From NCBI GenBank assembly GCA_038206475.1, contig JBBRAU010000001.1, positions 3,317 through 67,316 of the forward strand: a stretch of DNA of 64,000 bases, read 5' to 3'. The notes beneath the pieces are model-generated. The model saw nothing but the letters and a program-made list of their open reading frames with translations. It was not told the origin of the DNA and made no database searches. Each line of letters begins with the position of its first letter. The first letter of the stretch is position 1. A program made the position numbers and the translations under genes. The DNA comes from Patescibacteria group bacterium. GTDB lineage: Bacteria > Patescibacteriota > UBA1384 > JBBRAU01. This document shows positions 1-64,000 of this stretch, piece after piece.

Positions 1-208
1 CGGTCAACACGTCAATTGGCTGACGCTTCTCAAACAGGCGGGTGATGGCTTCAAAGATCAGCTGGTGATCGGGGCGGTAGAAATCCTCCGGATTGACCAC
101 TTCGGCGATTTTAATAATCGCTTCGCCGTCCAGCATCAGCGCACCAATAACCGAGGTCTCAGCCTCGACGTTTTGCGGCGGAATCCTCACCGCAGCCTGT
201 GGCAGCAT
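1..208 (-). CDS. dnaB: Replicative DNA helicase DnaB, N-terminal part (gene continues beyond window start)
   Basis: Minus-strand translation MLPQAAVRIPPQNVEAETSVIGALMLDGEAIIKIAEVVNPEDFYRPDHQLIFEAITRL matches the conserved DnaB N-terminal domain (PPxNxEAEqSVLGa..LD, PEDFY..H..IF). Open to position 1. Confidence 0.75.
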   Translation of the reverse strand, partial: MLPQAAVRIPPQNVEAETSVIGALMLDGEAIIKIAEVVNPEDFYRPDHQLIFEAITRLFEKRQPIDVLT

Positions 209-402
209 CGTCACCACCGTGCTCGAACCACCGTCTCGCCGCCCATCACGATTCGACCGCACGGGGGACCCTTCTTTAGCCACAGCTCTCCTCACCCTTT
301 TTTATTGTCTGCACCTAGTCTAACAAACCGGTCAAGTGCCGATTTATCAACACGCTAGCGTCTGCGCTTTCCCCACCCTATCCCCAGCTTGTCCCCAATG
401 CA

Positions 403-2001
403 TCAACCAAGCGGTTGGCCGCCAAGGACGTCGTTGACTAGTTGATCAATATCTTCTTCAGCCGTGTTCGTATCAGCAGGTGCAACGACCGTGGCTTGAT
501 CAGCCAAGACCACCGTAACCAGGGTTGGACGGCCAAGCAGTGATGCCAGTGCCTCCTCAATAATCTGCCGGTTCTCGGCCTGGGCCAGTTTTTTCTGATG
601 AAAGCTGAATCTGACGATCAATTGCAGTTTACCATCCCGATCAGTGCCCGGATTAGCCTCACGCATGAGGGCCGCGACAGAGGTGTTTTTGGCCCGCAGT
701 AGTTCGAGTAAGGCAGGCCACTTGCTGGCCAGATCACCCGCTGGCGCGGCGACTGGCGGTGTGGTTGGAACATCATTGGCCAGGTTGGAAGCTCTGACTG
801 GTTCTTCAACAGACGCGACTTGAGGTACTACCGCTGTTTGCGCTATATCTGGCGGCCGCGGCACGGCGGCCACAGTTGGTCGCGGCGTGAGTTGCGGTCG
901 TGCAGGCGTTTCATTCGGTTGATGCAGTTTTAAGAGCAGCAACTCCAGCGGCAAAAATGGCAGCGGCGACTGTTTAATTTGGTTGCCAAGGTCGAGAATC
1001 TCGCGCAAGCCTTGTAGCAACACTGGCGCCGACCATGGCTTGGCCAGTGCCTGCAGCTGCTCAGCCTCTGCCGCAGTTACATTGAGAATGGTAGCGTTGA
1101 GCGTCGATTGGTAGTGCAGATGAAGCATGGCCTGCCAAAACAGCAGCAGTAACCGACCCACCTCCGGCGCCTGGGCTCCAGACGTCTCGAGTGCTCGCAG
1201 CCGCTGCAGCATCAGGCTGACGTCGCCGTCTGACAGTGCTTGAAGCACGCTAATGACCGCTTGGCGGTCGGGCAAACCGAGTGCCGCCGTAATGCCAGCC
1301 GCTGTCAGCGCGCCCGTTTGTTGATAAATCAAGGCCTGCTCCAACAGCGAGGCCGCGTCGCGGTGGCCGCCTGAGGCCTGCAACGCCAACAACTCAACCG
1401 CCGCCGGCTCAGCCACGCGTTGTTCACCGGCCAAAATGCGTTCCAAGCCAGCGACCGTTTCGGTCACATCAGCCGGGCGCAGATCGAAACGCTGGCAGCG
1501 CGATATAATCGTCGCCGGTACTTTGCTTACCTCGGTGGTCGCCAAAATAAACACGACGTGCGCTGGCGGCTCCTCAAGCGTCTTGAGGAGCGCATTCCAA
1601 GCCTCTTTGGTCAGCATGTGCACTTCGTCAATAATAAAGACCCGCCGCTTGCCCTGGCTGGGCTGCAGCGCCACCGTCTCTTTGAGAGCACGAATTTCGT
1701 CAATGCCACGGTTAGACGCAGCGTCAATTTCCAGCACATCTAAGTGATTGCCGGCCACCACGGCCAGGCAACTGTCGCAGGTCAAACAGGGCTCGCCGGT
1801 TTGAGCGTCAAAATTGCTGCAGTTGAGCGAAATAGCAATCAGTCGAGCGAGCGTCGTTTTGCCGATGCCGCGCGGACCAACAAACAGGTAGCTGCCGGCT
1901 GGTTTGCCTTCTTTTAGTCCCTGCTGGATGGTTTGCTTGGCGGCCGTGTGGCCAACCACATCAGCAAAGCGCTGCGGCCGGTACTGCCGGTAGAGCGCCA
2001 T
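403..2001 (-). CDS. dnaX: DNA polymerase III subunit tau/gamma
   Basis: N-terminus MALYRQYRPQRFADVVGH, Walker A GPRGIGKTT, zinc module CxxC..C, and DEVHML box. Confidence 0.9.
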   Translation of the reverse strand: MALYRQYRPQRFADVVGHTAAKQTIQQGLKEGKPAGSYLFVGPRGIGKTTLARLIAISLNCSNFDAQTGEPCLTCDSCLAVVAGNHLDVLEIDAASNRGIDEIRALKETVALQPSQGKRRVFIIDEVHMLTKEAWNALLKTLEEPPAHVVFILATTEVSKVPATIISRCQRFDLRPADVTETVAGLERILAGEQRVAEPAAVELLALQASGGHRDAASLLEQALIYQQTGALTAAGITAALGLPDRQAVISVLQALSDGDVSLMLQRLRALETSGAQAPEVGRLLLLFWQAMLHLHYQSTLNATILNVTAAEAEQLQALAKPWSAPVLLQGLREILDLGNQIKQSPLPFLPLELLLLKLHQPNETPARPQLTPRPTVAAVPRPPDIAQTAVVPQVASVEEPVRASNLANDVPTTPPVAAPAGDLASKWPALLELLRAKNTSVAALMREANPGTDRDGKLQLIVRFSFHQKKLAQAENRQIIEEALASLLGRPTLVTVVLADQATVVAPADTNTAEEDIDQLVNDVLGGQPLG

Positions 2002-2112
2002 AAAACCTCCCTTACCTCTCGTGTGGCGTATCGAGCTGGCGTGAGGGCGCCAAGTTGATATGTCTTGACCCTACCCGTCGCTCTGGCGGCTGACAAGGCC
2101 AACAACTAACTC

Positions 2113-2121
2113 TGATATACT
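2113..2121 (+). promoter_or_regulatory. Extended -10 element TGaTATACT, 6 nt upstream of the ATG at 2128 (probable leaderless transcript)
   Basis: tgatatact at 2113-2121; no Shine-Dalgarno sequence between it and the ATG. Confidence 0.4.
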
Positions 2122-2127
2122 TAGGTC

Positions 2128-3300
2128 ATGAATGAGGAGCGGGCAGAGCATCAGGCGCTAGACCGGGCAATTGTTGATGCCGTCTTTTTGACCCTCCAAA
2201 ACAGCGGGCAGGCCGAACTGCCGTTTCTCGGCCGCTTCACATTAACCGAGAGGAGTTTGCGGTTTACACCTAACTCTCGGCTCGTAACTCGTCTGCCAGA
2301 GCCGCATCGTCACAGCCAGCCCGCGGTGGTCCTGCCGCTACTGGCCCAGTTGCTAGCTGAATTGAGCTCGATTGAGGCCGTGGAGGTGCTCGTAGAACCG
2401 ACACGAGTTCGTCTGATTGGCGAGTCGGGATCCCAGACTTTGGCGATCTATCCTGAACGCTTAGGAGAGCTTCTTATAGCCACGCTGCTATCACCGGCCG
2501 GCCAGCAGCTTAGTCGTCAAGCCGGTCTCAAGCTATCCTGGCAAGCTTGGCCCGCCCATCGGCCGCAGCTGCTGACCGCCAGCCTGCCGGCTGGGCAGCC
2601 AACAAGCTACGACCTGCTGCCAACCGGACAGCAGCTCTGGCGCCAGCTTGAACCGACGCTCAGCCAAAGTTTGGTAATCATCAGCGGCCCGGCGCCAGCC
2701 CGCCAGGCCGCTAAACGACTGGTGACCGACATCTACCGCAAGCGCGGTTTCGCCCCTCGCCAGCTCAGTTACCAAGAGCCCGAGCTACACCTCTTAGATC
2801 ACGCTGGCAGCGACGGACAGCTGCTGCTTTGGCCTGGCAGTCTCAGCCCGGCAGAGCTGCCGATTATCGCTCGCCTGCAGCAGGCCAATCGACCACTTTT
2901 GGCCGAGAGCCGACCAGTCCGAGACGGCCACTGGCAGCGCCTCTGGCAACGTTTGCCGGAGCTGGCGCGGCTGCGCCAGCAAGTTCCGCTCACCACCCTT
3001 CAGGTCGAACTGCTGCCAAAACAGTGCACCGAATGTAGTCACCCAGATCACCTGGTCAGCCGCAAATTGCTCGACGCCATTCAGGCAATGCCGCCCGGTC
3101 TCAGCGAGCGCTTCCGGCTTGACCGGCCGCAACTCAAGCGCAATCGCGGCTGCCAGACCTGCGCCGCTCGGCCCAATAACTGGTTGGCTGTTTCGGTCAC
3201 TTCGACATTGCCAGCTGCAGAACCGTGGCTCAGCCTGCCGCACCAGCGTTTAATCGCTATCTGCCACGGCCAGGTGCCCAGCTCAGCGTATAGTTCATGA
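2128..3300 (+). CDS. Hypothetical protein (390 aa) with C-terminal CxxC-x37-CxxC
   Basis: Long ORF with coding-like codon usage. No recognised catalytic motifs. N-terminal LPFLGRFTLTERSLRFTP is weakly reminiscent of an HU/IHF arm. Confidence 0.55.
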   Translation: MNEERAEHQALDRAIVDAVFLTLQNSGQAELPFLGRFTLTERSLRFTPNSRLVTRLPEPHRHSQPAVVLPLLAQLLAELSSIEAVEVLVEPTRVRLIGESGSQTLAIYPERLGELLIATLLSPAGQQLSRQAGLKLSWQAWPAHRPQLLTASLPAGQPTSYDLLPTGQQLWRQLEPTLSQSLVIISGPAPARQAAKRLVTDIYRKRGFAPRQLSYQEPELHLLDHAGSDGQLLLWPGSLSPAELPIIARLQQANRPLLAESRPVRDGHWQRLWQRLPELARLRQQVPLTTLQVELLPKQCTECSHPDHLVSRKLLDAIQAMPPGLSERFRLDRPQLKRNRGCQTCAARPNNWLAVSVTSTLPAAEPWLSLPHQRLIAICHGQVPSSAYSS

Positions 3301-3402
3301 TAATTTAACATACCGCGTTAAATACGGTCACACCGTCGGATCATTTTATGGCTTAGGCGCCAATTTTAAAGTAAGAACCTGTCACTTCGTGCCAGAACCT
3401 TT

Positions 3403-4515
3403 TTACGCGCTCACGCGGTAATAGACGACGTCGTCCGGCCGCATGACGTAGTCGCGGCCTTCAAGGCGCACCTTACCCGCCGTCCGAGCCCCGGACCAGC
3501 CGCCGAGCGCAATAAAATCAGCGTAAGCCGTCACTTCAGCCTTAACAAATTTCTTTTTAAAATCGGTGTGAATTTCGGCCGCGGCATCTTCAGCCGTTGT
3601 GCCGGCGGCAATCGTCCAAGCCCGCGCCTCAAGCTCTCCGGCCGTATAAAAGGATTGCAAACCAAGCAAGCGGTAGGCCGCCTGGATCAGACGATCCAGC
3701 CCTGACCGTTTCAGACCGAGCATACTCAGATACTCCGGCTGCTCGGCTGCTGGTAAACTGGCCAGCTCAGCCTCCACCTTGGCCGACAGCGGCAGTAGCG
3801 TTTCCGCCGTCAGCCCACCTTCGGCTAGATGACTGGCGACCAGCACCTGCTCGGCCGACTCCCCCGCCTGCTCTTCACCAACATTGGCCACATAGAGCAT
3901 TTGTTTGGCGGTCAGTAGCTGCAGCTCGCGTCGATACGGTTCTTCCTCTGGCTCCAAATCAACCGACCGGACTGGCCGTTCAGCTAAAACGGCCTCTGCC
4001 AGTTTGTGGTAGACCGTTGCCCGCGCGACTGCCTCCTTGCTCGCCCCCGCCCCCTTCAAGGCGCTATCGGCCCGCTGGACGGCTTTCTCGAGGCTCTGCA
4101 TATCGGCCAACAGCAGCTCCAGGCCAATCGTCGCTACATCATCAACCGGGTTTGGTGCCCCGGATACGTGGATGACGTTTGGGTCGGCAAACACCCTCAC
4201 CACTTGGGCAATGGCGGCACACTCGCGGATATGGCTCAAAAAGGCATTGCCCAGTCCCTCGCCTTTGTGCGCACCAGCCACCAGGCCGGCAATATCAATA
4301 AAAGTGACAGTGGCTGGCACGATCCGACCAGACTTGGCCACGCGCGCCAGCTCGGTCAGTTTGTCGTCCGGCACCGCCACCACGCCGGTGTTTGGCTCAA
4401 TCGTGCAGAACGGAAAATTGGCCGCTTCGGCCTGGGCGGTTTTGACGAGCGCATTAAATAACGTCGATTTCCCGACGTTCGGCAGCCCGACCAGACCAAT
4501 AGAGACAGTTGACAT
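3403..4515 (-). CDS. ychF: Ribosome-binding ATPase YchF (Obg-family GTPase)
   Basis: G1 motif GLVGLPNVGKSTLFNAL; length (370 aa) and C-terminal TGS-like region. Confidence 0.9.
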   Translation of the reverse strand: MSTVSIGLVGLPNVGKSTLFNALVKTAQAEAANFPFCTIEPNTGVVAVPDDKLTELARVAKSGRIVPATVTFIDIAGLVAGAHKGEGLGNAFLSHIRECAAIAQVVRVFADPNVIHVSGAPNPVDDVATIGLELLLADMQSLEKAVQRADSALKGAGASKEAVARATVYHKLAEAVLAERPVRSVDLEPEEEPYRRELQLLTAKQMLYVANVGEEQAGESAEQVLVASHLAEGGLTAETLLPLSAKVEAELASLPAAEQPEYLSMLGLKRSGLDRLIQAAYRLLGLQSFYTAGELEARAWTIAAGTTAEDAAAEIHTDFKKKFVKAEVTAYADFIALGGWSGARTAGKVRLEGRDYVMRPDDVVYYRVSA

Positions 4516-4554
4516 GACCTATTTTTAACAGATTTCAAGCCACGGGTCGACTGG

Positions 4555-5499
4555 CTACGCCTTCTGTGGACGGTCGAGGCCGACGTGGACTTGGCTGGCG
4601 GCCGGTACTTTAGCTTTGACCGCGGTTTGAATACGGCGGATGACGCCTTCGATTGTGCGGGTAGACAGGCATGTGGCAAGTGTAATTTCGACATCGATCA
4701 AAATTTGCTCAGGGCCAAGGTACATGGTTTGCAGGTCAACGATATCTTTTACTTCTGGCACACTCAGCACGGCCCGGCGAATCTCGGTCAGCGCCGTACT
4801 ACCCGCGGCGCGGCCGATCAGTAGCTCTTTCACCTCAACCGCCAGCAGCCAAGCCAAGGTGGCGATGGTCAAGCCAATCACAATGGCGCCGAAGCCATCG
4901 TAGCGGACATTGCCGGTCATGAGCGTCGCCAACAGCGCGATCAGGCCAAAAGTAGCCGAGACAGTGCCCATCAAATCAAGCACCAGGGTGACTTTGGTTT
5001 CAATGTACGGCGAGCGGGTGATGGCCTCAGTCAGCTTCAGCTCTGGCGACGGCGCGTGCAGCCGCCGCAAACTGAGTGACAAGGCATAACTGTTACTGAC
5101 AAGGCCAACCAATACAACCGCTAGTGCCAGCGGGATACTCTGCAGCGGTACGGGATGCAGCAAATGCTGTAGGCCGCTCCAGACGGACATGGTGGCGCTG
5201 CCGGCCAACATGACCAATGTCGAAATGAGCGTCCAAAAGTACAGTTCGCGGCCGCGGCCGTAAGGGTATTTGCGTCCGCCTGGACGCTTGGCTTGGCGCA
5301 GACCAATAAGGAGTAAACCAGTGGCCAAAAGGTCGCTTGCTCCCTGCAAGCTCTCGGCCAACATAACAGCACTGCTGGACAGGATAGCCACGGCCAAATT
5401 GAGCACTACATCCAAAAAATCCACCGCAAAGGAGGCGAGAACAACGCGGTGAGCACTGAGCGGTTTAGCCATTTCCTTTAGTCTAGCAGCCTTCCGCAC
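4555..5499 (-). CDS. Cation diffusion facilitator family transporter
   Basis: Six TM helices followed by a C-terminal cytoplasmic domain. CDF-like TM2 motif SLAVAILSSSAVMLAESL. Confidence 0.8.
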   Translation of the reverse strand: MRKAARLKEMAKPLSAHRVVLASFAVDFLDVVLNLAVAILSSSAVMLAESLQGASDLLATGLLLIGLRQAKRPGGRKYPYGRGRELYFWTLISTLVMLAGSATMSVWSGLQHLLHPVPLQSIPLALAVVLVGLVSNSYALSLSLRRLHAPSPELKLTEAITRSPYIETKVTLVLDLMGTVSATFGLIALLATLMTGNVRYDGFGAIVIGLTIATLAWLLAVEVKELLIGRAAGSTALTEIRRAVLSVPEVKDIVDLQTMYLGPEQILIDVEITLATCLSTRTIEGVIRRIQTAVKAKVPAASQVHVGLDRPQKA

Positions 5500-5590
5500 C
5501 TTGCGTTACTCTCCATTTTTTGATAAAGTTTACCCTTGTATTTGCACCAAGCCGTCACTTATCGTCTTTTATTTTGGCCGGAGGGCTGAA

Positions 5591-5734
5591 ATGTTCGCGA
5601 GCGTCTTTCCCGTTCTGTTCTGCGCCTCGCTCATCACCTGTCTCGTCGCCATACTGAGCCGTCATGGCAACGCCCAGAGCATTCAGCCAGAAGAGCCAAC
5701 ACCCAGCACAATGCGAAAAATCAACACGAATTGA
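5591..5734 (+). CDS. Small membrane protein (47 aa)
   Basis: SD GGAGGG 5 nt before the ATG. Single hydrophobic helix. Intrinsic terminator directly downstream. Confidence 0.35.
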   Translation: MFASVFPVLFCASLITCLVAILSRHGNAQSIQPEEPTPSTMRKINTN

Positions 5735-5738
5735 CATC

Positions 5739-5768
5739 GACCGGGCAGCTCCATCGCCCGGTTTTTCT
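5739..5768 (+). terminator. Rho-independent terminator
   Basis: Hairpin gaccgggc..gcccggt followed by a T-run. Confidence 0.5.
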
Positions 5769-5911
5769 ATAGCAGCCTTTGTAGAACCCCGAGCAGTGGC
5801 TCGATGGCAACATCGAGGCTAATAAAAACTAGCCTCCTGTGCAAATAGAGCAGGCTCCCAGTGCAAGGTAGGGGGAAGTTCAGGGCATATTATCATGATT
5901 AGTATGAGAAC

Positions 5912-5940
5912 TTGACAAACTTACTTGTCAAGAGTATACT
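5912..5940 (+). promoter_or_regulatory. Near-consensus sigma70-type promoter (TTGACA-17-TATACT) with inverted repeat TTGACAA-N6-TTGTCAA overlapping the -35
   Basis: ttgacaa acttac ttgtcaa at 5912-5931; tatact at 5935-5940; AAGGAGG SD at 5957-5963 and the ATG at 5973 follow. Confidence 0.6.
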
Positions 5941-5972
5941 AATATAATCGTCTGTAAGGAGGGCGAGAAGAG

Positions 5973-6194
5973 ATGGCACATGCCACCGTACATATCAAAA
6001 CCAAATACATTCCGGACCCCATGGTTCCGATTGTCCACGCCGCACATGTTGTCGGTGAAGGCAAAATCGAGTCTATTAAAAAATTTTTGAAAGCTGACGG
6101 CCAAGCCGAAGATCCCACCGGCAGCCGACTTGAGCGTATGCGTATGGAACGTGCCCTGCGCGCCTTGTATCCAAAAGGGAGGGCACCAGTGTAA
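5973..6194 (+). CDS. Small hypothetical protein (73 aa), likely highly expressed
   Basis: Strong promoter, strong SD, and an intrinsic terminator 15 nt after the stop. No Cys; basic C-terminus. Confidence 0.55.
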   Translation: MAHATVHIKTKYIPDPMVPIVHAAHVVGEGKIESIKKFLKADGQAEDPTGSRLERMRMERALRALYPKGRAPV

Positions 6195-6206
6195 TACGCA
6201 CTTAAG

Positions 6207-6237
6207 AAAAGCGGACGAGCAATCGTCCGCTTTTTGG
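6207..6237. terminator. Bidirectional intrinsic terminator (A-tract, hairpin, T-tract) between convergent small genes
   Basis: aaaa gcggacg agcaa tcgtccgc ttttt. Confidence 0.6.
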
Positions 6238-6238
6238 A

Positions 6239-6382
6239 TTACGGCAGAGCGCGAAGAGAAAAACGCTCAGCCAGCTGGGAGTAGTCGTGGCGGATGAGCA
6301 GGATTATCACCGCAATCAGCACGGCCATGAGCACGCAGAACAGTAACGCAAATCTTACTATAGTCTTCTCGTTTAGTTCCAT
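6239..6382 (-). CDS. Small membrane protein (47 aa)
   Basis: GGAGGTGG SD 2 nt before the ATG. One TM helix (FALLFCVLMAVLIAVIILLI). Immediately downstream of the xer gene. Confidence 0.35.
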   Translation of the reverse strand: MELNEKTIVRFALLFCVLMAVLIAVIILLIRHDYSQLAERFSLRALP

Positions 6383-6464
6383 CGCCACCTCCAAAAAGAA
6401 CAATGTGGCCCGATCGGACCGGTGACTTAGTGCGAAGATAATTGTAGCAAATCGTCAGGCGCAA

Positions 6465-7442
6465 TCAATCTTCAGTTGTCTCACCCGGTTTATTATCCGG
6501 TTCGTCCGCTGCGCTTTTTCGCCTGCGATGAAAGGCCTGGTGCACCTCTTTCAAGTGTTGGTTGGTTAAGTGAGTGTAGACCTGTGTGGTCGTGACCGAG
6601 GAATGGCCGAGCATCTCTTGCACGCTGCGCAGGTCTGCGCCGTTTACGAGCAAGTCAGTGGCCATCGAATGGCGCAGGGCATGGGGAAAAACGCGCTTCG
6701 TAATGCCGGCCTGCTGCGCCGCTTGGTCAACGATGCGCTCAATGGCGCGCACTGACAAGCCGCCCGACTGGTCTATTTCCAATGCCGGGCCGGTTTTGGT
6801 GTGACGAATAAACAACGCGGGGTCGTCGTCCTGACGAGCAGACAAGTACCGGCCGAGGTGAAACGCGGCGTCCTGGGATAAGAAGACAATGCGCTCTTTT
6901 TTGCCTTTGCCAATGACGCTGAACTCGCCGCGTTCCAGGTTTATATTTTTGCTCCCCAACCTGGCCAACTCTGATACGCGCAGGCCGGTTGAATAGAGCA
7001 TCTCCAAAATAGCGCGGTTCCTAAGGCTCGCTATACCGTCGCCGCCGTAGGCGTGCATCAACTGTTCAACTTCATCATTTTCCAAAAACTGGATTTGTCG
7101 CGGTTCGGCTTTACCCAGGTCCAGCTGGTCAGGGGCCAACACCGTTCGGCCGCGCTTGACCAGGTAGCGCAAGAAGGTTCGAATGGCGATGACGTGGTAG
7201 TTTTGCGTTACTTTTTTTAGCGGTTCACCTTGCTCGTCACGGTAGCGGTTTAGCCACACGCGAAAACCGGTCACGAGCTCCTCGGTGATAGCCTCGACGC
7301 TACCGACCCCTTTAGCCTCAACAAAATCAAGAAAGCGGTGTAGGTAGTGGCGGTAATTGCGGATGGTTAAATCAGATTTTTGCTCGGCCACCTCTAAGTA
7401 GATGTAAAAGTCGTCGAGGTCTTTTTTGATGCCGCTGCTCAT
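6465..7442 (-). CDS. Tyrosine recombinase XerC/XerD family
   Basis: C-terminal catalytic R..HxxR..Y motifs (LRHSMATDLL, HSSVTTTQVYTH). Has an N-terminal SAM-like domain and an acidic, basic-rich C-terminal tail. Confidence 0.85.
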   Translation of the reverse strand: MSSGIKKDLDDFYIYLEVAEQKSDLTIRNYRHYLHRFLDFVEAKGVGSVEAITEELVTGFRVWLNRYRDEQGEPLKKVTQNYHVIAIRTFLRYLVKRGRTVLAPDQLDLGKAEPRQIQFLENDEVEQLMHAYGGDGIASLRNRAILEMLYSTGLRVSELARLGSKNINLERGEFSVIGKGKKERIVFLSQDAAFHLGRYLSARQDDDPALFIRHTKTGPALEIDQSGGLSVRAIERIVDQAAQQAGITKRVFPHALRHSMATDLLVNGADLRSVQEMLGHSSVTTTQVYTHLTNQHLKEVHQAFHRRRKSAADEPDNKPGETTED

Positions 7443-7537
7443 ACCAACATTGTACGGCGTTTTTTAACTGGCCACCAGCACCCAATTGTTGTATAGTGCA
7501 ACGGCTTTGCGCCACCGACCTGAACAGGAGGATAGAC

Positions 7538-8014
7538 GTGATCCAAATCGAGCCAGACAAGATTCACGCCTTCGCCAAAGAGCTCGAGGCTGTCGTCACA
7601 GAAATGATGTGGTACTTCTCGGTCGCCAGATTTCATGCTCGCCCTGAGCATTGGTCTCGTCCTGCCGATGAGCCCGATGTGACGGAAATGTTCCGGCGAT
7701 TATTCCCAGCCAGCAACATCGACGGTCTCTATCGCGGACTGAACGGCAAATGGTACATTCATCACTATCACCCGACGAACAAGTGGGAAGAAGTCACCAT
7801 GCCGGCTCTCGTCTCACAGTTTGGAGCTGAGAAACTGGCGTTGAGCATCTTCAGCGAGCTCAGCCGTATCGAAGGGCCGGTGCGGATTGATGAGTTAGGC
7901 GCACTGCACGCACTTGAGAACAGGTTGCGCGCTGTCCTAATCGAAGCACAACGAGCCGACGCTCTGGCCAAGAAAGCCGCTGAAGCCGAACTGGCAAATC
8001 TTCCAACCGCCTAA
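7538..8014 (+). CDS. Hypothetical protein (158 aa from GTG)
   Basis: AGGAGG SD 6 nt before the GTG at 7538; the track ORF begins at 7496. Terminator follows. Confidence 0.45.
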   Translation: MIQIEPDKIHAFAKELEAVVTEMMWYFSVARFHARPEHWSRPADEPDVTEMFRRLFPASNIDGLYRGLNGKWYIHHYHPTNKWEEVTMPALVSQFGAEKLALSIFSELSRIEGPVRIDELGALHALENRLRAVLIEAQRADALAKKAAEAELANLPTA

Positions 8015-8020
8015 CCCACA

Positions 8021-8050
8021 CCGCCGGAGGCCTCACCTCCGGTTTTTTTG
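8021..8050 (+). terminator. Rho-independent terminator
   Basis: ccggagg cctcac ctccgg followed by T7. Confidence 0.6.
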
Positions 8051-8087
8051 TATCGACGAGCAAGCGCTTCTGCTGTACTATTGAGTC

Positions 8088-8642
8088 ATGATCCCTTGGC
8101 AGCAGACGTTTGACCGCAGCGCCTCGCTTTACTTAAACACGCTGGCGCGTGACCAGTTTTGGTTCAGAGTTGCCACCATCTTCTTTGCCCGATACGCCAT
8201 TTTGTTTTTCTTGGTGGCCATTATGTACCTGTTCTGGAAGAAGAAAGTGCAAGCCGTCTTTGTGACGCTGATGGCCGTTGGCCTTGGCTTCTTTACCGAG
8301 TACCTCATCAGCATGTTTCGCAGCCGTCCGCGGCCGTTTCTGGTCCACACCGACATCTTGAAACTGGACCCGGTCTCCGGCACCATCAGCTCCTTCCCCA
8401 GCTCGCACGCCGTAATTGTTTTTGCCGTCGCCACGGCTATTTTGCTTTATGGCCACAAAAAGCTCGGCAGCGTCATGCTGGTGCTTGCCGTGTTGGTGTC
8501 TATTGCCCGCATTGCCGCCGGCGTCCACTATCCAAGCGACGTTGTGGTTGGCGCGATCCTCGGCGCCTTAATGGGCTACTTGAGCAAGTTATTTGTCGAA
8601 ATGGCGCTGGGCCACTCTGAAAGTCCGCGCGGGAGCCTGTAA
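8088..8642 (+). CDS. PAP2-family phosphatase (likely undecaprenyl-diphosphate or lipid phosphatase)
   Basis: PAP2 motifs KX6RP (FRSRPRPF), PSGH (PSSHAV), and SRX5HX3D (ARIAAGVHYPSDV). Confidence 0.8.
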   Translation: MIPWQQTFDRSASLYLNTLARDQFWFRVATIFFARYAILFFLVAIMYLFWKKKVQAVFVTLMAVGLGFFTEYLISMFRSRPRPFLVHTDILKLDPVSGTISSFPSSHAVIVFAVATAILLYGHKKLGSVMLVLAVLVSIARIAAGVHYPSDVVVGAILGALMGYLSKLFVEMALGHSESPRGSL

Positions 8643-9422
8643 ATGTTTCAAGCCCTTGTTTTAGGCGTTGTCCAAGGCCTAGCCGAGTTTTTGCCCATAT
8701 CAAGTTCTGGCCATCTCGTTTTGGTCCGCTGGCTGCTTGATTGGCCGGATCAAGGCCTATTTTTTGACGTCGCCCTGCACATGGGCACGTTGGTCGCCTT
8801 ACTGTTGGTATTTTGGCCCGACTGGCTGCGCCTAATCAAAGCTGGCTTCAGTCGCGCCAATAGCGTTGAGCGACGCCTATTTTGGACGCTGGCTCTGGCC
8901 TCTATCCCCGGCGGCATCGCCGGCGCCTTGCTTGAAAAAAAGGCCGAGACGGCCTTTCGCCATCCGGTCCCGATCGCCATAGCTTTGATTGTCTTTGGCC
9001 TGCTGCTGCTCGGCGCTGAGCGCTGGCAGGGCAGGGTGAAACAGCCTGGCGTCAGTCAAGGCTTATGGATTGGTCTGGCCCAAGCGATCGCCGTTGTACC
9101 GGGCGTCTCCCGCTCCGGTATCACCTTGACCGCCGGCATGGCGTTGGGGTTGGAGCGTGAGGTGGCCGCCCGCTTCTCTTTTTTGCTGGCGACACCCATT
9201 ATCGCCGGCGCTGGCCTAAAGACGCTGCTTGACCTGCACTCAGCCGGCACCAGTTTGCCGGCTGGCCCAACCGTAACCGGCTTCTTGGCGGCGGCTGTGT
9301 CTGGCTACCTCGTCATCCGCTGGTTCCTGACCTACATTAACCAACACTCCGTGCGTATCTTCACCTGGTACCGCGTACTGTTTGGCCTGCTAGTGATCGC
9401 TGTCGCCCTACAGCGCGGCTAA
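8643..9422 (+). CDS. uppP: Undecaprenyl-diphosphatase UppP/BacA
   Basis: ISSSGHL N-terminal motif, GxSRSG motif (GVSRSGITL), and eight TM helices. Starts one nt after the PAP2 stop. Confidence 0.9.
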   Translation: MFQALVLGVVQGLAEFLPISSSGHLVLVRWLLDWPDQGLFFDVALHMGTLVALLLVFWPDWLRLIKAGFSRANSVERRLFWTLALASIPGGIAGALLEKKAETAFRHPVPIAIALIVFGLLLLGAERWQGRVKQPGVSQGLWIGLAQAIAVVPGVSRSGITLTAGMALGLEREVAARFSFLLATPIIAGAGLKTLLDLHSAGTSLPAGPTVTGFLAAAVSGYLVIRWFLTYINQHSVRIFTWYRVLFGLLVIAVALQRG

Positions 9423-9428
9423 AACGCC

Positions 9429-10040
9429 ATGAGCCAACTGCTCGAATTTTTGGCCAACCTCGTCATATCTGTCATCAGCCACAGCGGGCTGCTGGGAGTG
9501 GCCGGCTTGATGACCCTAGAGTCGACCGGCATTCCCATTCCGTCTGAGGTGATTATGCCTTTTGCCGGTTTCCTGGCCGCAAATGGCCAATTGAGCTTTT
9601 GGTTGGCGGTTCTGGCCGGAACAATCGGCAATATAGCCGGCAGTCTGGTTGCTTATTATATTGCCGCCGTTGGCGGCCGGTCGCTAGTGGAGCGCTACGG
9701 TCGAGTTGTACTGCTATCCAAACGTGATTTAGACCAGAGTGAGCAGTGGTTCAAACGCTATGGCGGTCCGATGGTGCTCGTTGGCCGGCTGCTGCCCATT
9801 ATCCGTACCTACATCTCCTTTCCGGCCGGCCTGGCTGAGATGCCGCTTGGGCCATTTGTGGCTTACACTGCCGTGGGTTCGCTGTTTTGGTCCTGGTTGC
9901 TCGCTTGGTTTGGGTTCACCGCTGGCAACAACTGGGAGGCGCTGCGTGGCCGTTTCCATGGCTTTGACACCGCTATTGCGGCGCTGATTATGCTGGGCAT
10001 TATCTGGTGGATTTGGCGCCATGTGCGATCCTCCCATTGA
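9429..10040 (+). CDS. DedA/SNARE-associated (TVP38) family membrane protein
   Basis: Conserved E..GIPIPSE..G motif and TM topology. Confidence 0.8.
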   Translation: MSQLLEFLANLVISVISHSGLLGVAGLMTLESTGIPIPSEVIMPFAGFLAANGQLSFWLAVLAGTIGNIAGSLVAYYIAAVGGRSLVERYGRVVLLSKRDLDQSEQWFKRYGGPMVLVGRLLPIIRTYISFPAGLAEMPLGPFVAYTAVGSLFWSWLLAWFGFTAGNNWEALRGRFHGFDTAIAALIMLGIIWWIWRHVRSSH

Positions 10041-10191
10041 CAGCACAACATCTATGAGCCGCTGGCACGAACGCGTGCTTGACAGACAAGAGGCTAATGT
10101 CTAGCCTATACTTGATGAACGTCTACACCACATCGCTTCTGCTGGCTCTTACCCATCCGCGACGCGGTTAGTTTTCACCTACCGGAAAACA

Positions 10192-10216
10192 AGAACCGCG
10201 TCAGCGGTTTTTTGTT
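10192..10216 (+). terminator. Rho-independent terminator
   Basis: aaccgcg tca gcggtt followed by T6. Confidence 0.5.
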
Positions 10217-10245
10217 TCCCCATTTGTTCCTGAAGGGAAACGGAA

Positions 10246-10497
10246 ATGATTGCCGTCCGCACCTCGCCGTCCGACGATCCTCGGGCAAGTGATCTGGTCT
10301 TGATGGTGGTCAAACTGCTTCGCCGCAGCATTATCGAGCAGATGGTCCATGTTACTTTCACCGGTAACGCGCTTGAGATTGCAGTTGATGCCAACCAAAT
10401 CGTTATCACGGCGCCGGAAGCGGCCCGCTGTGATGAAGCGATCTTCTCTCACACGGTCCTCACAGTGGCCGAGCGGCTGCGCGGGAAGCTGATCTAG
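10246..10497 (+). CDS. Hypothetical small protein (83 aa), ends 6 nt before a tRNA-like gene
   Basis: SD AAGGGA 7 nt upstream. Codon usage is coding-like. No detectable family. Confidence 0.3.
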   Translation: MIAVRTSPSDDPRASDLVLMVVKLLRRSIIEQMVHVTFTGNALEIAVDANQIVITAPEAARCDEAIFSHTVLTVAERLRGKLI

Positions 10498-10503
10498 CGG
10501 CTT

Positions 10504-10580
10504 GAGGAGGTGGTCGCAACAGGCAGCGACGGAGGGCTGAGGACCCTCAGGCGTCGGTTCGAACCCGGTCCTCCTCACCA
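10504..10580 (+). tRNA. Atypical tRNA, anticodon GAG, class I shape (4-nt variable loop), A73, encoded CCA
   Basis: Manual cloverleaf fold. Acceptor gaggagg/cctcctc. D-stem gucg/cgac. Anticodon stem gaggg/cccuc with loop CUGAGGA (U33, G37). T-arm gucgg-UUCGAAC-ccggu. 3'-terminal ACCA. Confidence 0.5.
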
Positions 10581-10583
10581 CTT

Positions 10584-10613
10584 TCCCTTCGCCAACCGCG
10601 AGGGGATTTTTTT
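10584..10613 (+). terminator. Rho-independent terminator after the tRNA(GAG)
   Basis: tcccttcg ccaacc gcgagggga followed by T7. Confidence 0.55.
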
Positions 10614-10825
10614 ATGCCAATCCATTGGAGCCCGGCTTTTCTGGTTATCCCACGTCAAGCAGGCAACCTCTTGACAATCCGCTTGACTGGGTTAAGCTAT
10701 TTTCATGGTCACGTCATGCCGTCTCGACCACGTCTTTACCCAGGCCTCCGTCTGGCAGATTCGTTTTGCCAATAACAAGACGGGGTGTGCGGCGCTGTAA
10801 TCACACGATTTCCTCTGTGTTACAC

Positions 10826-10854
10826 CGCGCCGCTCCCACGAGCGGCGTTTTTTA
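10826..10854 (+). terminator. Rho-independent terminator
   Basis: cgccgctc ccac gagcggcg followed by T6. Confidence 0.55.
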
Positions 10855-10878
10855 GCTCATTGATTGCAATCAATGAGC
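10855..10878. promoter_or_regulatory. Perfect 24-bp palindrome GCTCATTGATTG/CAATCAATGAGC (candidate operator)
   Basis: Exact reverse-complement symmetry. Lies between a terminator and two SD-preceded small ORFs. Confidence 0.5.
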
Positions 10879-10937
10879 ACACCCGAGCGTTTTGCCCCTC
10901 GATAACCTGCGCCACCCGTCTCAGAAGGGAGACATCT

Positions 10938-11117
10938 GTGGACCAGCTGATCACGAAATCGGCCAAACAACCCGCGCAGCCGCTGGATGTGAAGCCGGAA
11001 GACATCCAGCACAACGGCGACAAAGAGCGGTGGCGTGGTCTGCCGCTGCGGATCGACCCACACACCAAGTGCCTGACTCTGGCTCCACTATCGCGCTGCG
11101 TCGCTAGCGCCTGGTAA
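10938..11117 (+). CDS. Small hypothetical protein (59 aa, GTG start)
   Basis: SD GGGAG 6 nt upstream of the GTG. In frame with track ORF 10785..11117, but the upstream part of that ORF contains the terminator and palindrome. Confidence 0.3.
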   Translation: MDQLITKSAKQPAQPLDVKPEDIQHNGDKERWRGLPLRIDPHTKCLTLAPLSRCVASAW

Positions 11118-11129
11118 AGGAGATTCCTC

Positions 11130-11297
11130 GTGGACAACAACCGGGACAACTGGCGCATTCTCCGCACCGAACAGGTACGAGAAAAACCGCGTAACGCCAT
11201 CAATCCAGACGCCACGCGTGAACAAAAGCCCCCTCCGTCCAAGGTGTCCAACAAAGCGCGCGACCGCGTCAAAGACTGCTGCTATTTTACGCACTAG
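11130..11297 (+). CDS. Small basic hydrophilic protein (55 aa, GTG start)
   Basis: SD AAGGAG 7 nt upstream. Followed by an intrinsic terminator. Confidence 0.3.
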   Translation: MDNNRDNWRILRTEQVREKPRNAINPDATREQKPPPSKVSNKARDRVKDCCYFTH

Positions 11298-11307
11298 CAC
11301 TACTCTC

Positions 11308-11337
11308 AGGCCAAGGTAAAACCTTGGCCTTTTCTTT
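11308..11337 (+). terminator. Rho-independent terminator
   Basis: ggccaagg taaaa ccttggcc followed by ttttcttt. Confidence 0.55.
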
Positions 11338-11377
11338 ATGCCTGACAAAAGAAGCTGTTTTCTGCTACGCTCGCAGC

Positions 11378-12637
11378 ATGCCTATTCATCAATCCACTCT
11401 CAAAAACGGCGTCCGTTTGGTGGTCGCCCCCATGACCGGAACCGAGACCGCCACCGTGTTGGCCATGTTTGGCACCGGTTCGCGAGCTGAAGTACCGACC
11501 GAAATGGGCATCGCCCACTTCACCGAGCACCTCTTTTTTAAAGGCACACCCAAGCGCCCGACCACGTTAGACGTGGCGGCAGCCATTGAAGATGTCGGTG
11601 GCGAGTTTAACGCCTTTACCGACAAAGAGCATACTGCCTACTACACCAAACTGCCGGCCAAACACCTGGAGCGCGGTTTTGACTTTATCTCTGACCTGGT
11701 CAGCCATCCCCTGCTGCCAGAAGATGAAGTTGAGCGCGAAAAAAGCGTCATCATCGAAGAGATCAACATGTACGAAGATACGCCGATGCGCAACGTGGCC
11801 GAGATTATCGATACCACGGTTTGGGGCGACACCCCGATGGGCTGGCCGATTGCCGGTACCCGCGAGACCGTGACTGCCATTTCACGCCAGCAGGTAGCCG
11901 ATTTCATCAAAACACACTACACGGCTGAGAATTTAGTGTTGGTTATCACCGGCAACGTCACCGAGCAAAACGTACAAGAGCTGGCCGCGCAGTATTTTGG
12001 CCAACTGCCCTCGCCGGCGCCGGCCAAACCGGTCGCGGCCACACTCACGGTCGGTCCGCGCCAAATGATCAAAACCAAAGCCACCGAGCAAACACACTTT
12101 GTGCTGGCTTTCCCCACCTTTGCTATTTCTGACCCGCGGCGACCGATTCTGCGCGTCCTGGCCACTTTGCTCGGCGGCGGCATGAGCTCGCGGCTGTTCA
12201 TTTCGGTCCGCGAGCGTCAAGGCCTCTGCTACTACATTCATGCCCAAGCCCAGCAGTTCAGCGACACCGGTTTGCTGCAAATTCAAGCCGGCGTTGACAC
12301 CACCCGCCTGAACCAGGCGCTGCAAGCCACTGCCAAAGAAGTAGCCCGCCTGAAGTCGGAGTTAGCTGAGCCGGCCGAGCTGCAGCGGGCGAAAGAAATT
12401 ATTAAAGGCCGCCTACTTATTCGCATGGAAGACTCTGAGGAGCTGGCTAACCTGTTTGCCAACCAACTCAGTACCGGCCAGTCGTTGCAAACACCGGATG
12501 ATCTAATTGCGCAAATTGATAATGTGACCTCTGAGCAGGTTAAAACCTTGGCTGAAGAATTGTTCGTCTCTCCAGAGTTGAGCTTGGCCACCGTCGGCCC
12601 TGTCAAGGCCGAAGAGATTACGACATTGTCAGTCTAG
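11378..12637 (+). CDS. M16-family (insulinase-like) zinc peptidase
   Basis: Inverted zinc motif HxxEH (HFTEHLFFKG). M16 N- and C-domains. Start taken at MPIHQSTLKNG. Confidence 0.85.
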   Translation: MPIHQSTLKNGVRLVVAPMTGTETATVLAMFGTGSRAEVPTEMGIAHFTEHLFFKGTPKRPTTLDVAAAIEDVGGEFNAFTDKEHTAYYTKLPAKHLERGFDFISDLVSHPLLPEDEVEREKSVIIEEINMYEDTPMRNVAEIIDTTVWGDTPMGWPIAGTRETVTAISRQQVADFIKTHYTAENLVLVITGNVTEQNVQELAAQYFGQLPSPAPAKPVAATLTVGPRQMIKTKATEQTHFVLAFPTFAISDPRRPILRVLATLLGGGMSSRLFISVRERQGLCYYIHAQAQQFSDTGLLQIQAGVDTTRLNQALQATAKEVARLKSELAEPAELQRAKEIIKGRLLIRMEDSEELANLFANQLSTGQSLQTPDDLIAQIDNVTSEQVKTLAEELFVSPELSLATVGPVKAEEITTLSV

Positions 12638-12647
12638 AAAGGACGTC

Positions 12648-13250
12648 ATGGACAACCCCCAAAAAGAACGCACCGTGGTCATTATCAAGCCCGATGGTGT
12701 GCAACTTGGTGCCACGGGTGAAATTTTAGCCCGTCTCGAAAAGCGTGGCCTCAAGCTGGTTGGCATTAAAATGGTCAAACCGACGCGTGATCATTTAGAC
12801 AAGCACTACAACGCTACCGACGCTTGGCTGACCGGCCTCGGTGACAAAACCTACAATGCCTTCGCTGAGTTTGGTTGGGACGTCAAAGAAAAGATGGGCA
12901 CTGACGACAAACTGGAGATTGGCAAAAAGGTTAAGAATTGGCTGGTCAATTACATGCAAGAGGCGCCGCTTGTTGCCATGGTGCTTGAGGGCATGCACGC
13001 CGTGTCGACCGTCCGCAAAACCATCGGCCACACCATTCCCATTCAGGCGGAGCCGGGCAGCATTCGGGCCGACTTCTCGACTGATTCCAACACCGCCGCC
13101 AATATTGAACAGCGAGCTGTGCGTAACGTTATTCACGCCTCAGGCAATGTCGAGGAAGCCAATTTTGAAATTACTCACTGGTTTGCGCCCCAGGAACTAT
13201 TTGACTATCAGCGCGCCTCTGAGCCAGCCATGTTCGGCCCAAGCAAGTAG
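12648..13250 (+). CDS. ndk: Nucleoside-diphosphate kinase with ~50-aa internal insertion
   Basis: VIIKPDGV N-terminus and active-site NVIHAS. 200 aa versus the typical ~140 aa. Confidence 0.85.
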   Translation: MDNPQKERTVVIIKPDGVQLGATGEILARLEKRGLKLVGIKMVKPTRDHLDKHYNATDAWLTGLGDKTYNAFAEFGWDVKEKMGTDDKLEIGKKVKNWLVNYMQEAPLVAMVLEGMHAVSTVRKTIGHTIPIQAEPGSIRADFSTDSNTAANIEQRAVRNVIHASGNVEEANFEITHWFAPQELFDYQRASEPAMFGPSK

Positions 13251-13282
13251 CCGAAAACGAACCGAGCCTATAACTTCATATA

Positions 13283-13310
13283 AAAATCCCCGGGTAACCG
13301 GGGTTTTTGG
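13283..13310 (+). terminator. Rho-independent terminator after ndk
   Basis: tccccgg gtaa ccgggg followed by T5. Confidence 0.6.
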
Positions 13311-13637
13311 GTCACTGACGGCAGACGTCCACTACCAGACGCATCACTGGGCGGCTGCTCCTGCCCTACCAGATGCTGATGTTGGTAGGCCTGTTGCGGA
13401 CAACAAGTTGCCGGTCTCGGCCTTCCGAGGCGCAAACGAGACACTGCATTGTAACGCGCCCCTTTGGCTGAGATCAGCTGCCTGCGTGGCACTGAACGTC
13501 ATGATGTGACCGTTTGGACATATCGCCGCCATATCATCCTCCACAGCATGGTGCAAAGTAATATGTATTAATATAACGCCCTTACGTCATATGTCAATAT
13601 GGCAACTGGCGTAGCACTCCGGTAGGCTAAAAGCGTT

Positions 13638-14735
13638 ATGGCTACCCCTGCCCTTCTCGCTCTCTTGCTCAGTTTTGGTTTGGCCGCGGCAATTGACCAG
13701 TTGGCCCGCCGCCATAAAATCGGCCTGGCCATCCCTCGCCCGCGCGATCTGCACACTGAGCCGACGCCACGCTGGGGCGGCCTGGCCATCTTTGTGAGTT
13801 TCTGTCTGATTACGATCTTCTGGCAGCAGCTGCATCCTGATCAATTTGCCGGTCTCAACTTCCCGTTTGCCCTGCTCGGCTGGTCTATTGATAAGCGCTT
13901 GCTGGGCATTCTGCTCGGCGGCCTGGTGTTAACGGTTGTCATGCTGATAGACGACTGGCGCGGTCTGCCGGTCAGCTGGAAGCTGCTTGGCCAGATTGTA
14001 TCGGCGGCGATTGTCGTCGCCTCAAGCGTGGAGCTGTCCAGTTTTCGGCTGCCACTGGGCCACCTCGCTACTATTAACCTGTGGCAAATCCCTGTTCAGC
14101 TGGGCAATGTCACGTACCACCTTGTGCCGGTCGCTGACCTACTGCTCATCTTTTGGCTGGTGCTGCTAATGAACGCCATGAACTTTTTGGACGGGCTGGA
14201 CGGCTTGGCCACCAGTGTTGGCGCGATCGCCACCGTCACAATCATCCTCTTGTCACTAACTACCATCGTCAACCAGCCGGCAATCGCCCTACTCGGCTTC
14301 ATTTTACTTGGCTCACTGTTTGGATTTCTGCCCTGGAATTGGCACCCGGCCCGCCTCTTTCTGGGCGACTCCGGCGCAACCTTGATTGGTTTTTTGCTTG
14401 GTGTGCTATCAGTTATCTCCGGCAGCAAAGTGGCCACCTTGGGGTTGGTGCTAGGTTTGCCCATCCTCGATTTAGCATTTGTGTTCATCAGCCGCTTGCT
14501 GCAGCATAAAAACCCTTTCAAGTCGCCCGGCCAAGACCACCTGCACCATCGACTACTCAAGGCCGGCCTATCAGTGCCGCAAACGACCTTGCTCTACACC
14601 AGCCTGGCCGGTCTCCTGGGCCTGTCGACACTCATGACCGGCACTAACGGCAAGTTTGTCGTGCTGCTGATTGTGCTTGTCGCCTTGGCTGGCCTGATTA
14701 GTTATCTCAATTTGCGGCTGGCCAAAGCCCGCTGA
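13638..14735 (+). CDS. MraY/WecA-family polyprenyl-phosphate sugar-1-phosphate transferase (GT4 family)
   Basis: NAMNFLDGLDGL motif; ~10 TM helices; 365 aa. Confidence 0.8.
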   Translation: MATPALLALLLSFGLAAAIDQLARRHKIGLAIPRPRDLHTEPTPRWGGLAIFVSFCLITIFWQQLHPDQFAGLNFPFALLGWSIDKRLLGILLGGLVLTVVMLIDDWRGLPVSWKLLGQIVSAAIVVASSVELSSFRLPLGHLATINLWQIPVQLGNVTYHLVPVADLLLIFWLVLLMNAMNFLDGLDGLATSVGAIATVTIILLSLTTIVNQPAIALLGFILLGSLFGFLPWNWHPARLFLGDSGATLIGFLLGVLSVISGSKVATLGLVLGLPILDLAFVFISRLLQHKNPFKSPGQDHLHHRLLKAGLSVPQTTLLYTSLAGLLGLSTLMTGTNGKFVVLLIVLVALAGLISYLNLRLAKAR

Positions 14736-15301
14736 TGCTGGACATTCAATTTGAAGGCCAAAAAGAGGGCGAGGAGGTGTTTGCCCTCTTTCACAAGAGC
14801 CTCTGGTCACACCTTAAGACACTCATCTGGACCCCCATTTTTATTGGCGGCGTCATCTGGAGTGTAGTTAGTTTTGGCTTTTCGGCACCGACCTCGGTTG
14901 CCTTAGCTATTGCCGTCATCGGACTCTTGTACAGTATTGGCCGGCCGGTGTACTTGTGGGCCAACAACCTCTATTTGGTCACCAATTTACGCATCATTGC
15001 GCTTGAGCAAAATGGCTTTCTCGACCGTAGCCTGTCGGAGAGCTACCTCGACGACGTCTGTCAGGTGACCGCCAACGTGCGCGGACCAGTGGCGGCCATG
15101 TTTGGCTTTGGTAATGTGCTTGTGCAAACCGAGGCTGAGCTGTGGCTCAAGCAAGTCGAGAGCCCGTACGACGTCAAACACGCCATCTTCCAGGCTGTCG
15201 AAGAGCGCAAACGCTCAGAAAAAGATGCTGTCCCGGACCGGCGTGACACGCACGCTGAGCGTATCCGCGACAAGCTCAAAGAGCGCCCGATTATCCGCTA
15301 A
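14735..15301 (+). CDS. Membrane protein with bacterial PH-like (bPH_2/YdbT-like) domain
   Basis: Two N-terminal TM helices followed by a beta-rich domain. TGATG overlap with the upstream gene. Confidence 0.5.
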   Translation: MLDIQFEGQKEGEEVFALFHKSLWSHLKTLIWTPIFIGGVIWSVVSFGFSAPTSVALAIAVIGLLYSIGRPVYLWANNLYLVTNLRIIALEQNGFLDRSLSESYLDDVCQVTANVRGPVAAMFGFGNVLVQTEAELWLKQVESPYDVKHAIFQAVEERKRSEKDAVPDRRDTHAERIRDKLKERPIIR

Positions 15302-15427
15302 CACATTGACTAAAGCGTCACTATGGGCTACTATATTGACGTAGTCAATTGATCTTCCCCCTGATCAGTTGGCTACATTTTTATGCCCGAACAGATGCGT
15401 TCAGCACCGCTCCAAGGCGGTTTTTTA

Positions 15428-16132
15428 TTAGCCTTCGCCGAGCTTGGCCGGCTCTGATTGCGCCCAAAACACTTCAAACAGCATCTTCATGGTCTGGTAC
15501 AGCTCAAGGCTTTCGATTAAAATGCCAAACCCCTCTTTGCGCGAGGTCAAAAAGCCGACTTTGCCAGTATCAAAGATACCAATCGCCATCGGAATATCCA
15601 TGCTTGCAGGCGCAAACCGCAAATCACGATTAGCCATTTCGCCATGTTTGGCCCCACCCCATTCGGCGGCTTGCCCACGAAAGCGAATAGCTCTGAGATG
15701 AATGCCTAGCTCAATGTCGCGTTGAACAATCTTTCCCATGAGCTCTGAGCCACCGACCATCTCAACCACCTGCTCAGTCGGCCAGATCCACAACACTTCG
15801 TGTGACTTCCACTCTTCAAGCATAATCTGCTGCATCTGAACCGGGCCTTCAAAGTAGCTGATCTTGGGCTTCTTGGTTGACACGTTGTACAGGCTCAAAA
15901 ACTCCGGCAACGCCTGCTCAAGCTCAGCTAAACGACGCTTTTGTAACTCGATAATGTTCTCTGGTGGCCGCGCCTTGTAGTGTGTACGACCTCTGATTTC
16001 AGCTTGGTCGATCAGCCCCAGCTCCACCAAGCGGTCAATAAAGTAATAAATGGACGTGCGCTTGACACCTGAGCGGGCAGCAAAACCAGCAAGCTGTACG
16101 TCACCGGCACCATCAAAAAAAACCGTCGGCAC
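15428..16132 (-). CDS. TrmB-family transcriptional regulator (start uncertain; GTG at 16132 proposed)
   Basis: wHTH AGFAARSGVKRTSIYYFIDRLVELGLID plus a TrmB-like C-terminal domain. The track ORF has a 95-codon N-terminal extension that is not protein-like. Confidence 0.55.
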   Translation of the reverse strand: MPTVFFDGAGDVQLAGFAARSGVKRTSIYYFIDRLVELGLIDQAEIRGRTHYKARPPENIIELQKRRLAELEQALPEFLSLYNVSTKKPKISYFEGPVQMQQIMLEEWKSHEVLWIWPTEQVVEMVGGSELMGKIVQRDIELGIHLRAIRFRGQAAEWGGAKHGEMANRDLRFAPASMDIPMAIGIFDTGKVGFLTSRKEGFGILIESLELYQTMKMLFEVFWAQSEPAKLGEG

Positions 16133-16559
16133 TTTCGTGTTTGGCCAGTCCGTCAAGGACTGGTACCAAGTGTACGGCGGCCTGACCGTGGCTCTCGCGC
16201 CGTATATCGAGTTGGCGCTCGGCGCCGGACATGAGTAAAGACCAAACCAAGACACGCATCGGTGGCTCCATCTGGCTCGGCCAGAAGAAAGTTTCCGCCA
16301 TCTGGTTGTTCGAGCGCGGAGGCTCGGGCAATTGGAACCAGCTCCGCCTGAAGTACCAACTCGGTAAACGAGTTGGCGTTGGATACATATCAGACACGTT
16401 CCAGGGTCAAGACCCACGCCTTGACCTGTCGCTCGGTAAAACGAGCAACGTCTGGGTGGCTCGCACCCAGAGGGTCACAATCCTGGGGGTGAAACAGGTT
16501 TTTTAATAAACCCTCCAAACCTGGCTCCTTACTGTTTTGTAAGGGGCTTTTTGTATGCC

Positions 16560-16589
16560 CTTGACCAAAATGTCAAGTTTGCTTTACAA
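16560..16589 (+). promoter_or_regulatory. groES promoter TTGACC-18-TACAAT with inverted repeat TTGAC-N6-GTCAA
   Basis: ttgacc at 16560-16565; tacaat at 16584-16589; the inverted repeat ttgac caaaat gtcaa overlaps the -35. Confidence 0.5.
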
Positions 16590-16661
16590 TTGGGACACAA
16601 AAGAGAGGGCGGGCAGATCTTTGGGCCGCCCGATGAGAAAAGAAGCAAGAGGAGGTTTTGC

Positions 16662-16949
16662 ATGGCAAAACTGAAACCGCTGGGCGACCGCGTATTGGTA
16701 CGTCCACTGCAGCAACAGGAGATGACCAAGTCAGGCATCGTACTGCCCGAGAGCTCAAAAGAGAAGCCGCAAGAAGGCGAAGTGTTAGCGGTTGGCGCCG
16801 GCAAATACATTGACGGCAAACTGCAGCCACTGGATGTACAGGTTGGCCAAAAGGTACTGTTCTCGAAGTACGCGCCAAACGACGTCAAAATTGACGGCGA
16901 AGAGCTGTACATCATGTCCGAAGGCGACATTTTAGGAATCCTGGAATAA
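16662..16949 (+). CDS. groES: Co-chaperonin GroES
   Basis: MAKLKPLGDRVLV...GDILGILE, 95 aa, with SD AGGAGG. Confidence 0.95.
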   Translation: MAKLKPLGDRVLVRPLQQQEMTKSGIVLPESSKEKPQEGEVLAVGAGKYIDGKLQPLDVQVGQKVLFSKYAPNDVKIDGEELYIMSEGDILGILE

Positions 16950-17198
16950 ACAACTTGCGGCAGAGGACACTCCCGCTTGACGGGTGGCCGCGCAGCAAGC
17001 GCATCGGATGTCCACGCGGTGGCCTAGGGGGATGTGTGAAGGGGGAAGGGTTACCCCAAGGAAGCGAAGCTTCTTTGGGAACCCGGATATGGCCAGTCGC
17101 AACTTCGAGTATCCTCCTTCGCAACAACCACTACTCGCCACATTAATTATCAAGATTGCTTCGTCACTCCGCACCTCGCAATGACAAGTAATAACTAG

Positions 17199-18842
<1,644 letters not shown>

Positions 18843-18869
18843 CAAGCACTCGCGAAAGAGAAATCTTCA

Positions 18870-18897
18870 AAAAGAGCCCACGATGGGCTCTTTTTGT
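18870..18897 (+). terminator. Rho-independent terminator after groEL
   Basis: agagccca cgat gggctct followed by T5. Confidence 0.6.
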
Positions 18898-18962
18898 TGA
18901 CAAACGCTAAATAGAACTATAATGAGATTGTATATCACTTCCCGCTCAGTAAAGGAGGAACC

Positions 18963-19226
18963 ATGGGAAGACATCTCACCTTTCAATCCGTGCTGGGCGC
19001 CTTCTGTGGAGGCTGGATCGGCACCCTACTCGCGCTCAACTCAGCAATCGGCTTCTACTGGGGACTTCTATTCGGCATGTTCATCGGCGGCTTAGTGAGC
19101 GCTGAACCAGAGCTGGCACAGGCGGTCAAAGACGCTTTTCAGTCTGAGCTGTGGACACGGAAAGGGTTGGAACGCACCTCGATTCGCATTCTCGGTCGCG
19201 TCTCCTGCGCTCTGACTATCTCCTAG
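18963..19226 (+). CDS. Membrane protein, N-terminal segment (87 aa), ends at an in-frame TAG
   Basis: Strong SD AAAGGAGG. Two TM helices. Same reading frame as ORF 19281..19712. Confidence 0.45.
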   Translation: MGRHLTFQSVLGAFCGGWIGTLLALNSAIGFYWGLLFGMFIGGLVSAEPELAQAVKDAFQSELWTRKGLERTSIRILGRVSCALTIS

Positions 19227-19280
19227 GGAATCGCGCTGGCTCTCTGGCTTTTATCCATCGCAGAAGGCATCCACATAGGC

Positions 19281-19712
19281 TTGCGCTTCGGACACTGGGC
19301 GTTGGGCTGCACCTGCCTCTTCTTCCCATTCTGCTTCGCCGGTGTCAGCATCTGGTGCTGGTGGTACGAAAAACACGCCATGGACTACAATCATGCTGGC
19401 CAGCGCGAGCAGTACCAAGACATGCATGGCACCTGGATCCTCCTCGGCAATCCGATCTCGGCATCGATCATCATTGTCGGTTATGCCTTGTTCCTGGGGT
19501 ATGAGTGCCTACAATCGATATGGAATGCCCTTCTCGGCGGCCTTCACTGTCTTACGGCACTCCACCAGGTACCGTTCGCCATGATTGGTGCAGCAGCTGG
19601 CACGACAATCGGTTACTTCACCAATAGCTCGCTCAGCGGTGGCGCCATCGGTGCACTCATTGCCTTGGCTTTTGTCGAGTTACGAACCTGGGCACCGCAA
19701 CTTCGTCGGTAA
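19281..19712 (+). CDS. Membrane protein, C-terminal segment (143 aa). Same frame as 18963..19226, separated by a single TAG at 19224-19226
   Basis: Both coordinates are congruent mod 3. The 18 codons between them (GIALALWLLSIAEGIHIG) are open and hydrophobic. Confidence 0.45.
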   Translation: MRFGHWALGCTCLFFPFCFAGVSIWCWWYEKHAMDYNHAGQREQYQDMHGTWILLGNPISASIIIVGYALFLGYECLQSIWNALLGGLHCLTALHQVPFAMIGAAAGTTIGYFTNSSLSGGAIGALIALAFVELRTWAPQLRR

Positions 19713-19717
19713 TAGCC

Positions 19718-19746
19718 AACCGCCCAAGCTTTGGGCGGTTTTTTAT
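19718..19746 (+). terminator. Rho-independent terminator
   Basis: ccgcccaa gctt tgggcgg followed by T6. Confidence 0.6.
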
Positions 19747-19829
19747 TGACATGATTGGGCTAATGGGTTAGTTTAAATATCGTGTTTTGCACCACTGCAT
19801 TCATTTTTTCGACCTGAGGAGGCCGAACC

Positions 19830-20039
19830 GTGTCAGAGTCTATAAAAAAGTGGGTTATGGACCCAGCGGCATGCGAGGAACTGAAGCAGAAAATCATGAA
19901 ACGGATTCTCGTCGCCCAGATCGACGTAGTGGAGAATCCGTTACCTCTGGTGAGCTGGGAGTACGATCTGATGCGTCAGGCGCTGATTATTCTCAATGGT
20001 TGGCTCGTTCGACCCATGCCGAGTCGGCTCCACACCTGA
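19830..20039 (+). CDS. Small hypothetical protein (69 aa, GTG start)
   Basis: SD GAGGAGG 7 nt upstream. Possible promoter ttgaca-17-tagttt. Terminator follows. Confidence 0.45.
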   Translation: MSESIKKWVMDPAACEELKQKIMKRILVAQIDVVENPLPLVSWEYDLMRQALIILNGWLVRPMPSRLHT

Positions 20040-20043
20040 ATCC

Positions 20044-20077
20044 TACCCAGCACGATTTCCGTGCTGGGTCTTTTTTT
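20044..20077 (+). terminator. Rho-independent terminator
   Basis: cccagcacg atttc cgtgctggg followed by tc and T7. Confidence 0.6.
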
Positions 20078-20387
20078 ATGGACGAGCCGAGCGCTGAATG
20101 ATGGGCAATATCTGCTGCACTTCATTGCCGATACCAGGCAATAGCTGAAGGCTGCGTAGGCCGGCGTAAACAAGCCAAAGGACAACTGCCAAGCCAATCG
20201 TGCCGCCCAGTCCGGCTATTAGCCCATGCAAGAAGCTACGCCAAAAAGCCTGCGTGGCAATCCACCGACGCAGCAAGTTGTTAGTGGTTTTTAACTCTGC
20301 GTGCAGAGCTTTGAGCTCAATAGCGTTCGGCTCAGTCAGCGCTTTGGCAGTGTCAACAACCATCTCTCGAAGCGGGGGGTTAAGCAT
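20076..20387 (-). CDS. Small membrane protein (103 aa)
   Basis: Amphipathic N-terminus and one TM helix. Confidence 0.4.
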   Translation of the reverse strand: MLNPPLREMVVDTAKALTEPNAIELKALHAELKTTNNLLRRWIATQAFWRSFLHGLIAGLGGTIGLAVVLWLVYAGLRSLQLLPGIGNEVQQILPIIQRSARP

Positions 20388-20402
20388 GTACCGAGTATAG
20401 CG

Positions 20403-20975
20403 TTAATCAACTGGCAGCGCACTGGTTTGCGGCTCCAGCAACGGCTGGCGCGGGTCAACGTCGGCAACTAAACGCCGGTCGGTGATTTTGATAATCCGTT
20501 CCCAGGAGATAATGCGCTTGGGCAAAAACTGCGACAGGTAGGGGACCGGCGTGCGCTGACAAACAAAATCGGTTACCTGCAAGCCATTGTTATCAAAGGT
20601 CAGATCAACCACGCGGCCAAGCGGCTCACCCATGGCCGATTCAGCCGCGAGCCCCAGGGCCTTCCATTGGCGGGGGAGAAAGTGACGGCCGGAAAGCTCG
20701 TGCCGCTGCTTCAGTTGCGCCTGTCGCTCAAGATGGTAATAAGGCGCGGTGATGTCTGCAATATCGTCGGCCAGCAAAAACCAGAGTTGCCGCTGCCACA
20801 GATGCGGCGGCTTCACGACCAAGGCAATCAGCTGACCAGTTTGCTTATTGATGGCCGCATCAGCCACAGCTGCAATCGGCTCAACCTGGCCGGCCACCCG
20901 CACCTCACGCCCTACGATTTGGCTAAAGTTGATACTCATCGCCTTTAGATTGGCAAATTGCGCCCAAATGGACAA
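20403..20975 (-). CDS. PRC-barrel domain protein
   Basis: Two PRC-like repeats (GREVRVAGQVEPIA..., GEPLGRVVDLTFD...). Confidence 0.5.
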   Translation of the reverse strand: MSIWAQFANLKAMSINFSQIVGREVRVAGQVEPIAAVADAAINKQTGQLIALVVKPPHLWQRQLWFLLADDIADITAPYYHLERQAQLKQRHELSGRHFLPRQWKALGLAAESAMGEPLGRVVDLTFDNNGLQVTDFVCQRTPVPYLSQFLPKRIISWERIIKITDRRLVADVDPRQPLLEPQTSALPVD

Positions 20976-21023
20976 GAAAAGAGCCCGCAGGCTCCTGTCT
21001 TCTTACGTTAGTATGCGGGATCT

Positions 21024-21587
21024 TTACGCGCGTTCGGCGTAGGTGCCCTCTTCGGTGTTGACGCGGATGCGATCACCGGTTTTGACAAACAGCGGCACCT
21101 GAACAGTAGTGCCAGAAGAGATGGTCGCCGGCTTAAGCACGTTGGAGACGGTATTGCCACGCACGCCTGGCTCAGTCTCGGTTACTTCAAATTCAAGTTT
21201 GATCGGCAACTGAACGCCAATCGGTTGGCCGTCAAACAGCAGTACGTCCAACTCTTGGCCGTCGGTTAACCATTTTGCCGTGTCACCAACCACCTCGGCT
21301 GGCAACTCATACTGCTCAAATGTCGCTTGATCCATAAAAGCAAACTGGTTGCCCTGCCGGTAGAGAAAATTGACTTTGGCTCTGGCCATATCGGCTGCCT
21401 CGGCCTTTTCGTTACCACGAAAGGTTTTTTCGTAAATGGCGCCGCTTTTCAAGTTGCGCACTTTGACGCGTACAGTAGCGCCACCGCGGCCCATTTTAAC
21501 GTGCTCATACTTCAAAACCGCGGTTGGTTCGCCATTCAGGACGATGGCCGTTCCGGCCCGAAGTTCCGTTGGGTTCAGCGTTGGCAC
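21024..21587 (-). CDS. efp: Elongation factor P
   Basis: 187 aa with KPGKGxA-like loop (KMGRGGATVRVKVRNL). Three OB domains. Confidence 0.92.
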   Translation of the reverse strand: MPTLNPTELRAGTAIVLNGEPTAVLKYEHVKMGRGGATVRVKVRNLKSGAIYEKTFRGNEKAEAADMARAKVNFLYRQGNQFAFMDQATFEQYELPAEVVGDTAKWLTDGQELDVLLFDGQPIGVQLPIKLEFEVTETEPGVRGNTVSNVLKPATISSGTTVQVPLFVKTGDRIRVNTEEGTYAERA

Positions 21588-21680
21588 AAGAAAGCCTTGC
21601 TTAAATAATTACGAAGTATGAAGTTATCATACTTTTGGACTTTTGTCGTGTTTTGTTCTGTTGGTGTTCTCTTGACCGGT

Positions 21681-21917
21681 TTAGTGGGTTGTGAACGGCA
21701 TCAGGGCCAAGTGGCGGGCGCGCTTAATGGCCACGTCCAAACGACGTTGGTGCCTGGCGCAAACACCAGTTTTTTGGCGGGGCAAAATACGGGCCCAAGT
21801 ACCAAGATAACGGCGCAGGTGCTCTGGCCGTTTGTAATCAATATCCATCGCTTTCACCTGGCAGAAGCGGCACTCTTTGCGACCACTACTGGTCTGGCGG
21901 GGGGCAGGTCGGGGCAC
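21681..21917 (-). CDS. rpsR: 30S ribosomal protein S18
   Basis: CRFC and DYKRPEHLRRYL motifs. Confidence 0.9.
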   Translation of the reverse strand: MPRPAPRQTSSGRKECRFCQVKAMDIDYKRPEHLRRYLGTWARILPRQKTGVCARHQRRLDVAIKRARHLALMPFTTH

Positions 21918-21935
21918 GAGTTTCCTTTCTTACGA

Positions 21936-22427
21936 CTAGAACGGGATGTCGTCTAAGTCTTCAATCGTGATTTCGGCGCTCTCTGGCTTAGTAGCCGGCT
22001 TGCTTGATGCCGGTGCCTGCGGGGACGCAACCATGTCATCGGTAGACGATGCTGTGGGCGGACGATAGCCACCGGGCTCGCCGGTGCCAGCACCGCTTCT
22101 GGCGTTTAAAGCGATTAAGTTCTCGGCGATAATCTCAGTTTTTTGGCGTTTTTGGCCATCTTGGCCTTCCCAGCTGCGGGTTTGCAAGCGGCCCTCAACG
22201 TAGGCTGGCTGACCTTTATGCAAGATGGTGCTGGCAATCTCGGCCAGCTTACCCCAGGCCACGACGTCATGGTATTCGGTTTGATCTTGCTTGTTGCCGC
22301 TTTGGTCTGTCCAGCTGCGGTTGGTGGCGATAGCAAACGAGGTGACGGCTTGGCCGTTTGGCGTATAACGCATTTCGGGATCTCGAGTTAAGTTCCCAAG
22401 TACCATAGCGCGGTTTAAATTAAACAT
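21936..22427 (-). CDS. ssb: Single-stranded DNA-binding protein
   Basis: N-terminal OB fold (MFNLNRAMVLGNLTRDPEMRYTPNG), acidic C-terminus ending DDIPF. Confidence 0.9.
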   Translation of the reverse strand: MFNLNRAMVLGNLTRDPEMRYTPNGQAVTSFAIATNRSWTDQSGNKQDQTEYHDVVAWGKLAEIASTILHKGQPAYVEGRLQTRSWEGQDGQKRQKTEIIAENLIALNARSGAGTGEPGGYRPPTASSTDDMVASPQAPASSKPATKPESAEITIEDLDDIPF

Positions 22428-22482
22428 CTTCGTCCCTTCTCACCCTGCTTTGAGGGCTGTCTAGCTTGTTACTCTGTGTCTG

Positions 22483-22971
22483 TTAGTCTTTCAGTATCTC
22501 TTCCAGTTTTTCATCCAGTCTCTTTTGGCGCTCTTCCTCGTTTAGCGGTTCAGTCTCTTCTCCGGGCTCGACAGCGGGTTTTGGTGTGGCTTTGCTGGAG
22601 GTGGCGACGCTTGGCGGCAGTGCAGCCATTTTTGGCTTGCCGGACGTCTCACTGTCCTCTTTTTCGTTAGCCATCTGCAGCTGGCGCTCCGAGAAGCGCA
22701 GTTCTTGCAGCAGCAGGTGACGCAACACGCCACTGGCCCGACGAACATCACGGTCAATGTCGGCAACCACATTCGGCTCAAGCTCAAGCAGGTAGAACAC
22801 AAAACGACCACTTTTTTGCTTCGCAATGGGGTAAGCCAGGTTTTTCATGCCCATTACTTGCTCATCACGAATTGTACCACCGGCCGTGGTGATAATAGAT
22901 TTGACGGCCTCTTCAGCCTCAGTGCCGGCGGTTTCATGGTAAACCACCACAATTTCATACGGTTTGGCCAC
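22483..22971 (-). CDS. rpsF: 30S ribosomal protein S6 with acidic C-terminal extension
   Basis: MAKPYEIVVVYHE core. Operon rpsF-ssb-rpsR. Confidence 0.85.
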   Translation of the reverse strand: MAKPYEIVVVYHETAGTEAEEAVKSIITTAGGTIRDEQVMGMKNLAYPIAKQKSGRFVFYLLELEPNVVADIDRDVRRASGVLRHLLLQELRFSERQLQMANEKEDSETSGKPKMAALPPSVATSSKATPKPAVEPGEETEPLNEEERQKRLDEKLEEILKD

Positions 22972-23066
22972 GGGACCTTTCCTTGGACTTCGACCAGCGC
23001 CCGAGAGGGTGCTGGTGAAAAGGTAGCTATTGAACTCTCTTAAAGTAGCACAATGTTATCGGAAGT

Positions 23067-23666
23067 TCAAGCCTCCAGAGCCGCCACCGTCTGCCAGCGC
23101 TGGTCAATTGCTGCCCAATTCAGGTGAGACAGAAAGTCAGCTATATAAGCGGCACGGTTAGCGCCAAAATCTGCAAAGTAACTGTGCTCATAAACGTCGA
23201 TTGGGATTATCGGGAAGGCACCCCAAACGCCTCCTTGGTTCTGGGCGTCAGCCTGGTAAACGTGCAGTTTTTTGTCCGAGAGATCGTAGGCGGTAATACT
23301 CCAACCGCGAGCGGACATGGCAACCGCACTGGCCAGCTTCTGCCACCTGTCAACTGAGCCAAAATCTTTAACAATTTGCTCGACAATAACCCCTATCGGT
23401 TGACCGTCGCCGCCCATAATAGCGAAGTAAGCTTCATGCAAAACCTGGCCGTTGGCGGCAAACGTTTCGCCTTCTTTCAGTCCGCGCAGTTGTGAGTAAA
23501 TTTGGTTGGCCGAGCTAAGGTCAACGTCGGCCAGCGCCTGCTCAATCTCGTTGCGCTTATTAACGTAGCCGGCGTACAGTTTGTCGTGGTGAATGGTGAC
23601 GCTGTTAGCGCTGATCGTGGCGCCAGACTGACTAGCCTCAAACGGCAATGGAACAATTTCGTGCAT
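23067..23666 (-). CDS. Fe/Mn superoxide dismutase
   Basis: 199 aa. Metal ligands H (HHDKLYAGYVNK), D-x-W-E-H-[SA]-Y (DVYEHSYF). Confidence 0.92.
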   Translation of the reverse strand: MHEIVPLPFEASQSGATISANSVTIHHDKLYAGYVNKRNEIEQALADVDLSSANQIYSQLRGLKEGETFAANGQVLHEAYFAIMGGDGQPIGVIVEQIVKDFGSVDRWQKLASAVAMSARGWSITAYDLSDKKLHVYQADAQNQGGVWGAFPIIPIDVYEHSYFADFGANRAAYIADFLSHLNWAAIDQRWQTVAALEA

Positions 23667-23729
23667 GATTCTCCTTCCATTTTCTTTCAGTTGTAGCAGG
23701 TGACCAAGACTGACGCGAGGCTATCCTGG

Positions 23730-23735
23730 TATACT
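23730..23735 (+). promoter_or_regulatory. TATACT -10 hexamer 7 nt upstream of the ATG at 23743 (probable leaderless mRNA)
   Basis: No SD between the -10 and the ATG. Confidence 0.35.
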
Positions 23736-23742
23736 CTGACTA

Positions 23743-24324
23743 ATGTCATTTTTTGAGCGGCTGCTGCAGCCTTTTGTCGGCAAACATGGTGACCGGCCGG
23801 TAGTCAACGGCATGTTTTTAACCGAGCTAGTCGATTTTGTGCGGGGGCAGCAGGGCGAAGCCGGTCTGCAAGCTTTGACGGCTCGGTTTGGGAGACCACT
23901 TACTTTTTCGATGCTCAAAACGTATCCGATTGAGCAAGAGCTGCAGCTGCGTCGAGCCGTGCTGGACCAAGTTTTTGGCGGCCCGAGCGACCAGGCCTTG
24001 CTGTACCTGGGCCAGCTGTCGTTTAACTCGGTGCTCAAGAACCCCGTTGGTCGCCAAGCACTGGCGAGCGTTGATCGAGATCCGGTTAAAATGGTTTCAG
24101 GCGCCCGTTACTTTTACAGTTTGTTCACTAACTACGGCCAGCGCAGCTTTAATTTCTTGTCGCCCAAGCACGCCCACATCAGCGTTATCGACGACCCGGA
24201 GGAGCCGGCCTACATTTTAGGCCTAATTATGGCTGGACTGCGCTACTGTAGCGTCCAAAATCCACGTGCCTATTACAGTGTCCTGGGGCCAAACCAGTAC
24301 GTTTTTGATATCACGTGGCAATGA
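23743..24324 (+). CDS. Hypothetical protein (193 aa), possible H-NOX/V4R-like ligand-binding fold
   Basis: Weak pattern similarity to the H-NOX N-terminal helix (MFLTELVDFVRGQQGEAGLQAL). Lacks the canonical YxSxR. ATGA overlap with the downstream deacetylase. Confidence 0.5.
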   Translation: MSFFERLLQPFVGKHGDRPVVNGMFLTELVDFVRGQQGEAGLQALTARFGRPLTFSMLKTYPIEQELQLRRAVLDQVFGGPSDQALLYLGQLSFNSVLKNPVGRQALASVDRDPVKMVSGARYFYSLFTNYGQRSFNFLSPKHAHISVIDDPEEPAYILGLIMAGLRYCSVQNPRAYYSVLGPNQYVFDITWQ

Positions 24325-25271
24325 AGCCCGTGAGACGGTCCCGGCACTACCCGCTGGCTATCGCTACCGGCGTCCTGATAGTCGCGGTATTGATGTGGCT
24401 CCATGTTCACGCCACCAGTCCGCAGCCCGTCGGAGCGATCAGCCCAACAGTATCACCTAGCTTCATCAAACCTGCCGCACCAGCAAGCAGAGTAGAGCCC
24501 CCGACCTCGACGGCACCAAACCTGCTGCTGCCAATCATAACCTACCACTACATTGCGCCGCCGCCACCCCACGAGCCGCTGCCCGGGCTGTACACCGTGC
24601 CGGCTCAGTTCAAGCAACAGCTCGATGCCCTCACCCAGGCTGGCTACCATTTTGGCCGCTTGCGCGACCTAGAGTCTGGTTGGCAGAAGAGCAAGCTGGA
24701 CCGCAAGCTGATCATTTTGACCTTTGACGACGGCTACCAGGATTTTTACACCACCGCTTGGCCGGTACTCCGTGAGCGCCAGATCCCAGCCACCATCTAT
24801 TTAGTCAGCGGCTTTCTGGATACTCCAGGCCACCTCACCACGTCAGAGGTCAAAGAATTAGCCGACTCGCCGCTGATTACGGTTGGCGCCCATACCGTTG
24901 ACCACAAGGATCTGTCGACGCTGGCTGAAGCCGCCGAGCAAGCGGAAATCGTCAACAGCAAGCAGACGCTTGAAGCGATTATCGGCCGGCCAGTGATCGA
25001 TTTTTGCTATCCGTCAGGCAAGTACACCACACAGACCTTGCAGCTGGTCGCCCGAGACGGCTTTGTGACCGCTACCACGACACACCGGGGTGTTTGGCAC
25101 AGTCGTCGGCAACCGCTGGAGCTAACCCGACTTGAGGCACAAAATCTGAGCGGGGCGGCGCTTGTGGCTCGGCTGACTACAGAGGCTCGGGCAAGCCAAC
25201 CTGCAGCAGCTTCACCGGCACCGTCACCTGCTTCACAAAATCCTCAGCGTCAGTTGCAGAGCCGACAATAG
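24321..25271 (+). CDS. Polysaccharide deacetylase (NodB homology domain), membrane-anchored
   Basis: N-terminal TM, Pro-rich linker, TFDDGY motif, and His motifs (GAHTVDH). Confidence 0.8.
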   Translation: MKPVRRSRHYPLAIATGVLIVAVLMWLHVHATSPQPVGAISPTVSPSFIKPAAPASRVEPPTSTAPNLLLPIITYHYIAPPPPHEPLPGLYTVPAQFKQQLDALTQAGYHFGRLRDLESGWQKSKLDRKLIILTFDDGYQDFYTTAWPVLRERQIPATIYLVSGFLDTPGHLTTSEVKELADSPLITVGAHTVDHKDLSTLAEAAEQAEIVNSKQTLEAIIGRPVIDFCYPSGKYTTQTLQLVARDGFVTATTTHRGVWHSRRQPLELTRLEAQNLSGAALVARLTTEARASQPAAASPAPSPASQNPQRQLQSRQ

Positions 25272-25330
25272 TGCCGTAGTGCATCGGAATGGCGAGCTTT
25301 GGCCGCACGGCGTCCACGGCTGCAGCTGCT

Positions 25331-25850
25331 TCATGAGCGGTCATTACGGTAGGGGCCAGAAACCGGTGTCAGCATGACGTCAATATTCTGCAGAGAGCGC
25401 ATCTCGTCGGTCGGGTCGGAGTCGCCGGTATGGTAAATACGCTGGCCGCCAAACGTAAGAACGTAGCCAACTTGACCGACCTCTTTGGGGTGAAACGGCT
25501 GGTCGGATTCTCGAAATTTATTGACGTTGTAGGCTGGCAACGTCTCAATCAGCGCACCGGCCACCGTAAGCTGCTGGCCGGGTTCAGTAAACTGAGTAGC
25601 TGGCCAATCGGCTAAAGCCTTCCTGGCCGAATGCGGTGCGAGTGGGCAGTATCTGGGCCGGTCATCTGCTGGACATCCGCCAGCGAGAGATGATCGTGAT
25701 GTTCATGCGTAATTAATATCAGGTCCACCGGCGGCACACCGGCCGGCAATTCCCATGGATCAATCATAGCGCGATGCTTCTCGTCTACTAGTAAGAAACT
25801 ATCGTGCCCAAACCAGGTGATTGTTACTCCTGCCCCTTCTTCGATTCGAG
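25331..25850 (-). pseudogene. MBL-fold metallo-hydrolase, disrupted by at least two frameshifts
   Basis: VTITWFGHDSFLLVDEKHRAMIDP...ILITHEHHDHL is in one frame; the continuation ...GALIETLPAYNVN...IYHTGDS... is in another. The first strand has no start codon in frame. Confidence 0.55.
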
Positions 25851-25878
25851 AACACGCTACTAGCGGGTTTTTCCAAGC

Positions 25879-26277
25879 CTAAAATTCGACTCTGCTGTAG
25901 CCTGAGCTGCCGTATTTCGGCAGCAATTTGACCGAAACCTTGAACTTGCGGGTGCTGCCATCAGCACCGGTCACCTCATCGGTTTTGTTGGCCTCGTAAT
26001 GGCGATACAGCTCAGCCGACAAAATCTCCTGCAGCGTCTTCAGCTCCTCAGTGTTCTCTTTGATGGTGGCGACCATCTTCTGGTTAGCCGGCGTGTTGTA
26101 GATGGTGTCTTTGAACTGCTTCTTTTTGGCCACCGCCGCTTTGGCGTCCTCAGCCGCTTGGTGGTACTCTGGGTCGTTATCAAGTTCAGCTTTCAGCATC
26201 TCCTTAGTAATCTTCAGCTCTGACTGCAGCTCCTCTATTTGGCTGATGCGCTGCTGGATGGAGGCAATTTCACTCAT
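25879..26277 (-). CDS. Hypothetical coiled-coil protein (132 aa)
   Basis: SD AAAGGA 6 nt before the ATG (MSEIASIQQRISQIEELQ...). Heptad-rich. Confidence 0.45.
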   Translation of the reverse strand: MSEIASIQQRISQIEELQSELKITKEMLKAELDNDPEYHQAAEDAKAAVAKKKQFKDTIYNTPANQKMVATIKENTEELKTLQEILSAELYRHYEANKTDEVTGADGSTRKFKVSVKLLPKYGSSGYSRVEF

Positions 26278-26361
26278 AGATGATCCTTTCACTTCTCTTC
26301 GCCACAGGGCACAAAAATCGGCCCGCCGGAGCGGGCCGTACGTAGGCTCATTTTAGGTGCG

Positions 26362-27189
26362 TCAGAGTCCGACCGCAAGTCGCAGGATAGATACCGCATC
26401 CGCCACAGTGACGCCAGCCGGGGCCACCGTATCGGCGGTAAAGCCAGACCAACCGGAGCCGTCGTCGAGACCAACCGTCAAGCGCAGAGCGCCAACAGCG
26501 TCGGCGATGTTGACCTGGCCGTCCAGGTTGGCGTCTCCGGAGCCAGGCATGTAGGGCTCGACCGTCGACAGGAACAGCGGCCGCAGCTTCTCCACGGTGG
26601 ACAGGCTGAGCCAGGCGGTCGGCGGACCGCCGTCAACCGCTTTTTGCCGCGCCCAGGCCATGGCGTGCTCGCCAGCTGTGATATACGGCGATTCGTCATC
26701 CTCCCGCCTGATCGTCCGGCTGCTTGAAGCCAGCGAGACTGAGACGACGCCGCTTGTGGCGTTGACCGCAACGACAGGGTGGTATAGATTGACTGACGTC
26801 GCAGTGCCAACAAACGCCGGCGGCAGTGGAACGTGGATACCTTCGGTTTTCTGGCTAACGTCCACCGTCAGGTCGGCGCCACTGGGTTTCAGCCAGGTCG
26901 AGTAATCGACGGAGCCGGCATGAACAACTAGTAGCAGCGGTCCAGGATCGTCGACCGAGAGCGTCAAATTGCCCTGGCTGGCCAAACTGATTCCAGCCAG
27001 AGTAGTGAACGATTTGTTGACGCTTTTCAGGTCACGCGCGGTAGGCGGCGGATCAAGCCGGACGATCGCCGCCCTGATACCAGTCACGGATTGGCTCACC
27101 ACCGTCACGTTGATGGCTGCGGCTAGGGGTGGCCGAGCCAACACGAACACGAACAGGAGCAGGAGCAGGAGCAGCACAGCGATGCGCAT
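26362..27189 (-). CDS. Secreted protein with C-terminal dockerin-like Ca-binding repeat
   Basis: SD AAGGAGG 5 nt before the ATG. Signal peptide MRIAVLLLLLLLFVFVLARPPLAAA. C-terminal DANLDGQVNIADAVGALRL followed by a degenerate second repeat. Confidence 0.5.
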   Translation of the reverse strand: MRIAVLLLLLLLFVFVLARPPLAAAINVTVVSQSVTGIRAAIVRLDPPPTARDLKSVNKSFTTLAGISLASQGNLTLSVDDPGPLLLVVHAGSVDYSTWLKPSGADLTVDVSQKTEGIHVPLPPAFVGTATSVNLYHPVVAVNATSGVVSVSLASSSRTIRREDDESPYITAGEHAMAWARQKAVDGGPPTAWLSLSTVEKLRPLFLSTVEPYMPGSGDANLDGQVNIADAVGALRLTVGLDDGSGWSGFTADTVAPAGVTVADAVSILRLAVGL

Positions 27190-27367
27190 CAGGACCTCCT
27201 TGGGCGCGAAAGGCTCTCTGGTTCCGCCATTTGTAAGCACCCAAGCTGCAGCATGGGCCCTGGGCGGACAGTAAAACGAGCGGGGCAAAACAGCTTCAGT
27301 TTATTCGCCTGCAGTCAAACAAACAAGCTCTTGCTTGTTGATCGCCGCAATTAGTTGTTTAGCCAAT

Positions 27368-27398
27368 CAAAAAAACGGACGGCGAGCGTCCGTTTTTC
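27368..27398. terminator. Bidirectional intrinsic terminator
   Basis: A7 acggacg gcga gcgtccgt T5. Confidence 0.6.
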
Positions 27399-27412
27399 CT
27401 TTGCTTGAAGCG

Positions 27413-27643
27413 TTAGCTGGCGGCGCCAACTTCAGCTGAAAACTGAATGGCTGACTCGAACTTATCGCTCTCTAAGCCTTCGACAATGCCTTTGTCCATC
27501 TCTTTGCAACGCGGATCACCGTGCTGCTCGATGTAGTCGATGATTTCCTGCTTGGTGGCCGGAAATTCGACGCCGGGCTTACCGTCTTTCGACTCGATAT
27601 CTTCGGCAATGTGTGCCGGCTCGTGGGTCATGCTGTCGTCCAT
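27413..27643 (-). CDS. DUF2795-like small protein (76 aa)
   Basis: SD GAGGAGG 5 nt before the ATG. FPATKQEIIDYIEQHG motif typical of DUF2795. Confidence 0.55.
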   Translation of the reverse strand: MDDSMTHEPAHIAEDIESKDGKPGVEFPATKQEIIDYIEQHGDPRCKEMDKGIVEGLESDKFESAIQFSAEVGAAS

Positions 27644-27712
27644 CAAGGCCTCCTCAAATTGTTTACCGCTTGTACTCCTCAAGCCTAGGTTGTCTAACCG
27701 CGCCTGGCAAGT

Positions 27713-29485
27713 CTAGCTGGCCCGCACGCCTTCAGCCAAAAGCTCGATGGCATGCTTTAGTGAGCCGGCCTCAGTGATTTGGCCGCCGTTAACAAAGAAG
27801 ATCTCGTCGGCATTTTCAATCGTGTTCAAGCGATGCGCGATAATTACTCGCGTAGTTGTTTTAGGTAATTTGGCCAAAATCGTCTCCAGCTGCTGTTCCG
27901 TGACGGTGTCGATATTGGCGGTGGCTTCGTCGAGAATAAGCAGTTTTGGATGGCGCAGTACAGCGCGCATAAAGGCGATCAGCTGTTTTTGGCCGAGGCT
28001 GATGCTTTCAGCCGCGCTTGTTATCTCGGTTTTCAGGCCATCCTCAAAGCGGCCGAGCAGTTCAGCTAGGCTTTCCTGTTGAAGCACGGTCAGTAAGTCC
28101 TTCTCCGACAGACGCTCGTAGCGCGGGTTGCCGTAGGTGATATTCTCGGCCACGCTACCGCTGAACAAAAATGGTTCTTGCAGGATAAAACCGATCTCCT
28201 CTGCCCGCGCCTCAGGTGTGAAGCTGCGAATATCTTGGCCGTGGATCAGTACTTCGCCCTCGGTTGGGTCAAACAGGCGGGCCATCAGTGAGGCTGTTGT
28301 CGTTTTGCCGCCGCCGGTTGGGCCGACCAGAGCGTACGTCTTGCCGGCGTCAAGCTTGAAACTAATTTTTTTAAGCACCGGATTGCCACTGACGTACCCA
28401 AAGCTAACGCGCTTAAACTCCAGCAAATGGTCGCCACTCTTCTTGCCGGCCGGTAGCACAGCGAGGTCAGACTTCATGGCCAAAATTTCGGCGATGCGGT
28501 CCCAACCGGCCAGCGCAGACTGCAAATCGGCCCACAGCGAGGCCATTTGGCGCAGCGGGTCATAGAAGCGGCTGATATAGGCTAGGTAACTGATTAACAG
28601 GCCAAGGCTAAATTGACCGATCGAAATGAGGTACAAGCCGTAGGTGATGACAATCAGCTGACCGATGTTGGAAGCCAAGCCAAAGATAGGCACGTAGGTG
28701 TTGTTGGCGATGCCAGCTGAGATGGCGGCCTGGTAGTTAGCCTCGTTGACCTCTTGAAAGCGCTGGCGAAAATAATCGCGTCGGTTGAAGGCAATAATAA
28801 CTTTGAAGTTGTGCAGGCTCTCCTGAATTTCAGCGCTTAAGTTACCTAAACTCTGCAGACTTTTGAAATTCTGTCGCTTGACCCAAGCGGCTGAGAATTG
28901 GGCGAAGATAAGGAGAAATAGTGCGGGCAAGAGGGCCAGACCGCCCAGTTTTTGGTTAACCACGAGCATGGCGATGCCAGCACCGACGATAACAAAGGCG
29001 TTACCGACAAACTGCATCACCGAGCGCGAGAAGAACTGATTGAGCTTATCGGTGTCGTTGTTGATGCGCGAAATTAAATCACCCGTTTTGTTTTGGCTAA
29101 AGAAGGCGAGTGGCAGCTCGGACAGTTTGGCAAAAACCAAGCCGCGCAGGCGGAAAAGCACATTTTGGCCAACCGCACCCATCACCCGTGTCTGGAAGTA
29201 GGCTGAAATCATCATGCCAACATACAACGCTGCCAGACCGTAGGCGTACGGCCAAATGCGGCTAAATTGGTGCGACAGAATAGCTCGGTCAACGGCGTGG
29301 CCAATAATAATCGGCGTCCAAATGGTTAAGCCCGAATTGAGCAAAATGGCGGCCAAAGCAAACAGGAGCTTGGGTAGCTCCGGTCGCATGACCGGCCACA
29401 ATTTTTTGAGCGTGCCTAAGATGCCGCTCTTTGGACTAGTGGCAGCGTCTTGTTCGCTCGTCTTAAGCTGAAAGTTCGTAGGCAT
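27713..29485 (-). CDS. ABC transporter, fused permease/ATPase (exporter family), subunit 2
   Basis: Six TM helices, then Walker A GPTGGGKTT, signature LSLGQKQ, and Walker B ILILDEAT. Confidence 0.9.
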   Translation of the reverse strand: MPTNFQLKTSEQDAATSPKSGILGTLKKLWPVMRPELPKLLFALAAILLNSGLTIWTPIIIGHAVDRAILSHQFSRIWPYAYGLAALYVGMMISAYFQTRVMGAVGQNVLFRLRGLVFAKLSELPLAFFSQNKTGDLISRINNDTDKLNQFFSRSVMQFVGNAFVIVGAGIAMLVVNQKLGGLALLPALFLLIFAQFSAAWVKRQNFKSLQSLGNLSAEIQESLHNFKVIIAFNRRDYFRQRFQEVNEANYQAAISAGIANNTYVPIFGLASNIGQLIVITYGLYLISIGQFSLGLLISYLAYISRFYDPLRQMASLWADLQSALAGWDRIAEILAMKSDLAVLPAGKKSGDHLLEFKRVSFGYVSGNPVLKKISFKLDAGKTYALVGPTGGGKTTTASLMARLFDPTEGEVLIHGQDIRSFTPEARAEEIGFILQEPFLFSGSVAENITYGNPRYERLSEKDLLTVLQQESLAELLGRFEDGLKTEITSAAESISLGQKQLIAFMRAVLRHPKLLILDEATANIDTVTEQQLETILAKLPKTTTRVIIAHRLNTIENADEIFFVNGGQITEAGSLKHAIELLAEGVRAS

Positions 29486-31220
29486 TGGTGCTCCGTTGTG
29501 TCGAGTAAATTTGCATGTATTCGGGCGAGCTCTTAAGGAGCTCTTTGTGTGTGCCTTCAGCTACAATTTCGCCTTCCATCAGCAGAATAATGTGGTCGTA
29601 GTGCTCAACTGAGGCAATTTTTTGCGTCACTGAGACAATTGCTACAGCTGGATAGTTTTTGGTGACATTGGCCAAGATTTTTTGCTCGGTCTGACTGTCG
29701 ACACGAGCGGTGAAGTCATCTAAGTACAGAACGCTTGGGTTCCCAGCCAGCGCCCGTGCCAACATAATGCGCTGCTTTTGGCCGCCGGAGAGGGTCGTCC
29801 CGCGCTCTGAGACGGGGGTAGCCAGCCCCTTTGGTAGGGCAGACACAAAGTCAGCCAGTTCAGCAGTGGCAATAGCTTTTTCGAGGTCTACCTCGGTCGG
29901 CTGGCCACTGAGGGCAATGTTCTCTCTGAGTGTCATCTGAAACAGCACGCTATCCTGAAAAACCAGTCCAACCTGCTGGTGAAAACTGATCGGATCGTAC
30001 TCGGCCAGCGCGTGACCGTCGTAGAGAATCTCACCCTCGGTTGGCTTCACGAGGCCGCACAGCACGGATAGGAGCTGCGTTTTACCAGCTGCGGTTGGCC
30101 CCAAAATGGCTGTGCTACTGCCCGGCTGGATGGTAAACGAGACGTCTTTCAGCGCCTGGCGCTGACCGTACTTAAGGCTCAAGTGCTTGACCTGCACTTT
30201 GCCCGTTAGTTTAGCCTCAAGGCTACCGCTCGCTTTCGGCAACTTGGCCGAAAGCACTTCAAAGATGCGACCGTACGAGGCAGTTGCCTGGGCCATCACA
30301 TTACTCATGAAGCCAATCATGATGATTGGGAAGATCAGAATGGCCAAGTAGGTGGTAAAAGCACTGAAATCGCCGAGGGACATACTACCCGTAACCACAA
30401 AATGGCCGCCGAGGAGCACAATCGCCAGCGAGGCGGCGTTAGCCGCTAAAGTAATGATAGGAATGAGACCGGCAAACAAATTAACGATACCTAGGCCAAT
30501 TTGCCGCGATTGTTCATTAGCACTCTCAAATTTATGTTTTTCCGGACGCTCAGCATGCACTACCCGCACCACAGCCGCACCTAAAATGCTCTCGGTGATA
30601 ACGCGGTTTAAGCGGTCAATCACCTCGCGGCTTTGAATAAACAGTGTCCGCACCTTGCGCAGCATCAAGAAGAAGGTGATGCCGATAATTGGTATCACCA
30701 TCAGCACCATCAGGGCCAGTCGCCAGTCGATGATGAGTAGCAGCACACTAGCGCCGACAATGAGGAAAATCGATGAAATGAGCGTGGCGATGGCCTGGGC
30801 AACAAACATTTTGACTGAATCAATATCAGAGGTGAGGTTGGTCAGCAGGCGGGCCGGGTTGATTTGTTGAATGTAGGCGTAGCTTTGGTTGGAAATTTTG
30901 GCCGACAGATCGCGCCGCAGATCGCGCGCCACCCGCTCAGCCGCAAAGGTTTGAACGATGTTTTGGGCGTAGGTGAGAATAAAAATAGCCCCTGCGACCA
31001 AGCCGAACTCCCAGGCAAGGGCTGGCAGCTTAGCTTGACCTCGGGCGAAGTGGTCGATGGCATGGGAAATAATTTTTGGTAGCCACAGGGTTAAGGCATT
31101 AGCGGCAATCGTCAAACCTGCCAACCATAAAATAAGCCGTCGGTACGGCCTAAGCAGGGCAAAAATGTTCGGACCGGCCTGCGGCTTTTTTGGCCGCGCC
31201 GGCATATCTGATTCAGGCAT
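29463..31220 (-). CDS. ABC transporter, fused permease/ATPase (exporter family), subunit 1
   Basis: Six TM helices, then Walker A GPTAAGKTQ, signature LSGGQKQ, and Walker B LYLDDFTA. Overlaps the downstream partner. Confidence 0.9.
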   Translation of the reverse strand: MPESDMPARPKKPQAGPNIFALLRPYRRLILWLAGLTIAANALTLWLPKIISHAIDHFARGQAKLPALAWEFGLVAGAIFILTYAQNIVQTFAAERVARDLRRDLSAKISNQSYAYIQQINPARLLTNLTSDIDSVKMFVAQAIATLISSIFLIVGASVLLLIIDWRLALMVLMVIPIIGITFFLMLRKVRTLFIQSREVIDRLNRVITESILGAAVVRVVHAERPEKHKFESANEQSRQIGLGIVNLFAGLIPIITLAANAASLAIVLLGGHFVVTGSMSLGDFSAFTTYLAILIFPIIMIGFMSNVMAQATASYGRIFEVLSAKLPKASGSLEAKLTGKVQVKHLSLKYGQRQALKDVSFTIQPGSSTAILGPTAAGKTQLLSVLCGLVKPTEGEILYDGHALAEYDPISFHQQVGLVFQDSVLFQMTLRENIALSGQPTEVDLEKAIATAELADFVSALPKGLATPVSERGTTLSGGQKQRIMLARALAGNPSVLYLDDFTARVDSQTEQKILANVTKNYPAVAIVSVTQKIASVEHYDHIILLMEGEIVAEGTHKELLKSSPEYMQIYSTQRSTNAYELSA

Positions 31221-31274
31221 AACTAGCTGACTATAGCATAACGCGACATATTTTCACCAGAGCGCAAGTTGGGC

Positions 31275-31710
31275 TTAGTCTTGTATGGCCTGCTCCAACT
31301 CGGCAATTTCAATTTTGCTCATCTTAAGCATCGAGTCCATCGCTCGTTTGGCTTTAGCTGGGTCGGAGTTGGCCAAAAAGTCACTCATGTTACGTGGGAT
31401 TATCTGCCAAGACAGGCCAAATTTATCTTTTAACCACCTGCATTGGCTGGGATTGCCGCCGGCGGCGGCCAATTTCTGCCAATAGGTGTCAATTTCAGTC
31501 TGGTTACGGCAGCTGACAAACAGCGAGAAAGCCTCGCTAAGCTGAGCCGTTGAATAAAATGAGCGACTGGCCTGCCAGATTGACCGTCACGCCCAGCGGC
31601 TTGCCGCCCGAGCCGGGCCATCGTGGCCGACCTGGAAGAAGACTTCGTCCTCACCGCAGAGAAGGCGTACGGCAATTCCTGCGACGAGAACATGAAAACC
31701 CCGTTGGATG
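31275..31710 (-). pseudogene. PhnB-like/VOC-family (PF06983-like) gene remnant with multiple frameshifts
   Basis: C-terminal block ...SFYSTAQLSEAFSLFVSCRNQTEIDTYWQKLAAAGGNPSQCRWLKDKFGLSWQIIP matches the PhnB C-terminus. The middle block VTVNLAGQSLILFNGSA and the N-terminal PY..F block are in other frames. Confidence 0.5.
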
Positions 31711-31920
31711 GCCCGTCCCTGCTGGAGATCGCTCAAATGCGCGACCAACGCCTGGCCGCAGGGGTTACATCTACAAGGGTGCTTGGTGGTGCGGCGCCGG
31801 CGAGACAACGGCTGCCGACGGGCCATACCGCTGCGTCGGCAGTAAGCAGGCTAGTGAGTACCTCACAAAAAAGTGGGGGAAACCGCTAGCCTCAGTCCCA
31901 TAAAACGAGACGGCCACTTC

Positions 31921-31948
31921 GTCCTCCGTGTCTGGAGGGCTTTTTTAT
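31921..31948 (+). terminator. Terminator-like hairpin plus T-run
   Basis: cctccgtgtctggagg followed by gcttttttatt. Confidence 0.35.
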
Positions 31949-31950
31949 TA

Positions 31951-32024
31951 CACAAAGAAATGGCTGGGGAACATGGATTCGAACCATGATAGCCACCTCC
32001 AGAGGGTGGAGTCCTGCCATTAGA
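31951..32024 (-). tRNA. tRNA-Gln (CUG)
   Basis: Manual fold. Acceptor uggggaa/uuccca, U1:A72, anticodon loop cuCUGga, T-loop UUCGAAU, G73-CCA encoded. Confidence 0.85.
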
Positions 32025-32068
32025 CGATTCCCCAATAACCCTCATACTATAGCACAATTGTGTGAAAA

Positions 32069-32824
32069 TTACACTAAATCGAGCGCGATGTCGATCAAAT
32101 CAGCGTAGACCGACAACGGCGAGACAAAGTAGCCTTCAGCGTAGTCGCCAAGTGCTTGGGCGGCGGCGCGGTAGCGGCCAAGACCTTCAGCCAGCGCCAC
32201 GTAATCGCGTTGCTTCAGCTGAGAAGCGTAGCAGGCAATCGCTTTCTTCTTTGTTGGCCACTGCGGGCTGATTTTCAGTAGGAAATTAACCAAAAATGGT
32301 GTCCAGACTTCATACGCCCAAACATCTGGTTTACGCTCTGATAGGCTGCAAGCGGCGACCGTCACGCGGCTGGCGGCGCGGTGGTCGGGATGGTTCTCCC
32401 AAAAGCCTGGCGCGACCACCACTTCAGGCTTGAGCTCGTGTATTAGGGCCGCCAATTTGTGCTTAGCCCGCATGACTTGGCCCTCTTTGTAACCGAAGAA
32501 ATGGCGCTCCGCTACGGATAGGCCTAGCGTATCGGCAGCGGCTTCTGCCTCGGCCCGACGGACAGCCACTTTGCCGCCAACGTCGCCGCCAGTCAACCAG
32601 ACCACATGGCAAGGTAGGCCAGCCTGTTTGAGATTAAGAATGAGGCCGCCCGGGCCAATTGCCTCATCATCCGGATGCGGCGCAATCACCAAGGCGCTCT
32701 TGAACGGCAGGTTGTCAGCAGCCTGAAACGCCAGCCGATCCGAGGCGTGGCGCAGCAACAAGGCCAGCTCGGACACTTTCCGCAGCCGCGAAATACCAGC
32801 CATCCGGTGCAGGAACTGATTCAT
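32069..32824 (-). CDS. LmbE/PIG-L family N-acetylglucosaminyl deacetylase
   Basis: HPDDE motif (APHPDDEAIGPGG). ATGA overlap with the upstream GT4 gene. Confidence 0.8.
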   Translation of the reverse strand: MNQFLHRMAGISRLRKVSELALLLRHASDRLAFQAADNLPFKSALVIAPHPDDEAIGPGGLILNLKQAGLPCHVVWLTGGDVGGKVAVRRAEAEAAADTLGLSVAERHFFGYKEGQVMRAKHKLAALIHELKPEVVVAPGFWENHPDHRAASRVTVAACSLSERKPDVWAYEVWTPFLVNFLLKISPQWPTKKKAIACYASQLKQRDYVALAEGLGRYRAAAQALGDYAEGYFVSPLSVYADLIDIALDLV

Positions 32825-33912
32825 GAGGTGGCCGCCTGGTAGACTGCCCGCGTTTCCGCCACCATTCTGGCGACTGTAAACTCTCTGGCCCAATCTTTGG
32901 CAGCTGAGCGCATGGCATCGCGACGTCCCGGATCAGCTAGCAGCTCAGCGATCGCCCGCTTTAAGGCGGGCGGATCAGCCGGCGGCACCAACAGGCCGGT
33001 TTTATCATGTTTCACCACCTCGGGCAGACCGCCGACGCGACTGGCCACCACCGGAACACCCATAGCCGCTGCTTCAAGCGCTACCAGCGAAAAGGATTCG
33101 GAGTCAGACGGCACGGCGAGTAGGGTAAAGTCGAGCATAGCGAGCTCTGGGTCCGCCATGGCCCCCAAAAAGGCCACTTCAGCCTCAATACCCAGGTCGC
33201 GTACCAAACGCTCAGAGGCCTGGCGCTCGGGACCGTCACCGACCACTTCTAAGCGAAAATCAACTTCGTCACTCCAGAGCAAGCCAGCCGCCCGAATAAG
33301 CACGTCTAGCCGTTTGACCGGGTTGAGCGCGCCCACAAAACCAATAATCGGCGGCTGGCTGCCCTTCGGTTGAGCCAACGGCAGGTTACCGGGCAGACCG
33401 TGGTAGACCACGCTCAACTGCTCCGGTTGGCAAATATGGTGCTTCAAAAAGAAGCGTTTAACCGCCTGAGAGACGACAATCGTCCTCCGCGTGACCCGGT
33501 TAAGCAGGCGCAACCAAAACAGCTGTTCAAGCTGCCGCCACTTGGCCGGTGGCAAATACTCCTCAGTCCAGAGGTGCTCGGTGTAGACAATGGGCAACGC
33601 CAGACCAAAGGCGGCCAGGCGACCTAACAAACCGGCCCGCAGGCCATGTAGATGAATAACCAAGTCGGGCGTACTGCTAATTGCTTTGTAAATTCGGCGC
33701 AAACCGAATAATGTACTGAGGTCAAAACGCGATCGGAAAGGCAGGGGAACTAGCTCAACCCGCTTGCTAGCCCTCAGTCGCTCCAGTAAGGGGCCTTCTG
33801 GGGCAATCACAGACACAACATCATTCTCGGCAACCAAACCGTCAGCCAGAAGCTCTATGTGGCGGGGGAGGCCACCAAGACCGGAGTCGGCGCTAACTAA
33901 AACAATGTGCAT
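32821..33912 (-). CDS. Glycosyltransferase family 4 (GT-B)
   Basis: EX7E motif region EAAAMGVPVVASRVGGLPEVV. Confidence 0.85.
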   Translation of the reverse strand: MHIVLVSADSGLGGLPRHIELLADGLVAENDVVSVIAPEGPLLERLRASKRVELVPLPFRSRFDLSTLFGLRRIYKAISSTPDLVIHLHGLRAGLLGRLAAFGLALPIVYTEHLWTEEYLPPAKWRQLEQLFWLRLLNRVTRRTIVVSQAVKRFFLKHHICQPEQLSVVYHGLPGNLPLAQPKGSQPPIIGFVGALNPVKRLDVLIRAAGLLWSDEVDFRLEVVGDGPERQASERLVRDLGIEAEVAFLGAMADPELAMLDFTLLAVPSDSESFSLVALEAAAMGVPVVASRVGGLPEVVKHDKTGLLVPPADPPALKRAIAELLADPGRRDAMRSAAKDWAREFTVARMVAETRAVYQAATS

Positions 33913-33915
33913 ACT

Positions 33916-35409
33916 TTACTCGGCGAGAATATCAATGGCGTTCTTCAGACGGGCGAGCGAGGGCTCTTTGCCGAGTGCTGAAAGTACGGTAAAGACGCCT
34001 GGGCTGGCCGCTTGAGCGGTTAGAGCCGCCCGAACCGGCCACAAAACGGCACCCGCACCAACTGCTTGTGCAGCAGCAACATTCCGGAGCAACGCCTCTA
34101 AGTTTGGCTCACTCCAGTCAGCCTCCTCGGCCAGCGCAGCGTGGGCTGCTTGTAGCATCAGGCCTGCTTCAGACGCCGTTTGTTTTTTGCCCAGCAACAA
34201 ATTGGCCGGCGGTTGGACCTCAGCTTCAATAAGCCAGGCGCCAAGCCCGACGGCTTCATCTAAGCGAATCAGACGGTCTTGCAGTACCTCGGCCAACTGC
34301 TGAGCCAGCGCTCTTTGCTCAACCGGGGGCAGTGCGGCAAAGGTTTGACTATCCCGCCGTAGAAATGGCTGCAGACGCTCAGACAGCGCCTCTACACTCA
34401 GCGTGCGAATGTAGTGACCATTCATGTGCTCCAGCTTGGCCGGATTAAAGACAGCGTTAGCTTTGTTGACCCTCTCCAGCGTAAAGGCCTCGACAAGTTC
34501 AGTGTGGCTAAAGTACTCCCGCTCGCCTTCGGGCGCCCAACCAAGCAGAGCCATAAAGTTAATCATGGCCTCAGGCAGGTAACCGCGGTCGCGAAAATCA
34601 CGCGTAATTGAAACTGGGTCGCGCCGCTTGGACATTTTGCCTTTGCCGCTGGGACTCAAAATAACCGGCAGGTGAGCGTAGGCAGGCGGCGTACCGCCGA
34701 GAGCCTCAATCAACATGATTTGCTTGATCGTCGAAGGCAGTAGGTCGGCACCGCGAATAACGTGGGTGATCGCCATCGCTTGGTCGTCAACGACGTTGGC
34801 CAGGTTATATAAGGGCAGGGGGGGCTCGCCGGCTTCAACACTGCGCAAAATAACAAAGTCGCCGTACAAATCGGTGTCCTCAGCGACTGTGCCCATAACC
34901 AGATCGGTGAAGCTACGGCTGCCACCTGTCACCTTAAAACGCACGACGGCTGGCTCGCCGGCGGATTTGCGCTCAGCAGCCTCGGTGGGTGGGATACTAC
35001 GGCAGCGGCCTGAGTACTTGGGCGAGATGTGAGCCGCTTCTTGCGCCTGACGCTCCGCCGCCAGCTCTTCAGCGGTGCAGAAGCAGTAGTAGGCGTGACC
35101 ACTGGCAATCAGCCGCTCCGCTGCCTGCCGGTAGTCGTCAAGGCGTTCCATTTGGCGGTATGGCGCATACGAACCACCCGCGGTCGGACTCTCGTCGGCG
35201 ATAAGGCCTAACCAGGCTAGACCGTCGACAATATCTTGCTCGGATTCAAGCGTTGAGCGTTCTTGGTCGGTATCCTCAAAACGCAGCACAAACTGGCCGC
35301 CAAGATGGCGGGCAAATAGTTCATTAAAGAGCGCCGTCCGGGCGGTGCCAAGGTGAAAGGTGCCAGTTGGACTGGGCGCAATACGAACACGAGGGGAAGG
35401 GGTAATCAT
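33916..35409 (-). CDS. gltX: Glutamate--tRNA ligase
   Basis: HIGH-type motif (SPTGTFHLGTART) and KMSKR (GKMSKRR). Confidence 0.92.
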   Translation of the reverse strand: MITPSPRVRIAPSPTGTFHLGTARTALFNELFARHLGGQFVLRFEDTDQERSTLESEQDIVDGLAWLGLIADESPTAGGSYAPYRQMERLDDYRQAAERLIASGHAYYCFCTAEELAAERQAQEAAHISPKYSGRCRSIPPTEAAERKSAGEPAVVRFKVTGGSRSFTDLVMGTVAEDTDLYGDFVILRSVEAGEPPLPLYNLANVVDDQAMAITHVIRGADLLPSTIKQIMLIEALGGTPPAYAHLPVILSPSGKGKMSKRRDPVSITRDFRDRGYLPEAMINFMALLGWAPEGEREYFSHTELVEAFTLERVNKANAVFNPAKLEHMNGHYIRTLSVEALSERLQPFLRRDSQTFAALPPVEQRALAQQLAEVLQDRLIRLDEAVGLGAWLIEAEVQPPANLLLGKKQTASEAGLMLQAAHAALAEEADWSEPNLEALLRNVAAAQAVGAGAVLWPVRAALTAQAASPGVFTVLSALGKEPSLARLKNAIDILAE

Positions 35410-35439
35410 CTACCTTTGGTATAGCCGAAATTCCTTGGC

Positions 35440-35799
35440 CTAGCCACAGAAAAGTACATTTTCAAGGTGAATGACGGTTGTTGGCTCGGCGTGTTGATCA
35501 ACGCCAACCGCATCGATGCGAATATTGTGATTTGGGTAGCGTGCCGATAGCTCAGCTGCCAGTAAACAGAGCTTGCGTTGCTTGGCTGGCCGAATGAGCT
35601 CAAACGGGCTATCTAACAACGCTGTTTTGACAGTTTTCACTTCAATCAGCACCAGTGTTGTGCCTAACCGGCACAGCAGGTCAATTTCACCGCTCGCTAA
35701 GCGCAGATTACGCTCAATTAACCGGTAGCCCTTGGCTTTCAGTGCTTGCCAAGCCTGCTCCTCACCGTCCGCCCCGAGTGTTTGCCGCGCTTTGGTCAT
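35440..35799 (-). CDS. yraN: YraN/UPF0102 family endonuclease
   Basis: GEIDLL...LVLIEVKT motif; 119 aa. Confidence 0.75.
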   Translation of the reverse strand: MTKARQTLGADGEEQAWQALKAKGYRLIERNLRLASGEIDLLCRLGTTLVLIEVKTVKTALLDSPFELIRPAKQRKLCLLAAELSARYPNHNIRIDAVGVDQHAEPTTVIHLENVLFCG

Positions 35800-35950
35800 A
35801 TTTTCAGCCTAAACTACCAACAGACATTCGGATACCTGTACCAGCAAGACAGTGATGCCCACCCTGTACGCGGCAATCTGCGCGTCAGCCGACATGTCAG
35901 GTAGCCGGATAAATAAAATGGGCCGAAGCCCATTTTCTCGTGAAAACGTA

Positions 35951-36691
35951 TTACTTGCTGTCTGGCGGTTCCAGGGGCAGACCGTCGTCTTTGGACTGCT
36001 CGTCGCCGTCATCTTCGGCGGCAGTAGCTTCAGCCACATCTCCCGGGGTATCGCCCTCGGCAATAGTTGGCATATCTTCCGCCTGAACCGTTTCGGTCTG
36101 ATCAGCATCGGCTTCAGCAGCCTCTTGGTTTGGGCTTGCCTCGTCCGGTGCCGGATCTTCATCCGGATTCTCCTCGGCCCGAGCGTCGTCAACAGGATTG
36201 GAAGCGGCTGAGTCATCGGCATTCAGCTGGGCTGCTTCAGTCTCTTCCGCCAACACGGCATCTTCAGCCGCATCTTGGTCGTCCGAGCTATCTATTTCAG
36301 AGGTTGGCGCGGCAGTCGGCTCTTCCCAAACTGCCACGTCAGCCCGTTCGTTATCCAGGCGCGCGCTACGGCCGGTGCGATCACGCAGATAGTACAGTTT
36401 AGCTCGACGAACATCGGCCGTTTTTGTACGCTCAACCTTGACAATGCGCGGTGAGTGCAGCGGGAACACCCGCTCAACGCCAATACCGTAGGAGACCTTG
36501 CGCACACTAAAGGTAGCGTCCAGCCCTAAGCCGGCGTGCAAGGCAATAACGACGCCTTCAAACACCTGAATGCGCTCTTTGCTGCCTTCTTTAATGCGCT
36601 GGTGCACCCGAACCGTGTCCCCAGGCTTCAGTATAGGGACATTGGATTTTACGTAACGAGCAGCGATTTTCTGCATCAGTTGATTCTGCAC
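35951..36691 (-). CDS. rplS: 50S ribosomal protein L19 with ~130-aa acidic low-complexity C-terminal extension (GTG start proposed)
   Basis: Core VPILKPGDTVRV...FEGVVIA...KLYYLRDRTG aligns to L19. SD AAAGGA 6 nt before the GTG at 36691. The tail is rich in D/E/A/P. Confidence 0.85.
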   Translation of the reverse strand: MQNQLMQKIAARYVKSNVPILKPGDTVRVHQRIKEGSKERIQVFEGVVIALHAGLGLDATFSVRKVSYGIGVERVFPLHSPRIVKVERTKTADVRRAKLYYLRDRTGRSARLDNERADVAVWEEPTAAPTSEIDSSDDQDAAEDAVLAEETEAAQLNADDSAASNPVDDARAEENPDEDPAPDEASPNQEAAEADADQTETVQAEDMPTIAEGDTPGDVAEATAAEDDGDEQSKDDGLPLEPPDSK

Positions 36692-36771
36692 GGTCAGTCC
36701 TTTGTTGTCTTTCGGCGGCCAAACGCCCGATGTGCGCTGGGCTCCCCAAAGAAATATATTTCCTTGGGTCA

Positions 36772-36802
36772 TAAAAAATAGGCCACCGTTGTAAGTGGCC
36801 TG
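36772..36802 (-). terminator. Intrinsic terminator ~80 nt upstream of the rplS start
   Basis: Minus strand aggccac uuacaac gguggccu followed by a U-tract. Confidence 0.5.
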
Positions 36803-37003
36803 AGATTAGCAGAGAACTTCTATTTCAGCAAGTTCTCCTCGAGTGTTACTGGTGCGGGTTACGCCTTTCGCCTGATCGCGCAGGCGAAAGGCGGAACTCG
36901 CGATTGTGGCGCAGTTGCCAGCGGCCTTGGGCCAAGACATTTTTTGGATGCTTGGCCGGCTTAGCCAGCGACTTGCTGGTGCGGTCATGGAAGAGCGGTT
37001 TCC

Positions 37004-37348
37004 TCATTTCCGTCTCCGGCGCGGCAGCGGATTGTAGTCCAGGTACTTTACCCTGTCCTGCTCCGTCTCAGGCACGTTCTCAAACGTGCCGAGTGAGCAA
37101 ACCACGCTGTCGTTGCTGATGACGCTAAACTCGACGGCCGGCGGATTGTCAGCATTTCTGCGCAGCCAATCCTGGATGTAGCCCATGATCGCCGGATCGG
37201 CATACCTCAGGCCGAGAATCGGATTTCTGGCCAGCTGCGCAGCCGCCTCTTCCGGCGTTTGCCCCAGGAGCTCCACGGTCGAAATCGACAGCGGACGGTT
37301 GTTCGCTCCGAAGCTTTCCGGAGCGGCACTTTTACGAACAACTGCCAT
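37004..37348 (-). CDS. Hypothetical protein (114 aa from ATG at 37348)
   Basis: SD GGAGGG 8 nt upstream. Ends in RRRRK. The track start at 37435 would overlap the rpmA terminator. Confidence 0.4.
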   Translation of the reverse strand: MAVVRKSAAPESFGANNRPLSISTVELLGQTPEEAAAQLARNPILGLRYADPAIMGYIQDWLRRNADNPPAVEFSVISNDSVVCSLGTFENVPETEQDRVKYLDYNPLPRRRRK

Positions 37349-37432
37349 GGTGCTTTCCCTCCGTCTAACGTAGCCCTCCAGCAACATTAGACTGGCCGTA
37401 AGGCCTCCGGCGTCACTAAACCGCCGTGAGGA

Positions 37433-37458
37433 CAAAGAAACCCCGCACGAGACGGGGC
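37433..37458 (-). terminator. Intrinsic terminator after rpmA
   Basis: Minus strand ccccg ucucgug cgggg followed by uuucuuu. Confidence 0.5.
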
Positions 37459-37542
37459 TGTGTGTTGTTCAGGTGCGACACGCTGGCGGGGTGATGCAAG
37501 CATCCCTCCTTTACCGACAGCGCAGATTGTCGCCGGGTCGTA

Positions 37543-37845
37543 CTACAGTTTTAGCGACCCGCCCGAGGCAATCGGCTGCACTGAAACAGTGCGGATTTCC
37601 TCACGTCGGCCGTTAAATTTCATGACTGTTTTGGTCGCAAAACGCACTATGCCAGCAACCACAGCAAACAACGTGTCATCTGTACCATGCATGACATTAT
37701 CACCGGCTCGGAAGCGGCTGCCGCGCTGACGCACCAAAATATTGCCGGACAGAACATGCTGTCCGCCAAAGCGCTTGACACCAAGACGTTTCGATTGGCT
37801 ATCGCGGCCGAGCCGCGTAGAGCCACCGGCTTTTTTGTGTGCCAT
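37543..37845 (-). CDS. rpmA: 50S ribosomal protein L27
   Basis: [28 protein letters not shown]. Confidence 0.92.
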
Positions 37846-37908
37846 CGGGTACTTCCTTGCTGTGTTTAATTTACTGCAACAACTAAGTTAGGACGCGAAT
37901 TGGAGTAT

Positions 37909-39099
37909 TTAGCGCCAGCGCAGAGTCAGAATATCACGGTGGACAAATTGGTCATCCCGTCCGTACATAAACTGATTTACTATAAAGTAGCCCAATGGCT
38001 TTAAATCGTCAAGCAGTAATTCAGCAATGCCGCCGTACCGCCAACATGGCAAAGCAATCACGACGCAGCCGCCAGGCCTAATCATTTTGGCGAGGCTGGC
38101 AAAAAACTGTTGGTAAAGCGGCAGCAGCTGTTGCTGCAGCGCCTGTGTTTGCGGCCGGCTCAGTGGCGCATGCAGCGCCGGGCCAAGATAGCCTTCGGTC
38201 ACGACCACTGCCGGTCGAGATGCCTGCAAGCTCGGCTGATTGTCTAGGACAGTAGCATTGCCCAGCTCAATCTGAACGTCGGGTAAATTCGATTGCTGCC
38301 GCTTTAGCCAAGCCATATTTTTTTCGGAGAGCGCCACCTGGGCCGGGTCACTGTCCAAACCGATTGCCGGAAGCCCAAGCAGCAGCGCTTCCATGAGTAC
38401 CGTGCCCGTACCGCAAAATGGGTCCAGTACCCGCGGCTTGGGCGAGCTTAGTGGCTCGGGCAATGCAATATTCAGCATCATGCGGGCCAATTTAGGTGGC
38501 AACATGCCCTTTTTAGCGTCACGGCCAACTTTGCCAACGTCACGTTCGGCCCAGTCGTCCACTTCTTGTATCTGCGTGGTTTGGCCAAGAAACAGCTGGT
38601 TGCCGGCCAAGAAGAGCAAAAACTCCACATTACCCTCAATGAGCTGATGCTTAGCCACTGCTTTGGCTGACAGCTCCTCCCGACCTTCCGGCAGCACAAA
38701 ACGCAAGCTCTGTGCCTCAGGCTGATCGTGCTTGTAGAGGCGCTTGACCGCCTTGGCCAAATTAAGCAGACGCGCTGGCGACCAGCCGGCACCGACCACA
38801 GAGAAACCAACCGACAGCTTACTGCCCGTTGTCTGTTTACCGAGCTCACTTGCGAGCAGGCGGGCAAGTGCCCCTTCGTCAAGACGGCCACCGCGGGCTT
38901 CAAGAACCGTGAGCAATTTGGCCTGGCGAACACTGCCGCCAAGCTCGGAGAACAGCCCAGGCGTCAACGGCTCCTCAAGCAGCAGCATCCTGGGGGCAAC
39001 ACGGCGAACGGGAGTTCTTCGGCGATGCCGGCCCAACACGGCAGCAACCTCTGCCGCTGCTAGCTCCGGAGTTCGACCAAGCTCGATGAGCGTTTGCAT
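37909..39099 (-). CDS. Class I SAM-dependent methyltransferase, Trm11/RlmL-like (putative RNA m2G MTase) with non-canonical motif IV
   Basis: Motif I VLDPFCGTGTVLMEA. TEGY occupies the position where (D/N/S)PP(Y/F) is expected. Confidence 0.6.
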   Translation of the reverse strand: MQTLIELGRTPELAAAEVAAVLGRHRRRTPVRRVAPRMLLLEEPLTPGLFSELGGSVRQAKLLTVLEARGGRLDEGALARLLASELGKQTTGSKLSVGFSVVGAGWSPARLLNLAKAVKRLYKHDQPEAQSLRFVLPEGREELSAKAVAKHQLIEGNVEFLLFLAGNQLFLGQTTQIQEVDDWAERDVGKVGRDAKKGMLPPKLARMMLNIALPEPLSSPKPRVLDPFCGTGTVLMEALLLGLPAIGLDSDPAQVALSEKNMAWLKRQQSNLPDVQIELGNATVLDNQPSLQASRPAVVVTEGYLGPALHAPLSRPQTQALQQQLLPLYQQFFASLAKMIRPGGCVVIALPCWRYGGIAELLLDDLKPLGYFIVNQFMYGRDDQFVHRDILTLRWR

Positions 39100-39146
39100 G
39101 GCCTGAGCGTAGCAGGGAAGCTGGAGGGGGCCAAATCGGCGGCCCG

Positions 39147-39584
39147 CTAGCCTTCAATCAGAAGAATGTCTAACTCGCTCACGCGGCGAAAGTCGCGGTC
39201 AGCGGTGACAAAGCCGGTGGCGCCTTGCTCTACAAGGGAGGCCAGGATAAGGCCGTCAACGACTTTCAGTCGGTTGCTTGCGGTGATCCGCGCCGCCAGT
39301 CGGGCCGTGGAGAGGCTGATTGGCGCAAACAAAAAGCGGCCATTGGCCAGCGCTATTTCGTATTGGCCAACCACGTCGGGCCGGTTATCTTGCGCTGGTT
39401 TCAAGGTCAACTCCGCCACTGAAACAACGGACAAATAGAGCAGCGTTTGATGATGGTCGAGCGCCTGTAAGAGTTGTGCCACCTGTCTCTTGTAGCTTGC
39501 CAGCTGCTCGACCAGCGCAATCAGAATATTGGTGTCGAGGCCAACCTTCTTGTGCTGGCCCAGAAATTGCTCAACTGCGGTCAC
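39147..39584 (-). CDS. vapC: PIN-domain ribonuclease toxin VapC
   Basis: N-terminal D (GLDTNILIA) and conserved acidic residues. 4-codon overlap with the upstream antitoxin gene. Confidence 0.8.
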   Translation of the reverse strand: MTAVEQFLGQHKKVGLDTNILIALVEQLASYKRQVAQLLQALDHHQTLLYLSVVSVAELTLKPAQDNRPDVVGQYEIALANGRFLFAPISLSTARLAARITASNRLKVVDGLILASLVEQGATGFVTADRDFRRVSELDILLIEG

Positions 39585-39825
39585 GGCGCAATCCCCGAAC
39601 GTAGCGAACCGGATCGACTTTCTTCCACAACTCGGGGTGCGGATCGTCTAAATCGGCCAGCCACTCCTGCCAACTAGGCTTTTTAGTTGAAACTTTGCGC
39701 ACCAATAGTGCTTCAGCTCCCCACGGTAGCCACTCGATTTGACTCCCCTCATGCAATTGGTACTGCTCCCGCAGCTCTTGCGGAATAACCGTCTGGCCCT
39801 TGCTGCTTATTTTTGTCTTACTCAT
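39571..39825 (-). CDS. vapB: AbrB/MazE/SpoVT-type antitoxin (VapB-like)
   Basis: SSKGQTVIPQELRE looped-hinge helix motif. Confidence 0.75.
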   Translation of the reverse strand: MSKTKISSKGQTVIPQELREQYQLHEGSQIEWLPWGAEALLVRKVSTKKPSWQEWLADLDDPHPELWKKVDPVRYVRGLRRDRS

Positions 39826-39913
39826 GTCTTACTCCAATCTTACTATGATTATCTGACGCTTTGGCACTTCTGTCAATACTGACAGTTTGGCCGCTTTGAC
39901 GTATACTTTGGAC

Positions 39914-42900
39914 ATGCCAGAGTTTGTTCATCTGCACGTCCATTCGCAGTATTCGCTGCTTGATGGCATGGGTAAAATCCCTGATTTAATTGGCCGGGCC
40001 AAAGAGTTAAACATGCCGGCAATCGCTCTGACTGACCACGGGGTGATGCACGGCTCAATTGAGTTCTACAAAGCGGCCAAAAAGGCGGGCATTAAGCCGA
40101 TTGTCGGCTGTGAAATTTACATCTCTCCGCGCAAGATGACGGACAAAGAGGGCAAAGTGGACCAAAAAGCCTTCCACTTAACGCTCCTCGCCAAAAACGC
40201 CGTCGGCTACAAAAACTTAATTGCTCTCACCTCGGCCGGTCACACGCTTGGCTACTACTACAAACCGCGCGTGGACAAAGCGTTCTTGCGCCAGCATGCG
40301 GAGGGCTTAATTTGCTTAACCGGCTGCTTGGCGGCCGAGATTCCGCGGGCAATCATCGCCGGCGATGAGGCCAAAGTAGATGCCCTGGTTAAAGAGTACT
40401 TTGCCATTTTTGGCAAAGACAACGTCTACTTTGAAATTCAGGACCACCCTAACATTGAAGAGTGCCAAAAAATTGTCGAGGTGGTGCCACAGCTCGCCAA
40501 AAAGTACGGCCGGCCGGTTGTTGCCACCAACGATGTTCACTACGTGCGGGCTGAGGATGCAGAGGCACAAGATGTGCTGGTCTGTATTTCGACCGGCAAG
40601 CAATTGGCCGATACGAATCGCATGAGCTACATCGGCACTGATTACTCGCTGCGCACGGCAGAGGACATCGCCGCGGCCTTCAAGCAGGTACCAGAGTCCC
40701 TGGAGACAACGCTACACATTGCCGAGCAATGCAACTTGGAGCTGGAGCTTGGCAACACCATTTTGCCGCACTTCCCCGTGCCGGAGGGCGAAACGCAGGA
40801 CTCGTGGTTTGAAACGCAGTGCTGGCAGGGTTTGATGGCCAGGTACGGCGAGCAAGTGCCAGAAGGGCACAAAGAACGCCTCAAGTACGAGTTGGGCGTT
40901 ATTCGCCAGATGGGCTACGCCGCCTACTTTCTGATTGTCCAAGACTTTGTGCTCTGGGCCAAGAGCCGCAACATTGCCGTCGGTCCCGGTCGCGGTTCAG
41001 CCGCTGGCTCAATTGCCGCCTACTGCCTGCAAATAACCGATTTAGACCCGATGGAACACCGCCTGCTGTTTGAGCGCTTCCTGAACCCTGAGCGCGTCAG
41101 CATGCCGGATATTGATATGGATTTTGAGGACACCCGGCGAGGAGAAGTGATTGGCTATGTAACGCAAAAATACGGGCCCGACCATGTCTCGCAAATCTGC
41201 ACCTTTGGTACAATGGCAGCTAAAAACGCCGTACGCGACGTGGGACGCGTACTTGGTATTCCCTACGGCGACGTCGACACCATCGCTAAGCTCATTCCAG
41301 AAAAAATGAACTTGAAACAGGCCCGTTCGGCCACGCCAGAGCTGGAGATGTTGATTAAAACCGATCCTAGAATTAGCCAACTCTACGGCTTTGCCGAGAA
41401 GCTCGAAGGCAACGCCCGCCACACCGGCATGCATGCGGCCGGTATTGTGATCTCACGCGAACCGCTGACGGAATACTTGCCGGTCATGGCCGCAACCAAA
41501 GGTGAGGCTGAGCTGGTGACGCAGTACGCCATGGGCGAAATTGAGGACATTGGCCTCCTCAAGATGGACTTTTTGGGTCTGGCCAACCTATCGATCATCC
41601 AAAATGCAGTGCGCTTAATTGAAGAGACGCACGGCAAAAAGATTGATATCGCCAACGTGCCACTTGACGATAAAGAAACCTACAAACTGCTGTCGCGGGC
41701 TGAGACGATGGGCGTGTTTCAAATTGAGTGTTTAGCCGGTGATACCATCGTCTCCAACACAACCATCAAGAAACTGCACGAGAAGCAGCATAAAAAAACG
41801 TTGGAATCGGTGTATGTAGACGAGGGTGCGGTGCACCACAATCGGATTCTGGGCGTCGTGAAAAGCGGCAAAAAACCGGTATATACCGTGATTGCCGAAA
41901 ATGGCTGGTGTATTAAAGCAAGCGCCAAGCATAAGTTTCTGACCGACCAGGGCTGGCAAGAGCTGCAAGCCATTCGGCCGGGCGACAAGGTTCTTATGAA
42001 AAACAAGGCGAAACATGTGGTGTTTAATGAGTGTCGGAGTTGCGGCCAGCAAATCAGCGGTCAAAAGGAAGGTCAGAGCCGCTACTGCTACACTTGCTCG
42101 GCCCGTCACTACAGCAACCCCAGCAAACCGATCTCCCGGGCAAAAATTACTGCTGCCCGCTTGGCCTACTACGCGGATGGTCATGAGCCTTGGAATAAAG
42201 GCAAGGATGTCCACTCTGATGAGCGCGTTCGAGCAACCGGCCAGAAAATTAGCCGAGCCTTGACTGGCCTGACTTTAGAAATGAAATTTGGACCGGAAGA
42301 AGCGGCGAGAAAAAGGCACGAGCAGAGCATGCGGATGTCTGGCCGAGGTAACCACATGTTTGGCGTGAAGCCACCGCATCGCAAAGGCGGCTATCGGGCC
42401 GATTTGGGGCACTACGTACGCTCAAATTGGGAAGCAGACTTTGCCCGTATCCTTAATCTTCACCACATTCCCTACCTGTATGAACCCCACACCTTTCCGG
42501 TTGAACTGCCAGACGGCCAAGTTGCCAACTACACCCCCGACTTTTATGTGCCCTCCGAAGAGACCTACTACGAAATTAAAGGTTTTATGCGCGACATTGA
42601 CCAGGCGAAAATGGATGCCTTTGAAACCCAGTACCCGCATAAAAAATTGGTTTTAATTAATACCACTACCTTTGCTGAGTTTGCGATGACCTACCGCTCG
42701 CTGGTGGCTTGGGAGTGCCCAAAGATTCCTGAGCAACAGTTTGCTTTTCAGACCGTGCAAGCAATTCGCCCGGCCGGCATTGAGGAAACCTACGACATCA
42801 GTATGGAGGCACCAGGCAATAATTTTGTGGCCAACGGTTTTGTCGTCCATAATTCTGCCGGCATGCGGCGTTACTTAGCAGAGCTCAAGCCCACCAAGTT

Positions 42901-44584
42901 TACCGATATTGTGGCCATGGTGGCGCTCTACCGTCCGGGGCCGATGGAACGTATTCCAACGTACATCAACAGAAAGCACGGCCGCGAGACGGTCACGTAT
43001 TTGCACCCGGATTTGAAAGATATTTTGGAGGATACCTACGGCGTCTTAGTTTACCAAGAACAGGTGCAGGAGATGGCCCAAAAGTTTGCCGGCTTTTCAC
43101 TGGGCGAGGGCTACCTACTGGTCAAAGCGGTCGCCAAAAAAAAGAAAGAGCTGCTGGACGAGCAGCGCATTAAATTCATAGAGGGGGCCAAAAAAATTGG
43201 CAACTCCGAGCAGATGGCGGGACAGCTGTTTGACTTCATCGAGCCGTTTGCCCGCTACGGTTTTAACCGGGCCCACTCGGCCTGCTACGCCTACATTGCT
43301 TACCAAACAGCCTACCTGAAGGCGCACTATCCGGCGGAGTTTATGGCTGCCTGGCTGATTGCCGAGCAACAAAACATCGAAAAGATGACCGTAGCACTTG
43401 AGGAGTGCGAGCGGATGAAATTGCCGATGCTGCCACCGGACATTAACCGCTCCCGCGTTGATTTTGCCGTTGTCCGGGACAAAGCAGCTGAAGGCCGCGA
43501 AGAGATCTTGTTTGGCCTCTCGGCAATCAAGAATGTCGGTATCTCGCCGGCGACAGCCATTGTCGCCGAGCGTGAACAACATGGGCCGTTTGATTCACTA
43601 ACCGACTTATTGCGCCGGCTAGGCACGAAACACCTCAACAAAAAGGTACTAGAAGCTCTGGCACAAGTCGGGGCGCTTGACCGCTTCGGTGAACGCAACG
43701 TCCTAGTCCTGGGGGTTGAGGAGATGACGATCTACATGCATAACGCCGAGAAACAACTTAGCGCCAACATGGACAGCCTGTTCGGTGAGGCGATTGCCGT
43801 CGAGGAGCCAGAGCTCTATCTGCCGCCGCAGCCGCCAGCGGATATTACGGTCCAGTTAGGTTGGGAGAAGGGCTTACTCGGCATTTATCTGTCAGAACAC
43901 CCGGCGACCAGCGTTGCTAAACGGCTGGGCTCGACTATTCAGACTATCGGCCAATTCAGTCTGCGTGACCGTGACAAAATGGTTCGCTTGGCCGGCGTAG
44001 TCGGCAGCGTCAAAAAAATCATCACTAAATCTAATCAAGCCATGGCTTTTGCCAGGTTAGAGGACGCCAGCGGCAACATTGAGGCCGTCGTTTTTCCAAG
44101 CGTGCTCGAGACGACTCATGACTTTTGGCAAACCGAGCGGCTGCTGATTGTGACTGGCCGCTTAAACGACAAAGACGGCTCGCTGAAGCTATTGGTTGAG
44201 TCCGTCATTCCTTATACCGATGAGCTTGACCCGACCAATTTGCCGGAAGTGTCGCAAACGTCGGTCCGACGTCCCCGGCCGAGCGGCCAACCAGACGCAG
44301 TTATGAACCAGGCAGCCGTATCAGCGAGCTCACCCGTCGATGTGAGTCTGCCACCAAGTATCAGTGCGGTGCGACTACAAATGAACGGCAATTTGAGTCG
44401 TCCGCTTTTAGAAGAACTGCGGGGCATTTTAAGCAGCCACAGCGGCAGTGTGCCGATTGTGCTGGCTATCTTGAAGAACAATCAAGAGAAACAGTACCGA
44501 TTGCCAGCCGGCGTTAGCCCAAGTCCACTTTTGAAACGGCAGCTCAGCCGATTGCTTGGCGAGGAAGCGATTGTCCTGCAGTAG
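39914..44584 (+). CDS. dnaE: DNA polymerase III alpha subunit DnaE containing an in-frame 375-aa intein
   Basis: PHP N-terminus (MPEFVHLHVHSQYSLLDG), GVFQIE...SAGMRRYL..., fingers/OB domains. 1556-1565 aa versus ~1180 expected. Confidence 0.9.
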   Translation: MPEFVHLHVHSQYSLLDGMGKIPDLIGRAKELNMPAIALTDHGVMHGSIEFYKAAKKAGIKPIVGCEIYISPRKMTDKEGKVDQKAFHLTLLAKNAVGYKNLIALTSAGHTLGYYYKPRVDKAFLRQHAEGLICLTGCLAAEIPRAIIAGDEAKVDALVKEYFAIFGKDNVYFEIQDHPNIEECQKIVEVVPQLAKKYGRPVVATNDVHYVRAEDAEAQDVLVCISTGKQLADTNRMSYIGTDYSLRTAEDIAAAFKQVPESLETTLHIAEQCNLELELGNTILPHFPVPEGETQDSWFETQCWQGLMARYGEQVPEGHKERLKYELGVIRQMGYAAYFLIVQDFVLWAKSRNIAVGPGRGSAAGSIAAYCLQITDLDPMEHRLLFERFLNPERVSMPDIDMDFEDTRRGEVIGYVTQKYGPDHVSQICTFGTMAAKNAVRDVGRVLGIPYGDVDTIAKLIPEKMNLKQARSATPELEMLIKTDPRISQLYGFAEKLEGNARHTGMHAAGIVISREPLTEYLPVMAATKGEAELVTQYAMGEIEDIGLLKMDFLGLANLSIIQNAVRLIEETHGKKIDIANVPLDDKETYKLLSRAETMGVFQIECLAGDTIVSNTTIKKLHEKQHKKTLESVYVDEGAVHHNRILGVVKSGKKPVYTVIAENGWCIKASAKHKFLTDQGWQELQAIRPGDKVLMKNKAKHVVFNECRSCGQQISGQKEGQSRYCYTCSARHYSNPSKPISRAKITAARLAYYADGHEPWNKGKDVHSDERVRATGQKISRALTGLTLEMKFGPEEAARKRHEQSMRMSGRGNHMFGVKPPHRKGGYRADLGHYVRSNWEADFARILNLHHIPYLYEPHTFPVELPDGQVANYTPDFYVPSEETYYEIKGFMRDIDQAKMDAFETQYPHKKLVLINTTTFAEFAMTYRSLVAWECPKIPEQQFAFQTVQAIRPAGIEETYDISMEAPGNNFVANGFVVHNSAGMRRYLAELKPTKFTDIVAMVALYRPGPMERIPTYINRKHGRETVTYLHPDLKDILEDTYGVLVYQEQVQEMAQKFAGFSLGEGYLLVKAVAKKKKELLDEQRIKFIEGAKKIGNSEQMAGQLFDFIEPFARYGFNRAHSACYAYIAYQTAYLKAHYPAEFMAAWLIAEQQNIEKMTVALEECERMKLPMLPPDINRSRVDFAVVRDKAAEGREEILFGLSAIKNVGISPATAIVAEREQHGPFDSLTDLLRRLGTKHLNKKVLEALAQVGALDRFGERNVLVLGVEEMTIYMHNAEKQLSANMDSLFGEAIAVEEPELYLPPQPPADITVQLGWEKGLLGIYLSEHPATSVAKRLGSTIQTIGQFSLRDRDKMVRLAGVVGSVKKIITKSNQAMAFARLEDASGNIEAVVFPSVLETTHDFWQTERLLIVTGRLNDKDGSLKLLVESVIPYTDELDPTNLPEVSQTSVRRPRPSGQPDAVMNQAAVSASSPVDVSLPPSISAVRLQMNGNLSRPLLEELRGILSSHSGSVPIVLAILKNNQEKQYRLPAGVSPSPLLKRQLSRLLGEEAIVLQ
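41729..42853 (+). mobile_element. Intein in dnaE (HINT domain plus inserted zinc-ribbon and PD-(D/E)xK-like endonuclease)
   Basis: Block A CLAGDTIV after FQIE. Block B IKASAKHKFLT. Block F/G NNFVANGFVVHN followed by S+1. Exteins rejoin as FQIE|SAGMRRYLAELKP, matching E. coli FQLE|SRGMKDLIKRL. Confidence 0.8.
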
Positions 44585-44667
44585 CACAGCCCGGCCTCTT
44601 GTCAAGGCCATGGATAAGCGTACGATTAACGTATTCATAAGCCATTATTGGGGGAAGAGGAGGCGTC

Positions 44668-44880
44668 GTGGGAAAAATGAGTACGCTCGGCTGGATCGCC
44701 TTGATCCTGGTCGTGGTTGGTGGGTTGAACTGGGGCCTGGTAGCCATCAACTCAAGCTACAATGTAGTTGACTCCATTTTTGGGGTTGGCTCTAGCCTGG
44801 CCCGGATTGTTTATGGCCTGGTCGGCCTGTCCGCACTGTACATGCTTTGGATGGCCGTCTCCGGCAAGTCCAACTCGTAA
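44668..44880 (+). CDS. DUF378-family small membrane protein
   Basis: LGWIALILVVVGGLNWGLVA...RIVYGLVGLSALY. Confidence 0.6.
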   Translation: MGKMSTLGWIALILVVVGGLNWGLVAINSSYNVVDSIFGVGSSLARIVYGLVGLSALYMLWMAVSGKSNS

Positions 44881-44891
44881 CTGAGGGCAAC

Positions 44892-44922
44892 AAAAAAAGC
44901 GAGCTCCGGCCCGCTTTTTTTG
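44892..44922. terminator. Bidirectional intrinsic terminator
   Basis: A7 gcgagctccggcccgc T7. Confidence 0.6.
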
Positions 44923-44925
44923 TGT

Positions 44926-46146
44926 TTAGCACGCCAACAGAGCCAGCTGCCTAACCTCAGCCGAAACGTCTTGGCCTTGCAGGGCCAGATCGATCAAATG
45001 AGCGGTTTGGCGGAACTCGGCCTCTGTAAAGCCGCGAGTTGTCATGGCCGGTGTACCGAGACGAATACCAGACGGATTAAACGGTGTGCCGGTGTCGTAC
45101 GGGATCATATTTTTATTGCAGATGATGCCGGCGGCCTCAAGGCGTAGCGCAGCCTCTTTGCCGGAAATCTGATGATCGGTTAGGTCGACCAGTAGCAAGT
45201 GGTTGTCGGTGCCGCCGGAGACGAGACGGTAGCCGAGCGTTATTAGCTCGTCGGCCAAGGCTTGGGCGTTGCGCACGATCTGAGTAGTGTAGGCATTGAA
45301 GGCTGGCTGCGCGGCCTCGTGCAATGCCACGGCCATGGCGGCGATGGTGTTCTCATGGGGGCCGCCCTGAAGGCCCGGGAAGACGGCTTTATCAATGACT
45401 GCGCTCAGAGAGATCTTGCAAAGAATGATCGCGCCACGGGGCCCACGGAGGCTTTTATGGGTGGTTGTAGTGACCACATCAGCCATTGGCAATGGACTTG
45501 GGTGTACGCCGCCAACGATCAGGCCAGCGATATGCGAAATATCAGCCATATGGTAAGCGCCGACCGCTTCGGCAACCTGCTGAATGCGGCTAAAATCAAT
45601 CGTTCGCGGGTAGGCGGTGGCACCGGACACAATCAGTTTTGGCTTATGCTCCTGTGCCAGCTTTTCCAGCTCGTCGTAATCAATCTGCTCGGTCTCTTTA
45701 CTCACCCCGTAGTGAACAAAGTTGTACGCTTTGCCGGGAAAACTGACCGATGCGCCGTGGGTTAAATGCCCGCCGTGCGCCAAGTTCATGGCTAAAACAG
45801 TGTCACCAAACTCCAGCAGAGCACTGTAGACGGCCAAATTGGCCGGCGAACCGGAATACGGCTGGACATTAGCATGCTCGGCGTGGAACAGCGCTTTGGC
45901 CCGCTCAATTGCCAGTTGCTCAACTTGGTCTATGGTCGTGTTGCCGGCATAGTAGCGCTTGCCCGGATAACCCTCAGCGTATTTGTTCGTCAGCGCCGAG
46001 GACAAGGCCGCCCGCACAGCCGGAGAAGCGACGTTCTCCGATGGAATTAAATTAATGGTGTCGGCCTGGTACTGCGTTTCAACGACCAGCAATTTGCCAA
46101 GCTCTGGATCAATTTGAGATATTAAATTTTTAGGCACTGTTTCCAT
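44926..46146 (-). CDS. glyA: Serine hydroxymethyltransferase
   Basis: PLP-binding TTTHKSLRGPRG; 406 aa. Confidence 0.95.
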   Translation of the reverse strand: METVPKNLISQIDPELGKLLVVETQYQADTINLIPSENVASPAVRAALSSALTNKYAEGYPGKRYYAGNTTIDQVEQLAIERAKALFHAEHANVQPYSGSPANLAVYSALLEFGDTVLAMNLAHGGHLTHGASVSFPGKAYNFVHYGVSKETEQIDYDELEKLAQEHKPKLIVSGATAYPRTIDFSRIQQVAEAVGAYHMADISHIAGLIVGGVHPSPLPMADVVTTTTHKSLRGPRGAIILCKISLSAVIDKAVFPGLQGGPHENTIAAMAVALHEAAQPAFNAYTTQIVRNAQALADELITLGYRLVSGGTDNHLLLVDLTDHQISGKEAALRLEAAGIICNKNMIPYDTGTPFNPSGIRLGTPAMTTRGFTEAEFRQTAHLIDLALQGQDVSAEVRQLALLAC

Positions 46147-46584
46147 TTAGGCTCCTGTTGTGCCAAAACCACCACGGCTTGGCTGCTCAATGTTGGCCAC
46201 TTCTCGCCAAGCCACCCGCGGCAGCGCTACCAAAAAGCCTTGCGCAAGGCGCTGACCGCGCTTTACCTGCACCGGCTTGTTAGTGGTATTGCGAAATCGC
46301 AAATGAATTTCATCGCCGACGCCGGCAAAATCTGGGTCAATCAAACCGAAACTATGCGGCATTGCCAGGCCGAGTTTTGGCGTACTGCTGCGTGGTGCAA
46401 TAACCAGGCCGTAGCCCGTTGGCGTTTGGATAATCAGGTTTGACGGCAGATCGACCAACTCATCCGGCGCGATGCAAGTGGTTTTGCGGGTATACAAATC
46501 AAAACCGACTGCCCCCGCTGTGTGGTAGGCCGGCAGCGGCAAATCAGGCTCAATGCGTTTAATAGTGACGCTCAGAGGATCCAC
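46147..46584 (-). CDS. dut: dUTP diphosphatase (GTG start proposed)
   Basis: Motifs AGAVGFDL, GLIDPDFAG, RGGFGTTG. The track N-terminal extension overlaps vanW. Confidence 0.85.
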   Translation of the reverse strand: MDPLSVTIKRIEPDLPLPAYHTAGAVGFDLYTRKTTCIAPDELVDLPSNLIIQTPTGYGLVIAPRSSTPKLGLAMPHSFGLIDPDFAGVGDEIHLRFRNTTNKPVQVKRGQRLAQGFLVALPRVAWREVANIEQPSRGGFGTTGA

Positions 46585-46619
46585 CCCTCGACGGTAGCAG
46601 AAAACTGGCCGCTCGGCGC

Positions 46620-48533
46620 CTACTGGGCCGGTGGTTGATCGGCTGGCTGGTCGGCCGGGACATCGGTTTTGGTGCCAACCAGGAACTTGGCTGGCCAAGG
46701 CTTGTAGTGACTACTGAAAACCTGGCGGTTAATTTCCTTGCCGTCGCGGCGAACAATGTAAGTGGCCGTCGTAGTCGCACCCGGATGAGCGTGATCGGTC
46801 TGCTTGGTTACGCCAACCGGCAGAGTGTCGGTATCGGTGTAGATTGAGTCAGGCGGCGGTGCTGTCGACAGAGTGGATGGGCCGACAATTTGGCTCTGGC
46901 GGCCATCTTTAGTGCCGTAAATTTCAAAGCTGACGTTGTTGCCGCTAACGTAGCCTTGAACCAAAATAGCGCCCGGTGAATCATTCTTGAACTTAAAGTC
47001 TGGCTTCGGGCTGTAGACCGTGGCGTCCAGACCAGGGCCGACCCCGACCTCGTAGTAGGGCACGCGGTAGGAGTGGTTGGTGCGAGCCGTAATCGGCAAA
47101 CCGGCGTTCATGGCCGCCCGGAAAAGCGTGGTCGACACCTGGCAGAGACCGCCACCAAACTCGGGGATGGTGGCATTTTCTTTAATCACCAACTCAGGCA
47201 GGTAGCCGGTAGAGCCGTCGATATTGCCGAGCAGTTTGATGGTCGAAAATTCCTCACCCGGCTTGATGACAATGCCCGTCAAAAAGGAGACCCCGGTTTT
47301 AATGTTGTGGATGCGGTTTTGCGGGCTACCGACAAAACTGGTTGTGGCTGTGCCAATCAGCTCTTTGATGCCTAAGTTGGCGACACCGGCAGCCGAAATA
47401 TCTGAGTCTACCTTTTTGCTGGCTAAGGTCAGGCTCGTGACCGACGCCTGGCCGGAGGCGCGAGCCAACAGCTCTTTACTGACCTGGTCAGCAGCTGCGG
47501 AGCGGTCAGTGACAACGCCAGCCTTGCTGTCAGACAGCACCGAAACTTGGCCGTTATCAATTTTGAGGCGGGCGCCTATGGCCTCGACGTCGTAACTGGT
47601 GGCCAAGTCGTCAATTAAACCGTGCAACTTATCTTGGTCAACGGCCGGATTGAGCTGGCCACGCTCAATCTGAGCGGAGATGAGCGGCTCTAGTTGGCTT
47701 GGCTTTAAGGTAGTCGCACCGCCGGGGAAAACCAGTTTCAAGGGGGCTTTGAGCATCAGGGTGGCGGACGTCACGGCTGCCTGCCCCTGGTCGGCAATTT
47801 CGGTCGGCTTGACTGTCATTGGCTCAACTTTGACTTGGGCCATCGAAAAAGCCAGGAAGCGCTGTTTAATAACCGCGGCTAGGGCGGCTTGGTCTATCCG
47901 TTGGCCTTCTTTGCCCGGCACAAAACTAACTGTGCCGCCGTTGGCGGTCAAGGTTGGTTGTTGCTCCGGCTGGTCAACTTCTTTGGCCGCATCAGACACC
48001 CAGGTAGTTAAGCGGTCTTCGTTCAAGGTGGCAACGGGCGATACACTTTGGCTGACAAACAGGCTGCTGATTAGCGGCCAAACGCCTGTTAGACCAGAGC
48101 CTTTGTGGCCGTAGGCCAAAAGTTTGTCGGCCGTGGCGAGCGCATCAAGACTAAAGCCGAGTTCATCAGACGACAGCGTCTTGTCTTTGATGGCGACGGC
48201 AACCGCCAGCTTCTTCGTCTTGGCCTGTTCGGTCAGCTGCTGCATTTTGGCCACAACCTCTGGTTTGGCCAGGTTGGCAAAGGAGGTGCTGCCAATACGT
48301 ACCCCAGGCAGTACACGGTTAGCCATGGCAATGGCGTAGACATCAAGCAACATAACAATAGCCAACGCTGCTAGCACGCCAATCAAAACGAGGCGGGCGC
48401 GCCGTTTGCGGCGGCCACGCTCTGGCTTTGTCTGGATTGACTCGCCGGTGGTTTGGTCGACCGGATCAGCGCCAATTTGAATGTTTTTTGCCTCGTCTTT
48501 GGCGCCTACCGCGTTGATCGCGTTTTTCTTCAC
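46620..48533 (-). CDS. VanW-domain protein with N-terminal TM
   Basis: VanW core (NHSYRVPYYEVGVGPGLDATV...) plus a G5/PG-binding-like N-terminal region. Confidence 0.8.
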   Translation of the reverse strand: MKKNAINAVGAKDEAKNIQIGADPVDQTTGESIQTKPERGRRKRRARLVLIGVLAALAIVMLLDVYAIAMANRVLPGVRIGSTSFANLAKPEVVAKMQQLTEQAKTKKLAVAVAIKDKTLSSDELGFSLDALATADKLLAYGHKGSGLTGVWPLISSLFVSQSVSPVATLNEDRLTTWVSDAAKEVDQPEQQPTLTANGGTVSFVPGKEGQRIDQAALAAVIKQRFLAFSMAQVKVEPMTVKPTEIADQGQAAVTSATLMLKAPLKLVFPGGATTLKPSQLEPLISAQIERGQLNPAVDQDKLHGLIDDLATSYDVEAIGARLKIDNGQVSVLSDSKAGVVTDRSAAADQVSKELLARASGQASVTSLTLASKKVDSDISAAGVANLGIKELIGTATTSFVGSPQNRIHNIKTGVSFLTGIVIKPGEEFSTIKLLGNIDGSTGYLPELVIKENATIPEFGGGLCQVSTTLFRAAMNAGLPITARTNHSYRVPYYEVGVGPGLDATVYSPKPDFKFKNDSPGAILVQGYVSGNNVSFEIYGTKDGRQSQIVGPSTLSTAPPPDSIYTDTDTLPVGVTKQTDHAHPGATTTATYIVRRDGKEINRQVFSSHYKPWPAKFLVGTKTDVPADQPADQPPAQ

Positions 48534-48572
48534 ATTTTTAGGGTATCAGAACTCAATCCGGCTGCAGAGAGG

Positions 48573-49121
48573 CTACGAATTGGCAAACTTGGCTTTGAAG
48601 GCGGCCATCGCTTCAGTAATCTGCGCCTTGGCTTCGGCCGCATCGCCAAAGCCGGTGACCGTAACATGTTTGCCCGGCTCAAGCAGCTTATATGTTTCCA
48701 TGAAGGTTTTAATTTCGGCTTTGGTGTGGGCGTTAACATCGGCAATGTCTTGCACGTGCGCCCAGCGCGGATCTTTGATTGGCACGCAAATCACTTTGTT
48801 GTCTTTTTCGCCACTGTCTTCCATATGCAACAGTCCAACCGGCCGGCAGGCGATAACGCAGCCCGGGAAAGTTGGATAGGTCACGAGCACGATGGCGTCC
48901 AGCAGATCTTCATCTTGCGTGTTCCAGGTTTGCGGGATGAGGCCGTAGTCGGTCGGATAAAAGTTAGGGCCGGTTAAGACACGGTCTAATGCAAAGTAGT
49001 CGCCGTGCTCGCGGAACTCAATTTTATTGCTGGAGCCTTTGGTAATTTCGATAAAAACGTTGACTTCGTTGGGCACATCCTCACCCGCTGGCAGACGGAA
49101 GACAATCGATGACTCTGTCAT
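48573..49121 (-). CDS. ppa: Inorganic pyrophosphatase
   Basis: Family I PPase motifs (DLLDAIVLV, HMEDSGEKDNKV). Confidence 0.9.
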   Translation of the reverse strand: MTESSIVFRLPAGEDVPNEVNVFIEITKGSSNKIEFREHGDYFALDRVLTGPNFYPTDYGLIPQTWNTQDEDLLDAIVLVTYPTFPGCVIACRPVGLLHMEDSGEKDNKVICVPIKDPRWAHVQDIADVNAHTKAEIKTFMETYKLLEPGKHVTVTGFGDAAEAKAQITEAMAAFKAKFANS

Positions 49122-50287
49122 GGCGATCCTTTCTTGTGTTTCTTGAAATATTCAACATAAAGATTTGCGGTCTGTTTGGCCGCCTTCTCCCAACAGTAGC
49201 CGGCTTGCTGCTGTTTGCCAAGCTGGCTGAGTTTAGCCGCTAGCGCCTCGTCCTCAACCAGCCTCGTTAAGTGCACGGCTAACTCTTCGGGATGCGTCGG
49301 GTCAAAGTAAAGCGCGGCTTCGCCAAGCACTTCCGGCAAACAGGAAGCATTTGAGCTAATGACCGGCAGACCGTAGCGCATCGCCTCAAGCGGCGGCAGG
49401 CCAAATCCCTCCTTAAAGGAGGGGAAAATAAAGGCCGTGGCGTTCAAATAAAGTGCTTGCAGCGCCGCCTCTGAGACAAATCCGGGGCGAATAACTTCTG
49501 ATTCCGTTAAGCCGGTGCGTTCAAGCGCTTGGTCTATCCACGTGGCTTTCGAATCAATTTTTCCAGCCAAAACGAGGCGGTAGATGCTGCCTGAGGGATA
49601 CTGCTCGCGGAAACTGGCAAACCCTTCAATTAAGCCGTCAACATTTTTATGGATACGCTGCTGGCCAACGTAGAGAAAATACGGCTCAGCCACCCCGGCC
49701 TCGGTCAGCTCTTTGGGCAGTTTTGGCTTGGCCGTGGGCATAGGCGGCTCGCGCAACGACTGCGATGACTCATAAATGACCGTAATTTTGGCCGGATCAG
49801 CCCGATAGTAGGCCAACAAGTCGGCTTCGGTCGCCTCAGAAACGGCAATTATTTTTTGGCTGCGGCGAACAGCGTCAGCCATGACGCGATGGTAGAGGAA
49901 ACGCTTGAGGAAGCTGCTTGCGGGTGTTGGATACTCATCAAGCACCAGGTCAGGAATGGTGACGATAAACGGCACTTTCAGGCCGAGCGGGTGGTTGAAG
50001 TGTAAAAAGTGCACCAGATCTGGCTGCAGCTTCAGTATGCGGCGGCGAAAATCAGTTTGCTCGGCGCGCGAGTACCACGGCTCTGGGGCAACTTCAGCCG
50101 TCTGGTTTGGCTGCAGGTACGGCGTGAGTGCTTTCTCCTGGCCAGGCGGAATCAACACAGTCACTTGGTAGTCGCCGAGCAGCGGCAGTAAACATGCGAG
50201 CAAATCAAAGGTCAGGCGGCCGTTGCCGGAGGACTCAGGTTTCAAAAAGCGAGCATCAATAACTAGGTGCGGCAATGCTTTAATCAT
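49118..50287 (-). CDS. Glycosyltransferase family 4 (GT-B)
   Basis: EX7E region FKEGFGLPPLEAMRYGLPVI. Confidence 0.85.
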   Translation of the reverse strand: MIKALPHLVIDARFLKPESSGNGRLTFDLLACLLPLLGDYQVTVLIPPGQEKALTPYLQPNQTAEVAPEPWYSRAEQTDFRRRILKLQPDLVHFLHFNHPLGLKVPFIVTIPDLVLDEYPTPASSFLKRFLYHRVMADAVRRSQKIIAVSEATEADLLAYYRADPAKITVIYESSQSLREPPMPTAKPKLPKELTEAGVAEPYFLYVGQQRIHKNVDGLIEGFASFREQYPSGSIYRLVLAGKIDSKATWIDQALERTGLTESEVIRPGFVSEAALQALYLNATAFIFPSFKEGFGLPPLEAMRYGLPVISSNASCLPEVLGEAALYFDPTHPEELAVHLTRLVEDEALAAKLSQLGKQQQAGYCWEKAAKQTANLYVEYFKKHKKGSP

Positions 50288-51452
50288 GTTTTTCCGGTTT
50301 TAACCACGGCCAAAAGGCATCGGCCATAATGAGTAAGCTAAGTGGTGCCAAACTGGCCTGCCAGAAGGTGGTGTCAACGGCGCCATGAATAAGAATGGCT
50401 AGCAGGGCGGCCAATGTCCAGACCGATCGCGGTCGCTTGAGTGCGGCTAAGAGCGCCAACCAAAATAGCACTGTGAGGCCAATTACACCAAATAGACCGG
50501 CGTTGAACCAGCTGGCCAAAAAGAGGTTGTGCGGGTGGAGAGCGTAGGGGACGACGTAGCGCCCGAGTTGCGGGTCGCCTTGGACCAGGTTGGCGTAGGC
50601 GGCCTGAAAGCCACCGTCGGACAGACCAAATAGTGCCACTCTGGGCTGCTTCAGCAGCTGCAGGGCGCCTTGCCAGATGGGGAAGCGGCTGTCGGCTTGG
50701 GTCATGGCTAACCCAACCAGCAGCAGCAAGCCGAGCGCGGTGAATAGGCGCTTCTTTGGATAGCGCATAAGTAACCAGGCAGACAGTGGCGCCAAAGCCA
50801 TGGCCAGCAGACCACCGTCAGAACGGCTGGCCAGTACTGTGAGCAGCGTAGCAGTGCCAATAAACCAGCGCACGGGTTGCTTGAAGTGCCCGCCGAGCAG
50901 CAACAGCCCCAGCGGCAGCATAAACATGGCCAACGTGTTAGGCGAGGTAAAGGGTCCAATCGCCCTCAACGGATGAAGGTATTGGCTGAGGTCCGCGGCG
51001 ACTTGGCCCGGCCACAGCAGATACCAGCCGAGTAGCGAGCCGGCGGCGGCCACTGCAGTCAGGCAAAAACCAATCAGTAAGCCACCTGCCGCCAATGTTT
51101 TTTGCCGTGATGTGCCGGCCGCAAGCAGGCAGGCGAAGACGGCTGGCAGGATAATCCAGCCGATCAGAATGCCGCCGGCATGGCTTTGTGAGCTGGCTCC
51201 GGGCACGGCCAGCAGTAGGCCGGCCAAAAGTAGGCCAAACCCAGACAACAGGCGTTGGCGCAGGTGCAGCGGTTTATCGGCTGATTGCAGGTATGGCAAG
51301 CTAAGCAGTAGGGCAATTGAGATCAGGGGCAGCGCCACCCCGGGCAGTTTCCAGAGCGCTAGGGGCATGAGCGCTGTGGCCAAGGCAATAAGAAAATTCA
51401 CGCCGGCTCCGACTGGCGAATATGGGCCCAAATGAAGCCGATCATCACCCAA
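50280..51452 (-). CDS. Wzy_C-family membrane protein (O-antigen ligase/polymerase/O-OTase-like), paralog 1
   Basis: 10-12 TM helices. ASRSDGG loop motif. Confidence 0.65.
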   Translation of the reverse strand: MGDDRLHLGPYSPVGAGVNFLIALATALMPLALWKLPGVALPLISIALLLSLPYLQSADKPLHLRQRLLSGFGLLLAGLLLAVPGASSQSHAGGILIGWIILPAVFACLLAAGTSRQKTLAAGGLLIGFCLTAVAAAGSLLGWYLLWPGQVAADLSQYLHPLRAIGPFTSPNTLAMFMLPLGLLLLGGHFKQPVRWFIGTATLLTVLASRSDGGLLAMALAPLSAWLLMRYPKKRLFTALGLLLLVGLAMTQADSRFPIWQGALQLLKQPRVALFGLSDGGFQAAYANLVQGDPQLGRYVVPYALHPHNLFLASWFNAGLFGVIGLTVLFWLALLAALKRPRSVWTLAALLAILIHGAVDTTFWQASLAPLSLLIMADAFWPWLKPEKHD

Positions 51453-52663
51453 ATCGGCAGAATGTAGAGCGTCGAGAAGAACATATATTGCACAATGGTC
51501 GCCATCAGGCTGAATAACAGCCAGAGCGCCGTGCGGTCCAGTTTTGGCCGTGCCAGCGAACGAGCCAAACCGGCCGCTAAGCTCACAAACAGACCAAGAC
51601 CAAGTACGAGACCAACAATACCCAGCTCGGCAAAAAGCTCTAGGTAGAGGTTGTTGACGATCGGCTGGCCAGCCTGGCTTGCCTGCTGCGGTAAAGTGCT
51701 GGCGTTACCAAAGTTGCCCATACCAACACCAGATAGTGGCACTGTTTGACCAAGCCGAAGCGCTTCGCTCCAGTTGTCCAGCCGGCCGACGGTTGAATTA
51801 GAACTAGGGTCGTGTAAATCGCCGATCAACAGTTGCTCCTCGGCCCGTGGCAAGTTGAGTGCCGTTTTGGCTGACAAGTGGCTGAGGCCAACGTACAAGC
51901 CGGCGGCCAAAAGCACCGCCGCAACCGTGGCTAACCAAAGCCTAGTAGTCAATTGGCGCTCCTGGCGAAACCAGAGTAGCGTAGAGACTATAACCAGTCC
52001 GACAACCAAGCCGAGGTTAGCACTGCGGCTGATGGGCAAGAAAAAGCTGACCAGGGCTAAGCCAAAGGTCGTCAGCCACAACAGGCGTCTCTTTGGCTGC
52101 TGCTCAACTAAAATGAGCGGCACCGGCAGTAGGAAGCAGAGGAAATTGCCAAAGTAGAGCGGCTCGAGCGAAAGGGCGTGCGGGCGTGGGAAACCAAGCA
52201 TGGATTTAGCATACACCGGCGAGAGTAGCGTCCACTGATTGCTCAGGCCGGCGGCGCCGGCAATGAACTGGTAGAAGGCAATAAGTGCTACACCAAGTGC
52301 GACGTAGCCAAGCACGAGCTTGGCTTTTGGCCAGACGAGTTTATCATGCAAAGCAATGCGAACTGCCATGGCGACCGCAACGGTAAACGCCAGCGCTAAG
52401 GCGGTGTGCAGCGCCCTGGCAGCACTGCCTGCCCAATAGACCGACAGCAGCGCCCAAAGCACCAGAATAACTGCGATGCGCTCGCTTGACAGCAGCTTTT
52501 GCCAATGCAACTGCTTCGGCGCATTTATGATCGCGGCAATTACCAGTATCAGTGCCACGGCGGTCGACAGACGGAGATCAAAGCCGCTCTGCTGTAGCAC
52601 CGGCCAGCGTTCAAACGGCAGGACGGCAAGCAACAGGATCAACACACTAGTCATGACGGCCAA
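51398..52663 (-). CDS. Wzy_C-family membrane protein, paralog 2
   Basis: ISRSANLG motif; polytopic. Confidence 0.65.
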   Translation of the reverse strand: MAVMTSVLILLLAVLPFERWPVLQQSGFDLRLSTAVALILVIAAIINAPKQLHWQKLLSSERIAVILVLWALLSVYWAGSAARALHTALALAFTVAVAMAVRIALHDKLVWPKAKLVLGYVALGVALIAFYQFIAGAAGLSNQWTLLSPVYAKSMLGFPRPHALSLEPLYFGNFLCFLLPVPLILVEQQPKRRLLWLTTFGLALVSFFLPISRSANLGLVVGLVIVSTLLWFRQERQLTTRLWLATVAAVLLAAGLYVGLSHLSAKTALNLPRAEEQLLIGDLHDPSSNSTVGRLDNWSEALRLGQTVPLSGVGMGNFGNASTLPQQASQAGQPIVNNLYLELFAELGIVGLVLGLGLFVSLAAGLARSLARPKLDRTALWLLFSLMATIVQYMFFSTLYILPIWVMIGFIWAHIRQSEPA

Positions 52664-54119
52664 ACCCTAAATTCTGGCGGTCCATCACGCCGATGGCAAA
52701 AAAGAGAAACAGCAAAAGCATCAGCCAGAGGCCCGCACCTCCGAGGCCAATCAGGAGCTGCCATTTGAAACTGCTGCCGGCAAACCAACTTACGGAGCGA
52801 TCAAACGGCCGAATAACCAGCAGGAGCGGCAGTATGGCAGCGGCGAGAATAGCCAGCACCTGGGCCAGCGGCAGTCGCGGCTTGGCTTTTTCTGGCAACA
52901 GTCGCCACTTCCAAACCAGGAGGACACCTTCCGTCAGGCCGGTTAGGAGTGCCGGCACGATCAGTGGTGCCAGCGGAATGAGTAACACATTCAGCGCCGC
53001 ATTCAAGACGGTGACAATAATCAGCGGCCGGATCGCCCGCCGCGTCATGTCGGTAGCAATAATAATATTCGTCATGTGCTGCGACAGGAACAACACCAAG
53101 AGCACCAAGGCCAAAATTCGCAGCGTCAAGGTGGCGGCTAAAAACTGCGGCCCGGCCAAGATGAGCAAAATGTACGGTGCAAACAGGTAGACCAGACTAG
53201 CCGTGGCGACGCCGCCGATAAGCGAGAGCATGCTGGTAGCGGTTAGAGCCCGGCCGAGGGTGGCATCTGGCTTGCGCCAGCGGGCCGCGAGCACCGGAAT
53301 GATGTTGCCGGCCAGAATGCCGGGTATGACTAAGACCAGGTCAAACATGCGGTAGGCGCCGCCGTAGAGACCCATCTCTACACTGCGGCTGCCGCGCATG
53401 AGCGACAGGATGACGCTGTCAATGCGCGAATGGGCCAGCGCAAAACCGGCCAGAAGCGCCATCGGCCAGAGACCGGCCCAGTGTTTGCGCCAGAGGTCGC
53501 TGTTGAAGCGGAAACGAATGGGCAAAAATTGCCGGATAATCAGCCATGAAATTAGGAATGAGGCGATACCGCCGACAAAGGCGGCCCAAAAAATCGTTTG
53601 CAGGCTTTGGCCGGAGGCGACCGCCCACCAGGTAGCGGCCAACGTGACCGCTTTGCCGAGCGTTTCCGGAATGACGATCAGCTCCGCTCGGAAACGTTGT
53701 TGGAAGTAGGCAGAGATAGTTTGGAAGAGTAGAGCAACGCCGGCAATGGCGGCGCCGAGCACGATGCCAAACTTGGTTGCCAGGCTATAGGTGGTCGTCG
53801 GCACGACCGTCACGATTGCCACAGCGACCAGAGCAATGACGGCGGTCAGGAGTAGCCGAAAGCCGAGAGCGTTGCTGAGTAGTTCCTCAGTCTGGCGGCG
53901 GTCTGTGGTCATTTCGCGCACCAAGTAGAGGTAGAGGCCCAAATCACCGACCGCACCAAACATCTGAATATAAACGAAAGCTGTGTTGTACTCGCCGACA
54001 CCGGAGACACCAAGGTAACGCGAAATAATGCGAAACAGCACTGCCGAAAGCAGCACGCTCAAAAAACGCCCCATAATCTGGATACCGCTATTTTTGGTAA
54101 TTTGCTGTCCGAGGCTCAT
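52647..54119 (-). CDS. MOP-superfamily polysaccharide flippase (Wzx-like)
   Basis: 490 aa, ~14 TM helices. Confidence 0.75.
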   Translation of the reverse strand: MSLGQQITKNSGIQIMGRFLSVLLSAVLFRIISRYLGVSGVGEYNTAFVYIQMFGAVGDLGLYLYLVREMTTDRRQTEELLSNALGFRLLLTAVIALVAVAIVTVVPTTTYSLATKFGIVLGAAIAGVALLFQTISAYFQQRFRAELIVIPETLGKAVTLAATWWAVASGQSLQTIFWAAFVGGIASFLISWLIIRQFLPIRFRFNSDLWRKHWAGLWPMALLAGFALAHSRIDSVILSLMRGSRSVEMGLYGGAYRMFDLVLVIPGILAGNIIPVLAARWRKPDATLGRALTATSMLSLIGGVATASLVYLFAPYILLILAGPQFLAATLTLRILALVLLVLFLSQHMTNIIIATDMTRRAIRPLIIVTVLNAALNVLLIPLAPLIVPALLTGLTEGVLLVWKWRLLPEKAKPRLPLAQVLAILAAAILPLLLVIRPFDRSVSWFAGSSFKWQLLIGLGGAGLWLMLLLFLFFAIGVMDRQNLGFGRHD

Positions 54120-55372
54120 GTTCTCTTCTCACCATATCTGGCCGAATTCGGCAAAGCCAGCAGCAGCGCCGACAGCCCAACAAGCCACAAAGCGGCGGTT
54201 TTATTGTCAGAGAATGGCTGCAGAAAGAGATTTGCAACCAAGAAGGCGCTCCAGGGAACCAGCAGGAAGCGAGTTTGATTTGTTTTTGCTAGATGGACCA
54301 ACAGCACCACGAGTAGTCCGAGCAGACTAATCAAGCCGAACAGACCTATTTCGATCAGTATCGCCAGGTAGAAATTTTCCGGCAACAAACGAACATAGGG
54401 CGTGTAGGTTGCCGTACCAAGCCCCAGGCCGAGCAGCTTATCTGGCCATGGCAGGCTGCTCCACAGGCGGAGAACATCCTGAATGGTCGCGGCATGCAGG
54501 CTCGTTGAGGCACCATGCAGCAGCACCTCGCGCCACGAGCTCAGGTAGAACAGAACAAGCAGCCAGGAAGCAGTGAGCCAGCCAGCAACAATACCGACGA
54601 GCGCAGCCAGCCTAGGGCGCCAGGCAGCTTTGTCGAGCACAATTGCGGTCAGTGCACCGACCAGGGTCGCTAGTATGGCACTGCGGCTGCCGGTCAAAGC
54701 AATTGCGGCACCGACCAGGGCGGCAATATACAAATCGCGCTTCGGCTGGCGTTGCAGGCATACCAACCCGAGCAAACCGACCAGCAGGCCAAGCTGATTA
54801 CTGCCGATTGCCAGTGTCAGTTGCGGAACGCGGCCAGCGAAAAACCAGCCGTACCCAAATTGCAGCGACGGTGAAATGAGATGCCAGCGCTCCAGATAGC
54901 CGGGACCAAAGGTGAATTCCGCCGCCACCAGTGTGAGGACGATGCCCAGCAGCCAGCTGGTCGTTTTGTGGTAGTCAAATTGATTCGCTTGTTTCTCCGG
55001 AGGGAGAACAAGAAAACTGAAAGCGAGCAGCCACACGTAGCCGCCGCGAAAACCAATCACCAACTGGCGTAAACTGAGCTGGTGGCTGATACTGCTGACG
55101 GTAATCATGGTCAAGATCGGTATCAGCCACCACATCAGCTGCCGCGTCTCTAGACTGAGCTTGTTTTGGCCATCTGGCCAAAGAATTAACGCTACGGCAA
55201 TGAGCGCGAGAAGCCACAGCGTAATTTCGGGCAATGAGACGATCAAAAATGCCACCCTCGGCGACAACAGTGCGTGGCTGGCCAGCATAGCCTCAACAAG
55301 ACGATTGACGAAGTAACCGCCAATAATCAACAACCAAATCAGGTTGAGACGGGTACGCAAAATAGCGATCAC
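54116..55372 (-). CDS. Wzy_C-family membrane protein, paralog 3
   Basis: TGSRSAILATL motif; polytopic. Confidence 0.65.
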   Translation of the reverse strand: MIAILRTRLNLIWLLIIGGYFVNRLVEAMLASHALLSPRVAFLIVSLPEITLWLLALIAVALILWPDGQNKLSLETRQLMWWLIPILTMITVSSISHQLSLRQLVIGFRGGYVWLLAFSFLVLPPEKQANQFDYHKTTSWLLGIVLTLVAAEFTFGPGYLERWHLISPSLQFGYGWFFAGRVPQLTLAIGSNQLGLLVGLLGLVCLQRQPKRDLYIAALVGAAIALTGSRSAILATLVGALTAIVLDKAAWRPRLAALVGIVAGWLTASWLLVLFYLSSWREVLLHGASTSLHAATIQDVLRLWSSLPWPDKLLGLGLGTATYTPYVRLLPENFYLAILIEIGLFGLISLLGLLVVLLVHLAKTNQTRFLLVPWSAFLVANLFLQPFSDNKTAALWLVGLSALLLALPNSARYGEKRT

Positions 55373-56458
55373 TTAACGGAGACCTGCTAGAAACACGTCG
55401 GCGCTGTGCTGGATAGTGTATAATTTACTGTCTTGCCAGGCAGCTTGACGCCTGGCGGCGTACTCATTGCTGTCGCCGAGTGCTTGCATCACCGCTTCAG
55501 CCAAACCGAGCGGTGTATTCACTTTAGCCAGCCAGCCCGTTCGGCCATCTTTGACGGAGTCGCGGTAGCCGGCCACATTGTAGGTGACCGCCGGTGTGCC
55601 GAGAGCATTGGCCTCGGTGACAATTAAGCCCCAACCTTCTTTGTGGGAGGCCGAGACCAAGAGAGAGGCGGCTTGCATTAGCTGATTGCGCTTGGATAGC
55701 GGCACCGCGCCGTGGAAAGTGACGCGCTGCGCCAAACCAAGCGCTTCGGCCTGCGCTTTCAGCTGTGAGACATATACGTCTCCACCGCGACCAACCACGT
55801 CAAAGTGCGCCTCAGGAAGGTATTGCATCATCTTCAACAGGTGCGGAATGCGTTTCATCGGATGATGGCGACCAACAAAGATCAGTCGCCACTCTGGTTT
55901 TTTGGCGGGCAGGCTAGGCAGCGGCGTCACGTCAACCGCCTCAGGCACGATTGTGATCGCTTTACGCGCAATGCCACGCGCCACTAAATCTTCTTTCGTC
56001 GAAGCTGAAACGGTCAGAAACCGCGTACGGCGATAGCACCAAAAAAGCAACGGCTCAACGGTGTAGAGCAGCAGATTGACCGGAAAGCAGGCGATTAAAA
56101 ACCAGAGGCTGCGCGGCACTTCGTGAATGAAAGCCCGGCGCAACGACGCCGGCATATACAGTGGTGTAAAAAAAGGGATGCCGTGAATTTGGTCAACGAC
56201 GCGATCAAAATTGCGGGCCTGGCCATCGGCGCGCCACCAGCGCCAGGCCTGGTAGTGTACCGTCAACGCTGAGCCACACCGAATAATGGTGTAGCCGTCT
56301 CGTTGCTCCTCAGGCTGGGCGCCTGGGAAACTGGCCGTAAACAACACAACGCTATGGCCGCGCCGAACAAGCTCGACCATAATCGCCTCGGTAATGACTT
56401 CCGCCCCGCCGGCCGCCGGATTTAGCCGGTCTCGCCAGTTGAGAAACAGGAGGTTCAT
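55373..56458 (-). CDS. Glycosyltransferase family 4
   Basis: HKEGWGLIVTEANALGTPAV. Confidence 0.85.
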   Translation of the reverse strand: MNLLFLNWRDRLNPAAGGAEVITEAIMVELVRRGHSVVLFTASFPGAQPEEQRDGYTIIRCGSALTVHYQAWRWWRADGQARNFDRVVDQIHGIPFFTPLYMPASLRRAFIHEVPRSLWFLIACFPVNLLLYTVEPLLFWCYRRTRFLTVSASTKEDLVARGIARKAITIVPEAVDVTPLPSLPAKKPEWRLIFVGRHHPMKRIPHLLKMMQYLPEAHFDVVGRGGDVYVSQLKAQAEALGLAQRVTFHGAVPLSKRNQLMQAASLLVSASHKEGWGLIVTEANALGTPAVTYNVAGYRDSVKDGRTGWLAKVNTPLGLAEAVMQALGDSNEYAARRQAAWQDSKLYTIQHSADVFLAGLR

Positions 56459-57222
56459 GGGCTGATTTGGTTCAATAACCGGCGGTGTGGCCGGTCATAA
56501 TAACGCACTAGGTAGCGACGGTAGAAAATGGCGGCGGTATCTTGACCGGCCTGGATAATCGACTTCAGCTTAACGCCTGAGGTGACGGCATTGAAGTCTA
56601 AGTTGACCGGCGCCTCAAAGATGCGACTATAACCAAGCCGCTTGGCAATCACCAAGAGCTCTAGATCAAACATATACTGCTTAACAAGCGCCCGCGGCAT
56701 CACATCATCAAGCACCTTTTTGCGGAATACTTTGAGGCCAACTTGGGTATCTTTGACATTCAAATGGAACAAAAGCCAGATGAGCGCTTGGGCGAAGAAG
56801 GAGATGACTCGTCTCTGCCTCGGATAGTGCACATGTGAGGCTGGATGACGCTTTGAACCAATAACAATATCGGCCTCAAAGATTTGATAGAGCTGGACAA
56901 AACGGCCAACGTGGTCCGGGCTGTAATCGCCGCCAGCGTCAAACAGCACCACAACCTCGCCTTTCGCGCGCGCGGCGCCATAGTAGAAGGCGTAACCTTT
57001 GCCATGATTCGGTTGGTAGCTGAGTATCGTGAGGCGTGGATCGGTGATCTTCTTGGCCTCGGCCTCGGTTTCGTCCGGACTGCCGTCAACGACCACAATA
57101 ACCTCAAACGAGTAGGCGTACGTATCGAGTTCCGGCAACAGTAAATTGAGCGTATGGCGAATATTCTTCGCCTCACCATAGGCCGGTATGACGACACTCA
57201 GATACGGTTTTTTGTCAGGCAT
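56455..57222 (-). CDS. Glycosyltransferase family 2 (DPM1/GtrB-like polyprenyl-phosphate glycosyltransferase)
   Basis: LSVVIPAYGEAKNI, DDGSPD-like VVVDGSPDET, DxD. Confidence 0.85.
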   Translation of the reverse strand: MPDKKPYLSVVIPAYGEAKNIRHTLNLLLPELDTYAYSFEVIVVVDGSPDETEAEAKKITDPRLTILSYQPNHGKGYAFYYGAARAKGEVVVLFDAGGDYSPDHVGRFVQLYQIFEADIVIGSKRHPASHVHYPRQRRVISFFAQALIWLLFHLNVKDTQVGLKVFRKKVLDDVMPRALVKQYMFDLELLVIAKRLGYSRIFEAPVNLDFNAVTSGVKLKSIIQAGQDTAAIFYRRYLVRYYDRPHRRLLNQISP

Positions 57223-57258
57223 ATTCTCTCCGCCAAACAGCTGAAAGTGTGCGCAGAA

Positions 57259-58512
57259 TCAGGCTTGGCTTCTCTTGGTGATTCCCCCGTATGCTAGCAG
57301 GAATAAGGTGGCAAGCGCGAGCGCGCCGGTTATACCACTAATCAAACCGACCAGGCTGCCGTGGCTAAACATCACGGTCAAAATATAGACCAGAAAACCG
57401 AGTAACAGCCAAGGTATGACCATCGTCCGGCGCATGGCCAAGAAATACTGGGCCAAGAGAAATAGCATTTCATAGCAGAGCACCATCAGGCCGGTGAGCG
57501 GCAGCAGCGACGCCTGACTAACGTAGGCTTGGCCAAACAAGAGCTTGAGCAGAGGCTCTGGGTAGCGCCAGAAGATAGTGAGCACAATCAAGCCGCCGAC
57601 AAGTAGTAGGCAGGCGGTACCAAACAGCAGCGGCAGCGAACGGCCGCCGCGAATCCGCTCAGCTGTAATTAGTGGAAACATGACCGATATGACAGGACTC
57701 GAAAAATAGAACAGGTACTTAGCCACGGTTGAGACAGCGGCGTACTGGCCGGCCAATGCAGGCAGGTAGTGCTTAACAAACAGCACGTCTGCGCTTAGAT
57801 AGAAACTGGTCACAAATAATATAACCGCCACCGTAGCGTATTCCGTCCAAGGGATGTGTAGTTTCAGTGCCTTCGGCGTATCAGAGGGCTGAAAATGGAG
57901 CGGCAAGAAGGAGAAGATCAGCGCCAGCGCCATACCAACAATAACGGCGGCAATTGCGCCGAAGAGGGCGTAGCCGAGCGCAATCGAAACGATACCGGCC
58001 AACAGGCGGACAATGCCCTCTGAAGTGGTTGACCAAGCAAACAGCCAGAAACGTTGGCTGCCTTGCAAAGCGCCGCGGAAGACCGGCAACGCCAAGCCGA
58101 GGAGTACCGTTGGTGCCAGGGCCATAACTGGTAGGGCGGATGGCAAGTTTAAGTAACCGGCAAACCACGGAGCGGCCACAACGATCAGAGCGGTTAGGCC
58201 GAGGCCAATCGGCCACAGCTTCTGCAGCAGCCATAAGCTCAGTTCGCGGATACCGGCTAGACCATGTTCTTGCATGATTTCGCCGGCTCGCCGGTTAGCC
58301 ACCAGTTGAATGACCGAAGCGGGGATAGTAAAGAGGATGAGCAGATTGAGTAGCGCCACCAGCTCGCCGTATGGCTCGCTGCCCAGATGGTTGGCCATCA
58401 GGCGCTGAAAGAGATAGTTGGCGACTGCACCAATGAGAGTACCAAAAACGACGACCGCTCCAGAGGTAAGCAGCGTCCGCGGCAGGCCAAATAGTCGGCT
58501 ATCATCTGACAT
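57259..58512 (-). CDS. Polysaccharide biosynthesis/flippase-like polytopic membrane protein (Wzx/MurJ-like); start set at MSDDSRLFG
   Basis: ~12-14 TM helices. The track N-terminal 53 aa are not protein-like. Confidence 0.65.
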   Translation of the reverse strand: MSDDSRLFGLPRTLLTSGAVVVFGTLIGAVANYLFQRLMANHLGSEPYGELVALLNLLILFTIPASVIQLVANRRAGEIMQEHGLAGIRELSLWLLQKLWPIGLGLTALIVVAAPWFAGYLNLPSALPVMALAPTVLLGLALPVFRGALQGSQRFWLFAWSTTSEGIVRLLAGIVSIALGYALFGAIAAVIVGMALALIFSFLPLHFQPSDTPKALKLHIPWTEYATVAVILFVTSFYLSADVLFVKHYLPALAGQYAAVSTVAKYLFYFSSPVISVMFPLITAERIRGGRSLPLLFGTACLLLVGGLIVLTIFWRYPEPLLKLLFGQAYVSQASLLPLTGLMVLCYEMLFLLAQYFLAMRRTMVIPWLLLGFLVYILTVMFSHGSLVGLISGITGALALATLFLLAYGGITKRSQA

Positions 58513-58745
58513 CAGCCATAGCCTAGCATATGCATTATGCCGACGCGAAGCGGAGCAGCAGAAAGGGCTGGCCAGGCGTAAGTATCGCCCGTGCAACCAC
58601 GCCTGATTTGTGGTATTGTCAAGCCGCCGCATATACATGCGCGTGCGCGCGAATTCATTATCGCGCCACAAGCCACATCTAGAAAAGAGTGGCTTCAGCG
58701 AGAAAGCCCGAGCAACGCGTCTGGGTTTGTCTCGTCAACTTCTTT

Positions 58746-58838
58746 GGAGAGGTACCCAAGTGGCTGAAGGGGCGGGTTTGCTAAACCTGTAGGGTTCCGA
58801 AAGGAGCCGCGAGAGTTCGAATCTCTCCCTCTCCGCCA
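58746..58838 (+). tRNA. tRNA-Ser (GCU)
   Basis: Manual fold. Acceptor ggagagg/ccucucc, anticodon loop uuGCUaa, long variable arm, G73-CCA. Confidence 0.9.
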
Positions 58839-58948
58839 AAAAGTGAAACCAGCCTCAGGCTGGATTTGCTTTTTGATTGGCAAATATAAACGATCGATCG
58901 CACAACGCCATCTGTCACTTTGATGCCGTGATGAGTTAGACTAAAGAC

Positions 58949-59416
58949 GTGGTCGAACCAACCGAGCTAACCTGGGAAGCGCCGCCGTTCGTCATATACG
59001 AGCGCGGCAAGTACTGGCGCGCCGCCATGATCGGCGGTTTCGTACTGATGGGCGCCATTATTGGCTTAATGCGGCTCTATATTCCAGCCATCGTCATCGC
59101 TTTGGGCGGCTTAGCCTTAGTAGTCCAAGTGGCCGAAAAGGCGCACCCGATGCTCGTGACGTTAACGGAAACTGAAGCCCATTTTGGCCGACGCCGGCTG
59201 CCCTACCGCGAACTCAAGCGATTCTTTATTTTGAGCGTCGAAGAGCCAGTGCTTTTTTTGGAGCCGAAGCGCGTCGGTGGTCTGCCGCACTCCGTGGTTA
59301 TCAGCGAACATGATCCTCTTGAAATTGAGCACTTTCTCCGTCATTATTTGCCGGAGGCCAAGGAAAATATGGAAACTGGTTTTTTGCGCCTCAATCGCCT
59401 GATCGGTTTTTCTTAA
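58949..59416 (+). CDS. Hypothetical membrane protein (155 aa)
   Basis: Two TM helices, then a beta-rich domain. Confidence 0.45.
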   Translation: MVEPTELTWEAPPFVIYERGKYWRAAMIGGFVLMGAIIGLMRLYIPAIVIALGGLALVVQVAEKAHPMLVTLTETEAHFGRRRLPYRELKRFFILSVEEPVLFLEPKRVGGLPHSVVISEHDPLEIEHFLRHYLPEAKENMETGFLRLNRLIGFS

Positions 59417-59465
59417 AATTGGGTAGCTGGCAGAGCTTAAATTCAAAATCTAGTACAATTCCAGT

Positions 59466-59963
59466 ATGGAGAATGGCGGGAGAAATCCTAACACGCAATG
59501 CTACGTTTGCGCCAAGCCAATCTATAAGCGCCCCTGGGAATTGCAACGCTACAAGTCCGTTTATTGTTCGCTGGCCTGCTATCATTCGACGATCAGACCG
59601 ATATCAAAACGTTGCCCTATTTGCCAGCAGGATTTTAAGCCCTGGAGGCCGATTGCCAAAACCTGTTCTCGAAGTTGCGCTAACATATCTCGCCGTGGAG
59701 GCAAATATTCCAAAGAGTCCTGTGGCAATTACTCCCGCCACAATCTAGAAACACTGAAGTTGGCCTTTGACTTTCAGGAATGCATGATTGTCGGCTGCAG
59801 TTACAAGAAGACGTTCGACATTCATCGCTTGATCTCCGGCAAATCCGGCGGTAAATACGAAATTGGCAACATGTATGCCATCTGTCCCGATCATCACGCG
59901 GAAGTTTCACGTGGATCAATTGCGCTGGAGAAAATAGCTGACGATCAACTGCGAATTATGTAG
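59466..59963 (+). CDS. HNH endonuclease with N-terminal Cys-rich zinc ribbons
   Basis: HNH core CMIVGCSYKKTFDIHRLISGKSGGKYEIGNMYAICPDHHAEV. Several N-terminal CxxC pairs. Confidence 0.75.
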   Translation: MENGGRNPNTQCYVCAKPIYKRPWELQRYKSVYCSLACYHSTIRPISKRCPICQQDFKPWRPIAKTCSRSCANISRRGGKYSKESCGNYSRHNLETLKLAFDFQECMIVGCSYKKTFDIHRLISGKSGGKYEIGNMYAICPDHHAEVSRGSIALEKIADDQLRIM

Positions 59964-59966
59964 CCC

Positions 59967-60051
59967 GGAGGGTAGTGCGAGTGGCTCGCAACTGGTCTTG
60001 AAAACCAGACCGGCCGCAAGGCTGAAGGTTCGATTCCTTTACCCTCCGCCA
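59967..60051 (+). tRNA. tRNA-Ser (UGA)
   Basis: Manual fold. Acceptor ggagggu/acccucc, anticodon loop cuUGAaa, long variable arm, G73-CCA. Begins 4 nt after the HNH stop. Confidence 0.85.
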
Positions 60052-60069
60052 ACATGTCATAGAGACACA

Positions 60070-60096
60070 GCGGCGGGCGAATAAGCCCGTTTTTCG
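60070..60096 (+). terminator. Rho-independent terminator after tRNA-Ser
   Basis: cgggc gaataa gcccg followed by T5. Confidence 0.5.
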
Positions 60097-60109
60097 GTAC
60101 ACTACAGCT

Positions 60110-61735
60110 ATGACAGCGCCAGCCACTACCCAACTAGAGTCGCGGGCAACCAGTCTGCAAGCAGAGCAGGCTGAGGCCGCCGCCCGGGCCCGGGCCGAGC
60201 AACTCGGTTTGCCGTATGCCTTTTTGGTGGACTATCCCGCTTTGCCGGATATTCTCCACCTCGCTGATCCAGCTCTGGTCGACTCGGCCCATCTACTGCC
60301 GTACCTGCGAGCCGAAGGCGTCATACGGGTAGCCACTGACCTGCCGCTGTCGGCAGAGCAAAAGCAAGCGCTACTTGATTGGGCCACAAGCCGCAGCGTC
60401 AAACCACAACTCATTTTAGTCTCACCAGCTAGTTTTTTAAGTCTGAAGCGTCTGTACAGTCTGCCAAACAACCGAGCAGCCGCCATCAACCCTACCGGCG
60501 AGATTAATGCCTCCGCCTCACTTCGGGCCATCCATTCGCTGTCCGAGTATGCCGCCGCTTCAGCTTCAGCCTCAACAACCAGTCTGCTTGATGTACTGCT
60601 TGCGGGCGCCGAAACGTTGCGCGCCTCCGACATCCACTTTGAACCAACCGCCGGCGACGTCACTATCCGGCTCAGGATTGACGGTGTCCTTCACCCGGCC
60701 GCCCATTTAACGAAGCCGCAGTACCACTCACTGGTTTCGCGCATGAAACTGCTAGCCAAGATGAAAATTGACCTAACGCACGGGCCGCAAGACGGCCGGT
60801 TTAGTTTTTCGACGGCCGGACACGAGCTTGATCTGCGCCTAGCAACCTTGCCGACCATTTACGGCGAGGGGATTACCATTCGGTTGCTTGAGGCCGGCGG
60901 CTCAATGAAAAAACTGTCCGAGTTGGGTTTTCGGCCAGATTTGCTGACCAAAATGAAGCAGGCATTAACCGAGCCGTACGGCATGGTGCTGCTCACCGGG
61001 CCAACCGGCTCCGGCAAAACCAGCGCCCTGTATGCTATGCTCGCGGAGCTGTCATCGGATGAAAAAAAGATAATGACTCTGGAGGACCCGGTTGAGTACC
61101 GCTTGCCGGGCATTATCCAGAGCCAGGTTGAGCCGGCCAACAAGTTTACCTTTGCCTCTGGGCTACGCGGCGCCCTACGCCAAGACCCGGATATTTTAAT
61201 GGTCGGCGAAATTCGCGACTTGGATACGGCCGAAATTGCCGTCAATGCCTCACTAACTGGCCACCTGCTGCTGTCCACGCTGCACACCAACAGCGCGCCA
61301 GCCACCTTGGCCAGGCTGCTCAACTTAGGCGTGCCGCCGTACCTGTTGGCCGGGGCCATTAACCTGATCGTAGCTGAGCGCTTGGTGCGCAAATTATGTG
61401 ATACATGTGCTAAGCCGGCACCCATTAAGCCGGAAATTGCCGCCCTGCTCAAGCGTTACTTCCCGAAGCAGCCGACGCCAACAACGCTGCTGCAGGCAGT
61501 TGGCTGCCCAGTTTGTGCCCAAACCGGCTACCTTGGCCGCACCCCGATTGCCGAGGTACTCACGCCTAGCCCGGCCATTGAGCGTGAAGTGATGCACCAG
61601 GCGACTATTGCCGATTTTACTAAAATTGCCATCCAAGAGGGCCTGGTGCCGATGGAGCAGGACGGTTTTTGGCTGGTCTACCTAGGCGTGACCACGCCTG
61701 AGGAGATTTGGCGCGTTACGCGTGAAGATACTTGA
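60110..61735 (+). CDS. pilB: Type IV pilus/T2SS assembly ATPase PilB/GspE family
   Basis: Walker A GPTGSGKTS, Asp box, His box, tetracysteine CxxC..CxxC. TACACT -10-like hexamer 6 nt before the ATG. Confidence 0.9.
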   Translation: MTAPATTQLESRATSLQAEQAEAAARARAEQLGLPYAFLVDYPALPDILHLADPALVDSAHLLPYLRAEGVIRVATDLPLSAEQKQALLDWATSRSVKPQLILVSPASFLSLKRLYSLPNNRAAAINPTGEINASASLRAIHSLSEYAAASASASTTSLLDVLLAGAETLRASDIHFEPTAGDVTIRLRIDGVLHPAAHLTKPQYHSLVSRMKLLAKMKIDLTHGPQDGRFSFSTAGHELDLRLATLPTIYGEGITIRLLEAGGSMKKLSELGFRPDLLTKMKQALTEPYGMVLLTGPTGSGKTSALYAMLAELSSDEKKIMTLEDPVEYRLPGIIQSQVEPANKFTFASGLRGALRQDPDILMVGEIRDLDTAEIAVNASLTGHLLLSTLHTNSAPATLARLLNLGVPPYLLAGAINLIVAERLVRKLCDTCAKPAPIKPEIAALLKRYFPKQPTPTTLLQAVGCPVCAQTGYLGRTPIAEVLTPSPAIEREVMHQATIADFTKIAIQEGLVPMEQDGFWLVYLGVTTPEEIWRVTREDT

Positions 61736-61798
61736 CATTTCATATGTAACCTGACATAAATAGAGCATCACTGCGCATCTTCCTGAAAGGAGATCATT

Positions 61799-62539
61799 AT
61801 GCGCACCGCTCTTTTAATTTTTGTCCTCCTGGTTGTGCCCGGGTTCGCCCGGGCCAACGAGGTGCCGGATGTCGGCCCTTCCGGCGCCTCCGCGCCGGCC
61901 AGCCAGTCGGCCATAACAGCAACGGAGCCGGTGCAACCGGCTTCCTTGCCCGCATCACTCCGACCGGAGCTGGCCTTTATGGGCTGGCAGACGGCCACTA
62001 CGGCGTCTGGAGACGTCATTGAAGCGGATCTTTATCCGCTCCGAAAGGCGGAAATCCGCCTAGTGCTGTCCGGACGGGGGCACTCAGTATATGAGCTGAC
62101 CCCTATGCACAAGCCGACGCCCGAGTCGGCCTGGCGGGCGCTGGAACGGCGTTTCCCCACGCCGGCCAGCCGACCGAAGTATCTGGTCTTTGTCGAGAAA
62201 ATCGACAGTCGACCAGAGACAGTCCGGGCGGGTGGCGGACTATCGCTGTCCATCCCCGTCACCCGCAAGGGCCGGACAGACACCATTGATCTGTCTGGAG
62301 GCAGGTCGTCGTTCAAACGACGAATGGTGACCTGCCTCGTACAGGTGAGCAACGCCTCAGGCCAGACGGTTTATCAAAAAACCGTCACCGCCCTCTGGAG
62401 CGAAACGTTTGTATCGTTCCAGGCCAGTGGCCTCTCCCTGCAAGCATCATGGGAGCGGCATCGCACCAGGATGAGCGAACCTGAATTCGTTCGCAAGATG
62501 ACCTCGGAATTGTTTTCCGAGATGCCTCCCCTCCGCTAG
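61799..62539 (+). CDS. Secreted hypothetical protein (246 aa)
   Basis: SD AAAGGAG. Signal peptide MRTALLIFVLLVVPGFARA. Confidence 0.5.
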   Translation: MRTALLIFVLLVVPGFARANEVPDVGPSGASAPASQSAITATEPVQPASLPASLRPELAFMGWQTATTASGDVIEADLYPLRKAEIRLVLSGRGHSVYELTPMHKPTPESAWRALERRFPTPASRPKYLVFVEKIDSRPETVRAGGGLSLSIPVTRKGRTDTIDLSGGRSSFKRRMVTCLVQVSNASGQTVYQKTVTALWSETFVSFQASGLSLQASWERHRTRMSEPEFVRKMTSELFSEMPPLR

Positions 62540-62558
62540 CGCGGAAGGAGACAACATT

Positions 62559-62585
62559 TACTCCGGCTCAAGCCGGAGTTTTTAT
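62559..62585. terminator. Intrinsic terminator between convergent genes
   Basis: ctccggct caa gccggag followed by T5. Confidence 0.5.
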
Positions 62586-62591
62586 TACTCG

Positions 62592-63302
62592 TTAACAGCC
62601 ACGTTCTGGATCTAGGGAAAAATCACAATTGGCCGGTGTGTCGGATCCCGTTGTTTGTCCACCAGTGGAGGTGGCGGGCTGAGTATTAGTTTGCGATGCA
62701 TTACACCCCTCTGGATGAAGTTCAACGTCACAAGAAGTCCCGCTGCCGCTGCCTGTTGTTGTACCGGGGCAATTAGTAGTGCCTTCCGGACACGCACTGG
62801 TCCCGGTGTTGGTTGTAGTATCAGCTGTTGGCAGGGAGGGCGCACTGGTGGGGCTGGCGGATGACTTGGGGGGGGTTGCGTGAGGCGTGGGGCTGGCGCT
62901 CGGCTGGCTTGTCGCTGATCGGCTCGAGCCGTTACCGCAGACCTTTGTATCAACATCGCAAAATACCGGTGGTGCGGTTGAAGTCGAGCCGCTCTGCAAG
63001 AAGGTTGAGTTGGGGTTAAGCAAGTCGTTGATGACAAAATTCACCAGTACCCAAGCCAGGGCAATGATAATAATACCGATTATGGCGTTTAGGATTGTTT
63101 TTTTGGCGTTTTCGGCGCCATCACCGGTGCCCGCGGTTAAGTATTGGAAACCGGCATACAAGAAATAGACAAAGGCAACAATGCCGGCGACACCAAGGAA
63201 AATGTTGATAAAATGGTCAAGCAGTGAAAACAAATCACCCTGGTAAGGGTTGATTTGTTTTATATCACTGACCGACGCGGCCAAGGCTACGCCAGAGAAC
63301 AA
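62592..63302 (-). CDS. TrbC/VirB2-like pilin paralog with S/T/P-rich, Cys-containing C-terminal tail (TTG start)
   Basis: Core ...LGVAGIVAFVYFLYAGFQYLTAGTGDG...ILNAIIGIIIIALAWVLV is paralogous to the upstream gene. No N-terminal signal peptide. 100-aa S/T-rich tail. Confidence 0.5.
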   Translation of the reverse strand: MFSGVALAASVSDIKQINPYQGDLFSLLDHFINIFLGVAGIVAFVYFLYAGFQYLTAGTGDGAENAKKTILNAIIGIIIIALAWVLVNFVINDLLNPNSTFLQSGSTSTAPPVFCDVDTKVCGNGSSRSATSQPSASPTPHATPPKSSASPTSAPSLPTADTTTNTGTSACPEGTTNCPGTTTGSGSGTSCDVELHPEGCNASQTNTQPATSTGGQTTGSDTPANCDFSLDPERGC

Positions 63303-63338
63303 TTTTACCTTCTCTACTATTGTCTGGGGAGCGCCAGC

Positions 63339-63794
63339 TTATGAACTGAAATTACCGTTGTCTATTGTATCGTTAGTCTTTTCTAAACTGTTATTTGACG
63401 ATTTGGGCTGGAGAGAGTTACCAACCGTCCGCAAAACAAAACGCAGGAAGGCATAGGACAGCGCAATAATGATGATACCAATAATGGCGTTGGTGATACG
63501 TTTGCGTCCGGCTTCAGCCTTGGTGTCATCTGAGCCTGCTGTTAAGTACTCAAAACCGCCAAAGAGGAAGTAGATAAAGGCCACTAGGCCAGCCACCAAT
63601 AAGAACAGATTAACGGCCCGCAAGGCAATGCTGTTAAAATCTGAACCCGTAGCGCCGATTAATGGAATGCTTAAGTTACCAATATTGAAACTGCTGCCGT
63701 CTGTGACCGCCGCCTGGGCATGTGGAATAATCAGAAATACCGCCGCTAGGCCTGCCACCGCACCGATGGAAGCAAGAGTGCTTCGCTTTACCAT
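63339..63794 (-). CDS. TrbC/VirB2-like pilin (signal peptide plus two TM helices)
   Basis: SD AAGGAGG 4 nt before the ATG. Signal peptide ...PHAQA. Two hydrophobic helices separated by TAGSDDTKAEAGRKR. Confidence 0.55.
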   Translation of the reverse strand: MVKRSTLASIGAVAGLAAVFLIIPHAQAAVTDGSSFNIGNLSIPLIGATGSDFNSIALRAVNLFLLVAGLVAFIYFLFGGFEYLTAGSDDTKAEAGRKRITNAIIGIIIIALSYAFLRFVLRTVGNSLQPKSSNNSLEKTNDTIDNGNFSS

Positions 63795-64000
63795 GATTCC
63801 TCCTTCAGGAAGTGTTTACTATCTACTCTTAGTCTAAGGGGTTCCAGGCTAGTGTCAAGCTGCATTGCCTGCCTTAATAAACTGCCCGTCTGGCGAGAGC
63901 TCAATAAAATGTTGATAGCCGCTGCACTGGTTAGCGGGCTCGCCGTCCCCGGCGGTCCGTGGGTTGTGGGCAATATCCAGCGCCCAGTTGCCGGCGATAG

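Follow-up and report, generated by a model that had tools for sequence, protein, structure and literature searches.

A tRNA gene with a GAG anticodon and a 4-nt variable loop in a Patescibacteria genome: a candidate type I tRNA-Leu

The stretch of DNA analyzed here, 64,000 nucleotides in full and referred to as the window, is chromosomal, with genes for DnaX, GroEL, GluRS, SHMT and a PilB-type ATPase. The M16 peptidase and GroEL encoded in it have Patescibacteria as their best named relatives, which places the host in the Patescibacteria/CPR. A tRNA gene with a GAG anticodon, hereafter tRNA(GAG), lies between a DedA-family gene and the M16 peptidase gene, where conserved genes are lacking over 1.3 kb. 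Nearby genes encode PAP2, UppP, the DedA-family protein (VTT domain) and a glycosyltransferase of family 4 (PF00953, MraY-type), as well as the M16 peptidase and NDK. The locus contains the following features, all on the plus strand.

10083..10112, plus strand: weak sigma-70-like promoter match, CAGACA-18-TATACT, 9 of 12 positions matching the consensus
10157..10217, plus strand: upstream intrinsic terminator, a hairpin (13+6 bp) followed by UUUUUUGUUU; MFE of -44 kcal/mol for 10113-10250, z -3.2
10209..10246, plus strand: 12-bp hairpin predicted by single-sequence folding, in which the U-rich tail of the terminator pairs with GGGAAACGGAAA
10246..10497, plus strand: ORF83, called as the gene of an 83-aa orphan protein, with a predicted beta-alpha-beta-beta-beta-alpha fold
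10498..10503, plus strand: 6-nt spacer in the sequence, cggctt, with U at -1
10504..10580, plus strand: tRNA with anticodon GAG, a 4-nt variable loop, a D-stem extendable to 5 bp, G37, A73 and CCA (ARAGORN, Rfam and reading of the sequence)
10584..10613, plus strand: predicted downstream intrinsic terminator, a 9-bp stem with six G-C pairs and a T7 run

The promoter match, with a TTGACA at 10079-10084 beside it, is the only candidate start site 5' of the ORF83-tRNA unit and precedes the upstream terminator; it is a match to the consensus only, and CPR promoters may differ. The hairpin of the upstream terminator occupies 10157-10207 and is followed by U6, and its inner stem (10194-10209) can terminate transcription on the minus strand too. 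Between this terminator and tRNA(GAG) no promoter-like site was recognized. The upstream leader had no Rfam match to a known riboswitch or T-box and folds as one long terminator hairpin rather than as an obvious switch, and we set such a role aside. The two flanking promoter/terminator units were also considered as paralogous repeats and rejected, as there is no real similarity between them.

An initial annotation had described a small ORF with a Shine–Dalgarno sequence, ending 6 nt before the tRNA, and had placed the pair between two intrinsic terminators as an mRNA–tRNA co-transcript. The 83-aa ORF at 10246-10497 is present, its TAG stop ending at 10497, and both terminators were found, the upstream one being larger than first described. 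The Shine–Dalgarno sequence proved weak (AAGGG, 10233-10237, about 8 nt before the ATG), and the predicted hairpin at 10209-10246 spans both this motif and the start codon, so that it could possibly occlude translation of ORF83. The spacer separates the stop codon from the 5' end of the tRNA, and RNase P is expected to cut at the spacer–tRNA junction. The hairpin of the downstream terminator (10584-10606, followed by T7) starts 4 nt past the CCA. Given this layout of ORF, 6 nt, tRNA, 4 nt and terminator, with no promoter in between, co-transcription is the simplest reading, and a shared transcript for ORF83 and tRNA(GAG) is plausible. The arrangement itself is not special: another tRNA, at 59966-60051, begins 3 nt past the stop codon of a 165-aa ORF, and because the junction recurs at 59963/59966, such tight packing appears to be an ordinary habit of a compact genome. 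A familiar parallel is the thrU-tyrU-glyT-thrT-tufB operon of Escherichia coli, in which tRNA genes are co-transcribed with a protein gene. The ORF83 unit would resemble it in having a shared transcription unit and release of the tRNA by RNase P and 3' processing. In the tufB operon, however, the tRNAs precede the protein gene whereas here the tRNA follows the ORF, and for ORF83 the co-transcription is inferred.

ARAGORN calls positions 10504-10580 (plus strand) a 77-nt tRNA-Leu with anticodon gag. The Rfam tRNA family RF00005 matches 10504-10577 over its full length (model positions 1-71 of 71) with 49.0 bits, 20 bits over the gathering threshold of 29 (E = 1.9e-07, computed over the 64-kb window); this is the lowest Rfam score among the four tRNAs of the window. 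Both predictors thus accept the 77-nt cloverleaf that the initial annotation had proposed, where they might have rejected it or reassigned the anticodon, and both return GAG. The acceptor stem, GAGGAGG/CCUCCUC, consists of seven Watson–Crick pairs out of seven, including G1:C72 as the first pair and a G-C pair at 3:70, and the acceptor/T branch is 7/5. U8, G9 and G26 are present. The D-stem, GUCG/CGAC, can be extended to 5 bp by one additional, off-consensus C-G pair placed between 13:22 and A14. This extension leaves a canonical-looking 8-nt loop, AACAGGCA, with G18 and G19, and A14 is in register only if the extra pair forms. The anticodon stem is GAGGG/CCCUC with the loop CUGAGGA (U33, GAG, G37), and the variable loop, AGGC, is 4 nt long. 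Two of the five pairs in the T-stem, GUCGG/CCGGU, are G-U wobbles (G49-U65 and U50-G64). The T-loop is UUCGAAC, the discriminator is A73 and CCA is encoded, as in all four tRNAs of the window.

The nucleotides that support tertiary folding, namely U8, (A14), G18-G19, U33, G53-C61, U54-U55-C56 and A58, are all present, while A occupies position 15 and C position 48, and A20a is absent from the D-loop. With a 5-bp D-stem, the cloverleaf has a predicted energy of -28.9 kcal/mol, compared with an MFE of -33.8. The combination of a class I shape with a Leu anticodon, which the initial annotation had emphasized, is real and unusual, and the extendable D-stem and the two T-stem wobbles add detail to that first description. 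A second assembly from the same organism (Logan contig L014) is 99.9% identical over 898 nt and contains an identical tRNA(GAG), and the gene is thus not an assembly artefact. We conclude that the tRNA gene at 10504-10580 is real and well formed, if unusual in shape. The Logan contig starts at window position 10427; that assembly therefore breaks inside ORF83, 77 nt 5' of the tRNA, possibly because of low coverage or strain variation there.

CTC (357) and CTT (217) codons make up 3.55% of the 16,159 codons in the 43 long ORFs of the window. Of 119 homologues of the M16 peptidase, 113, 114 and 119 have Leu in the columns where CTC codons fall. In an alignment of 119 GroEL homologues, Leu is the majority residue in the columns of nine of ten CTC/CTT codons, and no conserved column of another residue contains such a codon. 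Since both codons align with conserved Leu, a reassignment of CTC/CTT can be ruled out: the genetic code is standard, and CUY means Leu here. Because CUC and CUU are frequent and mean Leu, the cell needs an efficient, Leu-charged CUY decoder, and a well-expressed but mis-charged GAG tRNA would be costly, as about one codon in 28 would be damaged. ARAGORN found no other tRNA-Leu within the 64-kb window, which also lacks the LeuRS gene; a canonical class II tRNA-Leu(GAG) may be present elsewhere in the genome.

Several features of tRNA(GAG) point to leucine. Apart from position 34, its anticodon loop, CUGAGGA, matches that of class II tRNA-Leu(UAG) from related Patescibacteria, CUUAGGA. A G37 beside G36 is typical of CUN-reading tRNAs. 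The gene combines a Leu anticodon (of the NAG/NAA set) with A73 and with the G37 expected of CUN readers. Its 4-nt variable loop falls short of the arm of at least 10 nt that characterizes class II tRNA-Leu; a Leu anticodon together with a short variable loop instead describes a type I tRNA-Leu. According to published identity sets, Ala identity can be rejected for lack of G3:U70, and Ser identity for lack of a long arm and of G73 (PMC9976931). Identities read through the anticodon are likewise excluded, as A35-G36 suits none of the synthetases concerned (PMC9976931). [quoted passage not shown] The A15-U48 Levitt pair and A20a are also E. coli LeuRS elements (PMC9976931), whereas tRNA(GAG) has A15 but C48, and no nucleotide 20a. 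It thus departs from the E. coli LeuRS preference in its extra D-stem pair, A15/C48, missing A20a and two T-stem wobbles.

A precedent for leucylation without a long arm exists in Streptomyces coelicolor, whose type I tRNA-Leu(CAA), with a variable loop of 5 nt, is leucylated by the organism's single LeuRS (Fan et al. 2019, PMC6614811). The statement of the initial annotation that bacterial tRNA-Leu is class II therefore stands as a rule, to which the S. coelicolor tRNA is a published exception. Because the other identity sets do not fit, because A73 and an intact D/T elbow are present, and because of the S. coelicolor precedent, type I tRNA-Leu(GAG) is the likeliest identity. Overall, we give about an even chance to the reading that this is a genuine tRNA gene, seen so far in one lineage only, and most likely a type I tRNA-Leu(GAG).

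The two tRNAs were likened by features: both are bacterial and share a Leu anticodon, a short variable loop and A73, but one is CAA in Actinobacteria and the other GAG in Patescibacteria. In S. coelicolor, tRNA-Leu(CAA) occurs alongside class II Leu tRNAs, and the length of its variable loop, 5 nt compared with 4 nt in tRNA(GAG), is reported to matter (PMC6614811). The extra D-stem pair is found in tRNA(GAG) and not in the S. coelicolor tRNA. Animal mitochondrial type I tRNA-Leu also lacks the long arm and is recognized through A73 and A14 (PMC9976931); in contrast to tRNA(GAG) it is organellar, A/U-rich and structurally relaxed and has its own LeuRS, and there is no visible link of descent between the two.

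A closer comparison is possible with the class II tRNA-Leu(UAG) genes that lie about 1.4 kb 3' of groEL in related Patescibacteria (L020, 12979-13067, and L023, 13018-13104); in the window there is no tRNA at the matching place downstream of groEL. They have in common with tRNA(GAG) A73, U8, G9, the AAC.GG.A core of the D-loop, an anticodon loop of the form CU-NAG-GA with G37 and A38, G30-G31/C39-C40, an encoded CCA and five of the seven acceptor pairs. They differ in having a variable arm of 13–17 nt, absent from tRNA(GAG), and a D-stem of 3 bp with an 11-nt loop, compared with 4–5 bp and 8 nt in tRNA(GAG); position 48 is U rather than C, and the T-stems differ. By hand count, tRNA(GAG) is about 61% identical to these tRNAs and about 47% identical to the tRNA-Gln of the window, which is weak evidence from few sequences.

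The same class I shape, including the D-arm, would also be expected if a tRNA with a different identity, such as Pro (GGG), Val (GAC) or Phe (GAA), had acquired GAG as its anticodon; it would then insert an amino acid other than Leu at CUC/CUU. The purine-rich acceptor GAGGAGG is atypical of tRNA-Leu: a search of JGI metagenomes for the acceptor together with the T-loop, with the length of either class allowed, yielded three genes in all, each an organelle-like class II tRNA-Ser(GCU). We nevertheless consider a shifted anticodon unlikely, since CUY codons are frequent and clearly mean Leu. Val, Phe and Ile tRNAs carry A37, and the G37 of tRNA(GAG) speaks against an origin from any of these. 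Positions 35 and 36 are wrong here for ProRS, ValRS, PheRS and IleRS, all of which read them; G1:C72 is not the bacterial Pro signature; G3:U70, a long arm and G73 are all lacking; and no dedicated synthetase gene adjoins tRNA(GAG).

Natural tRNAs with mismatched anticodon and identity do exist, and two of them offer comparisons. The (8/4) allo-tRNA(GAG) inserts Ser at CUC in E. coli and is, like tRNA(GAG), a bacterial tRNA with a GAG anticodon and a non-standard cloverleaf (Mukai et al. 2017, PMC5389517). Allo-tRNAs, however, combine a long variable arm with a branch of 8/4 or 9/3 and are of Ser identity; with its 7/5 branch and 4-nt variable loop tRNA(GAG) is not one of them. The Streptomyces tRNAProX/ProRSx pair comprises a class I tRNA with the anticodon of another amino-acid family, which keeps its Pro identity elements and is served by a dedicated ProRS paralogue (PMC10404621). 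Neither of these is seen for tRNA(GAG), and a tRNAProX-type assignment was rejected in view of G1:C72, A35-G36 and neighbors that encode DedA, UppP, the M16 peptidase and NDK.

A second tRNA of unusual shape was observed elsewhere in the window. The gene at 59966-60051 (plus strand) is called tRNA-Ser(UGA) by ARAGORN and scores better on the Rfam tRNA-Sec model (53.3 bits, threshold 47). In its fold, stems of 8 bp (acceptor), 6 bp (D, closed by a 3-nt loop), 5 bp (variable) and 4 bp (T) give an 8/4 shape like that of allo-tRNA or tRNA-Sec, yet the anticodon is that of an ordinary tRNA-Ser, with G73 and CCA; the gene can also be read as a canonical 7/5 tRNA. The 165-aa ORF that ends 3 nt before it (59466-59963, plus strand) is Cys-rich and has an HNH-like C-terminus.

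To search for homologues of tRNA(GAG), species genomes in GTDB were scanned with the pattern GCTGAGGAC-N11-12-GGTTCGAANCC, which sets the anticodon arm at class I distance from the T-loop. The scan returned 13 loci, with about eight estimated by chance, and no homologue of tRNA(GAG) among them. Three of the 13 are class I GAG tRNA-like genes (L001, in a Chloroflexi array; L007; L008), with an acceptor and D-arm unlike those of tRNA(GAG), and partly degenerate. The Chloroflexi array (L001 18-245, from MAG JACRBR010000093.1) consists of closely spaced tRNA-like genes. The first is a class I tRNA with a GAG anticodon, with 46.6 bits, a G2-G71 mismatch and no encoded CCA; a tRNA-Met and a third tRNA-like sequence follow. 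IMG/VR yielded no tRNA matches in five scans, whose queries were the entire tRNA, its anticodon arm, its 3' half and its 5' part, and blastn of tRNA(GAG) had no significant match in phages, plasmids or E. coli.

Orthologous loci were reached through homologues of the M16 peptidase and GroEL. In the closest available relative (L015, L055), GroEL is 84% and the M16 peptidase 66% identical, and the M16–NDK–glycosyltransferase–GroES–GroEL block is kept. Its syntenic locus has no tRNA in the 34 kb read, and other small genes lie 5' of the M16 gene; in more distant relatives, the context upstream of the M16/GroEL block differs. The interval 10040-11324 is non-syntenic, with orphan small ORFs and structured RNAs. 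The initial annotation had made conservation of the fold in orthologous regions a test of its proposal, and on this count the outcome is negative, as the syntenic locus of the closest relative lacks the tRNA and no scan returned a homologue. With no homologue and an empty syntenic locus, there is neither covariation support nor a sign of purifying selection. This lack of conservation argues for a lineage-specific gene, not against its being a tRNA.

The same observations would also be consistent with a decaying or silent tRNA gene, a relic of insertion or duplication at a synteny breakpoint that is barely expressed or uncharged. The gene has been found in one organism only, lies in a non-syntenic interval and sits behind a strong terminator with no recognizable promoter. 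Its D-arm is off-consensus, A and C occupy 15/48, and the T-stem has two wobbles; the other class I GAG tRNA-like genes in GTDB are degenerate, with acceptor mismatches or sub-threshold scores. Against decay stand the fully Watson–Crick acceptor, the integrity of every universally conserved nucleotide, the encoded CCA, an Rfam score well above threshold and a terminator placed precisely 4 nt past the CCA. Against insertion, no att-like repeat of the tRNA 3' end was found within the window, the G+C content at tRNA(GAG) is that of its surroundings, with no anomaly, and there was no viral or plasmid match. A silent gene is a real possibility, though one to which we give distinctly less weight than to a type I tRNA-Leu. 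The suggestion that the locus might be associated with a mobile element or have a regulatory role gained no evidence; for a mobile element, there was no att-like repeat, no compositional shift and no phage-family match.

ORF83 is regarded as a gene for a real orphan protein on the strength of its codon usage, which scores 0.368 log-odds per codon compared with a mean of 0.332 in genuine genes. None of 870 off-frame segments reaches this value, which rules out a spurious ORF. A homologue search of the kind recommended at the outset was run over both proteins and profiles and came back empty. HMMER against 1.84 billion representative proteins returned ORF83 itself only, and nothing significant was found in Pfam, NCBIfam or PHROGs, the best match being Pfam LHD_TRPY1 at E = 0.032, which falls short of its cut-off. 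Among PDB sequences, the best match (uL18/L5, E = 0.71) was not significant, and look-ups of the exact products of ORF83, DedA and UppP found none on record. An 83-aa gene after groEL in the closest relative was considered as a homologue and is unrelated. The AlphaFold model, built from the single sequence, is of moderate confidence (pLDDT 74.6, pTM 0.61), and its predicted fold weakly resembles the ribosome hibernation factors HPF/RaiA. As the HPF/RaiA (Ribosomal_S30AE) profile gave no Pfam or NCBIfam match to ORF83 even at E up to 10, we treat this modeled resemblance as a lead only.

The tight coupling of the tRNA to this orphan ORF, with its weakly HPF/RaiA-like predicted fold, raises the alternative of a non-decoding role, either as an aminoacyl donor to an envelope- or peptide-modifying transferase or in the regulation or processing of the ORF83 transcript. 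The envelope-related neighbors (PAP2, UppP, the DedA-family protein and the MraY-type glycosyltransferase) are in keeping with the former. The T-stem region tunes EF-Tu binding, and the two G-U pairs of tRNA(GAG) lie within it. Yet no gene of the Fem, MprF or L/F-transferase type and no cyclodipeptide synthase gene was recognized nearby, the adjacency to ORF83 means little when ORF–tRNA packing recurs at the unrelated locus 59963/59966, and the anticodon loop is indistinguishable from that of a decoding tRNA. We therefore regard a non-decoding role as very unlikely.

A type I tRNA-Leu(GAG) would be expected to act as follows. tRNA(GAG) would form the 3' part of a transcript shared with ORF83, or result from read-through that starts further upstream. 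RNase P would release it 6 nt past the ORF83 stop codon by cutting after U-1, the terminator 4 nt beyond the CCA would end the transcript, and the 3' end would be trimmed to the CCA. LeuRS would then charge it with leucine, TrmD would methylate G37 in its G36-G37 context, and the tRNA would decode CUC and CUU as Leu. What is observed comprises the gene with its cloverleaf, anticodon and flanks, together with the frequency of CUY codons and their meaning as Leu; from these we infer expression, processing, charging with Leu and a role as either main or extra CUY decoder. Two further-reaching versions can be formulated. In the first, tRNA(GAG) would be the organism's only CUY decoder, and a LeuRS outside Streptomyces would rely on a tRNA-Leu without a long arm; we put this forward tentatively, as possible but doubtful. 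In the second, tRNA(GAG) would be expressed and charged, but not by LeuRS, or would be diverted from EF-Tu, leading to programmed substitution at CUC/CUU or to a non-ribosomal supply of aminoacyl groups. This we consider quite unlikely, and the version with a sole CUY decoder is the more likely of the two.

To our knowledge, Leu tRNAs without a long arm are absent from bacteria in textbook accounts. The only studied bacterial case is that of Streptomyces, whose LeuRS shows adaptation to it. On present evidence, tRNA(GAG) is most likely a lineage-restricted variant of the rare bacterial type I tRNA-Leu, a single-genome observation known at present from sequence alone. If confirmed, it would be a second, unrelated case, in a minimal-genome CPR bacterium, and would bear on how freely the long arm can be lost and on how LeuRS recognition co-evolves with that loss. 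With its 4-nt variable loop and extended D-stem, it would also offer tRNA engineering a natural scaffold of compact size. If it were instead charged with another amino acid, it would constitute a natural mistranslation system acting on 3.5% of codons.

The DNA just downstream of the tRNA(GAG) unit contains further elements. Positions 10671-10860 (plus strand) comprise a promoter-like TTGACA, then an RNA of about 150 nt that is predicted to be strongly structured (z -4.1), with its terminator at 10827-10848. No Rfam family matches this possible small RNA. Directly past this terminator lies a perfect 24-nt palindrome, GCTCATTGATTG/CAATCAATGAGC (10855-10878), a possible candidate for a protein-binding site. 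Finally, a perfect 14-nt inverted repeat links the 3' end of ORF83 (10472-10485) to the inside of a small ORF at 10938-11117 (10971-10984).

Follow-up and report, generated by a model that had tools for sequence, protein, structure and literature searches.

[quoted passage not shown] The dnaE precursor occupies positions 39887–44584 of the plus strand (1565 amino acids plus stop, with a TTG start in the mechanical ORF listing), and Pfam recognized PHP, DNA_pol3_alpha, DNA_pol3_finger (in two stretches), HHH_6 and OB-fold domains. Exact look-up of the product returned no record, and glyA is a neighboring gene. A 375-residue segment, running from CLAGDTIV to NGFVVHN, lies in frame at 41729–42853 between GVFQIE and SAGMRRYL, exactly where the original prediction had placed it. 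From the translation and extein alignment, the N-extein comprises DnaE residues 1–614 (39887–41728, plus strand) and ends ETMGVFQIE, while the C-extein (42854–44584, plus strand; also delimited with Pfam) begins SAGMRRYL, whose Ser is the predicted +1 nucleophile, and holds the rest of the fingers and the HhH and OB domains. The exteins had been expected to be contiguous once the insert was removed, and indeed 300 residues of insert-free DnaE centered on the junction aligned gaplessly there with both T. aquaticus DnaE (GVFQLESGGM; E = 2.7e-86) and E. coli DnaE (AVFQLESRGM; E = 1.2e-73). The insertion point is the FQ(L/I)E|S(G/A)GM motif in the fingers region, where the reconstituted, intein-less junction reads ACGATGGGCGTGTTTCAAATTGAG|TCTGCCGGCATGCGGCGTTACTTA. 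The ARY|GFN(K/R) region, where the cyanobacterial split intein sits (the Ssp DnaE junction), follows ~133 residues downstream.

Both ends of the insert resemble intein splicing domains. As anticipated, profile searches gave HINT matches above every curated cut-off (Pfam Intein_splicing PF14890, 58.4 bits against 35.8; TIGR01445, 24.8 against 24.5; TIGR01443, 21.0 against 15.6), and the top PDB match was the Ssp DnaB mini-intein, aligned over stretches 36–91 and 326–374 on either side of a central module. The N-terminal splicing half (residues 1–97; 41729–42019, plus strand; mini-intein residues 47–102) contains block A (CLAGDTIV) and block B (IKASAKHKFLT, with S65 and H68), and the C-terminal half (residues 333–375; 42725–42853, plus strand; mini-intein residues 112–159) contains block F (EETYD(356)ISMEAPGNNF) and block G (VANGFVVHN). 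Blocks A, F and G are as first described; block B is present in the variant form S65-A-K-H68, with a conservative Ser for the usual Thr, a position that is T in 18 and S in 5 of 23 intein relatives. Residues C1, H68, D356, H374 and N375 are invariant across these relatives (23/23), as is T72 of block B, and Ser comes next in all of them. Together, the Pfam/TIGR models, the PDB match and this conservation identify 41729–42853 (plus strand) as a class-1 intein (Cys1 ... His374-Asn375, +1 Ser) that is predicted to splice. That the segment is instead a lineage-specific insertion domain retained in mature DnaE is hardly credible, given that curated intein models are passed, every splice-site residue is present and invariant, the insert splits a near-universal motif and a Pfam finger domain, and an allelic 162-residue mini-intein occupies the same position.

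We then examined the central module. Canonical full-length inteins such as PI-SceI, the native Ssp DnaB intein and PI-MtuI carry a nested LAGLIDADG or, rarely, HNH endonuclease. The window intein is like these in its HINT scaffold and class-1 residues, in having blocks B and F separated by an in-frame endonuclease, and in its residence at a highly conserved motif of an essential replication protein, but its nuclease differs in being of the PD-(D/E)xK, T7 endonuclease I type with its own zinc ribbon and NUMOD3-like tether. No LAGLIDADG or HNH match was found in the insert with Pfam or NCBIfam at E ≤ 1, in line with the claim that neither lies between blocks B and F, and the CxxC...CxxC ribbon followed by a PD-(D/E)xK domain was recovered as proposed (C102, C105, C120 and C123, then YTPDF and YEIKG). 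The ribbon (residues 98–130, C102-x2-C105 ... C120-x2-C123; 42020–42118, plus strand) retains its Cys residues in 23/23, 23/23, 23/23 and 22/23 intein relatives; its Pfam zinc-ribbon matches were weak, and it is predicted to bind zinc. A helical linker (residues 131–214; 42119–42370, plus strand), delimited by predicted helices and NUMOD3 scores, follows with NUMOD3-like motifs PWNKGK at 154 and GRGNHMFG at 205, and is presumed to be a DNA-binding tether. Against NUMOD3 (PF07460, cut-off 20.4 bits) the window copy scored 11.4 bits, below the cut-off, and at orthologous positions L001 (20.7) and L003 (21.0) scored just above it and L002 (19.9) just below. The nuclease core (residues 215–332; 42371–42724, plus strand), delimited by homology, aligned motifs and a fold model, carries RSNWE(235), YTPD(271)F and YE(282)IK(284)G, with predicted catalytic residues E235 (42431–42433), D271 (42539–42541), E282 (42572–42574) and K284 (42578–42580), all on the plus strand. 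An AlphaFold model of the whole intein (mean pLDDT 66) was poor in the HINT part because only ~5 sequences covered HINT; a model of the central module was used in its place, and its core (pLDDT >90) matched PD-(D/E)xK folds, bearing out the predicted nuclease fold.

To which PD-(D/E)xK family does the core belong? A 68-sequence family profile matched T7 endonuclease I in the PDB (1m0d; E = 3.9e-14, 56.2 bits), with Bax1 next at 3e-5. Alignment of the profile with T7 gp3 by hhalign gave a probability of 98.3% (E = 1.7e-14), using a gp3 sequence whose residues 16–93 match the 2pfj alignment except for that entry's K67A. The core is thus homologous to that of T7 endonuclease I (gp3; PF05367; 1m0d, 2pfj), with RSxWE, YTPDF and ExKG of the family aligned to RSGLE, YTPDF and VETKG of T7. 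E235, D271, E282 and K284 thereby correspond to the gp3 catalytic residues E20, D55, E65 and K67. Against PF05367 (Phage_endo_I, cut-off 29.1 bits) the window copy scored 18.0 bits (E = 0.0024) and its relatives 20.6–33.4 bits, with P0009, P0010 and P0092 above the cut-off; because the window copy alone falls below it, the copy is placed in the T7 endonuclease I family by way of the family profile. T7 endonuclease I itself works as a free-standing enzyme, a domain-swapped dimer that resolves Holliday junctions in a structure-selective manner and has no sequence-specific DNA-binding module (PMC3424549). In contrast, the window core sits inside an intein and is joined to a zinc ribbon and NUMOD3-like linker, an arrangement that implies cutting directed by sequence.

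The nuclease is not of the LAGLIDADG, HNH, EDxHD/Vsr-like or I-Ssp6803I type. The sole HNH-labelled match, PHROG 20467, was weak (E = 0.045–0.11) and restricted to the zinc ribbon, and Pfam gave no match at E ≤ 1 to Vsr, DUF559 or PF11645. EDxHD/Vsr-like enzymes (I-Bth0305I and the 'fractured gene' endonucleases of Dassa et al., 2009) belong to another branch and use a His general base, unlike the classical E...PD...ExK motif seen here, and the available text on them describes separate ORFs between split-intein halves, or intronic or free-standing genes, whereas the window nuclease is encoded in frame inside an unsplit intein. I-Ssp6803I (PF11645), the first PD-(D/E)xK homing endonuclease, demonstrates that the classical PD-(D/E)xK catalytic motif, which the window nuclease shares, can serve homing (PMC3424549); it differs in being encoded by an intron in a tRNA gene, in lacking a modular zinc-ribbon/NUMOD3 tether and in having no detectable sequence relationship to the window nuclease. 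In the modular phage enzymes I-TevI and I-BmoI, too, the catalytic domain is tethered and accompanied by NUMOD3 motifs and a small zinc module, but it is an unrelated GIY-YIG domain and the order is reversed, the window protein having its DNA-binding part N-terminal and its nuclease C-terminal.

We next considered whether the nuclease is still maintained. Throughout the family, E235, D271, E282 and K284 are retained in 149–153 of 153 members and in 22–23 of the 23 inteins, and the core is the best-conserved region of the intein (55.7% mean identity versus 42.4% for HINT-N). For the pair L003 and L004, dN/dS was 0.053 in the core, 0.096 in the linker and 0.036–0.037 in the exteins. These values indicate strong purifying selection on the module and a maintained function. 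Two copies have lost a catalytic Glu, P0026 (WGAD) and P0033 (YGIKG), and such decay after fixation is what the homing-cycle model predicts; the window copy, moreover, has the lowest PF05367 and NUMOD3 scores among the copies scored. It could by the same route be an inactive relic that still splices and no longer homes, a reading we regard as very unlikely: all four predicted catalytic residues and all four zinc ligands are intact in the window copy, as are the family-invariant G220, R223, D225, L226, Y229, R231, S232, W234, A236, F238 and others, and the intein has neither frameshift nor stop.

This element and its dnaE insertion motif are shared by about 20 clusters (≤50% identity), an exhaustive search of representatives being far more productive than a word-indexed search with the full intein (5 matches). 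Its hosts include Patescibacteria bins, other DnaE hosts and a virus-classified contig, with Liptonbacteria, Paceibacterota and UBA4067 among them, and some DnaEs in the family carry two inteins. Judged by its nearest intein and extein relatives, the window itself is probably from Patescibacteria. In L005, a Saccharibacteria bin, a nuclease-less mini-intein of 162 residues sits at the identical site, where a 24-residue linker replaces the module, yet the module's first residues, NKAKHV(L/V)(L/F)N, remain. Taken together, the same-site elements, decayed copies and mini-intein look like stages of a homing cycle. No intein-less dnaE allele was found in a close relative of the window genome, so that the presence/absence polymorphism that active homing should produce is seen only across distant hosts. 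In the L003–L004 pair, dS was lower in the intein (0.40–0.49) than in the exteins (0.65–0.78), suggestive of more recent intein exchange, and we gave this no weight because it comes from one pair with small counts.

From these comparisons we consider it quite probable that the locus is a mobile class-1 intein, and that its homing endonuclease comes from a family which the literature searched had not connected with inteins. The intein may instead be fixed and vertically inherited, its nuclease kept for a non-homing job such as junction resolution, stalled-fork repair or a conditional-splicing switch on DnaE. Strong purifying selection and high conservation of the module would fit host benefit equally well, the homologous T7 enzyme is a junction resolvase, and DnaE inteins concentrate in regions critical to function, a pattern interpreted elsewhere as possibly regulatory (PMC4760082). 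Among the Patescibacteria hosts, intein identity also roughly follows extein identity (56–59% versus 51–57%). Against this, the element is carried by very different DnaE backgrounds, including the virus-classified contig and two-intein DnaEs, and in several pairs is better conserved than its flanks (P0019, P0020 and P0024, with intein identity of 43–49% and flanking extein identity of 34–39%). The mini-intein and the lost-Glu copies indicate that the host can do without the nuclease. Free-standing relatives adjoin dnaE in phage-like neighborhoods, and that of P0006 also contains a GIY-YIG/NUMOD3 gene, as is typical of selfish homing genes. On this evidence, vertical inheritance with a domesticated nuclease appears unlikely.

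Under the favored reading, a mobile intein, the dnaE precursor would be translated whole with the intein included, and the HINT domain would excise the 375 residues by way of Cys1, S65/H68, D356, His374-Asn375 and the +1 Ser, with ligation of the exteins into a 1190-residue DnaE. The freed intein would then act as a site-specific nuclease: its zinc ribbon and NUMOD3-like helices would bind uninterrupted dnaE near GGNGTNTTYCAR-NTN-GAR|WSN-NNN-GGN-ATG, the E235/D271/E282/K284 metal-ion site would cut close to the bound sequence, and recombinational repair off an intein-bearing allele would copy the element in, which is homing. This model raises the question of how an enzyme embedded in an intein, with an ancestor that needs a domain-swapped dimer, might cut one particular duplex site.

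Reviews and surveys name LAGLIDADG, HNH, His-Cys box and GIY-YIG as the families of homing endonucleases, and inteins most often contain the LAGLIDADG type (PMC7765530, PMC5050341). In the literature searched, inteins nest LAGLIDADG and rarely HNH enzymes, and GIY-YIG and Vsr-like enzymes occur as separate genes in split-intein loci; searches of that literature, which consisted mainly of non-subscription journals and excluded InBase, found no account of PF05367-type nucleases acting in homing or residing in inteins. If the present reading is true, with a junction-resolvase-type PD-(D/E)xK core apparently turned into a sequence-directed homing enzyme inside an intein, a further catalytic lineage would join the known homing endonuclease families. 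Eight of the nine intein-type copies scored fall below the PF05367 cut-off (P0092 being the only one above) and no NCBIfam model matches the nuclease module, so annotation is prone to call such a gene an over-long DnaE or to break it in two at the intein. For protein engineering, the family offers DnaE inteins with Ser+1 junctions, the natural 162-residue mini-intein among them, and a compact modular nuclease scaffold.

We also asked where the module may have come from. From the zinc ribbon onward it aligns with free-standing proteins of ~300 residues through to their C-terminal WEGK, which suggests that it is a complete captured endonuclease. Free-standing relatives of the nuclease formed 967 clusters (E ≤ 1e-10), and a DnaE homologue lay within 5 kb at 64 of 80 viral loci, a sample ranked by similarity to the dnaE-intein query and containing many near-duplicate contigs. 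As with I-TevI/I-BmoI-type modular phage enzymes, these relatives adjoin a probable target gene in phages. The probable source of the nuclease module is the family's own free-standing endonuclease genes, typically found adjoining dnaE in phage contigs. Since the captured enzyme's relatives adjoin the same target gene in phages, this would, if true, be a clear natural case in which an intein took up a free-standing endonuclease aimed at the gene where the intein itself resides. We lean slightly towards the broader view that T7-endonuclease-I-type nucleases with zinc-ribbon/NUMOD3 tethers form a large unrecognized homing endonuclease family, free-standing beside phage dnaE and intein-nested in DnaE (of Patescibacteria, other bacteria and a viral contig) and in at least one other phage protein. 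Among the sequenced phage genomes of INPHARED no intein-type copy was found, and the 16 distant matches there (≤33% identity) are annotated as endonuclease I, as Holliday junction resolvase or as hypothetical.

The dnaE ORF (39887..44584, plus strand) encodes a 1565-aa DnaE with PHP, DNA_pol3_alpha, HHH_6 and OB-fold domains, in which the DNA_pol3_finger domain falls into two separate stretches. An in-frame insert of 375 aa (41729-42853, plus strand; CLAGDTIV...NGFVVHN), flanked by ...GVFQIE and SAGMRRYL..., passed the curated cut-offs of three intein models (PF14890, 58.4 bits against 35.8; TIGR01445, 24.8 against 24.5; TIGR01443, 21.0 against 15.6), confirming the original prediction of an intein at exactly these coordinates. 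The exteins were also contiguous with DnaE once the segment was removed: a 300-aa segment with the junction at its centre aligned with DnaE from T. aquaticus (E = 2.7e-86; GVFQLESGGM) and E. coli (E = 1.2e-73; AVFQLESRGM) with a gapless junction. The top solved-structure match was the Ssp DnaB mini-intein, aligned in two stretches (intein residues 36-91 and 326-374) that flank the central module, and the slot between the HINT stretches is the usual place of an intein endonuclease. GC content (intein 51.1%, exteins 54.1%, window 55.4%) gave no strong foreign signal. By its sequence, the insert belongs to a known kind of intein and is predicted to splice.

Numbered from Cys1, the intein comprises an N-terminal HINT half (aa 1-97; block A CLAGDTIV, block B IKAS65AKH68KFLT), a four-Cys ribbon (aa 98-130; C102/C105 and C120/C123), a helical linker with the NUMOD3-like motifs PWNKGK and GRGNHMFG (aa 131-214), a nuclease core (aa 215-332; RSNWE235, YTPD271F and YE282IK284G), and a C-terminal HINT half (aa 333-375; block F D356, block G ending H374-N375, then Ser). 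Across 23 full-length relatives, C1, H68, T72, D356, H374, N375, D271, E282 and K284 were invariant, the four Cys and E235 were invariant or altered in one sequence only, and position 65 was T in 18/23 and S in 5/23.

We then sought to identify the nuclease. The window copy alone scored below the cut-off against Pfam Phage_endo_I (PF05367, the family of T7 endonuclease I; 18 bits, E = 0.0024, cut-off 29.1), matched PHROG 'endonuclease' and 'Holliday junction resolvase' families (E about 1e-11), and aligned weakly with T7 endonuclease I in a pairwise comparison (2pfj; E = 0.24) that pairs RSNWE/RSGLE, YTPDF/YTPDF and YYEIKG/FVET(K)G. A profile built from 68 members ranked T7 endonuclease I first in the PDB (1m0d, E = 3.9e-14, 56 bits), with Bax1 next (3e-5), and the nuclease is therefore judged homologous to T7 endonuclease I; hhalign of the two gave 98.3% probability. 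With the four predicted catalytic positions retained in 149-153/153 family members, the profile match upholds the proposed PD-(D/E)xK assignment, while the suggested Hjc/TnsA type holds at the level of fold and gives way, by sequence, to the T7 endonuclease I family. Pfam at E ≤ 1 on the window copy reported no LAGLIDADG, as anticipated, and no Vsr/DUF559 (EDxHD family) or PF11645 (I-Ssp6803I).

DnaE is known to host inteins, with the fingers as a hotspot, and a 2016 survey counted 116 PolIII-alpha inteins at sites a-g; Patescibacteria are absent from the clades it lists, and a term search of it found no discussion of endonuclease families (PMC4760082). Intein endonucleases are described as generally LAGLIDADG, with a few HNH (PMC5050341, PMC7765530). 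Restriction-fold homing enzymes have been reported from two other lineages (PMC2677866, PMC3239194, PMC3424549): I-Ssp6803I, which is intron-encoded, and the Vsr-like EDxHD enzymes, described as free-standing, as located in introns or as separate ORFs that lie between the halves of a split intein, whereas the nuclease here is in frame within an intein. Our literature search, with most subscription journals and InBase outside its scope and an earlier report thus possible, found no link of PF05367 or T7-endonuclease-I-type nucleases to homing or inteins. The module is a predicted homing endonuclease of a family apparently new for inteins and homing, with a predicted ability to cleave a DNA target, and would interest chiefly specialists in mobile elements and nuclease evolution.

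The central module aligned with free-standing proteins of about 226-338 aa over the zinc ribbon, helical repeats, nuclease and their C-terminal WEGK, which corresponds to WECPK in the intein with HINT block F directly after, consistent with the capture of a complete enzyme. An exhaustive search of 1.84 billion cluster representatives returned 4491 relatives at E ≤ 1e-3, of which 967 reached E ≤ 1e-10 and 23 reached E ≤ 1e-30; most of the relatives were free-standing (150-350 aa). Many phage proteins in a viral structure library matched across 230+ columns, with labels including 'Endonuclease I', 'Nuclease associated modular domain 3', 'Zinc finger' and Bacillus phage G gp28, and distant relatives in sequenced phage genomes are named 'endonuclease I', 'Holliday junction resolvase' or hypothetical. 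Three low-complexity, Asn/Lys/Ile-rich proteins (P0041, P0070 and P0138; 834-1186 aa), which are not inteins, carry several tandem copies of zinc ribbon and nuclease core, some with degenerate catalytic motifs.

The 23 best representatives were mostly full-module matches within proteins of 800-2000 aa, and each complete one examined was a DnaE with a 360-393-aa intein at the FQ(L/I/F/V)E...GM motif. Species-representative genomes held four full-length copies (56-59% identity), all at FQ(L/F)E|S, in Ca. Liptonbacteria, Ca. Paceibacterota, Patescibacteria UBA4067 and an unclassified bin. The window intein is one of a sizeable family drawn from metagenome-derived sequences only. Family splice junctions (P0015-P0036) fell either at the position seen in the window (41726-41731 and 42851-42856), FQxE|S(x)GM, or at the next codon (EG|SGM, ES|SGM, SS|SGM), implying that the insertion point slid by one residue between subgroups. 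A virus-classified contig (L009) bears the same intein at the same dnaE site, and at a second site another intein, in which an HNH-type motif was identified by eye but no HNH domain was reported by Pfam. The module also occurs in another host protein: P0092 (558 aa), with a weak HK97-gp10-like tail-component match, contains an intein (PF14890, 50.7 bits; end THN|T) whose module likewise combines zinc ribbon, NUMOD3 and Phage_endo_I (PF05367, 31.1 bits, above cut-off). Two long DnaE proteins, P0022 (1984 aa) and P0023 (1947 aa), have a second intein (aa ~1190-1620 and ~1150-1560) at a YGFN(S/K)|C...HN|SH site, with a PD-(D/E)xK-resembling motif (CDFY...YFEMDG / CDFYFEGLYWEMDG) that Pfam did not recognise at E ≤ 0.01 and that may mark a further in-frame nuclease of restriction fold.

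Among the best 80 of 258 viral loci encoding relatives (L009-L088, IMG/VR; intein-bearing L009 included), 76 had free-standing ORFs. A DnaE homologue lay ≤5 kb away in 64 of these 80, a set that includes many near-duplicate loci and whose ranking favoured relatives of the dnaE-intein query. Where the endonuclease gene coded for ~300 aa, the DnaE homologue followed it directly, and where it coded for ~190 aa, the DnaE homologue preceded it by about 1.9 kb. Several of these neighbouring dnaE genes (e.g. L015, L049, L055) showed 1.5-2 kb gaps in the tblastn match, which suggests further inteins or insertions. On a 118.7-kb phage-like contig, and in the same arrangement on an ENA scaffold (L008:5111-8197), the free-standing P0009 gene is followed 99 nt downstream by a phage-like dnaE; a split intein at another motif, GPxRG|SGGGS (GPARG), breaks this dnaE into two ORFs that lie 95 nt apart. 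This split-intein gene resembles published 'fractured genes', in which the endonuclease sits between the halves; that of P0009 is instead upstream of the dnaE N half. Despite near-duplicates and ranking bias, the neighbourhood pattern fits a published model of intein invasion by a free-standing endonuclease that targets the intein's host gene (PMC2677866).

The nuclease core had the highest mean pairwise identity in the intein (55.7%, against 42.4% for HINT-N and 38-41% for ribbon and linker). In L003 and L004, the only close pair represented by DNA, dN/dS was 0.053 in the core, 0.096 in ribbon and linker, 0.051 in HINT and 0.036-0.037 in the DnaE exteins. Intein dS was 0.40-0.49 against 0.65-0.78 in flanking dnaE (139 and 200 flanking codons), which, for a single pair with small counts, may mean that the intein was exchanged more recently than its host gene. 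Identity to the window copy in the intein equalled or exceeded that of the flanking, highly conserved DnaE segments, with a clear excess in P0019, P0020 and P0024 (43-49% versus 34-39%). In the reconstituted target, the first and second positions of the codons were conserved among seven hosts, as is expected for a site within an invariant protein motif. A Saccharibacteria bin (CAZNYI010000009.1; L005:6001-6486) carries a 162-aa mini-intein at the identical dnaE site, its HINT-N 69% identical to that of the window, with a 24-aa linker replacing residues ~98-332; because this linker keeps the module's first residues, the mini-intein looks like a deletion derivative. A catalytic Glu was lost in two copies (P0026 and P0033), and stages of a presumed homing cycle are visible in these losses. 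Conservation, selection and distribution argue indirectly for a functional nuclease and a mobile element. Downstream in this Saccharibacteria dnaE, at YGFNK|C, lies a second intein, which contains a LAGLIDADG_3 domain (56.3 bits).

Elsewhere in the window, two small overlapping ORFs of 145 and 84 aa directly upstream of dnaE (39147-39825, minus strand) look, by eye, like a putative pair of PIN-domain toxin and AbrB/SpoVT-type antitoxin. The element at 59966-60051 (plus strand), called tRNA-Sec by Rfam (53.3 bits, gathering 47) and tRNA-Ser (anticodon tga) by ARAGORN, is probably an ordinary long-arm tRNA-Ser.

Follow-up and report, generated by a model that had tools for sequence, protein, structure and literature searches.

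The window analysed here, i.e. the whole 64-kb stretch of DNA, holds an eight-gene block on the minus strand with the order GT4, Wzy_C-A, Wzy_C-B, Wzx, Wzy_C-C, GT4, GT2 and a second Wzx-family flippase (Table 1). ORF and domain matches confirmed the gene block and its domain content as given in the first-pass annotation. The genes form a translationally coupled operon; the gene junctions from Wzx2 through ppa are either abutting or overlap by 4–8 nt, with an overlap of 4 nt between GT4b and GT2 and a GTGA start/stop overlap at the Wzy_C-A/Wzy_C-B junction. The start of Wzy_C-A is likely the GTG at 51401.

Table 1. Genes of the glycan operon and other features of the window, with positions counted from the first letter of the window
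Feature	Position	Strand	Description
PNPT	13638–14735		WecA/MraY family; similar scores for WecA and MraY
VanW/PG_binding_4/G5 protein	46620..48533	-	Cell-wall-associated protein; Pfam matches; conserved downstream neighbour
Inorganic pyrophosphatase (ppa)	48573..49121	-	PF00719, 168.7 bits; same direction as GT4a, 4 nt overlap
GT4a	49118..50287	-	389 aa; most conserved glycosyltransferase of the cluster; PF00534, 104.9 bits
Wzy_C-A	50280..51401 (ORF to 51452)	-	WaaL-type membrane glycosyltransferase, 373 aa; canonical R210/R256/H308
Wzy_C-B	51398..52654 (ORF to 52663)	-	WaaL-fold membrane glycosyltransferase, 418 aa from M4; R210/R291/N334
Wzx1	52647..54119	-	MOP/Wzx flippase, 490 aa; PF01943, 66.9 bits
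Wzy_C-C	54116..55372	-	Divergent WaaL-fold membrane glycosyltransferase, 418 aa; R230/H293/E332
GT4b	55373..56458	-	Cytoplasmic GT-B glycosyltransferase, 361 aa; PF00534, 110.6 bits, and PF13439
GT2	56455..57222	-	255 aa; resembles polyprenyl-phosphate sugar synthases; PF00535, 89 bits
Wzx2	57259..58512	-	Divergent flippase of the MOP/Wzx family, 417 aa; heads the operon; annotated P0035, ATG start at 58512
TrbC-like pilin	62592–63302		PF18895 match

By a WaaL-like fold or full-length profile homology, the three Wzy_C proteins belong to the Wzy_C/WaaL-fold (GT-C_B) superfamily. Their scores against PF04932 (GA 31.7 bits) are 32.0 bits for Wzy_C-A, 61.1 bits for Wzy_C-B and 26.6 bits, below GA, for Wzy_C-C. 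Pairwise BLASTP aligned Wzy_C-A and Wzy_C-B with 28% identity across 116 aa only and returned no match of Wzy_C-C to either. The description as three paralogs in a row therefore holds in part: the proteins are paralogs in an ancient sense and not close kin, and A and B are adjacent whereas C is set apart from them by Wzx1. The NCBIfam scan of the three proteins gave no ligase-level assignment; RfaL matched Wzy_C-A weakly (E 9e-6, 25 bits where the cut-off is 277). For Wzy_C-B, the model TIGR04370 gave E 0.17.

Active-site positions were read against R191, R265 and H313 of CmWaaL. The Wzy_C-A family carries the signature Arg-Arg-His, the His being kept in 52 of the 56 ORFs of the family, and its profile matches WaaL (7tpg, E 7.4e-11), where all three residues align. 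In the structural comparisons of the Wzy_C proteins, RodA and FtsW rank next. Conversely, the WaaL constellation is incomplete in Wzy_C-B (N334) and in Wzy_C-C (H293 and E332), and the respective family signatures are Arg-Arg-Asn (Asn in 85/86 homologs) and Arg-His-Glu (Glu in 35/35 homologs). In PglS, a WaaL-fold O-OTase, the corresponding His has been proposed as the catalytic base, H324A serves as an inactive control and a role in pyrophosphate binding has been proposed for the Arg residues (PMC12800693). Both B and C are devoid of this His, which PglS requires. As the residues at the WaaL catalytic positions differ between the three families and are conserved within each, A, B and C probably do different jobs, although the missing catalytic His is no proof of a polymerase. 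To this extent the earlier proposal of several acceptor specificities survives, namely in the probable functional distinction of the three enzymes; its pilin acceptor is unsupported.

The arrangement extends well beyond the window. A second Wzy_C-family gene, typically an A-type ORF, lies directly adjacent to and downstream of B in 43 of the 73 CPR loci with enough flank, at least three such genes are found in 9/73, and B-A-C trios occur in 8 CPR loci. Three distantly related ligase/polymerase-type membrane enzymes hence recur across CPR, and tandem Wzy_C-family genes, which had been regarded as unusual, are the norm in these loci. An independent contig from one relative (L082) shows the identical eight-gene order, followed by VanW immediately after GT4a, so that the gene clustering is not due to chance. 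In at least 13 CPR loci, GT4a is followed by a VanW ortholog on its downstream side. The inorganic pyrophosphatase does not belong to the conserved cluster: ppa had no match in the related loci and is absent between GT4a and VanW in L082. Likewise, the position of C next to the GT2/Wzx2 branch is a gene order of the window and L082 only; the other trio loci have C directly after A.

Both genes previously called Wzx flippases could be assigned as such. Wzx1 matches PF01943 directly and the NCBIfam model Wzx_EPS under the model's cut-off (E 4e-12); its orthologs are found in 51 of 80 CPR loci. Wzx2 gave no direct Pfam, NCBIfam or PDB-profile match and is assigned via its homologs (25–57% identity), as PF01943 is found in 8 of the 10 non-identical ones, and via alignment of its family profile to Wzx1 (hhalign; probability 91.9, E 7e-7, 346 columns). 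For GT2, the best solved relatives are the dolichol-P-mannose synthase DPMS (5mlz; E 2e-11, residues 8–213), GtrB (5ekp) and ArnC, in agreement with the original view of a polyprenyl-phosphate glycosyltransferase-like enzyme, an activity predicted from sequence likeness; the NCBIfam matches to PpgS (E 7e-14) and EpsD are both far under the cut-offs. Many CPR loci carry an ortholog of GT4a (E 1e-50 to 1e-69), and VanW usually follows it closely downstream; the solved structures related to GT4a are those of retaining GT-B enzymes of a generic kind, e.g. MshA and GlgA.

The best 80 genomic relatives of Wzy_C-B are all Patescibacteria-type (CPR) MAGs, and CPR have been reported to lack lipid A/LPS genes (PMC5220378). 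A search of the 64-kb window for lpx and kds genes found none. With close relatives confined to CPR and no lpx or kds genes in the window, it is very unlikely that the cluster serves LPS, and the first-pass annotation was right to look for a role other than LPS. The organism most likely has neither an outer membrane nor LPS; as the DNA examined amounts to 64 kb of the source genome, the absence of LPS is judged from the relatives. Carrier-lipid genes are present in the same window (PNPT, PAP2, UppP and UptA), with no unambiguous initiating phosphoglycosyltransferase among its genes.

Observed here are the genes present, their folds and homologies, the signatures of the active sites, the synteny and the taxonomic setting. 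They are best explained by a conserved CPR operon that assembles a surface glycan on a polyprenyl carrier by a Wzx/Wzy-type route, in a monoderm that most likely lacks LPS and with a division of roles between B, A and C. We give this reading about an even chance. The cytoplasmic GT4 enzymes would build a lipid-linked repeat unit, which Wzx1 would flip across the membrane, and the three anciently diverged WaaL-fold enzymes would carry out the outer-face steps. From its Arg-Arg-Asn signature, Wzy_C-B, which is always present, is the probable polymerase. Wzy_C-A, with its WaaL/PglL/TacL-type Arg-Arg-His signature and its usual position directly downstream of B, is the most likely candidate for the terminal ligase. 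It would hand the completed chain over from undecaprenyl-PP to an acceptor other than LPS, with a membrane glycolipid (as for TacL) favoured over a protein. We infer this polymerase/ligase split as well as the identities of donor and acceptor; the glycolipid is a guess, since NCBIfam and solved-structure comparison revealed no specific similarity of GT4a to glycolipid synthases. Wzy_C-C is predicted to be a divergent third transferase. Together with GT4b, GT2 and Wzx2 at the head of the operon it may constitute a second branch, for a second polymer or linkage or for side-chain decoration.

Alternatively, all three proteins could be Wzy-type polymerases making different linkages or polymers, with two flippases for two or three glycans and the attachment enzymes encoded elsewhere. 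Sequence divergence among Wzy proteins is notorious, and many of them are placed in PF04932; to our knowledge there is no universal sequence signature of a Wzy O-unit polymerase. The operon, with two MOP flippases and at least three cytoplasmic glycosyltransferases, would suit such a system, as would the missing ligase-level assignments. The context of a polytopic enzyme beside Wzx and repeat-unit glycosyltransferases, characteristic of Wzy polymerases, is indeed found here; it is compatible with this alternative but does not discriminate. Against it, the full ligase/OTase-type Arg-Arg-His is retained in nearly all A orthologs, and A, B and C are conserved orthologous groups with a fixed B-A(-C) order in many CPR lineages, which argues for complementary steps rather than serotype-like alternatives. 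Moreover, no Wzz/PCP co-polymerase domain was present in any scanned ORF of the window, and no LCP ligase was seen in the window; a Wzz/PCP partner may be encoded elsewhere or be dispensable. These absences, together with that of an unambiguous initiating phosphoglycosyltransferase, weigh on the preferred reading as well. We therefore regard a set of three polymerases as unlikely.

The first-pass annotation had instead suggested that at least one Wzy_C protein is a PglL/PilO-like O-OTase acting on the S/T/P-rich VirB2-like pilin or on S-layer proteins, with one acceptor per paralog. The pilin is real and lies 4 kb off, and its tail of 141 aa contains 47.5% S+T+P compared to 16% in the housekeeping proteins of the window. 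Further points in favour are the Arg-Arg-His of Wzy_C-A, common to PglL and PglS (PMC12800693), a match of the B-family profile to a solved "Oligosaccharyltransferase" (9rmk, E 4.5e-9), and the fact that an LPS acceptor is not expected in CPR (PMC5220378). Still, for B this match is outranked by WaaL, and the A profile gave no OTase match at all. PF04932 was the sole family reported by Pfam for the three proteins (E ≤ 0.01), with neither PglL_A nor Wzy_C_2 detected, and the NCBIfam TfpM model matched Wzy_C-A only (E 0.014; 14.5 bits, where the cut-off is 600). All three proteins are of WaaL/TacL size (373–418 aa vs. 610 aa for the solved OTase), and two of them lack the PglS-essential His, so that the proposed PglL identity could not be upheld. 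Genetic linkage to the acceptor pilin gene is typical of PilO, TfpO and TfpM. Here, however, homologs of the PF18895 pilin occur within ±10 kb of the cluster in just one of the 83 related loci, and T2SSE ATPases lie near it in 3, whereas VanW is the recurrent neighbour; the link to the pilin thus finds no support. Pilin O-glycosylation by the cluster is possible but unsupported, and the O-OTase reading as a whole is improbable. As the three proteins do not all classify cleanly as Wzy polymerases and the window, searched for LPS genes, holds no full LPS pathway, a protein acceptor for Wzy_C-A is conceivable, if less likely than a glycolipid. A classical diderm LPS O-antigen locus (Wzy plus WaaL), or SEDS-like peptidoglycan polymerases tied to VanW, is barely credible: the Pfam name "O-antigen ligase", the weak RfaL match, the structural matches to RodA and FtsW and the downstream VanW cell-wall protein point that way, but the RfaL score is far under the cut-off, the best 80 relatives are all CPR, which lack lipid A genes (PMC5220378), and the operon carries Wzx flippases and GT4/GT2 enzymes with no mur or PBP genes.

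In the preferred reading, the locus is a tightly packed cell-surface sugar-polymer operon in a member of the poorly understood CPR, and several known systems can be compared to it. WaaL of Cupriavidus metallidurans (7TPG/7TPJ; GT-C_B fold) shares ~17% sequence identity; its acceptor is lipid A-core, which is not expected in CPR, and unlike WaaL, B and C carry Asn and Glu, respectively, in place of the catalytic His, with His at the second Arg in C. PglL, PilO, PglS and TfpM have the superfamily and the Arg/His active site in common with Wzy_C-A, whereas the proteins described here are much shorter than the solved OTase and no PglL-specific C-terminal domain was found in them. GT2 beside the flippase Wzx2, upstream of the polytopic outer-face transferase Wzy_C-C, is reminiscent of three-component extracytoplasmic glycosylation (GtrA/GtrB/GtrC; CsbB/GtcA/YfhO; ArnC/ArnT). 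In contrast to these systems, the flippase is MOP-type rather than GtrA-type, and the predicted outer-face enzyme has the WaaL (GT-C_B) fold rather than that of GtrC/YfhO/ArnT (GT-C_A). Among cultivated Patescibacteria, the Saccharibacterium Southlakia epibionticum ML1 has an operon (SEML1_0079–0083) of a sugar transferase, GT4, a WaaL/Wzy-fold protein, GT2 and Wzx, read by its authors as EPS machinery only, and a separate "O-antigen ligase family" gene (SEML1_0863/0864) (PMC10633639). According to Tn-seq, the WaaL/Wzy-fold, GT2, Wzx and "O-antigen ligase family" genes are essential or fitness-conferring (PMC10633639 supplement). The likeness considered here is one of gene content, and one Wzy-like gene in that operon compares to two or three in tandem in the CPR loci. 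In Streptococcus pneumoniae, the lipoteichoic acid ligase TacL is a Wzy_C-domain enzyme that moves an Und-PP-linked polymer onto a membrane glycolipid (PMC5727136). Wzy_C-A would fit the TacL type in domain, size and monoderm-type lineage, the three features compared. Choline and teichoic-acid genes are absent here, and the tandem Wzy_C genes of the CPR loci are a further difference. With its monoderm setting, a Wzy_C-domain enzyme of ~400 aa, a MOP flippase (TacF) and a separate repeat-unit polymerase (PMC5727136), the TacL pathway nevertheless offers, by analogy, the closest functional parallel to Wzy_C-A, Wzy_C-B and Wzx1.

The glycan-assembly block consists of eight minus-strand ORFs between 49118 and 58512, encoding two MOP/Wzx-family flippases (Wzx1 and Wzx2), the glycosyltransferases GT4a, GT4b and GT2, and three WaaL-fold membrane glycosyltransferases (Wzy_C-A, -B and -C, hereafter A, B and C). 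Neighbouring genes mostly overlap by 4–8 nt or abut, the exception being a 36-nt gap between Wzx2 and GT2, and A most plausibly starts at a GTG that overlaps the B stop codon (GTGA). The GT4, GT2, Polysacc_synt (Wzx1) and Wzy_C domains were all confirmed by Pfam. The Wzy_C scores were 32.0, 61.1 and 26.6 bits for A, B and C, which, at a gathering score of 31.7, places A barely above and C under the threshold. HMMs of all three families revealed no fourth Wzy_C-family member in the window. A promoter/terminator scan was uninformative, returning 9 promoter-like sites vs. 7.9 expected and 37 terminator-like sites vs. 20.9 expected, with the terminator excess mostly inside coding sequence.

Features of the window, with the operon genes in order of transcription
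Feature	Position	Strand	Length (aa)	Remark
Wzx2	57259-58512	−	417	first; database product is this form, start at 58512
GT2	56455-57222	−	255	second
GT4b	55373-56458	−	361	third
Wzy_C-C	54116-55372	−	418	fourth
Wzx1	52647-54119	−	490	fifth
Wzy_C-B	51398-52654	−	418	sixth
Wzy_C-A	50280-51401/51452	−	373-390	seventh
GT4a	49118-50287	−	389	eighth
Inorganic pyrophosphatase	48573-49121			continues the run beyond GT4a
VanW/PG_binding_4/G5 protein	46620-48533			continues the run
dUTPase-family protein, then SHMT				further along the same run, past the VanW protein
PAP2 phosphatase, BacA/UppP, DedA-family protein	8088-10040	+		three consecutive genes; Und-P recycling trio
PNPT, polyprenyl-phosphate N-acetylhexosamine-1-P transferase family (PF00953)	13638-14735	+		outside any mur/dcw context
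Two PF18895 (VirB2-like T4SS) pilin genes	62592-63794	−		tandem
GT4 glycosyltransferase and PIG-L-family de-N-acetylase	32069-33912	−		overlapping genes
Ribosomal protein L19	35951-36772	−	273	L19 domain at residues 32-140 only, hence a C-terminal extension of ~130 aa
DnaE (DNA polymerase III alpha)	39887-44584	+	1565	intein (PF14890 Intein_splicing, residues 624-989) inside finger region
tRNA	59967-60051	+		long-arm tRNA-Ser
XerC/D-type tyrosine recombinase	6465-7442	−		ordinary feature
PIN-domain protein	39147-39584	−		ordinary feature

Pairwise BLASTP aligned A with B at 28% identity over 116 aa and gave no match between C and either of them. Pairwise similarity is thus near-absent, and the three are not recent duplicates. 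Their homology is established by profile alignments, structural models and matches to WaaL. The C-family profile aligned with the B family at an hhalign probability of 99.4 (E 6e-22) and with the A family at 99.1 (E 7e-19), the alignments spanning 365–386 columns. AlphaFold2 models were confident (pLDDT 85.7 for B and C; pTM 0.88 and 0.89, respectively), and WaaL was matched by the A-family profile at E 7e-11 and by the B-family profile at E 1.5e-14; the latter also matched the solved “Oligosaccharyltransferase” 9rmk (E 4.5e-9). Profiles were needed, as a PDB search with the single sequence of B gave nothing meaningful. PDB profile searches with the C family and with Wzx2 returned no match, and both were placed by fold comparison and hhalign instead. 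NCBIfam was unable to separate WaaL, Wzy and PglL for the three proteins, every match being far under cut-off. Wzx2 had no direct match in Pfam or NCBIfam, and the label “Wzx-like” is reasonable given that PF01943 was found in 8/10 non-identical homologs and that its family profile aligned with Wzx1 (hhalign probability 91.9, E 7e-7). Among solved proteins, the best relatives of GT2 are without exception polyprenyl-phosphate glycosyltransferases (DPMS of P. furiosus, E 2e-11; GtrB; ArnC), in agreement with its initial description as polyprenyl-P glycosyltransferase-like.

Relatives of B were sought in one genome per species. The best 80 of 191 relatives, at ≤34% identity, all derive from Patescibacteria/CPR-type MAGs (labelled Berkelbacteria, Saccharibacteria or Patescibacteria group, plus a few evidently mislabelled bins), and the window itself carries CPR hallmarks such as the tandem pilins. 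The related loci were searched with the proteins of the window and the family HMMs. Where ≥1.3 kb of sequence was available downstream of B (73 loci), a second Wzy_C-family gene, nearly always A-type and on the same strand, lies directly adjacent to B in 43; a second copy occurs anywhere in the locus in 57/73, and three or more copies in 9/73. B-A-C trios were found in L008, L014, L015, L036, L040, L054, L062 and L083, and the closest relative found, L082 (Wzx2 57% identical), reproduces the order of the window, Wzx2-GT2-GT4-C-Wzx-B-A-GT4, with VanW directly after. The arrangement is thus no oddity of the source genome; it is a conserved CPR feature made up of three orthologous groups, and the first-pass annotation, which had called three paralogs in a row unusual for a plain polymerase/ligase pair, is to be revised in that three paralogs are typical of this lineage. 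Two architectures recur. In “duo” loci (e.g. L003–L011) Wzx-GT4(n)-B-A are all co-directional. In “trio” loci (L008, L036, L040, L054, L062, L083) B-A-C are divergent from Wzx, sometimes from GT2 too, and cytoplasmic GTs are fewer. Immediately upstream of the trio in L083, a 479-aa ORF without Pfam match (6096–7535, +) may be a fourth polytopic component.

The active sites were compared with the WaaL reference 7tpg (R191, R265, H313) by counting positions along HMMER alignments for A and B, and via C-family profile alignments with the A and B families for C. The equivalent residues are R210, R256 and H308 in the A family (His in 52/56 ORFs), R210, R291 and N334 in the B family (Asn in 85/86 ORFs), and R230, H293 and E332 in the C family (Glu in 26/26 and 9/9). 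The motifs at the His position, PHN, VNN and SE(N/S), are visible in the family alignments too, which show the predicted active-site residues to be fixed separately within each of the three families. Such divergence is consistent with the proposal that the multiple copies reflect different specificities. For PglS, an O-OTase with the WaaL fold, the corresponding His has been proposed as the catalytic base, with H324A used as a dead control, and the arginines are proposed to hold the Und-PP pyrophosphate (PMC12800693). Judged by these positions, the canonical ligase/OTase site is confined to A among the three. The C family is rare, with 45 matches at E ≤ 1e-3 and three at ≤ 1e-30 among 1.84 billion representative proteins. 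With Asn or Glu in place of the His proposed as catalytic base in the WaaL/PglL family, the B and C variants amount to natural experiments on that residue, and they bear on efforts to engineer such enzymes to make glycoconjugates.

In many loci the array is followed by GT4a orthologs (E down to 1e-69) and by a VanW protein, VanW being present in at least 13. The analysis shows that many CPR lineages share an operon of Wzx and multiple WaaL-fold enzymes with linkage to a VanW wall protein. A carrier-lipid system is present in the window as well, comprising the PNPT and the Und-P recycling trio. The PNPT scored about equally against WecA (70 bits) and MraY (63 bits), and could act either as the transferase that initiates glycan synthesis or as MraY. 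The DedA-family protein matches the UptA Und-P transporter model at E 1.7e-43, albeit under cut-off. Wzz/PCP, LCP, lpx and kds genes were not found within the 64-kb window. Outside the operon, the GT4/PIG-L pair resembles BshA/BshB or MshA/MshB, under cut-offs, and may take part in making a glycolipid or thiol that contains GlcN. The tRNA matched the Rfam tRNA-Sec model (RF01852) at 53.3 bits vs. a GA of 47; ARAGORN reads it as tRNA-Ser, anticodon TGA, and the Sec identity was rejected on these grounds.

Taken together, the gene set very probably represents a Wzx/Wzy-dependent pathway. Cytoplasmic GTs would assemble a lipid-linked unit, a MOP flippase would export it, and the WaaL-fold enzymes would process it at the outer face. 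Another reading, proposed initially, is that the Wzy_C proteins are PglL-like O-OTases acting on the nearby pilins. The C-terminal tail of the first pilin (141 aa, 47.5% S+T+P vs. 16% background, 8 cysteines) is, by its composition, a plausible glycosylation substrate in principle. Conserved pilin linkage is absent, homologs of the two pilins occurring within ±10 kb in 1/83 loci (L076) and a T2SSE ATPase in 3/83. CPR genomes reportedly often carry such VirB2-like pilin arrays (bioRxiv 10.1101/2025.01.22.634366), and in a genome of ~1 Mb the 4-kb distance to the pilin array is not evidence of function. There was no PglL-specific domain or model match, profile searches rank WaaL above the solved OTase, and B and C are without the essential His. 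For A a PglL-like role is conceivable, if improbable, and has no specific support. An LPS role was rejected, as was a SEDS-like or peptidoglycan role; the initial expectation that LPS is not the product is consistent with the lack of lpx/kds genes in the 64-kb window and with CPR genomes reportedly devoid of lipid A/LPS genes, their envelope structure and biogenesis being described as unclear (PMC5220378).

As an LPS acceptor is not expected, the closest functional precedent for the Wzx/Wzy-dependent assignment is the pneumococcal teichoic-acid pathway, where attachment of an Und-PP-linked polymer to a glycolipid of the membrane involves a repeat-unit polymerase, TacF as flippase and the Wzy_C-domain protein TacL as ligase (PMC5727136). 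B would be the polymerase, being universal in these loci and carrying both arginines without the His, and A the terminal ligase, given its full R/R/H site, its WaaL/TacL-like size and its position almost always right after B. C, distinctive in having His at the position of the second Arg and Glu at that of the catalytic His, would belong to a second branch together with Wzx2, GT2 (DPMS/GtrB-like) and GT4b. These individual roles are tentative, ranging from doubtful to an even chance at best; we infer how the roles are divided, what the acceptor is and which donor C uses.

Experimental context is provided by S. epibionticum ML1, which has an operon of sugar transferase-GT4-WaaL/Wzy-fold-GT2-Wzx and a separate “O-antigen ligase family” gene; in co-culture these genes are either essential or linked to growth defects, and the authors interpreted them as EPS machinery (PMC10633639). 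For related genes, fitness effects are already on record in a Saccharibacterium amenable to genetics (PMC10633639). Tandem Wzy_C genes were not described for CPR in the literature searched, and the conserved B-A(-C) array, the family-fixed Asn and Glu where the catalytic His would be, and the VanW linkage all appear undescribed there. CPR bacteria live attached to host cells, which makes surface chemistry central to their biology, and the operon supplies concrete, testable candidates for the enzymes polymerising and anchoring the main CPR surface glycan. An improbable, more far-reaching combination would have the B-A(-C) array as core machinery of the main Patescibacteria envelope glycoconjugate, a membrane-anchored lipoglycan replacing LPS/LTA in epibionts, and C (Arg-His-Glu) as a new GT-C_B catalytic class, decorating the polymer outside the cell with a polyprenyl-monophosphate sugar made by the adjacent GT2 and flipped by Wzx2. 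If true, C would be the WaaL-fold counterpart of GtrC or YfhO. Each of the proteins extends a known superfamily by a new, divergent member, and pathways of this type are known. The conserved array is a useful point of entry to the poorly understood CPR envelope and not a new kind of system.

Follow-up and report, generated by a model that had tools for sequence, protein, structure and literature searches.

Nuclease genes within phage tRNA clusters are already known, and their link to tRNA genes has been described as blind to isotype. The tRNA region of phage T5 contains HNH-type genes encoding the nicking enzymes F-TflI, F-TflII and F-TflIV, which are thought to move themselves together with tRNA genes. 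HNH genes in the tRNA arrays of mycobacteriophages are likewise thought to mobilise themselves and neighbouring tRNA genes (PMC6409571). The free-standing homing endonuclease SegB, encoded in the tRNA clusters of T4 and T6, cuts in the tRNA region, co-converts the flanking tRNA genes and spreads with them, drives their amplification, promotes tRNA rearrangement and shows a phage-wide statistical association with tRNA genes; recently, it was also shown to help phages evade tRNA-cutting defences (PMC2330249, PMC13096335). Furthermore, HNH enzymes cutting class II tRNAs were described, namely the effector of the type I-A retron, which acts on tRNA-Ser, and PtuB of the Septu system, which cuts tRNA-Tyr in the variable loop (PMC12475279; PMC13096335). 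Serine tRNAs featuring an 8/4 architecture and a long D stem were reported from phages and a few bacteria by Mukai et al. (PMC5389517).

The locus analyzed here lies within a stretch of DNA of 64,000 nucleotides (the window). A preliminary description had located two tRNA-Ser genes with two open reading frames (ORFs) between them, and this layout was confirmed: both tRNA genes are encoded on the plus strand, were called by ARAGORN and are supported by Rfam. The first one, tRNA-Ser(GCU) at 58746-58838 (ARAGORN gct; RF00005, 54.2 bits; fold), represents a canonical class II tRNA with a D stem of 3 bp, a long variable arm and an encoded CCA end. Its transcription unit is closed by a terminator-like hairpin at 58849-58873 (+), CCAGCCT-C-AGGCTGG with a T-rich tail, found by the terminator scan and as inverted repeat I1. 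The ORFs encode proteins of 155 aa (58949-59416, +, GTG start) and 165 aa (59466-59963, +, ATG start), the latter annotated as an HNH endonuclease. As previously noted, the stop codon of the HNH gene (TAG, 59961-59963) is followed by only 3 nt (CCC) before tRNA-Ser(UGA) begins at 59967 (59967-60051, +). A second terminator-like hairpin, CGGGC-GAATAA-GCCCG followed by TTTTT, was read from the sequence at 60074-60094 (+) and is absent from the output of the simple terminator scan. It precedes the conserved leader TACACTA of pilB (start at 60110), which is common to the window and the related contigs L002 and L120. With one hairpin at 58849 and the other at 60074 as its limits, the segment holding the 155-aa gene, the HNH gene and tRNA-Ser(UGA) probably constitutes a single transcription unit. 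Genes for a flippase, the 155-aa protein and PilB are the neighbours of the HNH gene.

The 155-aa product had been labelled a membrane protein, which is reasonable since a long helical hairpin (residues 21-75) coincides with two hydrophobic segments. This hairpin is confident in the single-sequence structure model, which reaches a pLDDT of 56 and is poor outside these residues. The protein had no match in Pfam, PHROG, NCBIfam or PADLOC, and the homologue search retrieved solely the protein itself; a syntenic 155-aa ORF in L002 shares 58% identity with it. Since the gene is host-like in composition (GC 0.538, GC3 0.622) and restricted to this lineage, it lies outside any mobile unit and is a lineage-restricted host gene, not a component of a mobile cassette.

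The HNH label of the 165-aa protein proved right, though not obvious. Searched alone, the window protein gave no Pfam HNH match even at E<0.1, nothing in NCBIfam and, among PHROGs, only phrog_22514 (E=8e-4). Its homologues carry PF01844/PF13392, close relatives match phrog_1271 'HNH endonuclease' (P0001 at 7e-15), and the family profile A1 matches the HNH domains of McrA (6ghc, E=1.2e-5), a group II intron maturase (5.8e-4) and IscB (4e-3). Moreover, the AlphaFold2 model (pLDDT 79) contains a beta-beta-alpha unit at residues 118-148, composed of strands 118-121 and 136-139 and helix 141-148; Foldseek comparison of the model with the PDB gave weak matches, all with E>0.08, to the HNH proteins TagI, McrA, Cas5-HNH, IscB and Cap5. 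The protein is composed of two zinc ribbons and an HNH domain, which is visible at the family level and not by direct Pfam match. The N-terminal zinc ribbons (59499-59678, +) comprise residues 12-38 (CxxC...CSxxC) and 50-71 (CxxC...CSxSC); their cysteines (C12, C15, C34, C38, C50, C53, C67, C71) are near-invariant in alignment A1, and they weakly match MYM-type and YacG-type zinc fingers. The HNH (beta-beta-alpha-metal) core (59796-59909, +) spans residues 111-148, with the motif CMIVGC...DIH119-R120...GG...GN135...CPDH143-H144-AE.

With canonical HNH enzymes (EcoKMcrA 6ghc, group II maturase En, IscB/Cas9, colicin E7), the family has in common the beta-beta-alpha-metal core, a Cys/His site for zinc, and two motif residues that do not vary in A1 or among the loci fetched: the structural Asn (N135) and the His that binds the metal (H144). 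In contrast to the canonical enzymes, the family possesses two additional N-terminal zinc ribbons, and the clade of the window protein has His for one zinc-binding Cys (CPNHH vs CPNCH) and Arg for the general-base His. This histidine is the second H of the 'HH'/'DH' doublet of HNH nucleases such as colicins E7/E9 and Cas9. In the window protein it is missing: the doublet reads H119-R120, and R120 aligns gap-free with the second His of the family's 'HH' clade and of McrA and the maturase. As the Arg at the general-base position is invariant in about 50 sequences of the 'HR' clade, to which the window protein belongs, DNA cleavage is not assured. The dN/dS values of 0.05-0.16 in both clades ('HH' and 'HR') indicate a functional protein.

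The adjoining tRNA-Ser(UGA) (ARAGORN tga; RF01852, 53.3 bits at a gathering score of 47, with alignment) has a non-canonical, tRNA-Sec-like 8/4 architecture according to its MFE fold and the RF01852 alignment. It features an acceptor stem of 8 bp, a D stem of 6 bp with a loop of 3 nt, a T stem of 4 bp, a long variable arm and G73. A true tRNA-Sec was ruled out, the anticodon being UGA and not UCA. For this tRNA only, the (8/4) tRNA-Ser/allo-tRNAs (Mukai et al. 2017, PMC5389517) represent a close parallel: they have the same 8-bp acceptor and 4-bp T stems, a long D stem with a tiny loop, a long variable arm and G73, and they are likewise detected by the tRNA-Sec covariance model. Unlike the allo-tRNAs, the window tRNA carries an ordinary serine anticodon, and the hosts listed in that study (PMC5389517) do not include Patescibacteria-type bacteria, the apparent type of the window's host.

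The association with tRNA-Ser extends over the whole family, which comprises about 1,465 clusters at 50% identity (E<=1e-10). Among 80 distinct full-length homologues sampled from viral and metagenome contigs, a tRNA-Ser of any anticodon directly adjoins the HNH gene in 60, located directly downstream in 50 and directly upstream in 10 more. The family gene is nearly always found immediately 5' of a same-strand tRNA-Ser and less often immediately 3' of it. For the 50 downstream cases, the position of the stop codon relative to the 5' end of the tRNA ranges from -65 to +69 nt, and in 49 it lies within 30 nt of the downstream tRNA or overlaps it. In 41 of 51 cases, 42-78 nt separate tRNA position +1 from the codon of the catalytic-motif His; in the window this distance is 69 nt. 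The C-terminal motif of the family ends no more than about 15 nt from the tRNA. In array loci, Ser accounts for 16.7% of the tRNAs but for 16 of the 19 immediate downstream neighbours (P=2e-10), and Leu is about as common as Ser (58 vs 54 tRNAs). A non-Ser tRNA is the only tRNA neighbour in about four loci (L017, L031, L067, L078). The neighbouring tRNAs cover all four Ser anticodons and are very diverse in sequence; where arrays hold several tRNA-Ser genes (L012, L015, L039), the family gene is located beside one only, a different isoacceptor in each. Serine linkage was also observed in bacterial contigs harbouring only one to three tRNA genes, and for the 'HH' clade in bacterial chromosomes the neighbour is almost always tRNA-Ser(UGA) only. 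The adjacency of HNH and tRNA-Ser genes exceeds chance by far. Long-D-stem tRNA-Ser was considered as the specific partner of the nuclease and rejected, since this form is not enriched (7/72 adjacent vs 9/52 non-adjacent). In these results, an entire protein family keeps to one amino-acid isotype, in phages as well as on the chromosomes of bacteria, and its junction with the tRNA gene is almost constant.

SegB resembles the window family in being encoded by a small nuclease gene among tRNA genes. However, SegB is a GIY-YIG enzyme, no GIY-YIG domain was matched in the window protein in Pfam, PHROG or PADLOC, and the resemblance is functional only. SegB shows no isotype preference in its tRNA association (PMC13096335), unlike the window family with its attachment to tRNA-Ser. 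Moreover, SegB comes from phages, while the window family also has stable chromosomal members. To the HNH enzymes of phage tRNA arrays no sequence relationship was detectable: when the window protein was compared by tblastn with 50,697 phage records, the only matches were genes of crAss-like phages (25-30% identity), which are not adjacent to tRNA-Ser. In the literature searched, neither serine specificity nor a constant ORF/tRNA junction is described for the phage tRNA-array HNH enzymes. The retron I-A and PtuB nucleases share with the family an HNH domain functionally connected with serine tRNAs of all anticodons. In contrast to the window family, these are defence effectors operating with an SMC-like ATPase (the retron additionally with RT and msDNA), and they act by tRNA cleavage, whereas the link in the window is genomic adjacency and no partner genes are present. 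PADLOC assigned nothing to the window HNH protein, and PtuB was matched (E=0.003) by one distant clade member only. Membership in the PtuB/retron I-A group was rejected in view of the lack of specific homology and of an adjacent SMC-like ATPase (PtuA).

Several features point to a mobile past. In a neighbour-joining (NJ) tree, which is distance-based and without support values, the window clade falls within a clade whose members come mostly from the tRNA arrays of phages, a placement at odds with the host phylogeny; the next outgroup, L042/L043, carries an RIIB homologue and represents a phage contig. The HNH gene has a GC content of 0.48 compared to 0.554 for the window (rank 3 of 254 windows). 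Moreover, frameshifted or truncated family copies occur beside tRNA-Ser (L021/L080, L082, L005), and the placement beside a single, each time different isoacceptor in the multi-Ser arrays L012, L015 and L039 points in the same direction. Together with the serine linkage of 60 of 80 homologues, the nesting and the GC content bear out one part of the earlier proposal of a mobile cassette targeting tRNA genes, namely that the nuclease derives from a mobile, phage-like stock associated with tRNA-Ser. Near-identical tRNA-Ser pairs with and without the nuclease gene were not present in the fetched loci, searches of viral contigs for exact matches to the 5' half of tRNA-Ser genes next to the nuclease gave no match or led back to the same contigs, and no pair of empty and occupied sites was found among close relatives.

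The window gene is an old resident of its locus, and tRNA-Ser(GCU) changed its position, as set out below. The explanation that we favour for the family, with moderate confidence, is a free-standing homing-type endonuclease tied to tRNA-Ser. Most likely, such an endonuclease would introduce a break in or near a nuclease-free tRNA-Ser gene, which would be repaired from a nuclease-bearing copy with the crossover falling within the tRNA-Ser homology; the mobile module would comprise the nuclease gene together with the 5' portion of the tRNA-Ser gene next to it. This model would explain the loyalty of the family to Ser tRNAs of any anticodon and rarely to other isotypes, the near-constant ORF/tRNA junction, and the existence of copies both within the tRNA arrays of phages and, once transferred, on the chromosomes of bacteria. 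The local reshuffling of tRNA-Ser(GCU) would likewise be in keeping with tRNA-Ser genes being broken repeatedly. If homing applies, recombination within tRNA-Ser homology would provide a simple rule by which elements stay with one tRNA family, and it would be a source of rearrangement at tRNA-Ser loci. On the other side, strong purifying selection and stable cellular synteny fit a host-useful gene equally well as a selfish one, and the chromosomal 'HH' copies beside tRNA-Ser(UGA) only look more like stable inheritance than ongoing spread.

A role at the RNA level, in which the family acts on tRNA-Ser itself and is encoded in cis for co-expression, is rather unlikely. The protein might bind and guard tRNA-Ser, take part in its processing or cleave it as a regulated nuclease; in the 'HR' clade of phages, the HNH domain is perhaps catalytically altered and may divert, as a decoy, host HNH nucleases that destroy tRNA-Ser, or offer protection from them. 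Such a role is supported by a linkage that follows the isotype irrespective of anticodon or DNA sequence, given the high divergence among the neighbouring tRNA-Ser genes, and by the shared strand and near-overlap, which imply co-transcription. The invariant Arg at the general-base position with the remaining motif residues conserved, the low dN/dS values and the stable residence in cellular lineages likewise argue for it. Conversely, an enzyme acting in trans has no need to be encoded beside the gene of its substrate, still less at a constant distance of a few nucleotides or on either side of it. In addition, similarities to PtuB and other defence HNH proteins are limited to generic HNH and 'HEase' matches, a conserved partner gene is missing nearby, and decayed copies exist. 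A narrower proposal sees in the family a dedicated partner of serine tRNAs and more than a selfish nuclease: in the phage clade with Arg at the general-base position, the protein would bind, guard or process tRNA-Ser and form with it a two-part counter-defence module adopted by some bacteria. This is improbable; for example, a phage tRNA-Ser would be protected from host HNH nucleases of the retron I-A/Septu type. If the link were functional, the family would constitute an unrecognised tRNA-Ser-specific factor central to the phage/host conflict over class II tRNAs.

Joint entry of the HNH gene and tRNA-Ser(UGA) from a phage, as a module replacing or supplementing a native gene, is judged improbable; it is compatible with homing and represents a refinement of that explanation. 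The nesting of the HNH gene among phage copies and the ORF/tRNA junction conserved across the family would be in line with such an import, as would the rare 8/4 long-D-stem form of the tRNA, known from phages and a few bacteria (PMC5389517) and recurring in the phage arrays fetched. The other tRNA-Ser(UGA) inspected closely, in L095 beside a cellular 'HH' copy, is a canonical 7/5 tRNA. However, the window tRNA is closest (79%, with identical acceptor stem) to tRNA-Ser(UGA) genes of cellular contigs, and the long-D-stem form is not enriched beside the nuclease, as given above.

The other part of the earlier proposal, that a 1.1-kb cassette containing the 155-aa and HNH genes was inserted between formerly adjacent tRNA-Ser genes, is very improbable, although the two tRNA genes are only 51 nt apart in L002 and the GC content of the HNH gene is below that of its surroundings. 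In the related lineage L002/L003/L004/L038, the gene order is 155-aa gene, HNH gene, tRNA-Ser(UGA), tRNA-Ser(GCU), pilB. Both protein genes are thus present at the locus upstream of both tRNA genes, which follow each other in the opposite order. Had a cassette simply been inserted, the window would still read UGA...GCU, but it reads GCU...UGA, and the insertion is therefore unsupported. Identity values between the window and the L002 lineage are 56% for HNH, 58% for the 155-aa protein, 58% for PilB and 59% for the flippase. Being equally diverged, these genes were already present in the common ancestor and were inherited together, which comes close to the conserved arrangement that the preliminary description had named as contradicting an insertion. 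In the one lineage of window relatives with readable upstream DNA, the HNH gene is present. Furthermore, the host-like composition and lineage restriction of the 155-aa gene speak against a two-gene cassette, and no flanking target duplications were found: the search for direct repeats at the ends of 58839-59966 yielded only the 73%-identical 3' ends of the two tRNA genes. Judged from these sequence comparisons, the HNH gene is an old resident, vertically inherited with the 155-aa gene, the flippase gene and pilB, and not a fresh insertion.

The element that changed its place is tRNA-Ser(GCU), which carries its own terminator. The tRNAs of the window and L002 are orthologous: tRNA-Ser(GCU) is 99% identical to its orthologue in L002/L038, which is positioned 3' of tRNA-Ser(UGA) in those contigs, and tRNA-Ser(UGA) of L002 differs from that of the window only in the anticodon and variable stems, in a compensatory manner. 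In L002 and L126, tRNA-Ser(GCU) is located just 5' of pilB (+), and in L120 it occupies the same place in inverted orientation; in the window it lies upstream of the 155-aa gene. Four related lineages were recovered, and its position differs in three of them; in L120 and L126 the sequence breaks inside the tRNA. The two tRNA-Ser genes are separated in the window because tRNA-Ser(GCU) moved in this lineage, and nothing was dropped between them. Comparison of the intergenic DNA of the window with L002 and L120 by blastn gave no homology that would reveal the moved piece. A contig search with PilB for syntenic relatives returned a sole match (34%, Deinococcaceae), and the distant PilB relatives P0023 and P0024 have neither tRNA genes nor an HNH gene 5' of pilB and are therefore uninformative.

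An incidental proximity to tRNA-Ser, arising simply because tRNA-rich regions accumulate small selfish genes, is extremely improbable: HNH and GIY-YIG genes are generally common in phage tRNA clusters (PMC6409571; PMC13096335), but the counts reject it, since Ser neighbours are enriched over background, non-Ser tRNAs are rarely the sole neighbour although Leu is as abundant as Ser, and the linkage persists in bacterial contigs with few tRNAs.

Two points concern annotation. The HNH gene is under-called in the source record, where the NCBI gene call covers only the final 59 of 165 aa and leaves out the N-terminal part, which is conserved across the family. Moreover, tRNA-Ser(UGA) at 59967-60051 is easily mis-annotated as tRNA-Sec.

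Two serine tRNA genes were predicted on the plus strand of the window by ARAGORN, with Rfam agreeing, namely tRNA-Ser(GCU) at 58746-58838 and tRNA-Ser(UGA) at 59967-60051. Between them, ORF calls placed two genes on the same strand, encoding a 155-aa protein (58949-59416) and a 165-aa HNH protein (59466-59963), the stop codon of the latter (TAG, 59961-59963) lying 3 bases short of tRNA-Ser(UGA). These features are in line with the preliminary description of the locus. Terminator-like hairpins follow tRNA-Ser(GCU) (58849-58873) and, as read from the sequence, tRNA-Ser(UGA) (60074-60094). Judging from these two hairpins, the 155-aa gene, the HNH gene and tRNA-Ser(UGA) appear to form a single transcription unit, with tRNA-Ser(GCU) belonging to another. 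The flanking genes are cellular: a PilB/T2SSE ATPase gene (60110-61735) and two T4SS-type pilins are encoded downstream, and a polysaccharide-flippase-like gene as well as glycosyltransferases are located on the minus strand of the upstream side. This gene content and the relatives described below suggest a bacterium of Patescibacteria type. In the public annotation of the 208-kb source contig, the gene call for 59466-59963 begins only at M107 and yields 59 aa (P0286); the true form of the product comprises 165 aa and includes conserved zinc ribbons.

No Pfam match was obtained for the 165-aa protein itself. Nevertheless, family-level sequence comparison and structure prediction make its HNH-type character clear, as previously proposed. 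PF01844/PF13392 are present in members of its 15 database homologues, close relatives match phrog_1271 ('HNH endonuclease'), and the family alignment profile matches the HNH domain of McrA (E=1.2e-5) as well as those of a group II intron maturase and IscB. Moreover, residues 118-148 of the AlphaFold2 model (pLDDT 79) fold into a strand-strand-helix unit, as expected of HNH. In the family alignment, a pair of CxxC...CSxxC zinc ribbons at the N-terminus is followed by the core C...H...GG...N...CPxHH at the C-terminus, and its members fall into two clades named by their motif doublet. The 'HH' clade carries the canonical motif VHHKDRN...NLELICPNCHAEEH; in the 'HR' clade, which includes the window copy, the motif reads D[IV]HR...GGxYxxGN...CPNHHAE. 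Its invariant Arg aligns gaplessly with the general-base His of colicin E7/E9, Cas9 and McrA-type enzymes, and because of this replacement catalysis by the 'HR' clade is uncertain. Some relatives of 360-590 aa (P0155, P0174, P0224, P0230 and P0244) matched the profile in 5-8 separate stretches, which correspond to arrays of the zinc-ribbon unit and are similar to the longer architecture of phrog_1271.

Searching the family alignment against viral and metagenome contigs yielded 109 loci, on all of which tRNAs were predicted. A tRNA-Ser gene lies directly 3' on the same strand in 50/80 distinct full-length proteins, with the stop codon located between 65 nt inside and 69 nt before the tRNA (overlapping or within 30 nt in 49/50), and 13-135 nt upstream in another 10/80. 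The remaining 20 include five weak matches that are confined to the HNH part and have no tRNA in their vicinity, and two members at contig ends; the sole tRNA neighbour was non-Ser in only about four. All four serine anticodons are represented among the neighbouring genes. Within loci harboring at least six tRNAs, most of which are on large phage contigs reaching 450 kb, Ser accounts for 16.7% of tRNAs and Leu is equally common; the immediate downstream tRNA is Ser in 16/19 (binomial P=2e-10). The ORF/tRNA junction is conserved across the family: the catalytic-motif His codon is positioned 42-78 nt from the first tRNA base in 41/51 cases (69 nt in the window), and the conserved C-terminal motif D..L.I stops approximately 15 nt or less from the tRNA. 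Sequences of the adjacent tRNA-Ser genes are highly divergent. Values for dN/dS of 0.05-0.16 in both clades indicate purifying selection, and the few frameshifted or truncated copies are still located beside tRNA-Ser.

Moderate in size, the family comprises 1,465 clusters (50% identity) at E<=1e-10 and 73 at E<=1e-30; its serine-specific linkage and altered catalytic residue make it moderately interesting. A literature search retrieved tRNA-cluster endonucleases and HNH defence effectors cutting tRNA-Ser, and no account of a nuclease family linked in this way with genes for serine tRNAs. Distant homologues with 25-30% identity occur in crAss-like phages (L118 3001-4049, phage cr55_1; L119 2983-3775, phage cr4_1); the next 0.8-1 kb downstream is unannotated and contains no predicted tRNA, and these copies are not adjacent to tRNA-Ser. 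Furthermore, phage tRNA arrays containing the family, namely those of L081 (approximately 262 nt past the HNH match), L053/L077 and L043 (5410-5477), include tRNAs with the unusual anticodons CUA (amber-suppressor-like, labeled tRNA-Pyl by ARAGORN), Ser(ACU) and Tyr(AUA). Such anticodons may point to phages that recode or decode in a non-standard manner.

A free-standing homing endonuclease would be expected to be encoded next to its conserved target gene, and a homing-type module is the likeliest reading of the family, at roughly even odds. The mobile unit would consist of the nuclease gene and the adjoining start of the tRNA-Ser gene; where a tRNA-Ser gene lacking the nuclease is broken, repair would be resolved inside the tRNA-Ser homology. 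Such a mechanism would explain why the family keeps to serine tRNAs whatever their anticodon, why its junction is fixed, and why copies in multi-Ser arrays occasionally sit by a different tRNA-Ser paralogue. Repeated repositioning of tRNA-Ser(GCU) in the window lineage would also suit breaks at tRNA-Ser genes. A precedent is the GIY-YIG enzyme SegB of the T4/T6 tRNA cluster, which carries adjacent tRNA genes along by co-conversion and causes them to be amplified (PMC2330249; PMC13096335) but, in contrast to the serine-linked family, shows no isotype preference. Against homing stand the Arg at the general-base position of the 'HR' clade, the stability of the gene under selection in cellular lineages, and the search for an occupied/empty site pair, which found none. 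The main alternative, a role together with tRNA-Ser at the RNA level, is doubtful: it has a true precedent, since HNH effectors of a type I-A retron and of Septu cut tRNA-Ser and tRNA-Tyr (PMC12475279), but the family shows no specific homology to them, and a trans-acting factor does not explain why the junction is constant to within a few nucleotides.

Regarding the origin of the window copy, 'HR' members are for the most part encoded in phage tRNA arrays. Members of the 'HH' clade reside on ordinary bacterial chromosomes near tRNA synthetase, ClpB, RuvX, PilM/N or histidine kinase genes, nearly always 5' of tRNA-Ser(UGA). In a distance tree, the copy on groundwater contig L002 is the sister of the window copy; the next outgroup to these two and P0002 and P0003 (short contigs) is L042/L043, a phage contig with an RIIB homologue, and the group as a whole branches from within the phage-array copies. 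The simplest history would be that a phage-type copy moved long ago to the 5' side of tRNA-Ser(UGA) in the window/L002 ancestor, followed by vertical descent. Two further features were noted on compared contigs. The class I aminoacyl-tRNA synthetase encoded by L095 at 307-3033 (tRNA-synt_1 and Anticodon_1) has its catalytic domain interrupted by an entire histidine-phosphatase domain (His_Phos_1, residues 443-631). On the bacterial contig L092, an RVT_1 reverse-transcriptase gene (8920-10020) and an 'HH'-clade HNH/tRNA-Ser(UGA) pair are separated by approximately 2.5 kb.

The window tRNA-Ser(UGA) scores 53.3 bits on the Rfam tRNA-Sec model (gathering score 47), and its L002 orthologue (6505-6589) behaves likewise with 52.1 bits. 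When folded, the window tRNA pairs 8 bp in the acceptor (A8-U included), 6 bp in the D stem around a 3-nt loop, and 4 bp in the T stem. Because its anticodon is UGA, it is a serine tRNA despite the tRNA-Sec-like build, fitting the '(8/4) tRNA-Ser / allo-tRNA' kind reported from phages, from proteobacteria and from rumen Clostridia (Mukai et al. 2017; PMC5389517); automated annotation could mislabel it as selC. Joint arrival of nuclease and tRNA from a phage is unlikely: the class is known from phages, and long-D-stem tRNA-Ser genes occur in the compared phage arrays, without enrichment beside the nuclease, but the sequences closest to this tRNA are tRNA-Ser(UGA) genes located on cellular contigs.

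The nearest syntenic lineage comprises groundwater contigs of one organism (L002/L003/L004/L038), with the order flippase (minus strand), 155-aa gene, 170-aa HNH gene, tRNA-Ser(UGA) (9-nt overlap with the HNH stop), a 51-nt gap, tRNA-Ser(GCU) and pilB. Protein identities to the window are uniform (HNH 56%, 155-aa protein 58%, PilB 58%, flippase 59%), and the orthologous tRNAs are 99% (GCU) and 93% (UGA) identical with compensatory stem changes, which indicates that both protein genes predate the split of the lineages. Contig L126 (PilB 51%) likewise carries a GCU-type tRNA 3' end on the plus strand 237 nt 5' of pilB, and L120 (PilB 60%) has tRNA-Ser(GCU) at this place, but inverted; these placements indicate that tRNA-Ser(GCU) was ancestrally located beside pilB and that the window arrangement is derived. 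Neither repeats, sought also at the segment ends, nor leftover homology revealed how it moved. The HNH gene is AT-shifted: its GC of 0.48, compared with 0.554 in the window overall, ranks third among 254 windows. The 155-aa gene, previously counted as part of a mobile cassette, is host-like in composition, was seen in the window/L002 lineage only, and is a neighbour outside any mobile unit. Insertion of a 1.1-kb cassette between adjacent tRNA-Ser genes, as initially proposed, is highly improbable, since the related lineage already has both genes, identity is uniform across the four compared proteins (56-59%), and the window order GCU...UGA is the opposite of the outcome of simple insertion into UGA-GCU, tRNA-Ser(GCU) being displaced instead. 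The window case is an ordinary one of a resident gene copy and a tRNA rearrangement.

Furthermore, in L002 (6733-6878) the 3' end of tRNA-Ser(GCU) (TCTCTCCCTCTCCGCCAA) is repeated as an exact 17-19 nt copy 128 nt past the tRNA, resembling a scar left when an element integrated at this end of the tRNA or was excised from it. Contigs L120 (1-46) and L126 (1-28) both stop within tRNA-Ser(GCU) just 5' of pilB, inverted in the former and direct in the latter, and in these bacteria the tRNA-Ser locus seems to be a site at which rearrangements occur and assemblies break.
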